Shown one piece after another: positions 1 to 64,000 of a DNA stretch of 64,000 bases (positions are counted from its first letter, which is position 1; each line of letters opens with the position of its first letter). Under the pieces are notes generated by a model. It did no database searches, had not been told where the DNA came from, and worked only from the letters and a program-made list of their open reading frames with translations. A program made the translations under genes and the position numbers. The stretch comes from Pristiophorus japonicus (taxonomy: Eukaryota). The DNA is taken from contig NC_091978.1 in NCBI RefSeq assembly GCF_044704955.1, positions 375,100,001 to 375,164,000 on the forward strand. Reading direction: 5' to 3'.

Positions 1-1990
1 TCTAACCTGTCCAATCCCGTCAGAATTTTATATGTTTCTATGAGATCCCCTCTCATCCTTCTAAATTCCATTGAATATAAGCCTAGTCAATCCAATCTTT
101 CTTCATATGTCAGTCCCGTCATCCCAGGAATCAGTCTGGTGAACCTTCGCTGCACTCCCTCAATATCAAGAATGTCCTTCCTCAGATTAGGAGACCAAAA
201 CTGTACACAATATTTAAGCTGTGGCCTCACCAAGGCCCTGTACAACTGCAGCAAGACCTCCCTGCTCCTATACTCAAATCCTCTCGCTATGAAGGCCAAC
301 ATGCCATTTGCCTTCTTCACCACCTGCTGTACCTGCATGCCAACCTTCAATGACTGATGTACCATGACACCCAGGTCTCGTTGCACCTCCCCTTTTACTA
401 ATCGGTCACCATTCAGCTAATAATCTGCCTTCCTGTTTTTAACCACCAAAAAAACCTCACATTTATCCACATTATACTTCATCTGCCATGCATTTGCCCA
501 CTCACCTAACCTGTCCAAGTCACCCTGCAGCCTCCTCACAGCTCCCACTGCCACCCAGCTTAGTGTCATCTGCAAAATTGGGAGATATTACATTCAATTC
601 CTTTGTCTAAATCATTGATGTATATTGTAAATAGCTGGGGTCCCAGCACTGAACCTTGTGGTACACCACTAGTCACTGCCTGCCATTCTGAAAAGGAGAT
701 GTTTATCCCTACTCTTTGCTTCCTGTCTGCCAACCAGTTCTCTATCCACATCAATACATTACCCCAATACCATGTGCTTTAATTTTGCACACTAATCTCT
801 TGTGTGGGACCTTGACAAAAGCCTTTTGAAAGTCCAAATACACCACATCCACTGGCTCCCCCTTGTCCACTCTACTAGTTACATCCTCAAAAAATTCTAG
901 AAGATTTGTCAAGCATGATTTCCCTTTCATAAATCCATGCTGACTTGGACCGATCGTGTCACTGCTTTCCAAATGCGCTGTTATTACATCTTTAATAATT
1001 GATTCCAACATTTTCCCCACCACCAATGTCAGGCTGACCGGTCTATAATTCTGTCTTCTCTCTCCCTCCTGTTTTAAAAAGTGGAGTTACATTAGCTACC
1101 CTCCAGTCCATAGAAATTGATCCAAAGTCTATAGAATGTTGGAAAATGACCACCAATACATCCACTATTTCTAGGGCCACTTCCTTAAGTACTCTGGGAT
1201 GCAGACTCTCAGTCCCTTCAATTTCCCTAACACAATTTGCTGACTAACAACGATTTCCTTTAGTTCCTCCTCCTCACTAGACCCTCGGTCCCCTAGAATT
1301 TCTGGAAGGTTATTTGTGTCTTCCTTAGTGAAGTCAGAACCAAAGTATTTGTTCATTTGGTCTGCCATTTCTTTGTTCCCCCATTATAAATTCGCCTGAT
1401 TCTGAATGTAAGGGACCCACATTTCTCTTCACGTATCTGTAGAAGCTTTTGCAGTCAGTTTTTATGTTCACTGCAAACTTACTCTCATTCTGTTTTCTCC
1501 CTCCTAATTAAACCCTTTATCTTCCTCTGCTGAATTCTAAATTTCTCCCAGTCCTCAGGTTTGCTGCTTTTTTTGGCCAATTTATATGCCTCTTCCTTGG
1601 ATTTAACACGATCCCCAATTTCCCTTGTCAGCCACGGTTGAGCCACCTTCCCTGTTTTATTTTTTACGCCAGACAGGGATGTACAATTGTTGAAGTTCAT
1701 CCCAATTGCATCATATCCGTTAACAGCCATCTGTGCAGTTAATTCATCCACCTTATTACGAATGCTCCTCGCATTGAGACTCAGAGCCTTCAGGCTTGTT
1801 TTTTTAACACTCTGTCCTTTTAGAATTATGTTGTAATGTGGCCCTTTTTGATTTTTCTGTCCTCCACTTCTACTTTTCTCCTTTATACCTTTTCCTATGA
1901 TCCTATTTTACTTCCCTCTGTCTTCCTGCATAGTTTCCCATCCCCCTACCCTATTAGTTTAAATCCTCCCCAACAGCACTAGCAAACACT
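1..1990 (-). mobile_element. CR1 LINE, degraded and internally deleted
   Basis: ORF pieces [31 protein letters not shown] and LYRALVRPQLKYC. Jumps from the linker to the endonuclease start near 1695. Confidence 0.9.
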
Positions 1991-4900
1991 CTCCCTAGGA
2001 CCTCAGTAAGAATGAGTGGCTTGTTGGTGGGGGAAAGAGGGAAGGAAATGGAGTGATGATTCAACATTGAAGGCACTTGGAATTGAGTTTGAAGGTGAGT
2101 GACAAGAACAGAGAATAATGTTGTGCCTGTGACAAAGGAATGAACTGTGTCGGAGTACGAATTACTCCAAGGCACAAGCAATACTGAAAATTTTTATCAC
2201 CGCAGAATTTTATTTTAAATAAAATGATAACTATTACTAATCGCTACAACATTTACAGGAAAAATAGGAATTGCAAGACAAAGCGCGCTCCAGACCCCTG
2301 GGCTTTAGATACTTTACCCAGCAAGAGTTCTCATGTACAAACAATTGCTATTTATTTCCAAGTTTTCCATTGGCAACGTATTTTTGTTCATCACAAAGGC
2401 CAAACAGTAGTAAATAGTTACCGAGCTCGTAGCTTCCGTAATATTGAAGACTGCATCACACTGCACTTCCAATCTGAAAAATATTCCAATTAATCTTGCT
2501 GTGGAGGCTTCTGTGTTACCCCCCTTGTACTGGGTTCCATTCTCTGTGTCACTCCCCCTGTGCTGGGTCCCACTCTCAGTCCCACACCCCCAGTACTGGG
2601 TTCTATTCATATTGTAGAGATACTCTACTTGATATTTTACATGTTTCAAAGCTCAACTTAGTGTATAGCAACATAAAACATTAAATGTTAGCACCACAAG
2701 GACTAAAGCAGCCTCACATTAACTGGAGTGGGAGAAATTCAAGATGACATTCGACCCAAAGACTCGATCAGCTGTGATCAATCCCAAAGTGATCCTCTTC
2801 CTACCAAACCTCAAGTTCAAATATCTCCAGATGATCTCACCAGTTATTTATTGAAATTGTTAATTATACAGAATGATTTCCCAAGCAGTGTACAAGCTAT
2901 TATCATAACCAACAAGCCAATAATGAGTAATTGCTTTGTATAGACAGAGCTTAAGTGTCAAAGATATGTACTTTCTTTGTAAAGTGCAGATAAGACGAGA
3001 CATTTAGCCAATCAAACTGCTCTTTCTACAGACCACACAATCTCCCTCCTCCTGGATCCAATCCCACTGATCATTTCCTGAAGAAAAGTTTGACATGAAT
3101 ACTCCCTGGTTGCCAAAGGTAATCAATCAGGACTCCCCCCTCACTCTCCAATCCTGGGCCGATTTTCACAGATAACCCCCTTTAACCTTCTGTACTGGCA
3201 ACAGGCAATGGTCCATTCCCACAATGCGAGCACAGTAGCAATACCAGGAGTTCGAGGAAGAGGCTACTGGGTATGTTCGATTTAAATCTTTCACTTGAAT
3301 TGTGCAGCTTCCTTTGCCTCCAGCTCTGGCCTACTCTGCATCATCTCTCTCCACTCCACCAGTGCTGGCAGAGCAGTCAGCTGTTTTGGTCCTAATCCCC
3401 TCCCTTTTTGACCAAGCTTTTGGTCACCTCCTAACTCTCCCACCATTAACTGCTGTTCAATCTGTTTCCCTGCAACCCTGCCACCACTAAAACATTATAG
3501 CAAAAAGAGATTCTTGCCCGTGTTTAATTTTTTTAACTTTTATTCTGTATTGCTCGAAATGGCTTGTAAACGATTAACATGCAAGGCCATACAAAGCATA
3601 TTTCAACCAAAATCCAACCCCTTTTCCCTTCATCCATCTATCCAGTCTAGTTGTGATCTGGAACACGTGTCTGAATGGGTAATGAAAGCAGATTCAATAG
3701 TAACTTTCAAAAGAGAATTGGATAAATACTTAGAAGCAGGACTATGGAGAAAGAGCCGGGGGGGGGGGGGGGACTAACTGGATAGCTCTACCAAAGAGCC
3801 AGCACAGACAGGATGGGCCGAATGGCCTTTTGCTTTCAATTATTCTATGCCCGGAACAGACAAGATAATTAACCAAAGACAGTCTTTGTCCCTTCATTAG
3901 TTCATAAAGGATACAAGATAAAAAGGGGTGCAATATGATTGGAATTCCATGAGTTATGGCCAGTGCCGTGACACGTTTTGTTTGTATCCCATGGGCCATG
4001 TATTTCATTTATTCCACACATTAGGCAAGTAGTCAGAAGTAAAATAGTTAAAAGTAGAAATAAATGTTAATTTTAAATGGAAATTAAATTGGTTGTGCCT
4101 GTGATTTCACCATGTGTTCCATAGGGTTCCAGTAAGATTCAATTCCTACTAAATTAAATGAAATGCATCAAAATTGCAATGCAGACGCAACCCATTCGGC
4201 CTATACCAGTTCCAGCTTTCATTGGCAGTTATCTCCTCCCATTTCCTTGTGCTTTCCTCCTATGAAGTTATTTCTTCAGACTGCTACTTGTGATAAAGCA
4301 TTCCTTGTCCTAGTAACCATTTAAAAAATGTCCCAACTTCCCCCATTGCTCTTTGAGGTCAGCGCTGCCGCAGCCACTTGTTACTGAGTCAGTAGCCAGT
4401 TGGAACAATCTTTACACTATTTACCCTCAAAATCTTTCATAATTTGAGCTCATGCCATGGCCATGTGTTGGTGGGAAAAAAGCCTCAATCCTTCAAGCCT
4501 CTCAACTGTAACCTCTTATTCATGGCACCATTCTGGCAAATCTTCATTGTAGCATTTCCATGGCTCGAATACCCTTCCTGTAATGGAGGTGCCAAGGTCT
4601 ATCATTTCTCATTTGTGCATCATTCAAGGAAATTACAGAAGATTGCTGTTCAAACTAAACAGTCATCCTCTTCAGTTAGCTCATAAGTATTAAAATCAAA
4701 ACTAACACTAAAATGCCATTAAATAAAATTACTATACACTCAGACACAATTCAACGATATGATGTCTATCACAAATTTCTGAAAACCTCCAAAATGTTCT
4801 ATTTTAAACCAAAACTGAACAGGACTCAATTTGCACATTTATTTTATGTGCACAAACAGATTAATAAAGGAAACAGTAAACTCGATATTGATGGATTGAC

Positions 4901-5314
4901 CTCAAACAGCAGAATTAGTGGAATATAGTACCATCATAGCAGTAAGTATATTCTGGGACTGCAAAGGGTGCCTAGATATGCCCATATAATGTACATACCC
5001 GTTCGAGTATATAAAACGGTACAAAATCATTGAGTGCGATCCCAACAGTCGCTTCCTTTGGTGTTTTTTGAATAAATGCTCGATCACAATCGTTATTTCC
5101 TAATTTTAAAGACTGCAGTTAGAATTCTGCTCAGCTCCATCTTTGCGTGGAAAGCATCCTATTTTTTGCTTCTAGTTTTACTTTTACTTTGCATGACTAG
5201 TAGCTACGTGTTCCAGAGCCTTCACCTCAAACTTAAAGATATGCTACTTTCCAAATAAACAGCAGGCTGAATCTGAATCTGAATCAGAATCAGAACATGG
5301 TCATCAGATGATCT

Positions 5315-5590
5315 TTAACCCTCACTCTTCTCCTTCTCCCTGGGCAACCTTCCCAACGTGTAAAACTCTTCATTCGGACGCAATTCAATGAGGTGAGCCA
5401 GACGGTTGGACATTGCAAAGAACGCAGTTATCGCGCAGATGTCCCAGGCATCCTCGCGGTCAAACCCGTGCAGTACCAGTGTTTTTAGATGGTCCTCGGT
5501 GATGTTTTCCGAGTTGCTCACAGCGAGAGCAAAATCCAACATGACACGCTGACGATCATCCAGGTCAGCCAAATGCCTGTTCACGACCAC
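5315..5590 (-). CDS. AhpD-like gene exon 5 (VVVNRHL...EKSEG*)
   Basis: Acceptor ttgtttcag, TAA stop at 5315-5317, followed by AT-rich UTR-like sequence. Confidence 0.9.
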   Translation of the reverse strand: MVVNRHLADLDDRQRVMLDFALAVSNSENITEDHLKTLVLHGFDREDAWDICAITAFFAMSNRLAHLIELRPNEEFYTLGRLPREKEKSEG

Positions 5591-8500
5591 CTGAAACAAG
5601 GGCAGAACAGATGGGCACGTCACCAACAAAAGGACACATTACTCAATTAGAAAGCTCTGCCCTTTTGCAAAGAGAATATTTCATTATTGCTCACCTGATC
5701 TGCCAGAATGGGATTTTTGGAATATATGCGGTGTAGAGCACTGTGTGCAATGACACAGTAGGGACAGTGATTATTCGCACTTGTGGCCACAATGATAAGT
5801 TCTCGATCTGCTTTGCTGAGATTACCTAGAGACAAATTTGAGGGGTCAGGTGGGAACAGAGAAAAAAGTTTAGACATGTTTCTTTTCCACCGGAATTTCA
5901 CTCATTAAAGGAATTAGACATTCCAATAGTTTTCTCACAAAATAAACCACTTCCTGGTTATAAACCACAAACATACTTTTGCCATAATTTACCTGGTAAA
6001 TATTGCCTAAAACCACCCCTTTACAGCACAGGACCCCAACCCATCCTGTCTGTAGCAACCCTTCGCAAAAGCAACCCAAAGCTATCCCCCTGTCCTGCCC
6101 ATAGCTTCCACTGCATCTTAAAAGATGTAATGGTTGCTGGGATTTTAGAATTCAGCTGTTCTTCTGGTAACAGCCACAATTTACCAAGCACCTACCCCCG
6201 TACCCTTAGCCCCCCCCCACCTACCCCCGTACCCTTAGCCCCCACCTACCCCCGTACCCTTAGCCCCCCCCCACCTACCCCCGTACCCTTAGCCCCTCCC
6301 ACCTACTCCGTACCCTTAGCCCCCCCACCTACCCCGTACCCTTAGCCCCCCCACCTACCCCCGTACCCTTAGCCCCCCCCCACCTACCCCCGTACCCTTA
6401 GCCCCCCCCCACCTACCCCCGTACCCTTAGCCCCCCCCACCTACCCCCGTACCCTTAGCCCCCCCACCTACTCCGTACCCTTAGCCCCCCCACCTACCCC
6501 CGTACCCTTAGCCCCCCCACCTACCCCCGTACCCTTAGCCCCCACCTACTCCCGTACCCTTAGCCCCCCCCCACCTACCCCCGTACCCTTAGCCCCCACC
6601 TACTCCCGTACCCTTAGCCCCCCCCCACCTACCCCCGTACTCTTAGCCCCCACCTACTCCGTGCCCTTAGCCCCCACCTACCCCCGTACCCTTAGCCCCC
6701 CCCACCTACTCCGTACCCTTAGCCCCCCCACCTACCCCCGTACCCTTAGCCCCCACCTACTCCGTACCCTTAGCCCCCACCTACCCCTTACCCTTAGCCC
6801 CCACCTACCCCGTACCCTTAGCCCCCACCTACCCCGTACCCTTAGCCCCCACCTACCCACGTACCCTTAGCCCCCACCTACCCCGTACCCTTAGCCCCCA
6901 CCTACCCCGTACCCTTAGCCCCCCCCCCACCTACCCCGTACCCTTAGCCCCCACCTACCCCGTACCCTTAGCCCCCACCTACCCACGTACCCTTAGCCCC
7001 CACCTACCCACGTACCCTTAGCCCCCACCTACCCCGTACCCTTAGCCCCCCCACCTACCCCCGTACCCTTAGCCCTCACCTACCCCCGTACCCTTAGCCC
7101 CCACCTACCCCTGTACCCTTACTCCCACCTACCCCCGTACCCTTAGCCCCCCCACCTACTCCGTACCCTTAGCCCCCACCTACCCCCCTACCCTTAGCCC
7201 CCACCTACCCTGTACCCTTAGCCCCCGCACCCTTAGCCCCCCCACCTACCCCCATACCCCCCACCACCTACCCCCGTACCCTTAACCCCCCCCCCCAGCT
7301 ACCCCCGTACCCTTAGCCCCCCCACCTATCCCCGTACCCTTAGCCCCCCCACCTACCCTTCGTACCCTAGCCCCCACCTACCCCTGTACCCTAGCCCCCA
7401 CCCCATCCACCCCCGTACCCTTAGCCCCCCCCACCTACCCCCGTACCCTACCTCGTACCCTTAGCCCCCACCTATCCCCGTACCCTAGCCCCCCACCTAC
7501 CCCCGTACCCTAGCCCCCCCCCACCTACTCCTGTACCCTAGCCCCCCACGCCCCGTACCCATAGACCCCCCACCTACCCCTGTACCCCTACCCCCCACCT
7601 ACTCCCGTACCCCCAAAAATGCTAGATAAATGCAAGTTAATTCTTTGGTCATACCTGATTCTTTGTTCATTAGGGCATTGTAGTACGCAAAGAACGCCCT
7701 GAATTCCACAGGCCGATAGGAAAGCGCTTTGAATATATTTGGCAAAAAACCACCCTGTAAAGCAGAAGTAATATTGACGATACACTGTATGCTTCCCCAG
7801 ATTATACATTCCTCAAAAGCAAGACAAAAAATGACTGGATGCCAATATTTTAAAAACTGTACAACAAACTCAATGGAGCGAGTGAGTGTGAGAGCAAGTG
7901 AAGGAAGGAAAGGAGAGAACATTTTCTCTCTCCCTCCCATTCCCTACGGTTTTAAATTTGAGAAACTACCGAGACAATAGCAAAGAGAAATTTGAAGTAG
8001 CCACCATAGATTTCCAAAGGAATGATCGTGCTGGATAAACCTCGGAATTCTTTGAGGAGGTAATGGACGTGATGGATGGTGAATTGCAGCGGATGTGGTG
8101 AACATCGACTGCAGCAAAGCCTTTGACAAGGTACCATACAGTTTACTGGAGAAGATTAAAGGGTATAGAATTAGGGGCAGGATAGCAAATGGGATTAAAC
8201 ATTGATTGGATGGGAGAATGAAACATTGATTGGAAGGGAGAATGAAACATTGATTGGAAGGGAGAATGAAACATTGATTGGAAGGGAGAATGAAACATTG
8301 ATTGGAAGGGAGAATGAAACATTGATTGGAAGGGAGAATGAAACATTGATTGGAAGGGAGAATGAAACATTGATTGGAAGGGAGAATGAAACATTGATTG
8401 GAAGGGAGAATGAAACATTGATTGGAAGGGAGAATGAAACATTGATTGGAAGGGAGAATGAAACATTGATTGGAAGGGAGAAATCAGAGTAAGAGTTTTG

Positions 8501-11500
8501 GGCGGTTTCTCCGAGTGGTAGGAAGTGGGTAATGGTGTCTCTCAGGGTTCAGTGCTGGGTCCACTTCTATTTACCGTGTGTATCAATGATTTGGATATAG
8601 GGGGAGGTGCTGAAATTTGCAAATGATACCAAACCAGGAGATACAGAAAATTCTTTACAAGACAAAGGGAAGCTGCAAAGGGCCATTGATCAGACAAGGA
8701 ATGAGCTAAAACTTGGCAGATGGAATTCAATGTCAGTGTGAGGTGATGCCTGTAAAATACCAGCAGCGATTAATGCTGTGATTGGGAGCAGGCTGGGTGC
8801 TGGGGAAGAGCAGGCCAATTTGGGGGACAGGTTCACGGAACATTTAAAGGCAGCACCTCACCAAAAGGCTGTTTAAAAAAAACGTAATGGAATTTTTGGT
8901 TGTATCACAAAATATGTAGACTATAAAAGCCAAGAGGTAACGATGAGCTGATGTAAAACCTGACTAGACCTCAGTTGAAGTACTGTGTGCAGTATTAGGC
9001 TCCACGCTAGCGGAAGGATATCGGGGCTTTAGAGAGAGGGTACAGCACAGATTCTCCAGGATGACGTCTGGTTTCAGGAAATACAAATATGCAGAAAGAC
9101 TGGAAAAATTGGGTCTTCCTTCGTTAGAACGCAGATTACGAGGCGATATGATGGGTGCTTAAAAAGATGAAAGGACGGGACAGGGGAAATAGAAGCAGTC
9201 TGTTTCCAGCAGGTGAGGGTTTCGAATGAGGGGCTGTAGAGACAAGATTAAATGTTCGCGTTTAGAACAGAGGGCAGAAGAGACCACTTGACAGAGAGTT
9301 GTGAGGCTGAGAGAGTCACTCCCAGGGTGAGTGGCTGATGCAGAAACTGTGTCGACATTCAAGATTAGATTGTCTCGGTGAATGAGGGGTGAAGGGATGG
9401 GGGCAGGCTGATCAAATGTGTTTAGAACCATTTAGAAACATAGAAAATAGGTGCAGGAGTAGGCCATTCGGCCCTTCTAGCCTGCACCGCCATTCAATGA
9501 GTTCATGGCTGAACATGCAACTTCAGTACCCTATTCCTGCTTTCTCGCCATACTCCTTGATCCCCATAGAGCTCACATGGAGCGTAAAGAGACATGGGCG
9601 ACTGGACCGGCTGGCCTGTTTCGGTGGGGTAACTGCTCTGGGAAGAGCAGTGCCGAACAGAACCGTCGCTTTGTGCAGCCTCATAGCGATACGGTATTGT
9701 TGGGTCGTACTGGCAACAGCCGATGAAACGCCAGGGTAGAAAGCTGCCTCCCACTGCAGCTTCCCCATTATTACTTTATAAATAATATTGGCACTTCATT
9801 CCACACTCTCATTTTTACACTCACGGAAACAACCACATTTCAGCCATATTCACATGGCTATTTTATGTGGTCAGAGATTTTATTTATTAAATATAAAAAT
9901 ACTTTGAACTATTTATTACATTAAAAAATCTAACAGGTGCTTCTTGATAATATTTACACTTGTACGTTGCCATTTGAGATTGGAACTTAAAACAATGAAA
10001 TTCTGTCATAGTGCAGAGACAACGCTGCACGGTGATAAAACAAATAAATATAATTTAACTGCAGTTGGTGAAATAAGAGGTTAGAATACCAACACAAGTT
10101 CAATCCAAAAGAAACGCGATGGTATAATTTGACAACAATTTCAGAATACAAATGACCACCTTCGTTTCAACCTCCTCCATCAGCTCAACAATGTCGTACG
10201 GCAGATCCTTTTTATATGGGACAGGATATCGCCCGATAGGTCGCTCGGATTTCCCAGACGTTGTGCTGTATTCCAGTTTGTGAGCAGCAGGTCTCACACT
10301 TGTCCATCTCGATGTTAACGCAACGAAAGACTAGAATTGGAAAAATCCAGTGAGCAGAGGAAATCTAAAAAGTCTTACGTTTTGAAATTTCACAACGGTT
10401 CTTCAATGCCGCGTACAATTTTAAAACCAATATCTAACTTTCCATAAATGAGATGCGGAATCAGTAGCTGCTGTTGAACAACGGTCATCTTTACAGTGGG
10501 ACTCCCTGGTCTACAACTTAAAGAGGGAATCTCACCATCATCGTCCTTTAGATAAAATAAGTACAGCTTTACCATTTTTCTTTAGGGAGTATTGATGGCA
10601 TCATCAGAGGAGCGAGAAACTATTTGATGCATTTACTGTGGCCCAAAGTGGAAGAGCAACATAAACCTGAAATAATCCAGGGAATTAACTGACCACTCCA
10701 ATTGGTATCAGTGGGTTTACGGGGAACAAAACTCAGCGAGGGTTCCAATTCTTCATCACTAGATCGCACGTGGACAATGGGGAGGACGACATAGAAGTTT
10801 ACAGCACAGAAGGCGGCCATTCGGCCCATCGTGTCCGCACCGGCCGACAAAGAGCTACCCAGCCTAATCCCACTTTCCAGCTCTGGGTCCGTAGCCCTGT
10901 AGGTTACGGCACTTCAAGTGTACATCCAGGTACTTTTTAAATGTGGTGAAGGTTTCTGCCTCTACCACCCTTTCAGGCCGTGAGTTCCAGACCCCACCAC
11001 CAACTGGGTGAAGAAACTGCTCTTCAAATCCCCTCCAAACCATCTACCAATTACTTCAAATTTATCCCCCCTGGTCGTTGACCCCTCTGCTAAGGGAAAT
11101 AGGCCCTTTCTATCCACTATATCTAGGCCCCTCATAATTTTATACACCTCAATGAGGTCTCCCCTCAGCTGACTCTGTTCCAATGAAAACAATCCCAGCC
11201 TATCCAATCTGTCCTCATAGCTTAGATTCTCCACTCCCGGCCATCCTCGTAAATCTCCTCTGTACCCTCTCCAGTGCAATCACGTCCTTCCTGTAATGCG
11301 GTGACCAGAACTGCACGCAGTACTCCAGCTGTGGCCTAACCAGTGTTTTATACAGTTCAAGCATAACCTCCCTACTCTTATATTCTATGCCTTGGCTAAT
11401 AAAGGCATGTATTCCGTGTGCCTTCTTAACCACCTTATCTACCTGGCCTGCTACCCTCAGGGATCTGTGGACATGCACTCCCAGGTCTCTTTGTTCCTCT

Positions 11501-14500
11501 ACACTTTTCAATATCCTACCATTTAATGTGTATTCCCTTTGCCTTCTTAGCTCTCTCCAAATGCATTACCTCACACTTCTCCGGATTAAATTCCACTGCT
11601 CTGCCCACCTGACCAGTTGATTGATATCTTCCTGCAGTCTACAGCTTTCTTCTTCATTATTAACCACACAGTCGATTTTAGTATCATCTGCAAACTTCTT
11701 AATCGTACCCCCTACATCATAGTTAAACAGCTGGACAATACCCCATCATCTTATATGACAAGTGGTCACTTGGACAAAGTGGGCTAGCAGCCACTACCAG
11801 TCTACACCTTCAGGAATAAAGGAGAAAATTAGGTGGTTGGGGGGGGGGGGGGGGCAGAAAAACTGTTAGCAAGAATTGAAAGGCACCAGAGCTGGTTAGG
11901 ATGTCTAATATACTCTAGCTAGGCCTATCCAGTCAGGTACCTAGCCTGTCCAATAGTGATGCTAAAACAATCATGCTACAGAAGTGATGCCGACACTGGC
12001 TTCAGAATTAGGGATGAAGTGAGCAATCGCTGCATGAACGGAGCATCAAATGTATTGAGCATCACATTATCTGGTGCTGCTATGCCCCAATACTACAGCC
12101 GCACCTAGTCCACGCCCCAACCCGCTAATAAATGAACCTCCAGTAAATTAACCAAATATTGTATGTTCTTAGAATCGTAGAATGAGACAGCAGAGGAGGC
12201 CGTTTGGCCCATCATGCCTGCGTCAGCTCTTTTTGCTAGAGCTATTTAGTTGATCCCATTCCCCTTTTCCATAATTGGGAGATTGATTTCGTGATTTCAA
12301 ATATTTTATAAGGAATATCTTGATGAGTATGCATCCTTAATCATGTGGTAGGAAGGGGGTATGTTTATGTTTGCATCTAAGTCGTTGGCAGTTTAATACA
12401 AGGAGGATTTAGATAAGTGCCTAATTCCTCTATATGTTGGGAAAGGCTATTAACCTTCAGAAAAACAAAAAGGGCCACTTTACAGCAAAATTCTAAAGGG
12501 TCAAATTGTGTTAAAAAGACAAGCCTGAAGGCTCTGTGCCTCAATGCGAGGAGTATTCGGAATAAGATGAACGAATTAACTGCGCAGATAGCAGTTAACG
12601 GATACGATGTGATTGGCATCACGGAGACATAGCTCCAGGGTGACCAAGGCTGGGAACTCAACATCCAAGGGTATTCAACATTTAGGAAGGATAGACAGAA
12701 AGGAAAAGGAGGTGGGGTGGCGCTGCTGGTTAAAGAGGAAATTAATGCAATTGTAAGGAAGGACATTAGCTTGGATGTGGAATCGGTATGGGTGGAGCTA
12801 CAGAATACCAAAGGGCAGAAAACGCCAGTGGGAGTTGTGTACAGGCCACCAAACAGTAGTAGTGAGGTTGGGGACAGTATCAAACAAGAAATAAGGGATG
12901 TGTGCAATAAAGGTACAGCAGTTATCATGGGCGACTTTAATCTACATATTGATTGGGCTAACCAAACTGGTAGCAATGCGGTGGAGGAGGATTTCCTGGA
13001 GTGTATTAGGGATGGCTTTCTCGACCAATATGTCGAGGAACCAACCAGAGAGCTGGCCATCCTAGACTGGGTGATGTGTAATGAGAAAGGACTAATTAGC
13101 AATCTTGTTGTGCGAGGTCCCTTGGGGAAGAGTGACCATAACATGGTAGAATTCTTTATTAAGATGGAGAGTGACAAAGTTAATTCGGAAACTATGGTCC
13201 TGAACTTAAAGAAAGGTAACTTTGATGGTATGAGGCGCGAATTGGCTAGATTAGACTGGCAAATGATACTTAAAGGGTTGACGGTGGATAGGCAATGGCA
13301 AACATTTAAAGATCATATGGATGAACTTCAACAATTGTACATCCCTGTCTGGAGTAAAAATAAAACGGGAAAGGTGGCTCAACCGTGGCTAACAAGGGAA
13401 ATGAAAGATAGTGTTAAATCCAAGGAAGAGGCATACAAATTAGCCAGAAAAAGCAGCAAACCTGAGGACTGGGAGAAATTTAGAATTCAGCAGAGGAGGA
13501 CAAAGGGTTTAATTAAGAGGGGGAAAATAGAGTACGAGAGGAAGCTTGCCGGAAACGTAAAAATTGACTGCAAAAGCTTCTATAGATATGTGAAGAGAAA
13601 AAGATTAGTGAAGACAAGCGTTGGTCCCTTGCAGTCAGATTCGGGTGAATTTATAATGGGGAACAAGGAAATGGCAGACCAGTTAAACAAATACTTTGAT
13701 CTGTCTTCACAAAGGAAGACACAAATAACCTTCCGGATGTACTAGGGGACCGAGTGTCTAGTGAGAAGGAGGAACTGAAGGATATCCTTATTAGACGGGA
13801 AATTGTGTTAGGGAAATTGATGGGATTGAAGGCAGATAAATCCCCAGGGCCTGATAGGCTGCATCCCAGAGTACTTAAGGAAGTGGCCCTAGAAATAGTG
13901 GATGCATTGGTGATAATTTTCCAGCAGTCTATCGACTCTGGATCAGTTCCGATGGACTGGAGGGTAGCTAATGTAACACCACTTTTTTTTTTAAAAAGGG
14001 AGAGAGAAAACGGGTAATTATAGACCGGTTAGCCTGACATCAGTAGTGGGGAAAATGTTGGAATCAAACATTAAAGATGAAATAGCAGCGCATTTGGAAA
14101 GCAGTGACAGGATCGGTCCAAGTCAGCATGGATTTATGAAAGGGAAATCATGTTTGACAAGTCTTCTGTAATTTTTTGAGGATGTAACTAGTAGAGTGGA
14201 CGAGAGAGAACCAGTGGATGTGGTGTATTTGGACTTTCAAAAGGCTTTTGACAAGGTCCCACACAAGAGATTGGTGTGCAAAATTAAAGCACATGGTATT
14301 GGGGGTAATGTACTGACGTGGATAGAGAACTGGTTGGCAGACAGGAAGCAGAGAGTCGGGATAAACGGGTCCTTTTCAGAATAGCAGGCAGTGACTAGTG
14401 GAGTGCCGCAGAGCTCAGTGCTGGGACCCCAGCTCTTTACAATATATATTAATGATTTAGATGATGGAATTGAGTGTAATATCTCCAAGTTTGCAGATGA

Positions 14501-17500
14501 CACTAAGCTGGGTGGCGATGTGAGCTGTGAGGGGGACGCTACGCTAAGAGGCTGCAGGGTGACTTGGACAGGTTAGGTGAGTGGGCAAATGCATGGCAGA
14601 TGCAGTATAATGTGGATAAATGCGAGGTTATCCACTTTGGGGGCAAAAACACGAAGGCAGAATATTATCTGAATGGCAGATTAGGAAAAGGGGAGGTGCA
14701 GCGAGACCTGGGTGTCATGGTTCATCAGTCCTTGAAAGTTGGCATGCAGGTACAGCAGGCGATGAAGGCGGCAACCGGTATGTTGGGCTTCATAGTGAGA
14801 GGATTTGAGCATTGGAGCAGGGAAGTCTTACTGCAGTTGTACAGGGCCATGGTGAGGCCCCACCTGGAATATTGTGTTCAGTTTTAGTCTCCTAATCTGA
14901 GGAAGGACGTTCTTGCTATTGAGGGAGTGCAGCAAAGGTTCACCAGACTGATTCCTGGGATGGCTGGACTGACATATGAGGAGAGACTGGATCAACTGGG
15001 CCTTTATACACTGGAGTTTAGAAGGATGAGAGGGGATCTCATAGAAACAGAAGATTCTGATGGGACTGGACAGGTTAGATGCGGGAAGAATGTTCCTGAT
15101 GTTGGGGAAGTCCAGAACCAGGGGACACAGTCTTCGGATAAGGGGTAGGCCATTTAGGACTGAGATGAGGAGAAAGTTCTTCACTCAGAGAATTCCCTGC
15201 CGCAGAGAGTTGTTGATGCCAGTTCATTAGATATATTCAAGGGGGAGTTAGATATGGTACTTACAGCTAAGGGGATCAAGGGGTATGGAGAGAAAGCAGG
15301 AAAGGGGTACTGAAGGAATGATCAGCCATGATCTTATTGAATGGTGGCGCAGGCTCGAAGGGCCGAATGGCCCCCTCCTGCACCTATTTTCTGTGTTGCT
15401 ATAACCCCATAATTAATGATCTCATAGTAAAGGAAGAGTGATCATAATTTGATAGAATTTCACATTCAGTTTGAGGGTGAGAAACTTGGGTCTGAAACTA
15501 ATGTCTTAAACCTAAATAAAGGCAATTATACAGGTATTAAGACAGAGTTGGTTAAAGTGGACTGGGAAAATAGATTAAAAGGTAAGATGGTAGATAACCA
15601 GTGGCAGACATTTAAGGAGCTATTTCATAATTCTCAACAAAGATATATTCCATTGAGAAAGAAAGACTCTACAAGGATGAACCATCTGTGGCTAACTAAG
15701 AAAGTTAAGGATGGCATCAAATTGAAAGCCAACACCTCCTCGAAAAATTCAATCAGGTTAGTCAAACACGATCGTCCCTTAACAAATCCTTGCAGACTGT
15801 CCGATTAATCCTTGCCTTTCTAAATGTGGATTTATCCTGTCCTTCAGGAATTTTTCCAATAATTTTCCCACCACTGAGGTTAGGCTGACAGGCCTGTAAT
15901 TACTCAGCCTGTCCTTTCTCCCTTCTTAAACAGGGGTACCACATTAGCAGTCCTCCAGCACCATGCCTGAATCTAAAGAGGACTGGAAAATAATATTTCC
16001 TCTTGCTTCGCTCTACAGCCTGGGTCTGGGGACTTATTCACTTTGAAAGCTGCTAAACCCCTTAATACCTCCTCTCTCACTATGTTTATTTCATCCAGAA
16101 TTTCACACTCCTCCTCGATAGCAGTATCTGCATCGCCCCGCTCCTTTGTGAAAACAGACGTTAAGTATTCATTAAGAACCATATCCACATCTTCCGCCTC
16201 CACACACAGATTATCCTCATGGTCTCTAATAGGTCCTACTCTTTCTTTAGTTATCTCTTGTTCTTAATATGTTTATAGAACATCTTTGGGTTTTCCTTGA
16301 TTTTACTTGCCAAGAATTTTTCATTCGCTCTCAACATTCCTAATATTCTTAATTTTACATCTGAACTTTCTATATTCTTCCAGAGATTCTACAGTATTTA
16401 GCCGTCGGTATATGACATAAGCTTCCCTTTTTTTCTTTATCCTCCCCTGTAAGTCCTTAAACATCCAGGGAGCTCTAGAATTATTATTCCCACCCTTTTT
16501 CTTTAAGGGCACATGCCTGAGCCCTCCGGATCTCCTCCTTGAATGCCTCCCACTGTTCCGACACTGATTTACCTTCAAGTAGCTGTTTCCAGTCCACTCT
16601 GGCTAAATCACTTCTCAACTTAGCAAAGTTAGCCTTTCCCCAATTTGGGACTTTTATTCCAGGTCGATCCTTGTCCTTAGCCATAACTACCTTAAATCTA
16701 ACTGAATTATGGTCACTAGCACCTAAATGCTCTTCCACGGATACCCCTTTCCATCTGCCCAGCTTCATTCCCCAAAACTAAATCCAGAACCGCCCCCTCC
16801 CGTGTTGGGCTTGTTACATACTGGCTAAAAAGTTCTCCTGAATGCATTTTAGGAATTCCGCTCCCTCTATACCCTTCACACTATATTTGTCCCCATCAAC
16901 ATTAGGATAGTTGGACTTCACAGAAATTTGCTCTTCTATCTCCCTCCCACTGTTTTTTTTTGGGGGGAGGGGTCCACAATACACACCCAGCAGTGTGATC
17001 GCCCCTTTTTTATTTTTCACTTTGACCCATACGATGATCCCGATAACATGTCATCCCTCCTCACAGCTGTAATAGTTTCTTTAATCAATACTGTGATCTC
17101 CCCCCCCCCCTCTTTTTACCCCTCTTTTTGCCCTGTCGAAATATCCTGTAACCAGGAATACTGAGCTGCCAAACCTGTCCCTCTTTCAACCATGTCTGTG
17201 TAATGGCTATAATGTCATACTCCCAAGTGTCTACCTGTGCTCTCAGCTCATCCGCCTTATTCGCTATACTCCTTGCATTGACGTATATCCCATTCAGCAC
17301 AGGAAGACCCCCTTGATTACTACTTACTAACCCGTTTCCTGTCTTACAGATTCACTTTTAATGTTCTTCCTATCCAATTTCAGCTTTACTTCCTTCCCTA
17401 TTGAATTTGTTCTTAGAATCCCATCCCCCTGCCAAGCTAGTTTAAATTCTCCCCAACAGCACTAGCAAAACTCCCCGTGAGGATATTGGTCACGGCGCTA

Positions 17501-19072
17501 TTGAGGTGCAACCCATCCAGTTTGTACAGGTCCCATCTCCCCCAGAAGCGGTCCCAATGCCTCAGGAATTTAAAGCCTTATGAGGAAAGGTTGAGCAGGT
17601 TGGACCTGTACATATTGGAGTTTAGAAGAATGAGATGATCTTATTGAAACATAAGATTTGGAGGGGGCTTGACAATGTTCACCTCGTGGGGGAATCTAGA
17701 ACGAGGGGGCATAGTTTCAGAATAAGGGTCGCTCATTTACAACAACAACTCGTATTTATAAAGCACCTTTAACGTAGTGAAATGTCCCGAGGCGCTTCAC
17801 AGGAGCAGAGATTTTTTTTTTTAAATGACACCAACACAAGTAGAAATGAACACAGGTGACCAAATGCTTGGTCAAAGAGGTTGGTTTTAAGGCACGACTT
17901 AAAGGAGGAAAGAGAGGTGGAGGGGTTTAGGGAGGGAGTTCCAGAGCTTGGGGCCACGGCCACAGAAGGCACGGCCACCGATGGTTGAGAAATTATAATC
18001 AGGGATGCTCAAGGGGTGTATGGTCTACTCCTGCTCATATTTCTTATCTTATGTAACCCTGCATATTTCCCCCCCTTAAAATAGTTATCACATTCTCTTT
18101 TGCATTCCAGATGACAACAACTCGCTACGTAAAAAATGTTTCCTCGTGCCATCCGTAGGTCTTTTGCAAAGCACCTTAAATCGGTGTCTTCTGGTTACCG
18201 GCCCTTCTGTCACTAGATAGAATAAATAAGGAGAAACTATCAAAACCATTCATGATTTTGAATACCTCCATCAATCTCCTCTTGTTTCTCCAGTCGCTCC
18301 TGAAATCTAGTAAAATTCTAATAAATCTCACCAGCAGCCTCTCAAACACTTTAAATCCTTATGATATAGTTGAAAATGTCAATCATATAGAACATTGCAG
18401 GGTAAAGTCCATCACAAACCAAGAGACTAAATGCCTCCAAATGACACACAGGCATGAGGGTAAGTGTAGAGAGTGGGAGCCCTGGTTAATGCACCCTCCC
18501 ATCAGGCTGGGAATCAGAGCCGGTGCTGCTCACCCCACAAGTCACTCATTGACTGCCAGGTGCCCGGCAAAGGCACAAAACTAAAATGTCTTTCTGTCCT
18601 TTCTCAGAATTTTACTTTCCCAGGAATTCTGTCCTAAAGCTGGTGAGAAATGTCTCTGTGTCGTCCTTCACCCAGAGCTGCTCCTGTCAGCGGCACAACC
18701 CGCAGGGAAAGGCCCCGGCCTGAGGCCCGGCACAGCAAGATCCCACAGACAGCCGCTCAATGTTACAGCGGCAGGAGCCCGGGGGCCGGGCCTGTGGTGA
18801 GCGGGAGCCCCGGGGACCGGGCCTGTGGTGAGCGGGAGCCCCGGGGACCGGGCCTGTGGTGAGCGGGAGCCCCGGGGGCCGGGCCTGTGGTGAGCGGGAG
18901 CCCCGGGGACCAAAGCCGGGCCTGTGGTGAGCGGGAGCCCCGGGGACCGGGCCTGTGGTGAGCGGGAGCCCCGGGGACCGGGCCTGTGGTGAGCGGGAGC
19001 CCCGGGGACCAAAGCCGGGCCGGCACCCACCTGCAGCCGGACGGCGCCGCTCACACCCCGGGCCCAGCTCAT
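5315..19072 (-). CDS. AhpD/CMD-family peroxidase-related protein, 5 coding exons: 19072-19031, 10330-10160, 7754-7655, 5825-5695, 5590-5315 (~239 aa)
   Basis: All four introns are GT-AG with phases 0,0,1,0 giving one open frame. The translation has [55 protein letters not shown] and [17 protein letters not shown], typical of AhpD-like uncharacterised peroxidase-related enzymes. Confidence 0.9.
5695..5825 (-). CDS. AhpD-like gene exon 4, carrying the CPYC..H catalytic motif
   Basis: Acceptor ttgtctctag, donor CAG|GTGAGC, 131 nt. Confidence 0.92.
6189..7612. repeat. C-rich minisatellite, unit ~26-30 bp CACCTACCCCCGTACCCTTAGCCCCC, ~50 copies
   Basis: Directly visible tandem array in intron 3 of the AhpD-like gene. 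Confidence 0.95.
7655..7754 (-). CDS. AhpD-like gene exon 3 (GGFLPNIF...NKES)
   Basis: Acceptor ctgctttacag, donor G|GTATGA, 100 nt. Confidence 0.9.
7935..9400 (+). mobile_element. Old CR1 LINE fragment
   Basis: Degenerate RT motifs (gcctttgacaaggtacc, cagggttcagtgctgggtcc, agacctcagttgaagtactgtgtgcag). Confidence 0.75.
8197..8480. repeat. 24-bp tandem repeat AAACATTGATTGGAAGGGAGAATG x~12
   Basis: Near-perfect array inside the CR1 fragment. Confidence 0.95.
10160..10330 (-). CDS. AhpD-like gene exon 2 (SFVALTSRW...MEEVETK)
   Basis: Acceptor ttccaattctag, donor AAG|GTGGTC, 171 nt open. Confidence 0.88.
10790..11720 (-). mobile_element. CR1 LINE 3' portion
   Basis: ORFs [19 protein letters not shown] and [11 protein letters not shown], plus a CR1-type 3' UTR. 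Confidence 0.88.
12420..15402 (+). mobile_element. Near-complete CR1 ORF2 (AP endonuclease + RT), inactivated
   Basis: NARSI..K, GITET, YRPP, MGDFN, SDH, DFQKAFD, PQ.SVLGP and FADD motifs; several stops and frameshifts; CR1 3' tail. Confidence 0.93.
15730..17570 (-). mobile_element. CR1 LINE fragment (endonuclease/linker)
   Basis: [21 protein letters not shown] and KSPDPG motifs in broken frames. Confidence 0.85.
18775..19021. repeat. 31-bp GC-rich minisatellite CCGGGCCTGTGGTGAGCGGGAGCCCCGGGGA x7
   Basis: Tandem array starting ~10 bp inside intron 1 of the AhpD-like gene. Confidence 0.92.
19031..19072 (-). CDS. AhpD-like gene exon 1 ([14 protein letters not shown])
   Basis: ATG in GGCGCCATG Kozak-like context within a CpG island. 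Donor CAG|GTGGGT is phase 0 and fits exon 2. Confidence 0.75.
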
Positions 19073-19508
19073 GGCGCCTGCCGCCTGCCGCCGCTTTCTT
19101 CTCCAGAGGGCAAACCAGACCGGAAGTCGCAAACCGCTTCCGGGAGCCGGGGAGCCGAGCTGCCGCGCCTGCGCGACAACCCGCCAATGCAGACCCGGAA
19201 CACGAACCCTGCTCCTCCCCGCGCTCGCTGCTCGGCCCGCGGAGATTTCCGGCACTTTCTGTTTCTATTTCAGATCCCAGTCTCCGCGGGATTGGCCTTT
19301 TGTTGTTTGGGTTTGGCGGTTGGCAGTAGCTTCCGGTTCGTTGGCAGCAGTCATTCTGGGAACGTGACCTCGGCTCAACCTTGCAACCCGGAGCTAAACC
19401 CCACCCTGACTTCCGGCGCTGTCCCATGACGTTTGTTGCCTTTGTTGTTGCTCCGGGGTTCGCGGAGCGGGAGCGGGGCTGATCCTGCGGCCGGCCGGCG
19501 GGCGGGCC
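19073..19508. promoter_or_regulatory. Bidirectional CpG-island promoter shared by the AhpD-like gene and SMIM19
   Basis: GC/CpG-rich, between two divergent ATGs. ETS/GABP-type CCGGAAGT at 19120-19127, ACTTCCGG at 19409-19416, further TTCCGG cores; CCAAT at 19184 and ATTGG at 19291. Confidence 0.8.
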
Positions 19509-22500
19509 ATGGCCGGTTACGGGGCGATGGCGGGCGGCGCGGGGATGGACTACACGGTGCACGAGGCCTGGAACGACGCCACCAACGTTTATCTGATCGC
19601 CATCTTGCTCAGCCTCGGCCTCTTGGTGTACGCGCGCCGGTGGGTAGCCCCGCCCATTGCTCCGCCCCCGGGCGCCTAGCCCCGCCCATTACCCCGCCCC
19701 TGGCACATCGCCCCGCCTCGGGACCGAGCCCCGCCCATAGCCCTGCCCCCGGGCGCCTAGCCCCGCCCATTGCTCCGCCCCCGGGCACCGAGCCCCGCCC
19801 ATTGCCCTGCCCCCGGGCACCGAGCCCCGCCCATAGCCCTGCCCCTGGGCACCTAGCCCCGCCCATTGCCCTGCCCCTGGGCACCTAGCCCTGCCCCTGG
19901 GTACCGAGCCCCGCCCATTGCCCTGCCCCTGGGCACTGAGCCCCGCCCATTACCCCGCCCCTGGCACATCGCCCCGCCTCGGGACCGAGCACCGCCCATA
20001 GCCCTGCCCCTGGCACATTGCTTCGCCTCTGGGCACTTAGCTCCGCCCCGGGCACCGAGGCCCGCCCATTAACCTGGCTCCGATCCCCGCTCATTGCTCC
20101 GCCCCCTTGCACCAAGCCCCGCCCTCTCAAACGTTAATCTCAATTGTGTATTTTAGGAATAAGAGGAAGATTATGAGAATATTTACGGTGCCTCCCACGG
20201 ATCCAACGCCTGAGCCCAACTTTTATGACAACTTACAGAAAGTTCGCTTACGACAGCAGTTGGACATGTACTACATCGGTGAGTCTGTTCTGCCAGTAAC
20301 GGTGTGGCAAAAATGTTTGAACTTTGAAAAGTCGAATCCCAGTGTATTTTGGTTAATTAATTTAATGGAAGAAATCATCTTTTATTTTTTTTAATTCATT
20401 CTCGGGATGTGGGAGTCGCTGGCGAGGCCGGCCTTTATTGCCCATCCCTAATTGCCCTGAAAAGGTGGTGAGCCTCCTTCTTGGACCAAGAAAGACCAAC
20501 CTGCATTTTTACAGTACCTTTCACAACCTCAGGATATCCAAAGCGACTTACAGCCAATGAATTATTTTTTGAAATGTAGTCACTGTTGTAATATAGAAAA
20601 TATGGCAGACATTTTACGACAGCAAACTCCCACAAACAGCAATGTGATAATGACCAGATAATCTGTTTTAGATTGAGGGATAAATATTGGCCAGGACACG
20701 CCAAAAGGCATTCGATAAGGTGCCACACAAAAGGTTACTGCAGAAGATAAAGGTACGCGGAGTCAGAGGAAATGTATTAGCATGGATAGAGAATTGGCTG
20801 GCGAACAGAAAGCAGAGAGTCGGGATAAATGGGTCCTTTTCAGGTTGGAAATCGGTGGTTAGTGGTGTGCCACAGGGATCGGTGCTGGGACCACAACTGT
20901 TTACAATATACATCGATGACCTGGAAGAGGGGACAGAGTGTAGTGTAACAAAATTTGCAGATGACACAATGATTAGTGGGAAAGCGGGTTGTGTAGAGGA
21001 CACAGAGAGGTTGCAAAGAGATTTAGATAGGTTAAGCGAATGGGCTAAGGTTTGGCAGATGGAATACGATGTCGGAAAGTGTGAGGTCATCCGCCTTGGA
21101 AAAAAACAGTAAAAGGGAATATTATTTGAATGGGGAGAAATTACAACATGCTGAGGTGCAGAGGGACCTGGGGGTCCTTGTGCATGAAACTCTTTTTGGA
21201 GTTTATCTGTAAAACATAAATTATTAAACCGTGCCACCCGACCTGGATGACACACCAGACATTTACAAGGCCCTTTTTTTTTTCTTTTTTTCTTTTTTTT
21301 TGTGTTTTTCTTTTTTTTGTGGTTTTTTTTGGGGGCACTAAAATCACATTTTTTCCCCAGTGCCCCCTATAAAAGGGAAGGGGGACACTAAAAGCACCGG
21401 CAATTAAAACAAATTAAACTTTAAAACGTAAAATCAAATTAAAATTTGGTTGCCGGGCGTGATGATGCACTCCAGTCCCTCCGGTGCCCACCTCTCGCGG
21501 AAGGCCGCGAGCGTACCGGTGGACACCGCGTGCTCCATCTCCAAGGACACCCTGGACCGGATGTAAGAGCGGAAGAGAGGCAGGCAGTCAGGTTGAATGA
21601 CCCTCCTTGTGCATGAATCCCCCCCAAAAAAAGTTTGTTTGCAGGTGCAGCAAGTAATCAGGAAGGCGAATGAAATGTTGGCCTTCATTGCGAGAGGGAT
21701 GGAGTACAAAAGCAGGGAAGTTCTGCTGCAACTGTATAGGGTATTGGTGAGGCCACACCTGGAGTACTGCGTGCAGTTTTGGTCACCTTACTTAAGGAAG
21801 GATATACTAGCTTTGGAGGGGGTACAGAGACGATTCACGAGGCTGATTCTGGAGATGAGGGGGTTACCTTATGATGATAGATTGAGTAGACTGGGTCTTT
21901 ACTCGTTGGAGTTCAGAAGGATGAGGGGCGATCTTATAGAAACATTTAAAATAATGAAAGAGATAGACAAGATAGGGGCAGAGAGGTTGTTTCCACTGGT
22001 CGGGGAGACTAGAACTAGGGGGCACAGCCTCAAAATACGGGGGAGCCAATTTAAAACCGAGTTGAGAAGGAATTTCTTCTCCCAGAGGGTTGTGAATCTG
22101 TGGAATTCTCTGCCCAAGGAAGCAGTTGAGGCTAGCTCATTGAATGTATTCAAATCACAGATAGATAGATTTTTAACCAATAAGGGAATTAAGGGTTACG
22201 GGGAGCGGGCGGGTAAGTGGAGCTGAGTCCACGACCAGATCAGCCATGATCTTGTTGAATGGCGGAGCAGGCTCGAGGGGCTAGATGGCCTACTCCTGTT
22301 CCTAATTCTTATGTTCTTATGTAACTCCCCTGCCCTTCTTTGAAATAGAGCCATGGGATCTTTTACGTCCACTTGAGAGGGCAGACGGGGCCTCAGTTAA
22401 CGGTACAACTGAGTGATTCACTCGACCCCTTCAGATGGCATTTAAACTCAATCACTTGGTGTGAGACTGGAGTCACTATAGGCCCAGACCGGGTAAGGAC

Positions 22501-24021
22501 GGCAGGTTTCCTTCCCAATGGGACATTAGTGACCCACTCGGGTTTTTGCGATTTACTAGCACCAGCTTTTCCAGATTTAAAGACAAACTGCGACAGTAAA
22601 TCAGGAAAACTGATGGAGACTTCGGCTCCTCCGCAGTCAGTACACTGATAAATGCTCCACTAAAGGTTAGACCCAAAGGGATTTGGTGTATTTGGGGTTT
22701 TAACAGCGTATTGACTGCTGAACAAAGGTTATGGGCCTGAAAATCTAACCTTAATTTTGTGCAGTGTGAACTTTATCCATTTTAATTAAAATTTTAAGAA
22801 ACTTTTCTTAAAGTTTATTCATCTTTATTTCAGGTTTGCCTTTTCCCCGTGTGAGAGCCCTGAGCTTTGTTTTGCCATCTCTTAACATTTTGGATGAGCA
22901 AGAATTTTCTCCAGTTGAATATTGGGAAAACTGAAGCCATTGTTTTCGGTCCCCGCCACAAACTGCGTTCCCCAGCCATTGACTCCATCCCTCTCCCCAA
23001 CTCCTGTCTGAGGCTGGACCAGACTGTTCGCAACCTAGGTGTCATATTTAACCCTGAAATGAGCTTCCAGCCACATAGCCACAGCATAACTAAGACCGCC
23101 TATTTTCATCTCTGTCACATCGCCCGTCTCCACCCCCTGCCTCAGCTCATCCGCTGCTGAAACCCTCATCCAGGCCTTCGTTACCTCCAGACTTGACTAT
23201 TCCACCACACTCCTGGCTGGCCTCCCACATTCTACCCTATGTAAACTAGAGGTGATCCAAAACTCAGGCTGCCCATGTCCTAACTCACCCATCACCCCCT
23301 GTGCTCACTGACCTATGTTGGCTTCTGGTTGAGCAATGCCTTGATTTCAAAATTCTCATCCTTGCTTTCAACTCCCTCCATGGCCTCGCCCCTCCCTATC
23401 TCTGTAACCTCCTCCAGCCCCACAACCCCCCGAGATGTCTGCGCTCTTTTAATTCTGCCCTCCTGAGCAACCCTGATTGTAATCGCTCCACCATCGGTGG
23501 CCGTGCCTTCTGTTGCCTGGGCCCCAAGCTCTGGAACTCCCTCCCTAAACCTCTCCACCTCTCTCTCCTCCTTCATGGCGCTCCTTAAAACCGACCTCTT
23601 CGACCCCTGTGCTAATTTCTACTTATGCGGCTCGGTGTCAAATTGTTATCACATAATACTCCTGTGAGGCGCCTTGGAAATTTCACCACGTTAAAGGTGC
23701 TATATAAATACACGTTGCTGTTTTGATTGGCGGCTTAGACAGCTTGTTGACAGCAGAACAGCTCACACTGGGGGAATCCCCACGAACTTCCGTTGAATTG
23801 AATTCAAGGTCGGAAAAGCCACAGTGATTGTGAGATCCTTGTGCGGAGGGTATTCGGGGCCAGCATTGACTGTCTTCACATTGCCGCAGGCCACAAATTC
23901 TGGGCCATCGTTTTTATTTTGGAATGTATTTGAACTAATCCTATTGTTTGGTGTTGTTTCAGCACGGAAGTATGAGCAACAGCAAGGGCAGTCGGACAGT
24001 GTGCAGCTTACAGTGGAGTGA
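19509..24021 (+). CDS. SMIM19: Small integral membrane protein 19; exons 19509-19639, 20157-20278, 23963-24021 (103 aa)
   Basis: Joined translation [58 protein letters not shown]...[32 protein letters not shown] is recognisably SMIM19. Introns GT-AG, phases 2 and 1. Confidence 0.93.
19647..20125. repeat. GC-box-rich degenerate tandem repeat (GCCCCGCCCAT core) filling SMIM19 intron 1
   Basis: More than 15 CCCCGCCC-like motifs visible. Confidence 0.85.
20700..22321 (+). mobile_element. CR1 LINE 3' half inserted in a Deu-domain SINE (SINE pieces ~20495-20699 and 22322-22405)
   Basis: RT ORFs 20687-21112 and 21597-22226; (TTCTTATG)n tail; SINE sequence resumes at taactcccctgcc. Confidence 0.88.
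21189..21603 (-). mobile_element. 5'-truncated non-LTR element (Tx1/L1-like 3' end) nested in the CR1
   Basis: 14-bp TSD TCCTTGTGCATGAA at 21175-21188 and 21604-21617. Encodes ...[25 protein letters not shown] second copy lies at 28319-28860. Confidence 0.75.
22890..23720 (+). mobile_element. L2-type LINE 3' fragment
   Basis: [21 protein letters not shown] and GGRAF...PKLWNSLP motifs; ggtgctatataaat tail. Confidence 0.82.
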
Positions 24022-24181
24022 GGAGTGCTCGTTACAGCAGAGCATCAGAAGGCCACGCAGCCAGACCAACGAGAGACTCTGAACTGAAGGTGGGGCCAGT
24101 AAAAAAAACACTGCAAATATTGGAAATCTGAAATCAAAGCAGAAAATGCTGGCAATTGGAGGTTACTGTTCACCTCTACAC

Positions 24182-24183
<2 letters not shown>

Positions 24184-24217
<34 letters not shown>
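24184..24217. repeat. (CA)n microsatellite in the SMIM19 3' UTR
   Basis: Visible dinucleotide run. Confidence 0.95.
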
Positions 24218-24219
<2 letters not shown>

Positions 24220-25323
24220 AGGTGGAGATTACTGCTCCGCACCTACATCTGCTCGTCATCTGTTACATAACAATCATGTTCATTCACGTTTCCCCCATAC
24301 ACAAAATGTGCTGAGAAAGTGAGACAGACCTGGAATGTGACCTCTCATTGTGAGACTGCTTCCCTGACCTTGTGTTCCAGGCTCATTGATAACATCCACT
24401 GGATAGAGTCAGATTATTGGGAACAACGTTGTAAGGATTGATGTTGGGGTGAAGGGATGGGTTTGCTCTCAGTTGAGAATATTTTTGATCAATTTTATCT
24501 TATACTTTTTTTAAACAAAACCCCTCTATTTTTTATGGATGGAGTTTGGTTTTAAGTGATTCTGTTTTAACTCAGGTAAAACTTTGTCTTGCCTATTATT
24601 GGTGTTTTATTTTAAAATAATTTGTAATTGGATTCCTTAACAGGACTGTGTTAAGCAAAGATGTTGCTAAATGCAGAAATAATATTGACTGAATGTGACA
24701 TTTAAAATAATTAGAAATGTTCAGATTTTTATTAATGCTTAGAATATTTTTCTGTTTCCACTTTTCTTCCTTTGCCGTTTTTCTCCTGAATAGAATGATT
24801 CTGATGGTAAATGTACGGGGTTTAGTTGCCTTGTGGCTGTGAGAATCTGGACAATGAGCATCATTGTACTCATTAGCCCTGGCCCAGTCCCAGCTAAGCT
24901 CACTCCTGTTCCACGTGTTTTTCAGCAGGGCTCGCTGGATAGTGAACGAGAGCGAGAACTCTGTCTAAGTTTCTCCTTGCGACCCTGAAGCCCATTGTAG
25001 CATCTCTCAGACGTTGCTTCAGCAGCCATTGAGATTGGATCTTCTGGTCTGTGTGGTTGGGGACATTTAGCAAATGGGACGTTGGCAAGCCTTTTGTTTT
25101 ATATATTCTTCAGTTACTAAATGCTTTTTGTTGAATCTTGATAGTTATGTAAGTAGACCTTTCTGAACGGTGACTTAATTTAGTTCATAATGTACCTTAG
25201 ATAATGTTCTACCCAGCGACCAGAAAGTAGTTCCGTGTTCTCATCCACACATTACACGTAAACCAGCGGTGATTAGACTAAATCTATGCTTTGTACTTGT
25301 AAAATGCTGAGAATGTGATTACT

Positions 25324-25329
25324 AATAAA
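25324..25329 (+). terminator. Probable SMIM19 polyadenylation signal
   Basis: AATAAA after ~1.3 kb of AT-rich UTR-like sequence, followed by GT/T-rich sequence. Confidence 0.5.
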
Positions 25330-25839
25330 AAATTTCAAAGTGCTGTATGTTATGAAGTGAAATTGTTTTAAATAATGTAGTTGTGCTCTTCTGTGTAAAT
25401 CTATTTTGTTTTTTCCTTCTGATTATATTGTATCTGGCCTCCAGACATTGAAGGTTTGATGCAGTTCGCCTAGTTTTTGGTACTCTACCTGTTGGGAGCC
25501 AAAGTCATCCTCACTGTTTTGCTAAATAAGGAACTTGCATCTCGATAGTGCATTTCACATCCCCAAACGCTCAACTGCAACTGCAAGCACAGCGAACCAT
25601 GAGTTCCTTTGCTTTTGGTGCTGGTTGAGGGAGCAGTGTTGGCCAATGCTGGGTGTCTCTTTCTCCTTCCCGCAGGACCTCTCTCCCTGGGTTTTATAGA
25701 ATACAATGGCGGCCTCACGACCTCGCTGTTGGCCCGTGCTGCACCGCTCCTTGGCATCGACCGCCATTCCTCGCCGCTTCTGGGCCTCAGCGGCTGCCAG
25801 ACCTCCCGCTGCTCTCCAACCTAGGGACCTCCTGCGGCA

Positions 25840-27390
25840 TTATCCCGGCTGGAGTGGAGCTAATCTACAGAACAAACAGGAATCTGTTCAACCTCCACCG
25901 CCTCCAGGCCAGATCCAAGGTTGTCCCATCCTCTGTCATTGAATTACAGTTCGCAGACGACGCCTGCATCTGCACGCACTCGGAGGCCGAACTCCAAGCC
26001 ATCGTCAACACCTTCACTAAAGCGTACGAGAGCATGGGCCTTACACTAAACATCCGTAAGACAAAGCTGCTCTACCAACCTGCCCCCGCCACACAGCACT
26101 GTCCCCCGATTATCAAAATCCACGACAAGGCCTTGGACAATGTGGACCATTTTCCATACCTCGGAAGCCTACTGTCAACAAGGGCAGACATCAACGATGA
26201 GGTCCAACACTACCTGTAGTTTGCCAGTGCAGCCTTCGGTCGCCTGAGGAAGAGAGTGTTTGAAGACCAGGACCTCAAACCCAGCACCAAGCTCATGGCC
26301 TGCAGAGCAGTGGTGATACCTGCCCTCCTATATGGCTCAGAGACATGGACCATATACAGCAGACACCTCAAAGCTCTGGAGAAGTACCACCAGTGCTGCC
26401 TTCGCAAGATCCTGCAAATCCACTGGGAGGACAGAAGCACCAACATCAGCATTCTCGCTCAGGCCAACATCCCCAACATCGAAGCACTGACCACACTCGA
26501 TCAACTCTGTTGGGCGGGCCACATCGTCTGCATGCCCGATACGAGACTCCAAAAACAAGCGTTCTACTTGGAGCTCCGACACGGCAAGTGAGCCCCAGAG
26601 GAAATGCTTCAAGGACACCCTCAAAGCCTTGCAAAAAATGCAACATCCCCACCGCCACCTGGGAATTCCTGGCCCAAGACCGCTCAAAGTGGAGGAGAAA
26701 CATCTGGGAAACATAGAAACATAGAAAATAGGTGCAGGAGTAGGCCATTCAGCCCTTCGAGCCTGCACCACCATTCAATATGATCATGGCTGATTATTCC
26801 CTCAGTACCCCTTTCCTGCTTTCTCTCCATACCCCTTGATCCCTTTAGCCGTAAGGGCTACATCTAACTCCCTCTTGAATATATCCAATGTATTGGCATC
26901 AACAACTCTCTGCGGCAGGGAATTCCACAGGTTCACCACTCTCTGAGTGAAGAAGTTTCTCCTCATCTCAGTCCTAAATGGCCTACCCCTTATCCTTAGA
27001 CTGTGTCCCCTGGTTCTGGACTTCCCCAACATCGGGAACATTCTTCCCGCATCTAACCTGTCCAGTCCCGTCAGAATTTTATACGTTTCTATGAGATCCC
27101 CTCTCATCTTTCTAAACTCCAGTGTATAAAGGCCCAGTCGATCCAGTCTCTCCTCATATGTCAGTCCAGCCAATTACCTCGAGTCGCTACACCAAGAGCA
27201 AGCTGAAACCAAACGTAAACCGCGGAAGGAGTGCATGGCACCCCAAGCACCCCACCCACCCGTTCCTTTTACCACCGTCTGCCCCACCTGTGCCAGAGAT
27301 TGTAGGTCCCACATTGGACTCATTCGTCGCCTGTGAACTAATTTTTAGTGTGGAAGCAAGTCATTGATCCCGAGGGACTGCCTCAGAGAG
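25840..27390 (+). mobile_element. RTE-clade LINE 3' part, interrupted by a minus-strand CR1 3' end (~26709-27172)
   Basis: [14 protein letters not shown] and LLYGSETW motifs; CR1 insert carries RGDLIETYKI and a (TTTCTATG)n tail. Confidence 0.85.
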
Positions 27391-28318
27391 AGGGAAGCCT
27401 TGGGTGTGTTTGCAGACAAAGTACTTCAGGCATCATTTCGCCAAGTTGTCATTTTGTTAATTAATTGTGAGGTTTAAAGAGCCAATTTTCTGCACACTTA
27501 ACTGCAGCATTCGAAAGAATCTAAAGATTGTTTCTCCATATTAGTGGTTGCAGCTTTTCCAGCGAATGAAGATACTGCTGTGCTTATCCTTCAGGAGTAA
27601 CATGTTAGTCTTCACATTAAAAACAAATTTCACATTTCATTAAAAAATCCTTTGTCTGAATTTGGTCTTGTAGAATCCAGTCCCCTTGCACAAAGTGAAT
27701 TGCAGAAACAATCCTCCAAACAATCGCATCCGAGAACCTCAAACTATCTCAGCACAACCTGGCCCTTCAACCACTCAGCTCCTGGGCCCAGCTCAGAAGT
27801 CATTTCACTCAGAAACCACTCATTGTTTTATTGAATACATTTCTGTGGCCTACAGCTCCCATGATAGTTCCTCAATTACCCCATTGTTATATTTTAAACA
27901 TCGCACTTCTGCCCTCTTACAGGTAAAAACCAGGTTAAAAATGCCTCTAATCCACATTGAATTCACTTTGTACAGTGTGAATAGTTAGGCACTCTCAAGG
28001 CCCCCGCTCCTGTTGGCCTCCATTGTTGCTTTGACTGTCACTGGCCCCTGATTTAAAAGTTCACCAGCTCCACTCATCTGTTGTGTGCCAGCCACTCCTG
28101 TAGTTCGTCACTGACTTAGATGATAAGCTTCAGTCTGCAATTCACATGTTCAACGAGGGTTTTTCTTCAGCAGCACAGATTTTGGAATTTAGTAACTGAC
28201 AGGAACCTCTGTACAGAGCCACAAAAACATCTGAGACCTCACTTCAGGCCGAGCACTGACCGAGCAATACTGGGAGAGCCACACATTGGGCGATCTCGTG
28301 TTGCACAATGCGGATACA

Positions 28319-28860
28319 ACTCTTTTTGTTGGAAACAAAAATAAAACAGTTAAATCGAGTGTCCCCGATCTGGGGGACGTTCCAAACATTTATCACCGCC
28401 CTTTTTTTGGGGTTTTTTTTGTGTTTTTTTGGGGGAGTTTTTTGTGGGTTTTTTTGGGCCCTAAAACCATAAATATACAAGTGCCCCCTACAAAAGGGGA
28501 GGGAGACAGTAAAACCTGGCAATTAAAACAAATTAAACTTTAAAACAAATTAAACTTTAAAACATATAAAATCAAATTAAAATTTGGTTGTCGGGGGTGA
28601 TGATGCACTCCAGTCCCTCCGGTGCCCACCTCTCGCGGAAGGCCGCGAGCGTACCGGTGGACACCGCGTGCTCCATCTCCAAGGACACCCTGGCTCGGAT
28701 GTACGCGCGGAAGAGAGGCAGGCAGTCTGGCTGAACGACCGCTCGCTGCCTGGACCAGCTGATGGCCCCCTTGGCTGTGCCCAGGAGCAGTCCTACGAGG
28801 AGGCCCTCGGATCTACCCGCTCCCCTCCGCACAGGGTGCCCAAAGATCAGGAGTGTGGGA
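28319..28860 (-). mobile_element. Tx1/L1-like 3' fragment, second copy
   Basis: Same C-terminal peptide and same AAAAAGAGT terminus as 21189-21603. Confidence 0.72.
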
Positions 28861-28924
28861 CTGAAGTGCGTTTTCTTGAATAAAATAATATTTTATATTA
28901 ATAAATAGATCATATTTTAACTGT

Positions 28925-29215
28925 CTATCTGGACGAGACATTAAACTGTCCTCTCGGGTGGATGTAAAATATTCCACGGCACTTTTTGAGGAAAGGGGAG
29001 TTCTCCCCGGTGTCCTGGCCAATATTTTTCCCTCAACCAACATCACTAAAAAGCAGATTATCTGGTTATCATATTGCTGTTTGTGGGAGCTTGCTGTGCA
29101 CAAATTGGCTGCCGCATTTCCCACATTACAACAGTGACGACAGCTCAAAAGAACTTCATTGGCTGTAAAGTGCTTTGGGACAACCTGAGAATGTGAAAGG
29201 TGCTATATAAATAAA
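28925..29215 (+). mobile_element. Deu-domain SINE (SacSINE1/AmnSINE1-like) 3' part
   Basis: ggatgtaaaa...ggggagttctccccggtgtcctggccaatat...ttcattggctgtaaagtgctttggga motif, shared with several copies in the window. Confidence 0.75.
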
Positions 29216-29312
29216 AAAATCATTATTTATATAATTTAAACTGGAGAAAGCCAGTGGGCCAGAGAGCCCTGATGCTGAACAACAGGCCTCGGGAGAGTCA
29301 CTGCACAGAAAT

Positions 29313-29518
29313 TGTAATCTATGAGTAAAGAGTCAGACTGAACACTGTGAGCTCAAAGTAAAGTGTGACCTTAGTCTTTTATTGCAGGTCTCCAGAGTGC
29401 CTCTCCAACCTGTGAGGCCTCCTTAAGTACTCCCAAGGGATTGTGGGATCCTTTGAGACTCCAGGGGATGAGTCCTCTGGTGGCTATACAAGGTATATAC
29501 AGGTTTACATATATAACA
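29313..29518 (-). mobile_element. Solo LTR (206 bp)
   Basis: TG...CA ends, near-TSD GAAAT/GAAAC. Minus-strand AATAAAAGACTAAGGTCACAC resembles AATAAAGGACAGGTCACAG of the neighbouring Gypsy LTR. Confidence 0.65.
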
Positions 29519-29886
29519 GAAACAATTTCAGACAAATCTTCATTCGAGGCAGAGACCTCATCGGGAATGACCTGAGAACAGGCCACAAAGCCTCAAGCAT
29601 GCAATTTACATCAAATGTAACTTCATCATGAAGACACAGCCATCAATGGTGGAGCGATTGAAATTGTGGATGTGTAAGAGGCCAGAATTGGAGGTGTGCA
29701 GAGATCTCAGAGGGCTGGAGGACATAGGGAGGGGCAAGGCCATGGAGGGATTTGAAAACAAGGATGAGAATTTTAAAATTGAGGTCGTGCCGGACCTGGA
29801 GCCAAGCTTGGTGTCACCTGATCTCTACTTCCTCATTTACCTTGTCTTCTATTTTTAACCATGGTGGAGCCCGTCTCTGCCCCTGC

Positions 29887-32800
29887 TGTCATGTATTCAA
29901 CCAGCATTGTAACCCATGTATAAACTGACCTAAGTTGTACACTGTGAGAACACTGACCACTAGGTGGGAGACACTCCTAACCTGGACCTTCAGGTATAAA
30001 AGGGGAAGCTCCACCCACCTTCATCACTTGAGTGCTAAGGAATAAAGGACAGGTCACAGACTGACCTTCTCTCAAGCATGGGCCTCGTGTGCATTTATAC
30101 TGTGTAGTAAGGACGTATCAATGGCGACAAGAAACTGGGATTTAAACCACGCGAGCATGGCCACTAGCAGAACAGACGAGAGGTACTGTGTTAACGAATG
30201 GTTGGGACAGAGATTCAACATTGTTAAAGCAGCACACAGTTCTCCAGGCAGACAAGGGCAGTCAGGCATGCCCCAACATGTAGTCGAACCCAGAGGGGGA
30301 GTTCGACAGAGACAATGGCAAGCTGAACAGCGATTCACACCATTGCAAGGGACAATGCGGCCAGTAATGGGGCCATCAACACCTGTTAATGGTGCACTCA
30401 AGGACAATAACGGGCAGTCAGGGACGATCGACTGGCAAGGGACCTTTTGTTTCAAACCGCAACTCATGCTGGAGGCATGGAGGCACACATTCAGCCGGAG
30501 TTTGCAGAGATGTGCAAAATACCTGCAGATATTGCAGAAATGGACACTGGGGGAAATCGCTGGAAGCTGAAGTTCAGCGAGTTCATGTGGAGCACGAATA
30601 CAGTTCATACACCAGGATGCCACCGATAATGATGAAAGTGCTCCTCAATGGCATCCCAGTATCAATGGAGTTAGACACAGGTGCCAGCCAGTCTCTGATG
30701 GGTATCAAACAGTTTGAAAGGTTGTGGGCATCCAAGGCCAGGAGGCCAAAATTATCGCCGATTGAAGCACAGCTTCGGACTTACACAAAGCAGATCATTC
30801 CGGTGCTAGGCAGCGCCACGGTAGTCGTGACCCACAAAGATTCGGAGAACAGGTTGCCACTCTGGATTGTCCTAGGGGACGGTCCCGCACTACTGGGGAG
30901 GAGTTGGCTTGCTGTCATGAACTGGAAATGGGGCGATGTCAATGCAATTTCCTCTGTGGAGCGAGTATCATGCTCACAGGTCCTGGACAAATTTGACTCA
31001 TTATTTCAACCCGGCATCGGCACTTTCATGGGGACCAAGGTAGTGATTCACATAAACCCGGACGCCAGACCAGTACACCACAAGGCCAGAGCGGTGCCGT
31101 ACGTGATGCGGGAAAAGATAGAAGGCGAATTGGACCGCCTGTTGAGGGAAGGCATCATCTCGCCAGTCGAATTCAGTGACTGGGCGAGCCCGATTGTGCC
31201 GGTGCTCAAGGCGGATGGGTTCGGTCAGGATATGTGGCGATTACAAGGCCACCATCAATCGGGTGTCACTCCAAGACCAGTACCCGCTACCGAGAGCGGA
31301 GGACCTCTTTGCGACGCTATCCGGTGGCAAACTTTTTTCAAAATTGGACCTGACCTCAGCTTACATGACCCAGGAGCTGGCGAGTGAGTCGAAGAAGCTG
31401 ACCACCATCACGACACACAAGGGGTTGTTTGAGTACAACAGATGTCCGTTCAGGATTCGCTCGATCGCCGCGATCTTCCAACGAAATATGGAAAGCCTCC
31501 TCAAGTCGATTCCAGGGACGGTGGTTTTTCAGGACGACATCCTCATTACGGGTTACGATACTGAAGAACACCTCCACAACCTGGAGGAGGTGCTACGCAG
31601 ACTGGACCGGGTAGGGCTGCGACTGAAAAAGGCGAAGTGCGTCTTCCTAGCTCCAGAGGTAGAATTCCTGGGGATGAGGGTAGCAGCAGACGGGATCAGC
31701 CCTACTGCATCCAAGACAGAAGCGATCCAGAGAGCACCCAGACCCCGTAACACAACGGAGCTGCGTTCGTTCCTGGGGCTCCTGAACTATTTTGGTAACT
31801 TTCTTCCCAAATTGAGCACGCTGCTAGAGCCGCTACACGTGCTCCTACGCAAAGGTCGCGAATGGGTCTAGGGGGACAGCCAGGAAAGGGCTTTTAATAG
31901 AGCACGCAATTTGTTATGTTCCAACAATCTGTTAACGCTATATGACCCATGTAAGAAACTTGTTTTAACGTGCGATGCGTCGTCCTATGGTGTCGGGTGT
32001 GTGTTGCAGCATGTCAATGTCAAGGGTCAGTTACAGCCGGTAGCTTATGCCTCCAGGAGTCTGTCCCAGGCAGAAAGGGGCTACGGGATGGTAGAAAAGG
32101 AGGCGCTCGCATGTGTATATGCGGTAAAGAAAATGCACCAGTACCTGTTTGGCAGGAAATTTGAGCTGGAGACAGATCACAAATCCCTAACGTCCCTTTT
32201 GGCCGACAACAAGGCCATAAATGCAAACGCATCGGCCCGCATACAGAGGTGGGCACTCACGTTAGCTGCCTATGACTACACAATTCGGCACAGACCGGGC
32301 ACCGAAAACTGCGCTTATGCACTCAGCAGGCTCCCACTAGCCACCACTGAGGGGGCTACCGAGCATGGTGCTGAGATGGTCATGGCTGTTGAAGCTTTCG
32401 GAAGCGAAGGCTCACCTGTGACAGCCCGTCAGATTAAAGTCTGGACAAATAGAGACCCGCTATTGTCTCTAGTCAAGAAATGTGTCCTGAATGGGGACTG
32501 GGCAGCCACGTACAGGGCATGCCCTGAGGAATTTAAACCATTTCACAGGTTCAGGCCGATTGCCTACTGTGGAGAAACCGCGTAGTCATGCCCCAGATGG
32601 GCAGAGAGGTGTTCATCAGAGAACTCCACAATGGGCACCCGGGCATTGTCACGATGAAGGCAATTGCCAGGTCACACGTTTGGTGGCCAGGGATAGACGC
32701 AGATCTGGAACTTTGTGTTCGCAGATGTAACATGTGTGCCCAGCTGGGCCATGCGCCCAGGGAAGCCCCCCTTAGCCCCTAGCCATGGCCCGCCAAACCT

Positions 32801-33990
32801 TGGTCATGCATCCATGTGGACTACGCAGGTCCTTTCATGGGGAAAATATTTTTGGTTGTAGTAGACGCCTACTCCAAATGGATCGAGTGTGACATTTTAA
32901 ATTCAAGCACATCCTCTGCCACGGTAGAAAGTCTATGGGCAATGTTCGCCGCCCACGGTCTACCGGACATCTTGGTCAGTGACAATGGCCCGTGCTTCAC
33001 AAGCACTGAATTCCAGGACTTCATGGCAGGCAATGGAATTAACCATGTTAGAACGGCACCGTTCAAGCCGGCCTCAAACGGCCAGGCAGAACGAGCAGTG
33101 CAGATAATCAAACAGGGGATGCTCAGATTACAAGGGAGTTCCCTACAAACCCGCTTATCACGCCTCCTGTTGGTCAATAGATCCCGACCACACTTGCTCA
33201 CAGGAGTTCCACCCGCAGAGCTACTAATGAAAAGGACGCTCAAAACCCGATTATCCCTTATACACCCCACCATGAAAGAAATTGTCGAGAGCAGGCGCCA
33301 GTCACAATATGACTACCATGACAGGAATGCGAGGGCGCGATGTATTGATGTAAATGATCCTGTTTTTGTCCTCAACTACGCTGCAGGGCCCAAATGGCTC
33401 GCAGGCACTGTGGTTGCCAAACAGGGAAATAGGATTCTGGTAGTTAAACTTACCAATGGACAAATCTGCCGCAAACATGTGGATCAAACAAAAAGGAGGT
33501 TCAGCAACCCCATAGAAGAAGCAGAGGAAGAACACGATATAGAGTTCACTCCACCACAGGTGACCGAACACCGGAACCAAAGGGAGGAGAGCCCAGTCAC
33601 TGTGGGCAGTCGGGACAGGCCTGAGGCACTGCAAACAGCAGACACTCAGGCCAGTGCCCAACAACCGGAGCCCCAACTCAGGCGCTCTACAAGGGAGCGT
33701 AAACCACCAGAGAGACTCAACCTGTGATCCCAATAAGACTTTGGGGGGGGAGGTGATGTCATGTATTCAACCAGCATTGTAACCCGAGTATAAACTGACC
33801 TAAGTTGTACACCGTGAGAACACTGACCACTAGGTGGGAGACACTCCTAACCTGGACCTTCAGGTATAAAAGGGGAAGCTCCACCCACCTTCATCACTTG
33901 AGTGCTAAGGAATAAAGGACAGGTCACAGACTGACCTTCTCTCAAGCATGGGCCTGGTGTGCATTTATACTGTGTAGTAAGGACGTATCA
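29887..33990 (+). mobile_element. Gypsy/Ty3 (Mag-like) LTR retrotransposon with paired 234-bp LTRs, gag mostly deleted, pol disrupted
   Basis: LTRs 29887-30120 and 33757-33990 (TG..CA, TATAAA, AATAAA, 4 differences), TGGCGAC PBS and purine-rich PPT. Domain order PR (LDTGA), RT (FQDD), RNaseH (CDAS, ETDH), IN (H..H/C..C, DYAGP, SDNG). TSD CCTGC/CCGGC. Confidence 0.95.
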
Positions 33991-34234
33991 CCGGCCTCAC
34001 CCTCATCCATGCCTTTTTTACCTCCAGACCAATGTTCCCTCTAATTCTGTTTGGCCCTGCGGGCTGGGCGAGCCATTCACCGTACGACGCATACGCAGGC
34101 GCTGTCTGCACGGGTTCCCTGGAGAGCCAGGCAGCTTACGGGGAACGTTGTTCCAGACCCGACTATTCCAACGCTTTCCTGGCCCGTCTCCCATTTACCT
34201 CCCTCCATAAACTTGAGCCCATCCAAAACCCTGT

Positions 34235-34679
34235 GCCCCGTGTCCTAACTCGCACCGAGTCCCACTCACCCATCACCCCCTGTGCTCACTGCCCCGTGTC
34301 CTAACTCGCACCGAGTCCCACTTACCCATCACCCCCTGTGTTCACTGCCCCGTGTCCTAACTCGCACCAAGTCCCGCTCACCCATCACCCCCTGTGCTCA
34401 CTGCCCCGTGTCCTAACTCGCACCGAGTCCCACTTACCCATCACCCCGTGTTCACTGCCCCGTGTCCTAACTCGCACCAAGTCCCGCTCACCCATCACCC
34501 CCTGTGTTCACTGCCCCGTGTCCTAACTCGCACCGAGTCCCACTCACCCATCACCCCCTGTGCTCGCTGCCCATGTCCTAACTCGCACCAAGTCCCGCTC
34601 ACCCATCACCCCCTGTGCTCACTGCCCCGTGTCCTAACTTGCACCGAGTCCCACTCACCCATCACCCCCTGTGCTCACT
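34235..34679. repeat. 56-bp L2-derived tandem repeat x8
   Basis: Unit GCCCCGTGTCCTAACTCGCACCGAGTCCCACTCACCCATCACCCCCTGTGCTCACT within an L2 fragment (~33991-34895). Confidence 0.9.
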
Positions 34680-34929
34680 GAATTACATTGACTCCAGGTC
34701 CGGCAATGCCTCGATTTCAAAATTCTCATCCTTGTTTTCATATCCCTCCATGGCCTCAGCCCCTCCCTCTCTCTGTAACCTCCCCAGCCCTACAACCCTC
34801 CGAGATGTCTGCAATCCTCCAATACTGGCCTCTTGTGCATTGCCGATTTCCATCGCTCCACCAATGGCGGCTGTGTCTTCAACTGTCTGGGCCCCTATTC
34901 TTTCATAGCAAAATATTAATACCTAAGTC

Positions 34930-35930
34930 AGATATCCAGACCAAAGCTCCCAGTGTAACAGCGTGGATATCTTTTAGACTGCCTGTGAATTCCCTCTGAG
35001 GGCAGTGCTCGATGATGTGGTCCACAGTCACATGATGGGGAGGCTTTAATCTTCCACCAATGGAGAAGGTGGCAGCATCGACCGGGACCGGTTCTGAGGC
35101 GGTTGACGGTTGTCCACTGTTTGCGAGGTAAGTTTGTTCCTACAGATTGTACTGTGGGGTTCTCTAAAAGGAATCCAGTGTATATGTCACAGTTATTCCA
35201 AGCATTTCGCCCTTGGCCATCAAGGCTGAGGGGTGATCGCTGAAGGGTTTCTAGATTTGAGATGGGTTGGGGGTAGGTTGGTTCTGTCGGCTTGGAGCGA
35301 CATTTCTTTGCTGGTGTAACAGTTGTATTCTCTGGACACTGCGTATTCGCGGCACAGGAGTCGTGCGATGTTTGCAAGTACGGGCAGCCAAGATATTGGT
35401 GTCGATAAAAGTGTACCGGTGATAATTCTCAGAGTATAATTCAACTGGACATCCATGGATTTGCTATGCAGACTCGATAGCCATGCCGGAGAGCAGTGTT
35501 CCACTGTAGAGACCACCAGGGCGAGTGATGACGTACAGAGGGTTAGAGCATCTGCTCCCCGTGTGGATCTAATCAGTTTCTGGATCAAGTTGACCCCTCT
35601 CAATTTATCGATGTGACAGGGTGCGATTGAGTGTGACTTCTACACAGGAGGGGATTTTGGCAGTTTACCTCCGTGCCGCAAAAGGAGACTTTCAGAGCTC
35701 GATGGGCGATGGGTGTTGAGGTGGAATGTCGAGGTGACATCTTTTGTGGGTTTGGCTGAAGTCGCCATCAGCAGAAGTAGGTCGCCATCCTCTGTAAATG
35801 ACTGGTTAGGGTCTCTATGGTGATGGACAGATTCATGTTTTGTGTGGCTTAGGCAATGTCATCAGTGTATCCGAACTTGCAGGACTCTGCTTCGGGCAGG
35901 TCACTGGTGCAAATGTTGAATAACATGTGT
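34930..35930 (-). mobile_element. Degraded non-LTR retrotransposon, Vingi/Ingi-like
   Basis: GADALTLCTSSLALVVSTVEHCSPAW and NRLRTGPGRC..LH.W...SPSCDCG peptides. Confidence 0.6.
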
Positions 35931-36394
35931 GTCGGGACAGAACCCTGCAGGAGTTCGTTGTGAAATGTCCCATTTCTGCTCTTTTGGGTGCCAGAGTACA
36001 CACGGTCTAAGTTCTGGAATTCCCTCCTTAAGCAAATTCCACATTCTCATCATTCTCTGGATAAAGAGGTTTCTTATGAATTCCCGATTTGATTTCCTGA
36101 CTATGTTAAAGGCACTATATAAATGCGAGGTATTGTTGTTGACTCGCCCACACCCACACCACTCTGTGATTCTGACTTTATTTGAAGGTTGGGTTGCCAA
36201 CTCTGTTGGACATATTCCTGGAAATTTCATCACAAGACCTCCTGCCAAACTCTCTTTTTACAATATCCAATATTTTTTATAGCTCATAATCAAAAGTGCT
36301 CCAAAGAAAATGAAAAAAAGCTCACAATTTTTAAATGTCCATCTGATTTTTCTGCTGGATTGTTCACAGCAGATTCTTTAATCTTTGGAGACTC

Positions 36395-37620
36395 GTCATC
36401 ATAGGCAGTCCCTTGGAATCGAGGAAGACTTGCTTCCACTCCTGAAGTGAGTTTTCTGGTGGCTGAACAATCAATATGAGAGCCACAGACTCTGTCACAG
36501 GTGGGACAGATAGTCGTCGAGGGAAGGGGTGTGTAGGACTGGTTTACCGCACGCTTGACCTCGTCATGCTCTCGGCGAGATTTAAAGAGCTCAGCTCCCT
36601 CCCGGATGCACTTCCTCCACTTCGGGTGGTCTTCGGCCAAGGACTCCCAGGTGTCAGTGGTGATGTCGCACTTTATCAGAGAGGCTTTGAGGGTGTCCTT
36701 GTAATGTTTATGCTGCCCACCTTTGGCTCGTTTGCCATGAAGGAGCTCCGTATAGAGCATTTGCTTTGGGAGTCTCGTGTCTGGCATGCAAACTATGTGG
36801 CCTGCCCAGCGGAGCTGATCGAGTGTGGTCAGTGCTTCAATACTGGGGATGTTAGCCTGGACGAGGACACTGATGTTGGTGCACCTGTCCTCCCAGGGGA
36901 TTTGCAGGATCTTGCGGAGACATTGTTGGTGATATATCTCCAGCAACTTGAGATGTCTTTTGTACATCGTCCATGCCTCAGGTCCATACAGGAGGGCGGG
37001 TATTTCTACAGTCCTGCACCATGAGCTTGGTGGTAGATTTGAGGGCCTGGTCTTCAAACACTCTTTTCCTCAGACGTCCGAAGGCTGCACTGGAGGCGAT
37101 GTTGAATCTCCGCATCAATGTCTGCTCTTGTTGATAGGAGGCTCCCGAGGTTTGGGAAATGGTCCACGTTGTCCAGGGCTGCGCCGTGGATCTTGATGAC
37201 TGGGGGGCAGTGCTGTGTGGCAAGGACAGGCTGGTGGGGGATCTTTGTCTTACGGATGTTTAACGTAAGACCCATACTTTCGTGCACCTCAGTAAATATA
37301 TTGACTATGTCCTGGAGTTCAGCCTCTGATTGTGCGCAGACGCAGGCGTCGTCCGCGTACTGTAGCTCAACGACAGGTTGGGGCGGTCTTGGACCTGGCC
37401 TGGAGACGGCGAAGGTTGAACAGGTTCCCACTGGTTCTGTAGTTTAGTTCCACTCCAGCGGGGAACTTGTTGAGGGTGAGATGGAGCATGGCAGCGAGGA
37501 AGATTGAGAAGAAGGTTGGGGCGATGACGCAGCCCTGTTTGACCCCGGTCCAGACGTGGATTGGGTCTGTAATGGACCCGTGGGTTAGGATCACGGCCTT
37601 CATGTCGTCATGTAGACTGG
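36395..37620 (-). mobile_element. RTE-clade LINE 3' part
   Basis: [26 protein letters not shown]; (GAT)n tail. Confidence 0.88.
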
Positions 37621-37644
37621 AGGGTTGGCAACTCCGCCTGGGCA

Positions 37645-38225
37645 ATGGGTTGCAAGGACACCCTCAAAGCCTCCCTGATAAAGTGCAACATCCCCACCAA
37701 CACCTGGGAGTCCCTGGCCAAAGACCGCCCTAAGTGGAGGAAGTGCATCCGGGAGGACGCTGAGCACCTCGAGTCTCATCGCCGAGAGCATGCAGAAACC
37801 AAGCGCAGGCAGCGGAAGGAGCGTGCGGCAAACCAGTCCCACCCACCCCTTCCCTCAACCACTCTCTGTCCCACCCTCCCCTCAAACACTCTCTGTCCCA
37901 CCCTCCCCTCCCCTCAACCACTCTCTGTCCCACCCTCCCCTCCCCTCAACCACTGTCTGTCCCACCCTCCCCTCCCCTCAACCACTGTCTGTCCCACCCT
38001 CCCCTCCCCTCAACCACTCTCTGTCCCACCCTCCCCTTCCCTCAACCACTCTCTGTCCCACCCTCCCCTTCCCTCAAACACTCTCTGTCCCACCCTCCCC
38101 TCCCCTCAAACACTCTGTCCCCCTGTGACAGACTGTGGTTCCTGTATTGGGCTGTTCAGCCACCTGAGAGCCCATGCTCAGAGTGGAAGCAGGTGTGCCT
38201 CGATCCCGAGGGACTGCCTGTGATG
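37645..38225 (+). mobile_element. RTE 3' end with expanded 29-bp repeat (~37776-38125, ~12 units)
   Basis: [21 protein letters not shown] peptide; gggactgcctgtgatg tail. Confidence 0.88.
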
Positions 38226-38575
38226 GTTAGCTTCCCGCTCTTCCCGGCAGGCGGCGCTGGCGGTGCGGGTAGTCGGTGTTGGTGCGGCCTCCGGCCAGGA
38301 GGGGACGCTGTTGGTGGGGGTGTTGGTGCGGCCTCCGGCCGGCAGTGGGCGGTGTTGCGGGAGGTCTCCGGGCGGTGCCGGCAGGGGGCGGTGTTGCGGA
38401 AGGTCTCCGGGCAGTGCCGGTAGGGGGCGGTGTTGCGGGAGGTCTCCGGGAGGGGGCGCTGTTGCTGGTGCTGGGGGTGTTGGTGCGGCCTCCGGACGGC
38501 AGTGGGCGGTGTTGCTGGAGGGCTCCGGGCGGTGCGGTACTGGGTGTCGGGTCCGGGGGATTGCGGTAGCGCCCG

Positions 38576-38684
38576 ATGGCGAGCGGGAGCGGGAGCGGCG
38601 GGACGCTGACGGCTCTGTGGGCCGAGGTGAATCGGTGCGGGCAGACCGCCGACTACAGCCGGGCCCTGAAACCGCTCAACAAAA
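38576..38684 (+). CDS. SRP72: SRP72 exon 1
   Basis: [36 protein letters not shown], donor A|GTAAGG. Confidence 0.9.
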
Positions 38685-41600
38685 GTAAGGCCTGGGACTG
38701 GGAGTGGCCCCGCACCGCACCGCGGCCTCCGGGCGGCAGGTCCCAGAGAGGCCGGGGGCCGGGCGGAGCGGGAGCGGGGCCCGTAGGGCACGGGCCCGGG
38801 GCCCCGGTGTTTATTGCCCCATGGACGGGCCGGAGGAGCTGCCGGGGCCTGGTTGCCGGGGGAGGCCGGGGGTGCGGGCCGGAGGCGGCCGGTCAGGGTG
38901 CAGCCCTGAGGCTGAGAGATAACCCTGGGTCACCAGAATGAAAGACTTGCATTTCTGTAGCGCCTTCACAATCCCAGGGCGTCCCAAAGCGCCTCTCAGC
39001 CAATGAGGAGCATTTGGAAAGTGGAGTGTTGTAATGTGGGAAACGTGGCAGTCTATTTCACACAGCAAGATCCCACACAGCATCACCATATTCACACAGT
39101 CCCTCGGGATCGAGGCACACCTGCTTCCACTCTGAGCATGGGCTCTCAGGTGGCTGAACAGCCCAATACAGGAACCACAGTCTGTCACAGGGGGACAGAG
39201 AGTGTTTGAGGGAAGGGGAGGGTGGGACAGACAGTGGTTGAGGGAAGGGGAGGGTGGGACAGACAGTGGTTGAGGGAAGGGGAGGGTGGGACAGACAGTG
39301 GTTGAGGGAAGGGGAGGGTGGGACAGACAGTGGTTGAGGGAAGGAGAGGGTGGGACAGACAGTGGTTGAGGGAAGGGGAGGGTGGGACAGAGAGTGGTTG
39401 AGGGAAGGGGAGGGTGGGACAGAGTGGTTGAGGGAAGGGGAGGGTGGGACAGAGAGTGGTTGAGGGAAGGGGAGGGTGGGACAGAGAGTGGTTGAGGGAA
39501 GGGGAGGGTGGGACAGACAGTGGTTGAGGGAAGGGGAGGGTGGGACAGACAGTGGTTGAGGGAAGGGGAGGGTGGGACAGAGAGTGGTTGAGGGAAGGGG
39601 TAGGTGGGACAGACAGTGTTTGAGGGAAGGGGAGGATGGGACAGGCAGTGGTTGAGGGAAGGGGAGGGTGGGACAGACAGTGGTTGAGGGAAGGGGAGGG
39701 TGGGACAGAGAGTGGTTGAGGGAAGGGGAGGGTGGGACAGACAGTGGTTGAGGGAAGGGGAGGGTGGGACAGACAGTGGTTGAGGGAAGGAGAGGGTGGG
39801 ACAGACAGTGGTTGAGGGAAGGGGAGGGTGGGACAGAGAGTGGTTGAGGGAAGGGGAGGGTGGGACAGAGTGGTTGAGGGAAGGGGAGGGTGGGACAGAG
39901 AGTGGTTGAGGGAAGGGGAGGGTGGGACAGAGAGTGGTTGAGGGAAGGGGAGGGTGGGACAGACAGTGGTTGAGGGAAGGGGAGGGTGGGACAGACAGTG
40001 GTTGAGGGAAGGGGAGGGTGGGACAGAGAGTGGTTGAGGGAAGGGGTAGGTGGGACAGACAGTGTTTGAGGGAAGGGGAGGGTGGGACAGGCAGTGGTTG
40101 AGGGAAGGGGAGGGTGGGACAGACAGTGGTTGAGGGAAGGGGAGGGTGGGACAGAGAGTGGTTGAGGGAAGGGGAGGGTGGGACAGAGAGTGGTTGAGGG
40201 AAGGGGAGGGTGGGACAGAGAGTGGTTGAGGGAAGGGGAGGGTGGGACAGACAGTGGTTGAGGGAAGGGGAGGGTGGGACAGAGAGTGGTTGAGGGAAGG
40301 GGAGGGTGGGACAGAGAGTGGTTGAGGGAAGGGGAGGGTGGGACAGACAGTGGTTGAGGGAAGGGGAGGGTGGGACAGAGAGTGGTTGAGGGAAGGGGAG
40401 GGTGGGACAGAGAGTGGTTGAGGGAAGGGGAGGGTGGGACAGAGAGTGGTTGAGGGAAGGGGAGGGTGGGACAGACAGTGGTTGAGGGAAGGGGAGGGTG
40501 GGACAGACAGTGGTTGAGGGAAGGGGAGGGTGGGACAGAGAGTGGTTGAGGGAAGGGGTAGGTGGGACAGAGAGTGTTTGAGGGAAGGGGAGGGTGGGAC
40601 AGGCAGTGGTTGAGGGAAGGGGAGGGTGGGACAGACAGTGGTTGAGGGAAGGGGAGGGTGGGACAGACAGTGGTTGAGGGAAGGGGAGGGTGGGACAGAG
40701 AGTGGTTGAGGGAAGGGGAGGGTGGGACAGAGAGTGGTTGAGGGAAGGGGAGGGTGGGACAGAGAGTGGTTGAGGGAAGGGGAGGGTGGGACAGACAGTG
40801 GTTGAGGGAAGGGGAGGGTGGGACAGAGAGTGGTTGAGGGAAGGGGAGGGTGGGACAGACAGTGGTTGAGGGAAGGGGAGGGTGGGACAGAGAATGCTTG
40901 AGGGAAGGGGAGGGTGGGACAGACAGTGGTTGAGGGAAGGGGAGGGTGGGACAGAGAATGCTTGAGGGAAGGGGAGGGTGGGACAGACAGTGGTTGAGGG
41001 AAGGGTGGGACAGAGAGTGGTTGAGGGAAGAGGAGGGTGGGACAGAGAGTGGTTGAGGGAAGGGGAGGGTGGGACAGAGAGTGGTTGAGGGAAGGGGAGG
41101 GTGGGACAGACAGTGGTTGAGGGAAGGGGAGGGTGGGACAGACAGTGGTTGAGGGAAGGGGAGGGTGGGACAGACAGTGGTTGAGGGAAGGGGAGGGTGG
41201 GACAGAGAGTGGTTGAGGGAAGGGGAGGGTGGGACAGACAGTGGTTGAGGGAAGGGGAGGGTGGGACAGAGAATGCTTGAGGGAAGGGGAGGGTGGGACA
41301 GACAGTGGTTGAGGGAAGGGGAGGGTGGGACAGAGAATGCTTGAGGGAAGGGGAGGGTGGGACAGACAGTGGTTGAGGGAAGGGTGGGACAGAGAGTGGT
41401 TGAGGGAAGAGGAGGGTGGGACAGAGAGTGGTTGAGGGAAGGGGAGGGTGGGACAGAGAGTGGTTGAGGGAAGGGGAGGGTGGGACAGACAGTGGTTGAG
41501 GGAAGGGGAGGGTGGGACAGAGAGTGGTTGAGGGAAGGGGAGGGTGGGACAGAGAGTGGTTGAGGGAAGGGGAGGGTGGGACAGAGTGGTTGAGGGAAGG

Positions 41601-44600
41601 GGAGGGTGGGACAGACAGTGGTTGAGGGAAGGGGAGGGTAGGACAGAGAGTGGTTGAGGGAAGGGGAGGGTGGGACAGACAGTGGTTGAGGGAAGGGGAG
41701 GGTGGGACAGAGAGTGGTTGAGGGAAGGGGAGGGTGGGACAGAGAGTGGTTGAGGGAAGGGGAGGGTGGGACAGGTTTGGCGCACGCTCCTTCCGCTGCC
41801 TGCGCTTGGTTTCTGCATGCTCTCGGTGATGAGACTCGAGGTGCTCAGCGCCCTCCCGGATGCACTTCCTCCACTTAAGGTGGTCTTTGGCCAGGGACTC
41901 CCAGGTGTCGGTGGGGATGTTGCACTTTATCAGGGAGGCTTTGAGGGTGGTCCTTGTAACGTTTCCTCTGCCCGTCCTCTGCCAATCTTTGGCTCATTTG
42001 CCGTGAAGGAATTCCAATTAGACTTCTTGCTTTGGGAGTCTCGTGTCAGGCATGCGAACAATGTGGCCCGCCCAACAGAGCTGGTCGAGTGCTTCGATGC
42101 TGGGGATGTTGGCCTAATCGAGGACGCTAACGTTGGTGCATTTGTCCTCCCAGTGGATTTGCAAGATCTTGAGGAGGCAGCATTGGTGGTACTTCTCCAG
42201 TGTTTTGAGATGTCTGCTGAGCCACATAGGAGGGTGGGTATCACTACTGCCCTGTAGACCATGAGCTTGGTGCCAGATTTGAGGTCGTGGTCTTCAAAAA
42301 CTCCCTTCCTCAGACGACCGGAGGCTGCGCTGGCGCACTGGAGGCGTGTTGGATCTCGTCGTCTATGTCTGCCCTTGCTGATAATGACCAGATAATCTTT
42401 TTTTGTTATGTTGATTGAGAGATAGATATTGGCCCCAGGACACCAGGATTAACTCTCTCCTCCCCCCCTCCCCCCTAATCTTTGAAATAGTGCCATGGGA
42501 TCTTTTCTGTCCACCTGAGAGAGCAGACAGAGCCTCGGTTTAACATCTCATCCGAAAGACGGCACCTCCGACAATGCAGCACTCCCTCAGTACTGCCCCT
42601 CTGACAGTGCAGCACTCCCTCAGTACTGCCCCTCCGACAGTGCAGCACTCCCTCAGTGCAGCACTCCCTCAGTACTGCCCCTCCGACAGTGCAATACTCC
42701 CTCAGGACTGCCCCTCCGACAGTGCAGCACTTCCTCAGTCATTATCATAGGCAGTCCCTTGAAACGAGGCTGACTTGCTTCCACGCCAAAAAGGGGATGA
42801 GTTAATAGATGTTTCAATGATGGACCTAATATTCCAGGTCCTGAGCTGCATCCTGAAGGGTGGAAGATGCCTGTGGGTGGATTTTTTTAATGTGGGCTGG
42901 CCGTTGCATACCAGCCACCACACGGGCTTGACAGAGCTAGGTCTTGGTCCAGTGGCAAGGGTTAACCAAGACAACTGGAGACCAGCTCTGCTGCACGGAC
43001 CTAGTGCACACATATATCGCAGTGTGGGCTGGGCCCGTACTGCCCCTGGGCCCTCGCCTCTCCTGGGCCCCGAACGCACGCCTCTCCTGGGCCCCGATCA
43101 CATCCCTCTACAGTCTCTCGCCGCTTCTACACCCCGACCTCGCCACTCTTGCTGTACCTGCCCACGCTCCAATCACCGACCTGGACCTTGATGTCGTCAC
43201 TTTTCGCTGCCATCACCCTCCTACACCAGCTTGCACTGCTCCCTGAAGTGGTATGCCTCCGCGCTGCTCCCGGGCCGCCACTCACCGCTCCTTTTATGGC
43301 CCCGACCTGCCGCTGGTGTTCTCATGCAAGTCGGGCCTCCGTGCTCCCTCAGTACTGCCCCTCCGACAGTGCGGCGCTCCCTCAGTACTGCCCCTCCGAC
43401 AGTGCGCCGCTCCCTCAGTACTGCCCCTCCGACAGTGCGGCACTCCCTCAGTACTGCCCCTCCGACAGTGCAGCGTTCCCTCAGTACTGCCCCTCCGATA
43501 GTGCGGCGTTCCCTCAGTACTGCCCCTCCAACAGTGCAGCACTCCCTCAGTACTGCCCCTCCGACAGTGCGGCGCTCCCTCAGTACTGCCCCTCCGACAG
43601 TGCGGCACTCCCTCAGTACTGCCCCTCCGACAGTGCGGTGTTCCCTCAGTACTGCCCCTCTGACAGTGCGGCGCTCCCTCAGTACTGCCCCTCCGACAGT
43701 GCGGCGTTCCCTCAGTACTGCCCCTCTGACAGTGCGGCGCTCCCTCAGTACCGCCCCTCCGACAGTGCGGCGCTCCCTTAGTACTGCCCCTCTGACAGTG
43801 CGCCGTTCCCTCAGTACTACCCCTCTGACAATACAGTGCTCCCTCAGTTCTGACCCTCCGACAGTGCAACGCTCCCTCAGTACTGCACTGGAGTGTCAGC
43901 CTGGATTTTGTGCTCAAGTCTCTGGAGTGGACTTGAACCCAGAATCTTCTGACTCAAATGAAAGTACTACCCACTGAGCCACAGCTGACACCATGGTGAC
44001 AATCGTGTTCGATTGAAAAATTCCAAGGTGAAGGAAAGGCATTTTGGGAGTGGGACAGGTTGTGAACTTTACCCGGGACAAGGTTAAGTTTGAGTGCATC
44101 GACCTGAAGGATGATTGGAGGGTGTTGGTGGAATGTGGAGGGGTTGAACCTGAGTCTGTGTCAGAACAGAATGCAGTTTTAGAGAGAGAGGTGCATTTAT
44201 CAAGATTTGAAGAAAAGTCCAGCAAAAAGGTTAGTGTTCTTGTAATGAGAACTAACACGATGGAAGAGTGATGGAAAGGAAGCTCCATGGAAGCTCAGGG
44301 AGACTGTTTAGGCAAGAGATGTGAAGGAGCAGCTTCCGGAGAGGCAGGGAAGCAATGGGTTTCAATAGTTGCATTTCGCAGCTTTGATAGTGGGTTCGTA
44401 AAACTGTTGAGCAGACATAAAGCTGGCATGGCATAGCAGACTGGGCGAGAGGCCACGTGTGATGTGGCCATTGTTTACAACAACAACTTGTATTTATATA
44501 GCGCCTTTAACATAGTGAAACGTCCCAAGGCGCTTCACAGGAGGATTATGTGATAAAGAATTGACACCGAGCTGCAAAAGTAGAAATTAGCGCAGAGGTC

Positions 44601-47600
44601 AAAGAGGTTGGTTTTAAGCAGTGTCATGAAGGAGGAAAGAGAGGTAGAGAGGCGGAGAGGTTTAGGGGGGGAGTTCCAGAGCTTGGGGCCCAGTCCTTAC
44701 TACTAGGGGGATCAAGGGGTATGGCGAGAAAGCAGGAATGGGATACTGAAGTTGCATGTTCAGCCATGAACTCATTGAATGGCAGTGCAGGCTAGAAGGA
44801 CCGAATGGCCTACTCCTGCACCTATTTTCTATGTTTCTATGCAACAGAAGGCACGACCACCAATGGCTGAGTGATTATAATCAGGCTTGCTCAGGGGGGC
44901 AGAATTAGAGCACGGGGCTGATGGGTGAGCGGGACTCGGTGCGAGTTAGGACACGGGGCACAGGGGGTGATGGGTGAGCGGGACACGGGCAGCCGAGTTT
45001 TGGATCATCTCGGGTCGAATGTGGGAGGCCAGCCAGGAGTGGGATGAAGAGTCCAGTCTAGAGATAAAAAAAGGCCTGGATGAGGGCATCAGCAGCGGAT
45101 GAGCTGAGGCAAGGACGGAGGTGGAAGTAGGCGGTCTTAGTTACGTTGTGGCTATGTGGCCGGAAGCTCATTTCAGGGTCAAATATGACACTTAGGTTGC
45201 GAACAGTCTGGTTCAGCCCCAGACAGGAGTTATGGAGAGGGATGGAGGCAGTGGCTGGGGAACGGAGTTTGTGGTGGGGACCGAAAACAAAGGCTTCGGT
45301 CTTCCCAATATTAAATTGGAGAAAATTTCTGTTCGTCCAGAACTGGATGTCAGACAAGTAGTCTGACAATTTAGAGACCATGGAGGGGTCGAGAGAACTG
45401 GGTGTCATCAGCGTACATGTGGAAACTGACGGCATGTTTCCAGATGATGTCGCCACAGTAGAAGGGCAGGCACGACTAAATCAAGCTGTGGTACGGAGTC
45501 TGACAGAAGGGTATGAAATCTTACTGGATGGCTAGTATAAAATCACCGACAGACAGAAATATCAGAAGAAGAATAAAAACACAAGTTAAGGTTTGGAAAG
45601 GCAGCGAATAATTTGCTAATTTAGTCTCTGTTTGTTGACCTATACTGTGGAACTAAATAAATCTAGTTTAGAATAAAAACAGAAAATGCTGGGAACACTC
45701 AGCTTCTGTGGAGAGAGAAAGCGAGTTAAGGTTCCAGGTCGCTGACCTTTGGTTTTAGAGTGTGGTATGAGCACTATGCAGAGATCGATAATGAATGCTC
45801 AGGGGAGAGTAAGAATTACGGTTGGAGTTGAGGGAAATTAGTTGAACTACTAGGCCAGTCAGGGTTAAAGTCAAGCTGTTCAGGGTCATTAAGTGTTGAT
45901 AGATTCATTGGAACTTTTCAATTATTTGTCAAGGAATAGAGAATGTAAAATTAGGAAAATGAGAAGACAGCAATGAATTTAGTGAAATTAAGGAAGTATA
46001 TTTTTAGCCACAGGAGAATTTTAGAATAGCTGTTTCTAACTGTGTTGGTTTGATTTTCGTCTAGTTCATTTGTCAATGTGATGCTAAACTTTAATAGAAT
46101 TAAACTGTGTGAAAATTCAGCCCGTGTCTCTTTCTCTGCAGTACTCCAAGATGACAAGGATGATGTCACCGCTCTGCATTGTAAAGTGGTCTGTCTGGTC
46201 CACAACGGAAGTTTTAAGGAAGCTCTTAATATAATCCATACTCATACTAAGGTGCTCGCCAGGTAAGATTCAAATAATCACACCATCACTCACATGGGCT
46301 GGAAACCTGCTCAATAAGTAGATTCCATTATTGCACATGTATATTACGGCCAAATAGCTGGGCTCAATGTTTCTGGTTGACATTTATTAAGCAGTACTAA
46401 AGAAAGAACTTGCATTTCTATAGCGCCTTTGATAATATCAGGAGATCCTAAGGCGCTTTACAGCCAATGAAGTACTTTTGGAGTAGTCACTGTTGTAATG
46501 TGAGAAATATCCATACATTACTGGTTTAATTGTGGTGTCATGTGACATTGCTGATATCCAGACTTCATTAATCAAAAGATATGTCACGATTGCTTTGTTT
46601 TGCACCAAGAGAATCCTGCATTTTTAATTCAGTATGTTTAGAAACCGTGGTTTGAAAAGGGTGCGAAATGATTGTGAATACAACAGTTTAAAAACAATTC
46701 CTGTCATTGAGTCCATCAAAACAAACTTTGTTTTGCCCTGACTTGCTTTTCAGTGAAGCAATTGCCTTTGAAAAGGCTTACTGTGAATACAGACTGAACC
46801 GAATAGAAACAGCATTGAAGACCATTGAAAGTGTTGACCAGCAGACTGACAAATTAAAGGAACTTTATGGCCAAGTGGTATGTACAGATTTCCTTGTCTG
46901 TTAACTGTTCTCTCGCTGGCAGTGCTGCTAAAAATACCTACCTTTTAAATCCAAGATCTCGATAAAGTAAGTTACATCTACAGAGGGCTGTAGTATAAAG
47001 AGGTTCTAAAATGCTGGTATAACTTGTCAGCGACCTGTGGTTCTAGTTCCTAACTATGTATTATTGGCCTTGAGAAGGTGATTCCAGGTGTCAGGAGTTT
47101 AAATTAGGCGGAAAGATTAAGGAAGTTATTGTCTTTGGAAAAAGATTTTTAGGAGACCCCTTTTGAAGTTTTCAAGATTACTAATGGACCTATCATGACG
47201 TTAGTCACGGGATGGATTTCTCAGACTTTGGTGGTGCAGACCCAGGCTGACGCCAGGGTGGGATTTCTCTTCCTCATATTTAAATCCCTTCATGCCCTCT
47301 CCCTCCCTATCTTTGTCGCCTCCTCCTGCCCTCCAACCTCCCACAAACTCCCCGTCCCTCTGACTGGCATCTTGTGCATCGCCCACCACTGGCAGTCTTG
47401 CCTTCAACCACCTAACCACTTGCTCGGAGCTCATTGATGTGGAAATTGATAAATGAATGGTAAATGTAATAGGACAATGCATCGATAAGATATATATCGA
47501 TACCCATAATAAATACGCATATTGAGTGATTAGGAAAGCAATATGCTCGGTGGTAGGTGTTACTTGAGCCAATCAGAGAAGAGTATCGTGTTTTGTGCTG

Positions 47601-50600
47601 CAGATTAATGTAATCGATTGATTATTTTTAATGATGTAGATAAATGAAGGAAATTAGTTAAGTTGATCCTGGAAACTTGTTCACTATGGAGAATTAGGGG
47701 GCACAAGCTAAAAACAAAGTTGGTACGTTGGGTAACCAGGCAGCGAGATACTGCGACAGACCATTGAGGCAGATGGCTCTGTGCACAGGACAGTAGGTTC
47801 AGGAGGCAGCGATACTTGTTTGTGGAGCGAGAGGATTTGAAGGATACAATGCGAATGTGGATAGTTTTATTTGAGAAAACAGGGTGATAGTTCAAAGTTC
47901 ATAGTGTGGAGTACCGCAATGATGTGATGTAAATCAGGAATTAGCGAGTGACCAGCGGCAAGCATGGGCTTTAGAAGGGGAGACCGATGGAGGGGAGGGG
48001 GTCCACAGTTTTCAGTTCCTGGGAAAAAATGAGATGACTTTTAATGGAACTACATCTGGTAAGGACTTTAAACTTAAATGACTTAATTCATTGAATTCCG
48101 CTATTTAGAGATTACACGGTTACTGGGAATCTTGCTCTCAGTAATCATGTGCTAAATGTTATGATGAATATTCACAGTTTTATTTCACTGCCAACTGTCT
48201 CCCCTCTCGACCCCTGTCCCCTCTACCCTCCACTCCCTCAGCCCCTCACCTTCTTGGGGAACAAATCCACGGGTAGTAAAGTAGTGGCAGCAAAGAAAGT
48301 GAGGAAGGAATAATAATCCAGTGTCTGAAGGGAAGAGGTACAGGATGGGGAAAGACCTTGGCAGGATTTGAAGATGAGGACGAGGATTTTGAAGTTGAAG
48401 CAGTGGGGCATGGGGCAGATGAGCTTAACATGGGGTGAGTGTGAGTAAATGCCGAGACGTTCTGGTTAACTCAAGTAAATTGTGGCTGAGGGATCAGTGA
48501 AGAAAGAACATCTTTACTTATGAGGAATCTTGTTTGCTTTAATATTCTAGCTTGATGGATCCAAATTGTATTGATTAAAGTGTACCGTTAGACTTGCAAT
48601 AGCAATTAGTGGTACATTTAGCACAAAATGTAGACAAATGATAAAATTCTAATATTGAATAATGGTGCTTCTATTGTCTGAGGAGAGATTTATCTGTTGT
48701 GTAAATTCAGTTGTATAGATTGGAACGTTACGAAGACTGTTTATCAGTTTATCGTGATTTAATTCGGAACTCGCAGGATGACTACGAAGAGGAAAGGAAG
48801 ACCAATCTTTCTGCTGTTGTGGCAGCTTTAAGTACCTGGGAAAATTCCTCCGCTGTAAGTATCGGAATCTTTCTATTGAAGCAATTGTAATACATAATTC
48901 ATTACATTTTTCTGTTCCCATGCCTTTTGAGGATAATGTAGAGATTTATTGTGTAATAACTTTGCTTGCTTTAAGTTCCTACATTAAATATTTTATGAAT
49001 GAGTTATTCTTGGACAAAAACTTAAAAAAAAGGCAAATGCCTATAACCTGAAATGACACAAAATGCTAGAAATACACAGACACTAACAATTCTGTTCCAG
49101 ATCTTGATGCATTCTTGGGCTCTCCCTCTTTCCCTTTCTCCCCTCTATTACTGTCAAGCTGGGAGAGCTACCCTAGTTCAGTGGAGAGTGTAGAACGGTG
49201 TGCCAGGCATACCCTAGAATGAGGCACCAACCTAAAAGCTACAACATTGGGCTACCTACATGTTATAACATCAAAAACAGCAGGCTACGTACAGAGCAAA
49301 GCTTTGTAGACTTACCATCCAGTTGAGAATGGCGGTGGTGGACAATCGGGAAAGTGACGAGGAGGAGGATGAAGAGGAGGCTTTGTGAACCTACCATCCT
49401 CAGCCATATTGGAGCTTGGCATCTGAGTACAAGAGACAAGACTAAAGTATTTGCAAATGTGTGGCAAATCTATATTAATGACTTGGATGAAGGGACCAAA
49501 TGTTATGTAGCCAAGTTTGCTGATGATACAAAGATGGATGGGAAAGCAACTTTTGAGGAGAACACAAAAAATGTGTAAAGGGATGTGGGCAAAACTTTGG
49601 CAGATGGAATATAACGTGGGAAAGTGTCAGAAAAAATAAAAATGCTAATTATTATTTAAATGGAGAAAAATTACAAAGTGCTGCAGTGCAGAGGGACCTG
49701 GGGATCCTTGTACATGAAACACACACAGTTAGTATGCAGGTACAGTAAGTAATCAGGAAGGTAAATGGAATGTTGGCCTTTATTACAAGGAGGGGATAGA
49801 GTATAAAAGCAGAGAAGTCCTGCTACCACTGTACAAGATATTGGTGAGGCCACACCTGGAGTACTGCGTACAGTTTTGGTCTCCGTATTTAAGGAAGGAT
49901 ATACTTGCATTGGAGGTAGTTCAAAGAAGGTTTACTAGGTTGATTCTGGAGATGAGGGGTTGACTTATGAAGAAAGGTTGAGTAGGTTGGGCCTCTACTC
50001 ATTGGAGATTAGAAGAATGAGGTGATCTTATTGAAACATAAGATAATGAGGGGGCTCAACAAGGTAGATTCAGAGAGGATATTTCCACTTATCTAGAACT
50101 AGGGGATATCATTTCAGAATAAGGGGTTGCCCTTTCAAAACTGAGCTGAGGAGGAATTTCTTCTCAGAGGGTTGTAAATCTGTGGAATTCTCTGCCCCAG
50201 AGAGCTGTGGAGGCTGGGTCATTGAATATATTTAAGGCGGAGATAGACAGATTTTTGAGCGATAAGGGAATAAAGGGTTATGGGGAGCGGGCGGAGAAGT
50301 GGAGCTGATTCCATGGTCAGATCAGCCATGATCTTATTAAATGGCGGAGCAGGCTCGAGGGCCGAACGGCCTCCTCCTGTTCCTATTTTGTATGTGTGGA
50401 TGACTCTATCTGCCTCCTCACACCATCATAGAGACCACTGCTCAGCTGATTTTGTTCACTCCACATGATATTAAGCAGCTAATGCACTGGACACCAGGAA
50501 GGTGATGGGCCCTGACAACATCCTGCTTGTAGTACTAAAGATCTGTGAATCAGAACTAGCTACCCCCACTAGTGAAGCTGCCAATACAGGTATGTTACTG

Positions 50601-51816
50601 GTACCTACCCAACAACGTGGATAAATACTCAGGTATTTCCTATTGACAATGGCAGGGTTAATCTAACCTGGCCAATTATTGCCCTTTTAGCCTCCCATTC
50701 ATGACCAATGATGGAAGGGGTCAAAGATGCCATCAAACAGCATCTACTCACCAAAACTCTGCTTAGGTTCTTCAAGAACCACTTGGCTCCAGAGCCCATC
50801 GCTACCACTTGCCTGGATGAGTTGCAGCTCCAACAACACTCAAGAAGCTTGACACCATCCAGGACAAAGCAGCCGCTTGAATGGCACCCCATCCACCACT
50901 TTAAATGTTCACTCCCCCCACCACCGGCGCACCGTGGATGCAGTGTGTACCATCTACAAGATGCACTGCAGCAACTCGCCAAGACTTCTTTGACAGCACC
51001 TCCCAAACCCGTGACCTCTACCTAGAAAGACAAGGACAGCAGGTGCATGGGAACACCATCGCCTCCAAGTCACACACCACCCTGATTTGGAAATATATCG
51101 CCGTTCCTTCATCGCCGCTGGATCAAAATCATAGAGCTCTCGTCCTAATAGCAGGGAGCACCTTCCCCACACGGACTGCAGCGGTTTAAGAAGGCGGCTC
51201 ACCACCACCTTCTCAAGGGGCAATTAGGGATGGGCAATAAATGCCGGCCTTGCCAGCGATACTCACATCCCAGGAACCAATAAGAAAAAGATCTAGGGCT
51301 CAATTTTCCCCAAGCCCGTTCTCTGGCGTATTGCCAGAGTTACGCTTATTTTTTTAGGCCAGAAATGCGCCATAAATATTTTTCCAAAGTTTCCCCAATC
51401 TATAAATCGAATTTATATATCGGGAATTTGGAGCCGTGTTGCGTGTGCTCGTGGGGTGGAGCCTGCTGTCTGCGCCAAAAAACAAAGCTGGGCCTTCTGC
51501 ACATGCGCGAAAAAAAATACGTGCGTTTTTGCCGTTGCTCCAATGGCCGCACATGCGCAGTACAGCTCGGATTGCCATCTGATCGGCTGTCTCTCCCTCC
51601 CCACTCTCCCACGACTTGTTTTGTAGCCGAATCTCTAGCCCGCCCCTTGCCTGTGCCGGTCCAGCTCCAGCTCCCCCCCCCCTCCAGTCCCGAGTGCCTT
51701 ACTGGTCCTGTTCCTAGCCCAGGCCGAAGGGCTTGCTGGTCCGATCCCCACCCCTATCTCAGGCCGAATGGCCTCCTCCCTCCCAGTCCCCGCACCTCAC
51801 CCCCTCTCTCCCCCAC

Positions 51817-51896
<80 letters not shown>

Positions 51897-54800
51897 CTCT
51901 CCTATTACCTCTCCTGCTGCTGCTGTCTGGGCATTTGCTGTCCTTACCTGCACCAATTTCCTTACCTGCACCAATTTCCTTAACTTTCCGGAAGGTTTTT
52001 CTGGAGAGGCCACATATGCCGGCCTAAGCAGAACTGGAGTAACTCTCAGCTGGCCAAACTTGCCTAAATGGCCAGAATTGGCGCGGGTGGCTGGTTACGC
52101 CCCCTTCGGCTGAAAAAAAAAAGTACCTAAAAAAAAATCGTAACTAACTGAGTTCCGCTGGTACAAATTGATTGGGGAAACTGGATTTTTAACTTAGACC
52201 AAAAAAAGCAGCCTGCTCCAAAAAAACTGCGCAAATCACCGGGGAAAATTGAGCCCTAGTGTTGGCTAATAAGCTTCGATTCCGGAGGAAAGCTGAGAGT
52301 AGCTGTCCGCAAGATCAAGGAGCATGTGACTGAGCTTTAGGTCAGTGCGGTTGGGTGGTCAGGAGGAAAACTCTCCATTAGTTGGAATCATACCTGAGGC
52401 ACGGAAAGGGGGCCCCAGGACATCGCTGCAGGAGTTCCTCAGGGCAGCAGCCTGAGCCCAACCATCTTCAGCTGCTTCATTAATGACCTTCCCTCCATCA
52501 TAAGGTCAGAAGTGATTCCAGTCACTGCTCCCTCTAATTTCTTTTTGTACCGAGCGGGCCATGAGCTCCTTTGAGTGCGACCTTTTTGTCCGTGAGCAAA
52601 TTTTACAACAACAACTTTTACAGTAACAGCAGCCACTTTGAAGCATATACACAGTAATGCCATACTGCCACCCCATGTCTCAACAATCAGACAATCTATA
52701 CATGTTTAACATCATTTCTCTGCTTTTGAATTCTATTCCTTTAGAAATGAGTCCCAGTGCTTTATTTGGACCATTATGGTTTATTTAAACTGCATGTCTC
52801 CCTTTAGTGATTTGTGAATCTGTTCCCCGAGATCCCTTTGCACCTCTACTCCATTCAGATTCTTATTTTCCGAGAAGTAGGTCGCCTCCTTATTCCTCCT
52901 ACCAAAATGTACCTCCTCACACTTAGCTATATTGAAATTCATTTGTCATTTACATGCACATTCTGCAAGTTTGTTTACGGTAGAATTAATTAAAAGTTTT
53001 TAGTTTGTCATGTACAGACTTTATTTTAAAAATATTACTTGTCAGAAATAACTGGGATATAAAAGAACTGCATATAATGCATTACCACTTCAGAAACGTT
53101 ACTCAGTTACACGGTTATGCATCGACAAACAATTCAAAAGCCCAAGGTGAGCTGAAAGAGGCAAATCTATTCAGGCAATTAGTATTAATTTTATAGTTTT
53201 GAATGTACTAGCCCATCCCTCACATCACACAGCAGGAGCAGTGCCTTACCTATGGCGCTGACATACTGTACAACCACATAAGTAATTAGAATATTCATCA
53301 CTGTCACCAGACACCCAACAAATATAAAGTGCTGTAGTTCTTTAGTTCACAGTATTAAAAAGAATCCATCAAAATCAGGTATCCATATTTCCAGCTTCAT
53401 TAATAAACGTTGTCTCCTTGAACCAGCCCCCCCACCCCCCCATGTAACCTGTCAGACTTATTCACAAGTACAGAAAAACACATACACACTGTGCATCACC
53501 AAATTAAAAACAAAAAGCAAGAAAAACGATGATTTAACAAAAATAACCATTCATCTTTCTTCCAGGACAGGAAAACCAATCAGACTGACTTGGAAATATT
53601 TACTAATATGTTGATGTAAAGAGGTTAATTTACGAATTTCATTTCTAATATTTTTCTCTCAAACATTCGGCACAATATTAATCCGGCTCTTATCATGAAA
53701 AGTGTTGAAATATTTTACGTACTTCCTAATTAAATAGTGGGAAACAAACTTCATTGTACTCTCAGTTTTTAATCTATTTCAAACATTTATACCAAATTGA
53801 AATTGTGCATTTTCAGTTTAATCAAAGTATTTTCTGTGTCATTCTCAATAAACAAATAGTTTCTTCTAAAGTAGCTTCCTGCAATTTTTATACATCATTA
53901 CATAACTCTTGATTCTATTAACACTCCACTAAATGTTTAAGAAGAAATTTATATTGAAATTATTCCTGGGACTTGTTAGAACTATAGAACGACAGACAAA
54001 ATAAAATGGTTTGTATTTTTCCCCTTTTTTGGTTCTCTTCCTAAACATCTTTAAAAAGTCTATAAATAGTAACTCCTACAGACACCCCCCCCCCCCCACA
54101 GCGGTGTGGTTGCATGTTTGTGTAAAGCTGCTCACTTCAGTCAATCGTTCAAAACCAAATATTGAGAAATTTCCATTTTTACATTTTTAAAGCATTTCAG
54201 ACCCTTTTAAAAAGTGTTTGGACTTCAAGAGCTGGTTGAAACTTGTTTAGATGAGGGGAAAATTGATTTTTTTTTCGGTTTCTTCCAAAATCATCTTCGA
54301 AACTTAGGGGGAAAAGTGTTTTTAACACTCATTTTTTGTGAAAAGTTAATTAAAAAATCTAAATTCTTTCAAGTCTCGTTGCAAAGTCAGCTTTGACAAA
54401 AGAAGTTGCTCCAATTTAAAAAAAAAGTATTCTCATTATTGTTTCACTGCGGGCCTAAAACTTGTTTGCTTTAGCCTCCTTCCAGCGGCCATTGTACATG
54501 TGCTGCACCTCCACCTCTGTTGTTCCCAAGTGCGGCCTGCTGCTCACTCCTCAGGAACGGACGACACGTGCCTGGACCCTCGCCCCCCTCTCCCTCTTTT
54601 GCTGTCTCTCTCTTTCTCTGTACCTCTCTTCCTCTGTTTCACACTCTATCTCTCTCGCTCTCTGTCCCTGAGCTGTGATCCTGACCAATGGATCCACCAC
54701 AGACCCATTCCACGTTCGGACCAGGGTCAAGCAGGGCTGTGTCATCGCACCAGCATCTTGCAGCGAGCATCTTCCTCGCTGCAATGCTCCATCTCGCCCT

Positions 54801-57800
54801 CAGCAAGCTCCCCGCTGAAGTGGAACTTAAATTACAGGACAAACGGGAATCTGTTCAATCTCCGCCGCCTCCAAACCAGTTCCAAGGTCGTCCTATCCTC
54901 CGTCATCGAACTACAGTACGCAGACAACGCTTGCGTCTGCGCACACTCGGAGGCTGAGCTCCAAGCTATCGTCATCACCTTCACCGAGGCGTACAAGAGC
55001 ATGGGCCTTACACTAAACATCAGTAAGACAAAGATCCTCTACCAACCTGCCCCCGCCACACAGTACTGCCCCCCCGATTATCAAAATCCACGACGAGGCC
55101 TTGGACAACGTGGACCATTTCCCATACCTCGGGAGCCTACTGTCAGCAAGGGCAGACATCGTTGACGAGGTCCAACACTGCCTTCAGTGCGCCAGCACAG
55201 CCTTCGGTCGCCTGAGGAAGAGAGTGTTTGAAGACGAGGACCTCAAATCCGGTACCAGTCTCACGGTCTACAAAGCAGTGGTGATACACGCCCTCCTATA
55301 TGGCTCAGAGGCATGGACTATATACAGCAGGTACCTCAAAACACTGGAGAAGTACCACCAGCGCTGCCTCCGCAAGATCCTGCAAATCCATAGACGTACC
55401 AACATCAGCGTTCTCACTCAAGCCAGCATCGAAGCATTGACCACGCCCGATCAGCTCCGCTGGACGGGCCACATCATCTGCATGCCTGACACGAGACTCC
55501 CAAAACAAGCGCTCTACTCGGAGCTCAGACACGGCAAGTAAGCCCAAGATGGGCAGAGGTGACGCTTCAAGGACACCCTTAAACCTCCTTTGGAAAAATA
55601 GCAACATCCCCACCGGCACCTGGGAATCCCTAGCCCAAGACCACTCAAATTGGAGGAAGAGCATCCTGGAAGGCGCTAAGCACCTTGAGTCTCTACGCCG
55701 AGAGCAAGCTGAAGCCAAGTGTCGACAGCGGAAGGAGTGTGTGGCAAACCAGCACCCCGCCCACCCTTTCCTTTAACCACCGTCTGCCCCACCTGAGAGA
55801 GAGACTGTAGGGCCCGCATTGAACTCTTCAGTCACCTGAGAACTCATTTTTAGTGTGGAAGCAAGTCATCCTCGACCTCGAGGGACTGCATGTGATGATC
55901 TCTGTCCCTCTCGCTCTATCTCTTGCAGTCCCTATCTGTCTTCCCAGTCTCTCGCTTCCCTTTGAATCCTCGATCTTCCACCACCAGCTCCCCTGACCTC
56001 AGCACGAAGCCACGTCCTGACTAGGCATTGCACATGTGTGGCTCCGATATACCGGCAGTCGGTGCTGGGAGGCGAATAATCCGAGCGTGGGGGATTTTCC
56101 TGCTCAAAGGTCAAGGGAGAAAACCAATCCCCTTCCCGGCACAAAAGCCCATCAACCATCAGAACATAGACTTCAAGAGCTGCAATTGCAATCGGCTGTG
56201 AGGTTGCAAGACTCACAAATGAGTCTGTCTGGGTTCCTGGGGTCCCTCCCCCGCTCCAGTTACTGTCCAGTTCTCTGCACGGCATTTCAGGTCAACGGCT
56301 CGCGGCCTGGGGGATGGACGGCTCGCGGCCTGGGGGATGGACGGCTCGCGGCCTGGGGGATGGACGGCTCGCGGCCTGGGGGATGGACGGCTCGCGGCCT
56401 GGGGGATGGACGGCTCGCGGCCTGGGGGATGGACGGCTCGCGGCCTGGGGGATGGACGGCTCGCGGCCTGGGGGATGGACGGCTCGCGGCCTGGGGGATG
56501 GACGGCTCGCGGCCTGGGGGATGGACGGCTCGCGGCCTGGGGGATGGACGGCTCGCGGCCTGGGGGATGGACGGAGCGCACGCACCTTAGCAGGAACAGT
56601 GAGTTCAGTGTTCAGCTCAATTCACAACTCCTCTAATAATGACAAAAGCAAAATACTGCGGATGCTGGAATCTGAAAAGAAGCAGAAAATGCTGGACCCC
56701 TCAGTGGATCATCTGTGAAGAGATTTCCAGCATTTTCTGTTTCTCTTCCATCATGTCCTTGGACTTAGCTAAATCCTGGCTTGGGCTGAATTGGCAGATA
56801 CTATTTGTGCCATTTAATGCCTGGTAACGACCATCTCCAACTCGAGAAATCCCAAGTGTCTCATTCGGACCTTCAGTAGCACCAGCATTGCTGAGTGTTA
56901 GGCTTGAACCTAGCTGGGTGCATCCCCAACTCCAGGGACTTGAGAACAAAAAAATGTGGCCACTGTCGACCAGAAGCTTAACTGCACTAGTCGTATCACG
57001 AGCAGGACAGGTGCTGGGTACTCCTGACTCCTCAAAACCGCTACAGGGTTCGAGTCAGGAGAATGATGGAATACTCACCACTTCAAAGAAAAAAAAGACT
57101 GACTTGGATTTATATAACGCCTTTCATGGCGACCAGACGTCTCAAAGTGCTTTACAGCCAATTATGTACTTTTGGAGTGTCATCATCATAGGCAGTCCCT
57201 TGGAATCGAGGAAAACATGCTTTCACTCTTAAAATGAATTCTTAGATGGCTGAACAGTCCAATACGAGAACCACAGTCCCTGTCACATGTGGGACAGACA
57301 GTGGTTGAAGGAAAGGGGAGGGTGGGACTGGTTTGTCGCACGCTCCTTCCGCTGCCTGCGCTTGGTTTCTGCATGCTCTCGGCGATGAGACTCGAGGTGC
57401 TCAGCGCCCTCCCGGATGCACTTCCTCCACTTAGGGCGGTCTTTGGCCAGGGACTCCCAGGTGTCAGTGGGAATGTTGCACTTTATCAGGGAGGCTTTGA
57501 GGGTGTCCTTGTAACGTTTCCTCTGCCCACCTTTGGCTCGTTTGCCTTGAAGAAGTTCTGAGTCGAGCGCTTGCTTTGGGAGTCTCGTGTCTGGGGCATG
57601 CGGACAATGTGGCCTGCCCAGCGGAGCTGATCAAGTGTGGTCAGTGCTTCAATGCTGGGGATGTTAGCCTGGTCGAGGATGCTAACATTGGTGCGTCTGT
57701 CCTCCCAGGGGATTTGTAGGCTCTTGCGGAGACATCGTTGGTGGTATTTATCCAGCGACTTGAGGTGTCTACTGTACATGGTCCATGTCTCTGAGCCATA

Positions 57801-60800
57801 CAGGAGGGCGAGTATTACTACAGCCCTGTAGACCATGAGCTTGGTGGCAGATTTGAGGGCCTGGTCTTCGAACACTCTTTTCCTCAGGCGGCGAAAGGCT
57901 GCACTGGCGCACTGGAGGCAAATCTCATCGTCAATGTCTGCTCTTGTTGACAAGAGGCTCCCGAGGTTTGGGAAATGGTCCACGTTGTCGAGGGCCGCGC
58001 CGTGGATCTTGATGACTGGGGGGCAGTGCTGTGTGGCGAGGACAGGCTGGTGGAGGACCTTTGTCTTACGGATGTTTAGCGTAAGGGCCTATGTTTTCGT
58101 GCGCCTCAGTAAATACGTTGACTATGACTTGGAGTTCAGCCTCTGTGCGCAGATGCAGGCGTCGTCCGTGTACTGTAGCTCGACAACAGAGGTTGGGGTG
58201 GTCTTGGACTTGGCCTGGAGGCGACGAAGGTTGAACAGGTTCTCACTGGTTCTGTACAAAAAAAAGAAAGACTTGGATTTCTATAGCGCCTTTCACGGCC
58301 ACCGGACATCTCAAAGCGCTTTACAGCCAATGAAGTACTTTTGGAGTGTAGTAATGTAGGAAACACGGCAGCCAATTTGCACACAAGCAAGCTCCCACAC
58401 ACAGCAAGGTGATAATGACCAGATAATCAGTTTTGTTATGTTGATTGAGGGATGAATATTGGCCCCAGGACACAGGGGATAACTCCCCTGCTGTTCTTCG
58501 AGATTGCGCCATGGGATCTTTTACATCCACCTGAGAGCGTAGACAGGGCCTCGGTTTAACTCATCCGAAAGCATCTCCGACAGTGCAGTGCTCCCTCAGC
58601 ACTGCACTGGAGTGTCAGCCTACATTTTTTTGTTCTCAAGTCCCTGGAGTGGGATTGGACCTAGATTGGTGTATCCCCAACAACACTCCAGATGGTCAAC
58701 ACAATCAAGATGAACAGATCACCTGATCGATGCCCTTGCTACTCAGCTCAGTGTCTACTCCCTCCACCGCTGGAGCAGTGTAGACTATCTACAAGGATGC
58801 ACCGCAGAAACTCATCAAGCTTGCTTCGATAGTACTTCCCAGCCCATGCCTGTCAACATCGAGGATAGTTAGAGGAACAATATTATGGAAGCAACATCAG
58901 CTCGAAGTTCTCTTACAAGTCACATCACCCTGACATGGACATGTATTGCCATAATGGACATACATCACTGTTGCTGGGTCAAAAACCTGGAATTTCCTCC
59001 CGAACATCATTGTAGGAGCATCATCAGCCCAAGTGGTCCACTATCCCCTTCCCTGGGCATCCAGAAATTGGCAAATCATGCAGCCTCGCCAGTGTCACAC
59101 ATCCTATTCACAAATGAAAACAAGTCATGTCACACAGCACTGAAATTCCTTGGGGTAATGGATTTGGACACCTGCAGTACGCTATCATGGTAGTAGTCAA
59201 GATAGACAAACTACTAGCATCAGTGACGATAAAAGAATCCTGATTGCAAGTGATTTGTTGCAATGCAATATCCAACAGTTTTCACCGCACAGTGATCCGT
59301 GCCACATTAGATCGCGTTCTCTAGTTATGGCTCCTATGTAGGGGCATCACCATCCTACATTTGTACTTGGAGATGCTCTTCTAATGCACGCAGGATGCCG
59401 GTTATAGATGACCAATCTGCTAGGGTATTTTTTGAAAGATGTGCAACTTCACACACAATCCTATCCATCCCTGAATGCTGGTAGGTTGGTATTTTAAGTG
59501 GTTTGTTTCAGTTTAGGTTCCGGTTAGAATGAACGACTTCATATGACCCGAACATTGTACCGACTAACTGCAGTCATAACATTTTCCTGCGTGTATTTAG
59601 GTTGTTTTGCATAACTTGCCAAGCTGGGCAATACTCCCACCGTGTGAGAAATGGCATCTACCTTTTAAAGAATGTTAGTCACGTTGCTTTCTTTTGGGGG
59701 TGAGGGGAAGATACCCCAATATATCTAGCTCCTTGATATGTAGTTCCTCAAGTGATGAAATGCAAGAATTGTATAAAACTGGTCATGGTTTAGGTACATG
59801 ATGCAAGTGGGAAGTGGGTTCTTGCTGTCTGGGTTTGTGGAGGCCTGTCTTTATGGATTAAATGTGGGTGACAGTTGCCTTTTGCTGCAACTTATTGTTC
59901 CGTTCACATACAAGAACTCACGCAGGGTGACTGACCACGTTTGCCACCTGGACAAGGAGGGGCATTTTATTTTTTTAAAAGGCAATGTGTGTGTAAAATA
60001 ATCTGCCATACTGAGGGGTGCAAAGTGGGCTTGTTTGCATTCTTGAAAGTGTGAGTGGACTGGCTTTTGTGTGTATTATGCCACGTACAATTTCACGCAT
60101 GCACAGTTGGATAGGGTTCATCTATGCACACAGCCATTAAAAAAATTCCAGCATGCAAAACGAGACCTTTTCTGTCCGGTTTACATATTCTTAAATTACC
60201 ATGGGCCACTCCCAGAATTGGCCACCACAGGAGCGTAAAGAGATAACGAGAAACCTGAGAAAACCAAAAATCGAACTAATAAATAAAGCTCTAGAAATTC
60301 TCAGCGGCTCACTCGGTATCTGAAACAGAAGACAGGTTAACAACTGAGATTTTGAGGGAGCATCCCAGCCAAGCCTTAATCCTAGTTCCAGACACATTGC
60401 ATTTCCAGTATATTTCTATTTTTCGCCATAGAATATTAAGTAATTCAACTCTGGGTAATGTGTGAAATTTCTAGCAAACTCGTCTTTCAGCGCAGTAACT
60501 GGATTTAACTATTTTCCTTGTTTGTCAAAAATAAAGTGCAACATATCTTTGTTTCATTACACAGGATGATTTGGGTTTGCCTGAAACCTCGTACGAGCTA
60601 TGTTACAATGTTGCCTGCACCTTGATTGGTGAGAGCAAACTGCCTCAGGCCATGAGTAAACTTCAGAAAGCTGAAGGTAAGTAGGTTTTGCAGGAAAGGA
60701 ATTGATACAAGGACTCAACCTATGATAACATTAGAAATGGCTACAAAAGCCCAACAAGCGGCAATCATTACGTTTTGTATTTCTAATCATGTTTTTTGTT

Positions 60801-63701
60801 TCGTTTTAGAACTCTGTCGACAATCATTTTCGGAAGATACTGTGAGTAATTCAGAATAGTGGTCTTTTCACTGGCTACAATAAGTTGGGTGAATTTTATT
60901 AGCATTAATCGCGTGTGAATGAGTATAAAATTGATCGACAGAATCTCTCCATAATTGTGAAATAATAGACAAGTCTTTTTTTATCAGCTCATATCAGTAA
61001 ACACACGTTACTTCATATAACGATTTACGTAGCAATCCTACGCTCCCAACAGTGATGCAGGCTGTCGAATTCACACTAGTGTTGGAGACCTATTTCTGAC
61101 CTGTGCACCTATCTTATGAGGCTCCCTTATAATTACATGGAATATACGGCACAGTAACAGGCCTTTCGGCCCAACCAGTCTATGTTGGCATTTACTTTCC
61201 TGTCGTTCCTCATCTAAATCTATCAGCTTCTATTCCCTTCTCCCTCATAGGCTTGTCTAGCCTCCCTTTAAATGCATCTACACTATGTGCAAGTTCCATA
61301 TACTCACCATTCTTTGGATTAAGAAGTTTCTTCTGAATTCTTTATTGGATATCTTGATGACTATCTTATGTTGATGGTCTCTAGTTATGCTCTTCCCCAC
61401 AAGTGGAAACATTCTCTCGGTATCCCCTCTATCAAAACTTTTTATAATTTTAAAGACCTCTATTAGGTCACCCCTAGCCTTTTTTAAACAGAAAGGAGAC
61501 CCAGCCTGTTCATCCTTTCCTGATATGTATTTCTGGTATCATCCTTGCCAATCCCCTCTGCACTCTCTCCAGATGAATTAAATAGTATTAATAACACCGT
61601 GATATCGACAAGCAGGTCCCAGGTTACCGGATCTTGGTAAGGGCAGCAATTAAAATTGTCATCAGTATTCTTGGACAAGGCTGGGGAGGAAATCAGCGAG
61701 GGGTCCCAGTCCCAATCACTGTCCAGTGACGCCCGTTACACGTATATGGATGTCCGATGGATCTGGACAAGCTGTAGTGGCCCCAACAATTGGTGAGGTA
61801 CCAGAGGGTTGTGATAAATCATCACCTTCAAGCAAGGAGGGTTGAAAAGTTACAATAAGAAAGCTGTTTATTCGAAAACTTTCATATACAATGTGCTCAA
61901 ATGGACTTTAGTGCACATTTTTCATTTTTGATACAATGCAAATTAATTGTAAATGATTAATTTGTATTTGTAATCCAAGTTGTGATTACTGAAAATATTT
62001 TGAACGCTTTTTGACATTGTTCTGAGCATTTAAATTTGTAATAAAGATCCTGTTTTATATTTGTTTGCAGTAGTGTGAATTTCTTTCCCAATTTGACAAA
62101 ATGCTTGGGTTTAATTTTTAGTTTTACTTCTCCCTCACCCCTCTTCTATTTTTCTTTCACTTTTGCACACGGCCACTGCCACGCACCTCATCATAGACAG
62201 TCCCTCGAATAGAGAATGACATCTTTCACAGTTCACAGGCGTTTCAATGAAGGACCGAATATTCCGGATCCCAAACTACATGTTTGTCGAGGAAATTTAG
62301 CTTAAATTAACTCAGGCGGAGACTTTCAGAATCGTGCTTCGAGAGAGTTTTATTTTAAAAAGCGAGATATCTCGGAGAGCCTGCTTGGACCGTACCAAGG
62401 CAGAAAACTCTGCTTGTACAAGCAAATTGTCCCTATCTTTATACAGAAATTGAATACAGAAATAGAAAAGGAATCTTATTCATTAGTCCCGCGAGTACAA
62501 AGGTCGTCTCGGGAGGTACACACTCTATCTGTCCTTGCATAGTTTCTCTCTGTTCACAGTCTGATAAGCAGAATATCAGGAGACTCCCTTTTAATACCAG
62601 ATGGTCATTTAATTGCATCTCTAAGTTTCAAGGCTGAAAAGCGTGGCTATTTCTCTAGTCCTATTATTTCTTTAAGCATAGCAAAAACAGAATTTAACCC
62701 TTCCCTTTTCCATAAGCCATAGATTCATAGATTCTTTCTTCCACAATGTTGAAGGGTGAAAGATGCCTGTGTGTGGATTTTTTTTATTGTGTGTTGGCCG
62801 TTGCACACCAGCCACCACACGGGCCACCACCCTCACACCAGTAGCCTCTCTTACTGCTACTCTGCAACTCCCTATAGCTTCAGGCAATCCCTCAGAATTC
62901 TCTTGTTGTAGAAAGATGCCCGGCTTCGACCTGGTTCCACCCAGAGATTGGGTGAGATGGGAAACTGACCTTTAGGGAAACGCAGGGCGAGCTTGCCCTT
63001 TGCCATTTCATTACATGATGTTTATCTCTTACTGCCACCTTTTCTAATTCAGAAATATAATTTTCATAATGACATTACTTTGAAGCAAAAACATCGTTAA
63101 CCTCAAAAACCTGTGCACCAGTGACATAGAAAATTGTGGGAATGTTAGTACCAACCATAATTAATATTTAATAGTGTATCGGAAGTTTTAGTAGACATTA
63201 CATACAGAATGGTTTACATTGGGTAAACTTTTTGAAGTTTTTTTTTAACGCGCTTTTGTGTCATAATTTGGTATATTTTTCCAGATTTAGTTGTGTGATA
63301 CTTGCCTAGAAATGTGTGTTTTGTAAAATCTGTCCAAATGCTGATTTTAATTTCAAAAGATTAATTTATTTTCCTCTTGAATTCTCGCATTTCTAACCTA
63401 CTGTTGTTGGATCTCCTTCCTAGGATATGAGTGATGAGGAGATTGCTGCTGAGCTAGCTATAATCCATGCTCAGATGGCCTATGTAATGCAGCTCCAAGG
63501 GCAGAATGACGATGCTTTGCAACTTTACAATCAAGTGATCAAACTGAAGTAAGCATAAAGGGAGTTGGAGCTCACACATTTAGAACATTACCATATATAT
63601 TTCTGAGTTGGAGTCGTGTCTACATTCTGTTCGTCTTCTGCAGGCCCTCGGATGTTGGACTCCTTGCTGTAACCGCCAATAACATCATTACCCTCAACAA
63701 G
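38576..63701 (+). CDS. SRP72: Signal recognition particle subunit SRP72, exons 1-8 (gene continues past the window)
   Basis: Exons 38576-38684, 46142-46262, 46754-46877, 48711-48854, 60565-60676, 60810-60841, 63424-63548 and 63644-63701 join in frame. Motifs [57 protein letters not shown]. Confidence 0.95.
39097..42380 (-). mobile_element. RTE 3' part with a 2.6-kb internal minisatellite, inserted into a Deu-SINE
   Basis: RTE coding remnants at 41780-42380. SINE tail lies at 38940-39090 and the SINE resumes at 42380. Confidence 0.87.
39195..41772. repeat. 29-bp purine-rich minisatellite GTGGTTGAGGGAAGGGGAGGGTGGGACAGA(C/G)A, ~85-90 units
   Basis: Directly visible; this is the source of the spurious 877-aa ORF. 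Confidence 0.97.
42380..43990 (-). mobile_element. Deu-domain SINE 5' part (tRNA-like head) with an amplified 30-bp unit
   Basis: Minus-strand A box TGGCTCAGTGGG and B box GGTTCAAGTCC near 43930-43982. CTCCCTCAGTACTGCCCCTCCGACAGTGCG repeats at 42560-42735 and 43341-43885. Confidence 0.8.
42736..43340 (-). mobile_element. Non-autonomous RTE-derived bipartite element
   Basis: GC-rich 5' region plus [10 protein letters not shown] (endonuclease-start-like) joined directly to the RTE 3' tail. A second copy lies at ~62190-62830. Confidence 0.65.
44480..45455 (-). mobile_element. L2-type LINE fragment with a short CR1 3'-UTR insert (~44690-44840)
   Basis: [13 protein letters not shown] and VRNLSVIFD motifs; L2 tail at 44480. 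Confidence 0.78.
46142..46262 (+). CDS. SRP72: SRP72 exon 2
   Basis: ctctgcag acceptor, AG|GTAAGA donor. Confidence 0.93.
46754..46877 (+). CDS. SRP72: SRP72 exon 3
   Basis: ttttcag acceptor, GTG|GTATGT donor. Confidence 0.93.
48711..48854 (+). CDS. SRP72: SRP72 exon 4
   Basis: [36 protein letters not shown], donor GTAAGT. Confidence 0.93.
49465..50395 (+). mobile_element. CR1 LINE 3' fragment
   Basis: IYINDL..KFADDTK and the CR1 3' UTR. Confidence 0.85.
51296..52256. mobile_element. Non-autonomous DNA transposon (MITE-like, 961 bp)
   Basis: Perfect terminal inverted repeats GGGCTCAATTTTCCCC / GGGGAAAATTGAGCCC, TA on both flanks, no transposase. Contains (CT)n at 51823-51892. Confidence 0.8.
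54670..55898 (+). mobile_element. RTE-clade LINE, 5'-truncated
   Basis: YADN, HFPYLGS and QLRWTGH motifs; 11-bp TSD TCTCTGTCCCT at 54659-54669 and 55899-55909. Confidence 0.9.
56295..56574. repeat. 23-bp perfect minisatellite ACGGCTCGCGGCCTGGGGGATGG x12
   Basis: 12 identical units with no spacers. Confidence 0.97.
57180..58255 (-). mobile_element. RTE-clade LINE 3' part within Deu-SINE sequence (57085-58650)
   Basis: LLYGSETW and QLRWAGHIV motifs; (GAT)n tail. Confidence 0.88.
60565..60676 (+). CDS. SRP72: SRP72 exon 5
   Basis: [22 protein letters not shown], donor G|GTAAGT. Confidence 0.93.
60810..60841 (+). CDS. SRP72: SRP72 exon 6 (32 nt)
   Basis: ttttag acceptor, [17 protein letters not shown] donor. 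Confidence 0.9.
61130..61572 (-). mobile_element. Old CR1 3' fragment
   Basis: Degenerate CR1 3' ORF and UTR. Confidence 0.65.
62285..62745 (-). mobile_element. Solo LTR (461 bp) nested in an RTE-derived element
   Basis: TG...CA ends, perfect 5-bp TSD ATGTT (62280-62284 and 62746-62750), minus-strand TATAAAAG followed by AATAAA. Confidence 0.8.
63424..63548 (+). CDS. SRP72: SRP72 exon 7
   Basis: [22 protein letters not shown], donor GTAAGC. Confidence 0.93.
63644..63701 (+). CDS. SRP72: SRP72 exon 8
   Basis: [19 protein letters not shown], donor GTACGT. Confidence 0.92.
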
Positions 63702-64000
63702 GTACGTTATCAGCCCACGTTCAGGTCCAATTTACTGGAAGATATTAATGTTGATGCTTAATTATCATTATCAGAATATAGAGACTTGATGAATCTGAGT
63801 AATTACATAATTACTGTTTTTTAGCGATTTACTCTCTCCTGAAGGTACTCCTGCAGACTTTCCTTGAGCTCTTTCCAATATCTCATTAATTTGACTATTC
63901 CATTGTAGGGACATCAGAGTCCCAGCCTTAATCTCCAATCTCTCAGTCCTGTTTGTGCATCACAAGAGCTTTGGAAGGTTAGAACTACTGCATCACCAGT

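Follow-up and report, generated by a model that had tools for sequence, protein, structure and literature searches.

According to reviews, the relatives of AhpD in animals are the sestrins. A gene of Pristiophorus japonicus raises the question of whether animals also possess a complete AhpD-like enzyme with a CxxC motif, and where and on what such an enzyme would act. In the window, a stretch of 64,000 nucleotides of contig NC_091978.1, five minus-strand exons join into 720 nt encoding a protein of 239 amino acids with no internal stop (Table 1). The answer favoured here, with a probability of about 0.55, is that this nuclear gene encodes a dithiol/disulfide enzyme of the mitochondrial matrix, which belongs to the TIGR01926 branch of the AhpD/CMD family group and has an antioxidant or detoxifying role.

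That this is a genuine shark gene follows from its structure. The introns (8700, 2405, 1829 and 104 nt; phases 0, 0, 1 and 0) all obey the GT-AG rule (4/4), and the translation is identical at 239/239 positions to the P. japonicus database protein P0001 (UniRef). Support for the splice junctions consists of this identical database model and of the reading frame, which is conserved across exons. The in-frame ATG upstream of the start is shut off by a stop. The intact, spliced five-exon gene described in the first-pass annotation is thus borne out by the GT-AG introns, the open frame and the identical model. A pseudogene, a contamination and a bacterial insertion were rejected, given four spliceosomal introns that contain retroelements and repeats, the identical model and conserved orthologues, among which si:ch211-175m2.5 in zebrafish.

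Table 1. Features of the AhpD-like gene and its surroundings (positions in the window)
Feature	Position	Strand	Basis
Coding part of exon 1; residues 1-14, opening half of the putative mitochondrial presequence	19031..19072	-	splice model
Exon 2; residues 15-71, remainder of the putative presequence, putative cleavage region of Y-S-T type, start of the core	10160..10330	-	
Exon 3; residues 72-104, conserved R85-P86-x-E88	7655..7754	-	TIGR01926 positions 27-58
Exon 4; residues 105-148, catalytic helix hairpin	5695..5825	-	CMD and TIGR00778 scores
Motif E113-x11-C125-P-Y127-C128-x3-H132, wholly in exon 4	5743..5802	-	translation, alignment
Coding part of exon 5; residues 149-239 with the stop codon, invariant N210-R211	5315..5590	-	TIGR01926 positions 104-178
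First AATAAA past the stop codon, candidate polyadenylation signal	4838..4843	-	sequence motif
CpG-island bidirectional promoter region, 436 nt, common to the head-to-head neighbour	19073..19508	.	sequence
Head-to-head neighbour, Pfam UPF0697; exons near 19509-19639, 20157-20278 and about 23963-24010	19509..24010	+	

The family of the protein is defined by profile and structural comparisons. It matches the TIGR01926 peroxidase-related enzyme profile over positions 3-178 of 178 (181.8 bits, cutoff 81.8, E 9.9e-54), and it also exceeds the cutoffs of TIGR00778 (AhpD core; 37.1 bits for the full protein and 39.2 for exon 4, cutoff 27.8) and of Pfam CMD (PF02627; 48.3 and 33.1 bits, respectively, gathering cutoff 23). 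The predicted model (pLDDT 73.1) has the all-helical AhpD fold and retrieves PDB 2PRR with a Foldseek E of 2.1e-14. In the PDB search, 2PRR is matched with an E of 4e-66, which, like the TIGR01926 match, lies far outside what chance would give. This Ralstonia protein (YP_296737) represents the closest subgroup (56% identity; Z 21.9 and rmsd 2.2 for 172 residues) and differs in that the shark gene is eukaryotic, spliced and extended at the N-terminus by ~45-50 residues. For this 2PRR-like subgroup, no function or activity was found in the literature searched. The closest characterised member of the subfamily, similar in fold and in its CxxC motif, is the bacterial DR1765 of Deinococcus radiodurans (6K40; E 4.4e-27, Z 19.4, rmsd 2.2 over 171 aligned residues), with which identity is 33%. 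According to a review (PMC8945050), DR1765 guards against H2O2 in a Cys-dependent manner and its mutant is H2O2-sensitive. Mycobacterial AhpD, the origin of the lipoyl proposal, is remote. The TIGR00777 profile of mycobacterial AhpD (cutoff 191.95) gives no full-protein match at E<=0.01 and 15.6 bits with exon 4 alone; the Mycobacterium tuberculosis enzyme shares a Glu/Cys/Cys/His relay borne by a two-helix hairpin, but the shark protein has Tyr in place of His132, carries the motif elsewhere along the chain and has 13% structural identity to 1KNC. The distinction from sestrins drawn earlier was upheld. These share the fold (Z 10-13) and, at the active site, Cys, Tyr and His (PMC11429811), but retain only the first Cys and are two-domain mTORC1 regulators, whereas the shark protein has one domain with CxxC; a sestrin paralogue is ruled out by a PA26 (PF04636) score of 18.7 bits, under the cutoff of 29.4.

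The catalytic signature E-x11-CPYC-x3-H, reported from the joined exons, is present from E113 to H132 and conforms to the AhpD-like relay Glu-x11-Cys-x-(His/Tyr)-Cys-x3-His; together with the profile and structural matches, it supports the assignment to the AhpD/CMD fold. Across 210 aligned homologues, the relay residues are conserved in 209 (E113), 204 (C125), 206 (Y127), 210 (C128) and 206 (H132) sequences; CxxC thiol chemistry is well supported. In the alignment, 56 positions also hardly vary between shark and bacteria, a hint of a specific substrate pocket. Concerning the substrate, PMC3141380 describes the AhpD relay and reports weak H2O2 reduction by PA0269, whose Glu/Cys/Tyr/Cys/His set is identical. 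Since a Tyr replaces His at the middle position and PA0269 activity is weak, the true substrate may be something other than peroxides. Organohalides or chloramines, from which the dithiol would strip the halogen as in a Bmp8-like reductive dehalogenase or an RclX-like scavenger of reactive halogens, are very unlikely candidates. The debrominase Bmp8, compared by fold and profile only, matches over its full length (Z 17.3, rmsd 2.6, 168 aligned residues, 20% identity; profile E 8.8e-08), and its proposed mechanism involves Cys oxidation to a disulfide (PMC5577590); RclX, of the AhpD family, protects from HOCl/HOSCN (PMC7950407), and a haloalkane dehalogenase adjoins a distant plasmid homologue. 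However, 2PRR and DR1765 are much closer than Bmp8 and RclX, land birds and reptiles retain the gene, and no halogen-related neighbour was seen among 98 neighbour proteins scanned.

The compartment is suggested by the N-terminal extension, which is unstructured in the predicted model. As first described, its initial ~33 residues are devoid of acidic residues, the first being E34; a putative cleavage region of Y-S-T type lies at about residues 35-37 and the conserved core starts at about R48, both in exon 2. Residues 2-31 are acid-free in 82/120 vertebrate rows, as against 2/3130 30-mers of the core (overlapping windows from related proteins), and have in vertebrates a mean net charge of +4.1 and low hydrophobicity. 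A net charge of at least +3 is found in 89/94 full-length rows, in 9/10 named invertebrate rows and in 8/9 protist-like rows. In six other sharks and rays, identity over residues 1-33 is 42-67%; outside this group, the extension diverges fast (9-30% identity) whereas the core keeps 73-81%. By composition only, this N-terminus has the properties of a presequence (basic, acid-free, amphipathic and poorly conserved), as had been proposed, and the fact that this composition is kept in an acid-free extension that evolves fast favours mitochondrial import. It is improbable that the enzyme is real but non-mitochondrial, the basic N-terminus being a disordered tail or an internal Met near residue 65 being the start of the main isoform. 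Database isoforms of 174-179 amino acids do start from that Met in catshark, Komodo dragon, coelacanth and Tetraodon, and 38/120 rows have an acid within residues 2-31; but the short isoforms drop conserved core residues 48-64 and look like truncated models, and the charge of nearly all full-length rows speaks for import. Upstream, the promoter region contains six CCGGAA sites, presumably of ETS/GABP type, as against 0.5 expected from shuffles, and one site at 19165-19174 that we take to be NRF1-like; sites of this kind are frequent in bidirectional promoters of housekeeping genes. The head-to-head neighbour is presumably SMIM19, and a motif search of the window for SLC20A2 or CHRNB3 exons gave nothing convincing.

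For a mitochondrial dithiol enzyme, the following mechanism can be proposed. The first ~35 residues would direct import and then be cleaved. C128, activated via the H132/E113 relay with Y127, would attack an oxidant, either a hydroperoxide or a disulfide in a partner protein, for instance a peroxiredoxin, and C125 would resolve the intermediate to give a C125-C128 disulfide, to be re-reduced by a matrix dithiol. The likeliest donor would be the dihydrolipoyl arm of 2-oxoacid dehydrogenases with DLD and NADH, an attribution that, given the rest of the mechanism, stays tentative and a little short of even odds; thioredoxin 2 would be the alternative. The net result would be a modest antioxidant or detoxifying activity in the mitochondria of most animals sampled. 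The lipoyl/DLD link of the first-pass annotation is an analogy across subfamilies, because the shark protein belongs to TIGR01926 and not to mycobacterial AhpD. Motif scans of 3223 ORFs at 80 bacterial loci detected no DLD, lipoyl, GcvH, AhpC/peroxiredoxin or TrxR signature, and no DLD, lipoyl, GcvH, peroxiredoxin or TrxR is annotated in plasmid regions (14 viewed, 13 annotated); a lipoyl donor may nevertheless act without being encoded nearby. A functional precedent is the fungal mitochondrial Ohr, likewise a bacterial-type Cys peroxidase with a mitochondrial presequence and lipoyl feeding (PMC5384416); its fold is unrelated, and its activity is demonstrated where that of the shark protein is inferred.

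The same bacterial neighbourhoods point to another kind of substrate. Animal mitochondria generate reactive enoyl-CoAs, and the protein might be a mitochondrial thiol enzyme acting on acrylate-type electrophiles or organosulfur metabolites and not on peroxides, for example by removal or repair of the thiol adducts that acryloyl- or methacrylyl-CoA forms, a reading considered unlikely. In 3/80 loci (Sneathiella, Alicycliphilus and a Burkholderiaceae MAG), the homologue is directly preceded by acuI, encoding acrylyl-CoA reductase; these are all three acuI matches in the set, and acuR stands ahead of acuI in two of them. A figure legend in PMC3017554 also names an AhpD/PF02627 gene among acuR-acuI neighbours. 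In five Rhodobacterales plasmid regions, a molybdopterin oxidoreductase precedes the gene (an S/N-oxide reductase in one annotation) and rhodanese occurs in three and acyl-CoA synthetase in two; conserved R85, R137, R211 and R229 could bind an anion. The acuI link is nevertheless restricted to these three loci, the commonest neighbour being msbA, a housekeeping lipid A flippase gene (nearby in 32/80, directly upstream in 26). Moreover, acuI-linked proteins show no special closeness to the animal clade, and the linkage also fits a generic stress role.

The family extends well beyond sharks. Unannotated teleost homologues, as mentioned in the first-pass annotation, exist among database matches, but the restriction to fishes was too narrow, since amphibians, reptiles, birds, molluscs, a brachiopod and a sea urchin have orthologues too; no mammal is among the 120 matches listed, and Atlas searches returned chordate CMD clusters only. 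Core identity to the 80 bacterial homologues is 54-61%. In trees, animals form one clade, and a fish- or vertebrate-specific transfer is rejected because vertebrates share their group with molluscs, Lingula and Diadema. The trees sustain animal monophyly and do not tell a transfer apart from ancient retention: no bacterial donor emerges as a supported sister to the animal clade, the backbone is poorly supported with unsettled bootstraps, the animal position relative to the root shifted between trees, and eukaryote monophyly received p-AU values of 0.264 and 0.611. Protist TIGR01926 genes in Halocafeteria and Galdieria are eukaryotic members in print, interpreted as gene transfers; that of Halocafeteria is induced 18-fold at high salt (PMC5447177), and the animal clade is untreated in the accessible parts of these reports. 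No paper on the animal gene was found in the literature searched, nor anything on it in the accessible parts of PMC13465657, PMC9676059 and PMC9332390.

Many animals thus retain, beside sestrins, a complete CxxC AhpD-like enzyme, with about 58% identity to bacterial proteins and apparently addressed to the mitochondrion. In fishes, amphibians, reptiles, birds and several invertebrates, its gene is catalogued with its domain yet unstudied; it may encode an overlooked mitochondrial detoxifying enzyme. If active as inferred, this enzyme would couple lipoyl electrons of the TCA cycle to detoxification in non-mammalian animals, as fungal Ohr does. A bolder view, quite unlikely as a whole, is that of an ancient, possibly early-eukaryotic mitochondrial enzyme preserved in most of the animal lineages sampled and lost in mammals, fed by lipoyl groups of dehydrogenases and clearing acrylyl-type electrophile damage or peroxides; if true, fishes, frogs, reptiles and birds would have a route of mitochondrial protection absent from mammals. 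A function for the animal protein would also inform a large uncharacterised bacterial subfamily.

The five-exon AhpD-like gene, described as intact and spliced in the first-pass annotation, is real, intact and conserved. All four introns are GT-AG with pyrimidine-rich acceptors, and the translation equals P0001, the UniRef protein of Pristiophorus japonicus, at 239/239 positions. Exon 4 carries E113-x11-C125-P-Y-C128-x3-H132, and exons 3, 4 and 5 match in turn consecutive stretches of TIGR01926. The gene start lies in a CpG island, head-to-head across 436 nt with a UPF0697 gene, which we take to be SMIM19. This gap contains six CCGGAA (0.5 expected) and one NRF1-like site, which lend weak support because bidirectional promoters often carry sites of these kinds. 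Introns 1 and 2 house some of the decayed LINE copies of the window, presumably of CR1 type.

Coordinates of exons, neighbouring gene and repeats in the window
Feature	Position	Strand	Remarks
AhpD-like gene, exons 1-5	19072-19031, 10330-10160, 7754-7655, 5825-5695, 5590-5315	minus	720 nt, 239 aa
UPF0697 gene	19509-24010	plus	
LTR-type retroelement	about 30000-33730	plus	RT, RNase H, integrase domains over several frames; CpG-rich at 31-32 kb
Decayed LINE copy	1-1850	minus	endonuclease/RT matches among the LINE copies
Decayed LINE copies	8000-9400, 12480-15400, 20684-21109	plus	endonuclease/RT matches among the LINE copies
Minisatellite, 24-25-mer	6189-7612		intron 3
Minisatellite, 24-mer	8197-8482		intron 2
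Minisatellite, 31-mer	18774-19021		just after exon 1
Minisatellite, 32-mer	39192-41774		81 copies

The AhpD/CMD signature proposed earlier, and the separation from sestrins, were both upheld by profile searches: the full shark protein scores above the Pfam CMD cutoff and reaches 181.8 bits with TIGR01926 (cutoff 81.8) and 37.1 bits with TIGR00778 (cutoff 27.8), while it falls below the PA26/sestrin Pfam cutoff and has no reported match to TIGR00777 (mycobacterial AhpD). By these profiles it is a TIGR01926 member, not a mycobacterial AhpD. Its top PDB sequence match is Ralstonia 2PRR (E 4e-66), followed by 3C1L, 2PFX, 2OYO and 6K40. The AlphaFold model (mean pLDDT 73.1; low at residues 1-50 and 217-239) aligns at Z 21.9 with 2PRR, 19.4 with 6K40, 17.3 with Bmp8, 17.1 with Streptococcus pneumoniae AhpD, 12.1 with Mycobacterium tuberculosis AhpD and 10-13 with Sestrin2.

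Searching with the exon 5 protein gave 1326 matches, 120 of them listed; the named rows among these 120 come from sharks, rays, chimaera, ray-finned fishes, coelacanth, amphibians, turtles, a crocodile, squamates and birds, with no mammal among them, and 114 of the 120 retain the full motif. Many bear the name of the zebrafish orthologue, si:ch211-175m2.5; the unannotated teleost homologues mentioned in the first-pass annotation do exist. Several full-length rows sit on contigs of 1.1-1.6 kb, which suggests spliced transcripts. A search from abalone yielded 10 further named proteins, all from invertebrates, and a profile from four eukaryote-like rows found Reticulomyxa filosa and a EukProt entry. 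The gene is not confined to fishes, with orthologues also in amphibians, reptiles, birds, molluscs, Lingula and Diadema. Human SMIM19 presumably stands head-to-head with SLC20A2, a pairing that would fit mammalian loss of the gene.

Squamates (Varanus P0018, Python P0056 and the N-terminal half of Erythrolamprus P0041) seem to carry a second paralogue in tandem, with Thr replacing the first Cys (TxxC) while the second is retained; P0041 is apparently a fusion of both copies in one gene model. The invertebrate-like P0133, perhaps a fused model, combines zinc-finger-looking N-terminal repeats with a degenerate copy in which the second Cys is missing. Three divergent mollusc-like paralogues (P0145, P0346, P0357), in which the CxxC interior is altered (Tyr replaced), suggest lineage-specific duplications.

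Databases label the animal gene 'uncharacterized' or 'CMD-like domain-containing'. In the main text of open-licence PMC papers and bioRxiv preprints, ch211-175m2.5 is not mentioned, and the top literature matches include no study of the animal gene. Eukaryotic TIGR01926 members in print are Halocafeteria, with MMETSP homologues (PMC5447177), and Galdieria (bioRxiv 10.1101/526111); the parts consulted of a sestrin review treating bacterial AhpD-like ancestors (PMC11429811) do not mention the animal gene.

Trees do not separate retention from transfer: animals form one clade, without a supported sister. With 57 rows (95 minus 38 long-branch or redundant ones), 16 animal rows group at 100/100; with 60 (8 more dropped, 11 added), 13 animals group at 98/87, sister to the remaining subgroup; in both trees the bootstraps stayed short of convergence. 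Neither a group of animals with rhizarian-like rows (p 0.264) nor one of all eukaryote-like rows together (p 0.611; constrained tree 7.19 lnL better than the free tree) was rejected by AU tests, long branches being in play and some rows eukaryotic by appearance alone. Judged from this clade and these p values, the gene is older than the protostome-deuterostome split, and ancient retention and transfer are equally open as origins.

The basic, acid-free N-terminus noted earlier recurs across vertebrates. In the shark the first acid is E34; residues 2-31 are acid-free in 82/120 listed vertebrate rows (77/94 full-length), against 2/3130 overlapping core 30-mers, with a mean net charge of +4.1 and a low mean peak hydrophobicity, unlike a signal peptide. 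Named invertebrate N-termini are acid-free in 6/10 and carry net +3 or more in 9/10; protist-like ones, 3/9 and 8/9. An aromatic/Leu/Cys-small-Ser/Thr pattern, loose and without control, precedes the core in 74/94 vertebrate and 4/10 invertebrate rows, and sequence divergence is far faster in the extension than in the core. By its sequence the protein is probably mitochondrial; an enzyme located elsewhere in the cell is decidedly unlikely.

An alignment of 210 rows (120 from vertebrates, 10 from invertebrates and 80 from bacteria) has C128, N210 and R211 in every row, E113 in 209, Y127 and H132 in 206 and C125 in 204; 56 nearly invariant positions are common to the three groups. Mycobacterial AhpD attacks through its second Cys, and the invariance of C128 fits such a role. 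The relay positions of AhpD and PA0269 correspond to E113/C125/Y127/C128/H132 (PMC3141380).

The bacterial rows are the best 80 of at least 599 GTDB matches, mostly Betaproteobacteria and 54-61% identical to the shark core. Among 3223 ORFs (90 aa or more) at these loci, 71 of which span 2 kb or more upstream, regex motifs for DLD, lipoyl, GcvH, peroxiredoxin and TrxR found nothing. The usual neighbour is msbA (32/80); two loci labelled uncultured Bifidobacterium show a betaproteobacterial dnaE-msbA-gene order and are probably mis-binned contigs. An electrophile or organosulfur enzyme, though unlikely, is supported by a position directly after acuI in 3 of 80 loci (acuR also in 2), an AhpD-family gene being named among neighbours of acuR-acuI pairs (PMC3017554), and by five of 14 plasmid regions viewed (89 records matched), all from Rhodobacterales, with a molybdopterin oxidoreductase directly upstream and, downstream, rhodanese in three and acyl-CoA synthetase in two. 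In the other viewed regions neighbours vary, one being without annotation. In the acuR-acuI-peroxidase-related order (L034, L035, L069; Alpha- and Betaproteobacteria), the peroxidase-related gene occupies the slot of dddL in Rhodobacter sphaeroides. The recurring Rhodobacterales plasmid operon (L081-L083, L085, L086) comprises 2-hydroxyacid dehydrogenase, class II aldolase, FGGY kinase, acetolactate synthase (4/5), molybdopterin oxidoreductase, peroxidase-related enzyme, rhodanese and acyl-CoA synthetase. Bmp8 (PMC5577590) and RclX (PMC7950407) show halogen chemistry on the same scaffold, the basis of a further rival reading that is very unlikely.

We infer instead that the AhpD-like protein would be a dithiol enzyme of the mitochondrial matrix with oxidants as its substrates, a reading to which we give a probability of roughly 0.55. 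DR1765 protects against H2O2 in a manner requiring its Cys pair, and mycobacterial AhpD is fed by lipoyl (PMC8945050); fungal Ohr is a precedent for a lipoyl-fed mitochondrial peroxidase (PMC5384416). If the protein is such an enzyme, lipoyl may, by analogy and at somewhat less than an even chance, be its electron donor.

Follow-up and report, generated by a model that had tools for sequence, protein, structure and literature searches.

How do two fragments of a retrotransposon that lie in opposite orientation on either side of a gene start come to end in exactly the same sequence? This question is raised by the window analysed here, a stretch of 64,000 nucleotides of the shark Pristiophorus japonicus (contig NC_091978.1, positions 375,100,001 to 375,164,000), in which the promoter and first exon of SRP72, an essential gene, are enclosed by two inverted arms. 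The initial annotation had proposed that the arms were homogenised by gene conversion or template switching, and that the same configuration might invert the enclosed segment or extrude it as a stem-loop.

A self-comparison of the window confirmed the geometry that had been described. The reverse complement of 39097-39200 equals 38113-38216 at 104 of 104 positions, the bases flanking this match mispair in register at either side, and the spacer between the two copies indeed measures 880 bp. Outside the arrays described below no exact inverted match in the whole window is longer, the runners-up (70 and 57 bp) being matches between the outer part of the left arm and a copy at 57.3 kb. The left arm tail (38113..38216, + strand) and the right arm tail (39097..39200, - strand) show no differences from each other over the 86 positions of 38131-38216, whereas they differ from the four other tails at 17/86, 22/85, 21/86 and 24/83 positions (71-80% identity). 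As had been noticed, the arms carry variants of their own: ten letters are common to both tails and absent from all four others. Moreover, short deletions in both tails break the C-terminal zinc-finger frame. The outer parts of the arms, which extend over approximately 37649-37835 and 41773-41960, had been said to differ at several positions, and they do so at 7 of 184 sites, three of them CpG, and by a 1-bp insertion; judged against the 57-kb copy, the two outer parts have no derived change in common. At the divergence of the outer parts, an identity of 104 bp would arise by chance with P 0.018 (Fisher 0.04), or with P 0.10 when CpG sites are left out. The identity of the arms is thus by itself weak evidence for conversion (P 0.02-0.10), the more so as the 70-bp exact match involves a copy situated 20 kb away.

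The spacer opens with the proximal promoter and 5' UTR of SRP72 (38217..38575, + strand), which contain degenerate 39-bp repeats and lie within a CpG island (38217-38930; GC 0.74, CpG o/e 0.84). Of the approximately 360 bp of non-TE sequence that had been placed before the ATG, the length was correct (359 bp); as to its nature, the segment has no match in the rest of the window, and GC-rich tandem duplications make up part of it. The coding part of exon 1 (38576..38684, + strand, 36 aa) matches SRP72 chains in the PDB (E 4e-8) and is followed by an intron that starts with GT at 38685. Exon 2 (46142..46262, + strand; PDB SRP72 E 2e-18) lies outside the arms, and a further exon at 48711 also matches SRP72. 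In read-derived contigs of two other samples (X5 and X6, which were counted as RNA-like solely because they are spliced), exon 1 ends at 38684 and is joined to exon 2, which is matched by the loose ends of the contigs. Upstream an RNA-like contig extends as far as 38513, and the 26 loose letters that precede this position in X6 are matched nowhere in the window.

Both arms are recognisable as the 3' ends of a non-LTR retrotransposon. The relatives of the element are single-ORF proteins of about 1050 aa that combine APE and RT; 11 of 20 protein hits list endonuclease and RT domains, with lengths of 980-1106 aa, and pieces of the element were found in two named Pristiophorus japonicus proteins, in keeping with a shark genome. 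The RTE label that the LINE had been given is probably appropriate. Within the window, a comparison of copies provided a control with an ordinary tail, the 5'-truncated RTE-like LINE c36 (36397..37620, - strand), in which the matches to RVT_1 (E 2e-5 and 4e-5) stay under the curated cut-off. Searches with the variant sequence returned little: the translated variant tail (47 aa) was matched by neither of two candidates among longer proteins, and the translated whole left arm (193 aa) by none of 5257 proteins, each of which is weak evidence. A scan of metagenomes with one tail pattern gave no hits, the three obtained there with one outer-arm pattern were rejected as chance matches of 22 letters, and no matches were found in a scan of viral sequences or, over 36-44 kb, in Rfam.

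Between the outer part and the tail of each arm lies a minisatellite, the seed of which was a short repeat within the LINE. An expansion in both arms had been correctly recognised by the initial annotation; its unit is 32 bp, not 29 bp, and the two arrays are not the same. The left array (37836..38116, + strand) consists of 9 units and contains 8 G-quadruplex-type motifs on the - strand, the right array (39192..41774, - strand) consists of 81 units, contains 70 such motifs on the + strand and includes internal block duplications. The arrays are about 95% similar and have a last-unit variant in common; another unit variant occurs in five of the nine left units and in none of the 81 right units. 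Since the arrays have not been homogenised, conversion across the whole arm was not frequent. The three zones of the arms, outer part, array and tail, differ in their histories.

A further sign of copying between the arms is found farther out, in the right arm, where the element runs on to 42381. Compared to the young copy at 57 kb, the segment 41975-42381 (- strand) is older and more decayed, with 67 differences in 392 positions, whereas 41773-41960 has only 7 in 187 (P 2e-6), so that identity jumps from 82.9% to 96.3% along a single arm. The change point is best placed at 41985 (2-lnL range 41961-42008); no such step was observed in two control pairs. At the edge of this range lies 41960, the position that pairs with the 5' end of the young-type outer part of the left arm (37649..37835, + strand), which itself differs from the 57.3 kb copy at 5 of 190 positions. 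The diagnostic sites gave a similar picture, although they rest partly on one old copy: distally 16 of 27 are in the old and 10 in the young state, whereas proximally 18 of 19 are young. A short duplication is present at the junction of old and young sequence. The right arm is a mosaic of subfamily states, in which the young-type segment 41773..41974 (- strand) would be the converted tract. As a tract that is copied from left to right must stop where the left arm ends, whereas a tract in the reverse direction need not do so, the overwriting would have proceeded from left to right. Such a step could also stem from a chimeric insertion or from conversion by a distant donor, but its position would then be a coincidence. 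The possibility that the tail is the original old tail of the right arm was rejected, as it carries young-type letters at most sites that discriminate old from young; this check was based on an alignment by eye of two old and two young copies.

The kind of change that distinguishes the tails provided a second line of evidence. Eight of the ten private letters represent AT→GC changes, one a GC→AT change and one another change. For the four other tails pooled, the ratio of AT→GC to GC→AT is 10:15 (against 8:1 in the arm tail, P 0.019) and for the old part of the right arm it is 4:12 (P 0.004), while the changes in the outer arms are GC→AT or neutral only, with one site of uncertain polarity. Private letters are also more frequent in the tail, where 10 were counted in 93 positions; the left outer part has 2 in 184 (P 0.0004; P 0.009 when the alternative count of 5 in 184 is used). 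It speaks against an origin by conversion that a change 5-10-fold faster requires a strong bias or break-linked mutagenesis. The AT→GC bias is also found in a second repeat. The right LINE splits an old SINE-like repeat, the halves of which are collinear across the arm, the 5' half being situated in the loop (38937..39085, + strand) and the 3' half beyond the arm (42379..42596, + strand). The loop half has 8 AT→GC and 2 GC→AT private changes. Five other halves together give 6:23 (P 0.0015; once two edge columns are removed, P 0.008), a count from which three copies of a different subfamily were excluded, and the far half of the split SINE itself gives 3:7 (P 0.07). Tail and loop half combined arrive at 16:3. 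The controls for this bias are few, all come from the window and are uneven, with one tail (4:2) and one SINE half (9:5) that tend towards GC, and the tests were chosen after inspection of the data. With these small numbers, the AT→GC bias looks regional and centred on the promoter.

Taken together, the right-arm step and the bias near the promoter are probably the outcome of GC-biased, non-allelic, non-crossover conversion between neighbouring dead LINE fragments beside a CpG-island promoter. The initial proposal of conversion between the arms is thus supported in the form of local copying, to which the step and the AT→GC bias are added, while the inversion and the stem-loop suggested with it are not supported. 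More specifically, an old RTE-like LINE inserted into the SINE within intron 1 of SRP72, as the split collinear halves indicate, and a young 5'-truncated copy, which is present as the left arm, would have inserted a short way upstream of the promoter, facing the other way; a weak flanking duplication suggests that this second insertion was independent. Repair templated by the neighbour may then have overwritten the old copy in its 3' part, up to the end of homology, presumably from left to right, leaving the observed step. The promoter-proximal tail would have quickly gained its mostly AT→GC changes, with GC-biased repair near promoter-associated breaks as the putative mechanism of the shift, and at least one later conversion would have rendered both tails identical. 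The G-rich 32-bp unit expanded independently in each arm, as the differing arrays attest. Most probably the arrangement is a neutral by-product rather than a switch.

Of the other explanations, the one that survives best starts from a rare outside source. Such a source, already equipped with a GC-rich tail and a seed of the repeat, would have given rise to the left arm, and a single copying event would have transferred its sequence to the right; the tails would since have stayed identical by chance, the GC shift would have arisen elsewhere and repeated conversion would be absent. The read-derived contigs bear on this reading. The window is present in seven sequencing runs of one organism, four of them DNA-like and derived from one sample and three from another study, and four of the seven were compared with 38087-39096 at 90% likeness (X2, X4 and X7, share 0.08, being left out). 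In both DNA runs a single contig covers 38130/38131-38208 (78-79 bp) without any difference. The depth of this exact-core contig is 22.9 and 37.2. It exceeds the depth of the loop contigs by factors of 4.1 and 4.7, and the median for other contigs across single-locus junctions by factors of 3.0 and 5.3, where a factor of 2 is expected for two copies, contig depth not being equal to copy number. One to three further copies of the core may therefore exist elsewhere, and the points at which the contigs break (38130/38131 and 38208) agree with such copies as well. The P of 0.02-0.10 for the identity and the unhomogenised arrays likewise agree with a single transfer. However, since the tails share ten derived changes and the outer parts none, the asymmetry is merely shifted to the source. 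In addition, the single-copy SINE half in the loop shows this GC bias too, which points to a local cause, and extra copies that are identical over 78 bp are more simply seen as offshoots of the SRP72 locus. We consider a rare source unlikely on balance, and conversion between the neighbouring arms remains the reading that we prefer.

According to a further explanation, which the initial annotation had itself raised, the shared variant represents a common young subfamily, whose consensus it would be, and the arms are independent insertions. In the outer part, young copies of the window do agree at 96%, and exact runs among them reach 57-70 bp. A common subfamily was nevertheless not seen in the reads: the contigs of the family that are at least 90% alike have depths that sum, in the same bins, to 58,000-133,000, and against this sum of about 1e5 the depth of 23-37 of the exact core largely refutes the explanation. 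The exact tail was also found in none of 15 pieces of the RNA-like X5 and X6 among the matches listed, the variant breaks the zinc-finger frame, and the right-arm step would go unexplained. All this makes a common subfamily very improbable.

There is a similarly small chance that the identity of the arms is an artefact of assembly or polishing, the other objection that had been foreseen. The sample behind the four DNA-like runs may be the source of the assembly itself; contig building pops small bubbles, by which one or two differences between the arms could be masked; and base 38400 in the loop is read differently in every DNA contig compared. Nevertheless, the single 78-79-bp contig recurs unchanged in two DNA runs at more than twice the depth of the loop, and an artefact would explain neither the ten private letters, nor the mosaic right arm, nor the GC bias.

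It is very improbable that the arms border an invertible cassette, a regulatory or polymorphic switch by which the promoter and exon 1 of SRP72 would be flipped. The spacer between inverted arms is indeed inverted when they cross over within a chromatid (PMC3723533), and the 104 identical bases adjoin arrays that are about 95% similar. Nevertheless, the collinear halves of the SINE imply that the orientation of the loop is ancestral or that an even number of flips has occurred since, and the spliced exon 1-exon 2 junction of X5 and X6 needs the present orientation. A flip would part the promoter and exon 1 from the body of the gene and so create a null allele, which would presumably be purged. 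Moreover, conversions far exceed inversions in the Y palindrome studied in PMC3723533, as far as that account extends. Among the matches listed no piece covers the loop together with both arms; the contigs do not phase across the 104-bp repeat. The cassette that had been suggested thus receives no support, and the same holds for the extrusion of a stem-loop. A folding program, used without a shuffle control, does pair the arms, as it would those of any inverted repeat; with a spacer of 880 bp, extrusion from duplex DNA is unlikely. Least probable of all is A-to-I editing of a hairpin RNA across both arms that was copied back into the DNA: five or six of the eight changes are A>G or T>C and the arms are predicted to pair in a read-through RNA, but T>G accounts for two of the changes, the SINE half has the same bias without being paired, no RNA-like piece carries the exact tail among the matches listed, and RNA-templated rewriting of a chromosome is rare.

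A farther-reaching version of the preferred reading can be put forward only tentatively. The SRP72 promoter might be a long-lived germline hotspot of breaks, which would drive the GC-biased conversion, the approximately 5-10-fold faster change, the homogenisation of the tails and the growth of the minisatellites, as well as inversions that yield null alleles at a measurable rate; this is conceivable, though we doubt it more than we believe it. On its own, the locus is one instance of a known process, without a shown effect on SRP72. Its value lies in being a readable record of conversion, in which an old copy has been overwritten over a tract that ends at the end of homology, in which the GC shift is confined to the promoter side, and in which the near and far halves of the split SINE supply a built-in control. 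If the pattern were to recur at other CpG-island promoters, it would offer a route to asking where sharks recombine. If the hotspot is real, pairs of relics at CpG islands would constitute a genome-wide record of promoter recombination in cartilaginous fishes that is readable from a single assembly. No publications on the SRP72 locus were found in the openly available literature.

The different features of the locus each have counterparts in known systems. Unstable G-rich minisatellites occur beside recombination hotspots, and here too units with G-runs expand near a region of suspected breaks and whole blocks are duplicated within an array; unlike in those cases, the unit derives from the coding end of a LINE and is present in both arms. 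Where PRDM9 is absent, GC gain is centred on promoters through allelic conversion, which the sections of PMC11323403 on dogs and birds describe as genome-wide; for the shark included there, the corresponding section gives a GC content flanking the start site of about the genome average. The relevant part of PMC5519329 characterises PRDM9 as partial in cartilaginous fish: in the elephant shark the SSXRD domain is missing, expression in testis was not found and the fingers do not evolve rapidly. The excess of AT→GC changes adjoining a CpG-island start site resembles this promoter conversion, but it concerns one locus, known from sequence alone, rather than an allelic and genome-wide effect.

A second group of counterparts is formed by the palindromes of the sex chromosomes. 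Conversion in the human Y palindrome is GC-biased and inversions are rare, as stated in the account given in PMC3723533, and conversion in the primate X palindromes favours G/C, according to the portion of PMC8981503 that deals with it. The inverted arms, the unique spacer and the GC-biased replacement (here 8:1, and in the tail only) are shared with these systems. However, arms of many kb that are more than 99% identical contrast with the 104 identical bp, the 184 bp of outer part at 96% and the arrays of 9 versus 81 units found here, and in the present case the spacer holds a gene start, that of SRP72. Because the arms are short and for the most part non-identical, the locus is not a palindrome of the sex-chromosome type.

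A further likeness is to the conversion between Alu elements, for which PMC6598467, in the passages on this process and with reference to Kass 1995 and Aleshin & Zhi 2010 as cited there, describes mosaics of subfamilies and a rate that is raised within 10 kb. As in that system, an old copy has apparently been replaced in part by the sequence of a young subfamily, resulting in a mosaic of diagnostic sites, and as in that system the copies are less than 10 kb apart (here across a spacer of 880 bp) and the divergence of the pair is reduced. What differs is that the partners are the 3' ends of a shark LINE, that they are inverted around a promoter, that each arm contains a minisatellite and that the shift from AT to GC is strong. 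The locus is most likely a well-preserved case of an already known conversion process.

The right-arm minisatellite (39192-41774) contains blocks of several units that have been duplicated, the copies having the same rare variants in common, which points to a recent amplification inside the array. At the left arm, one contig from the DNA-like runs (38094-38159) carries the 2-letter insertion of the last unit of the right arm and is otherwise listed as identical to the left arm; the last unit may here be recombinant or allelic, or the assembly may have slipped by 2 letters.

At position 38400, in the SRP72 promoter region, the window has an A, whereas every DNA contig aligned there has a G, and the 39-bp promoter repeats (38308-38434) are covered by low-depth contigs that differ at 7-9 positions and that may stem from a second haplotype, from misplaced repeat units or from assembly error. 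A contig of the RNA-like run X6 begins at 38513, 63 bases upstream of the SRP72 ATG. The 26 letters that precede this point in the contig have no match anywhere in the window, and may belong to another allele or an upstream exon, or be an artefact.

A second instance, within 2 kb, of an array seeded by a transposon end is formed by a 33-bp minisatellite (42565-42739 and 43343-43886), which derives from the 3' end of the SINE-like repeat split by the right LINE. Further minisatellites, with units of 23-56 bp, lie at 6189-7612, 8197-8482, 34234-34680 and 56295-56574, those at 8197 and 56295 having a purity of 99-100%.

Pieces of the RTE-like LINE that forms the arms were also seen at the ends of two predicted shark protein isoforms (AP-1 mu-1 and POC1A-like), where they may reflect exonisation or an annotation artefact. 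Another retrotransposon (29884-33990) is bounded by two 237-bp LTRs of 97.9% identity; its reading frames are broken, and on basis of the domain order (RT, RNase H, integrase) we take it to be Ty3/Gypsy-like.

The window holds a second CpG island (18700-20100; GC 0.72, observed/expected 0.75), within which a UPF0697/SMIM19-type gene has its first exon, at 19509. GC-rich minisatellites with 31-32-bp units lie on either side of this island, which in these flanks resembles the SRP72 promoter.
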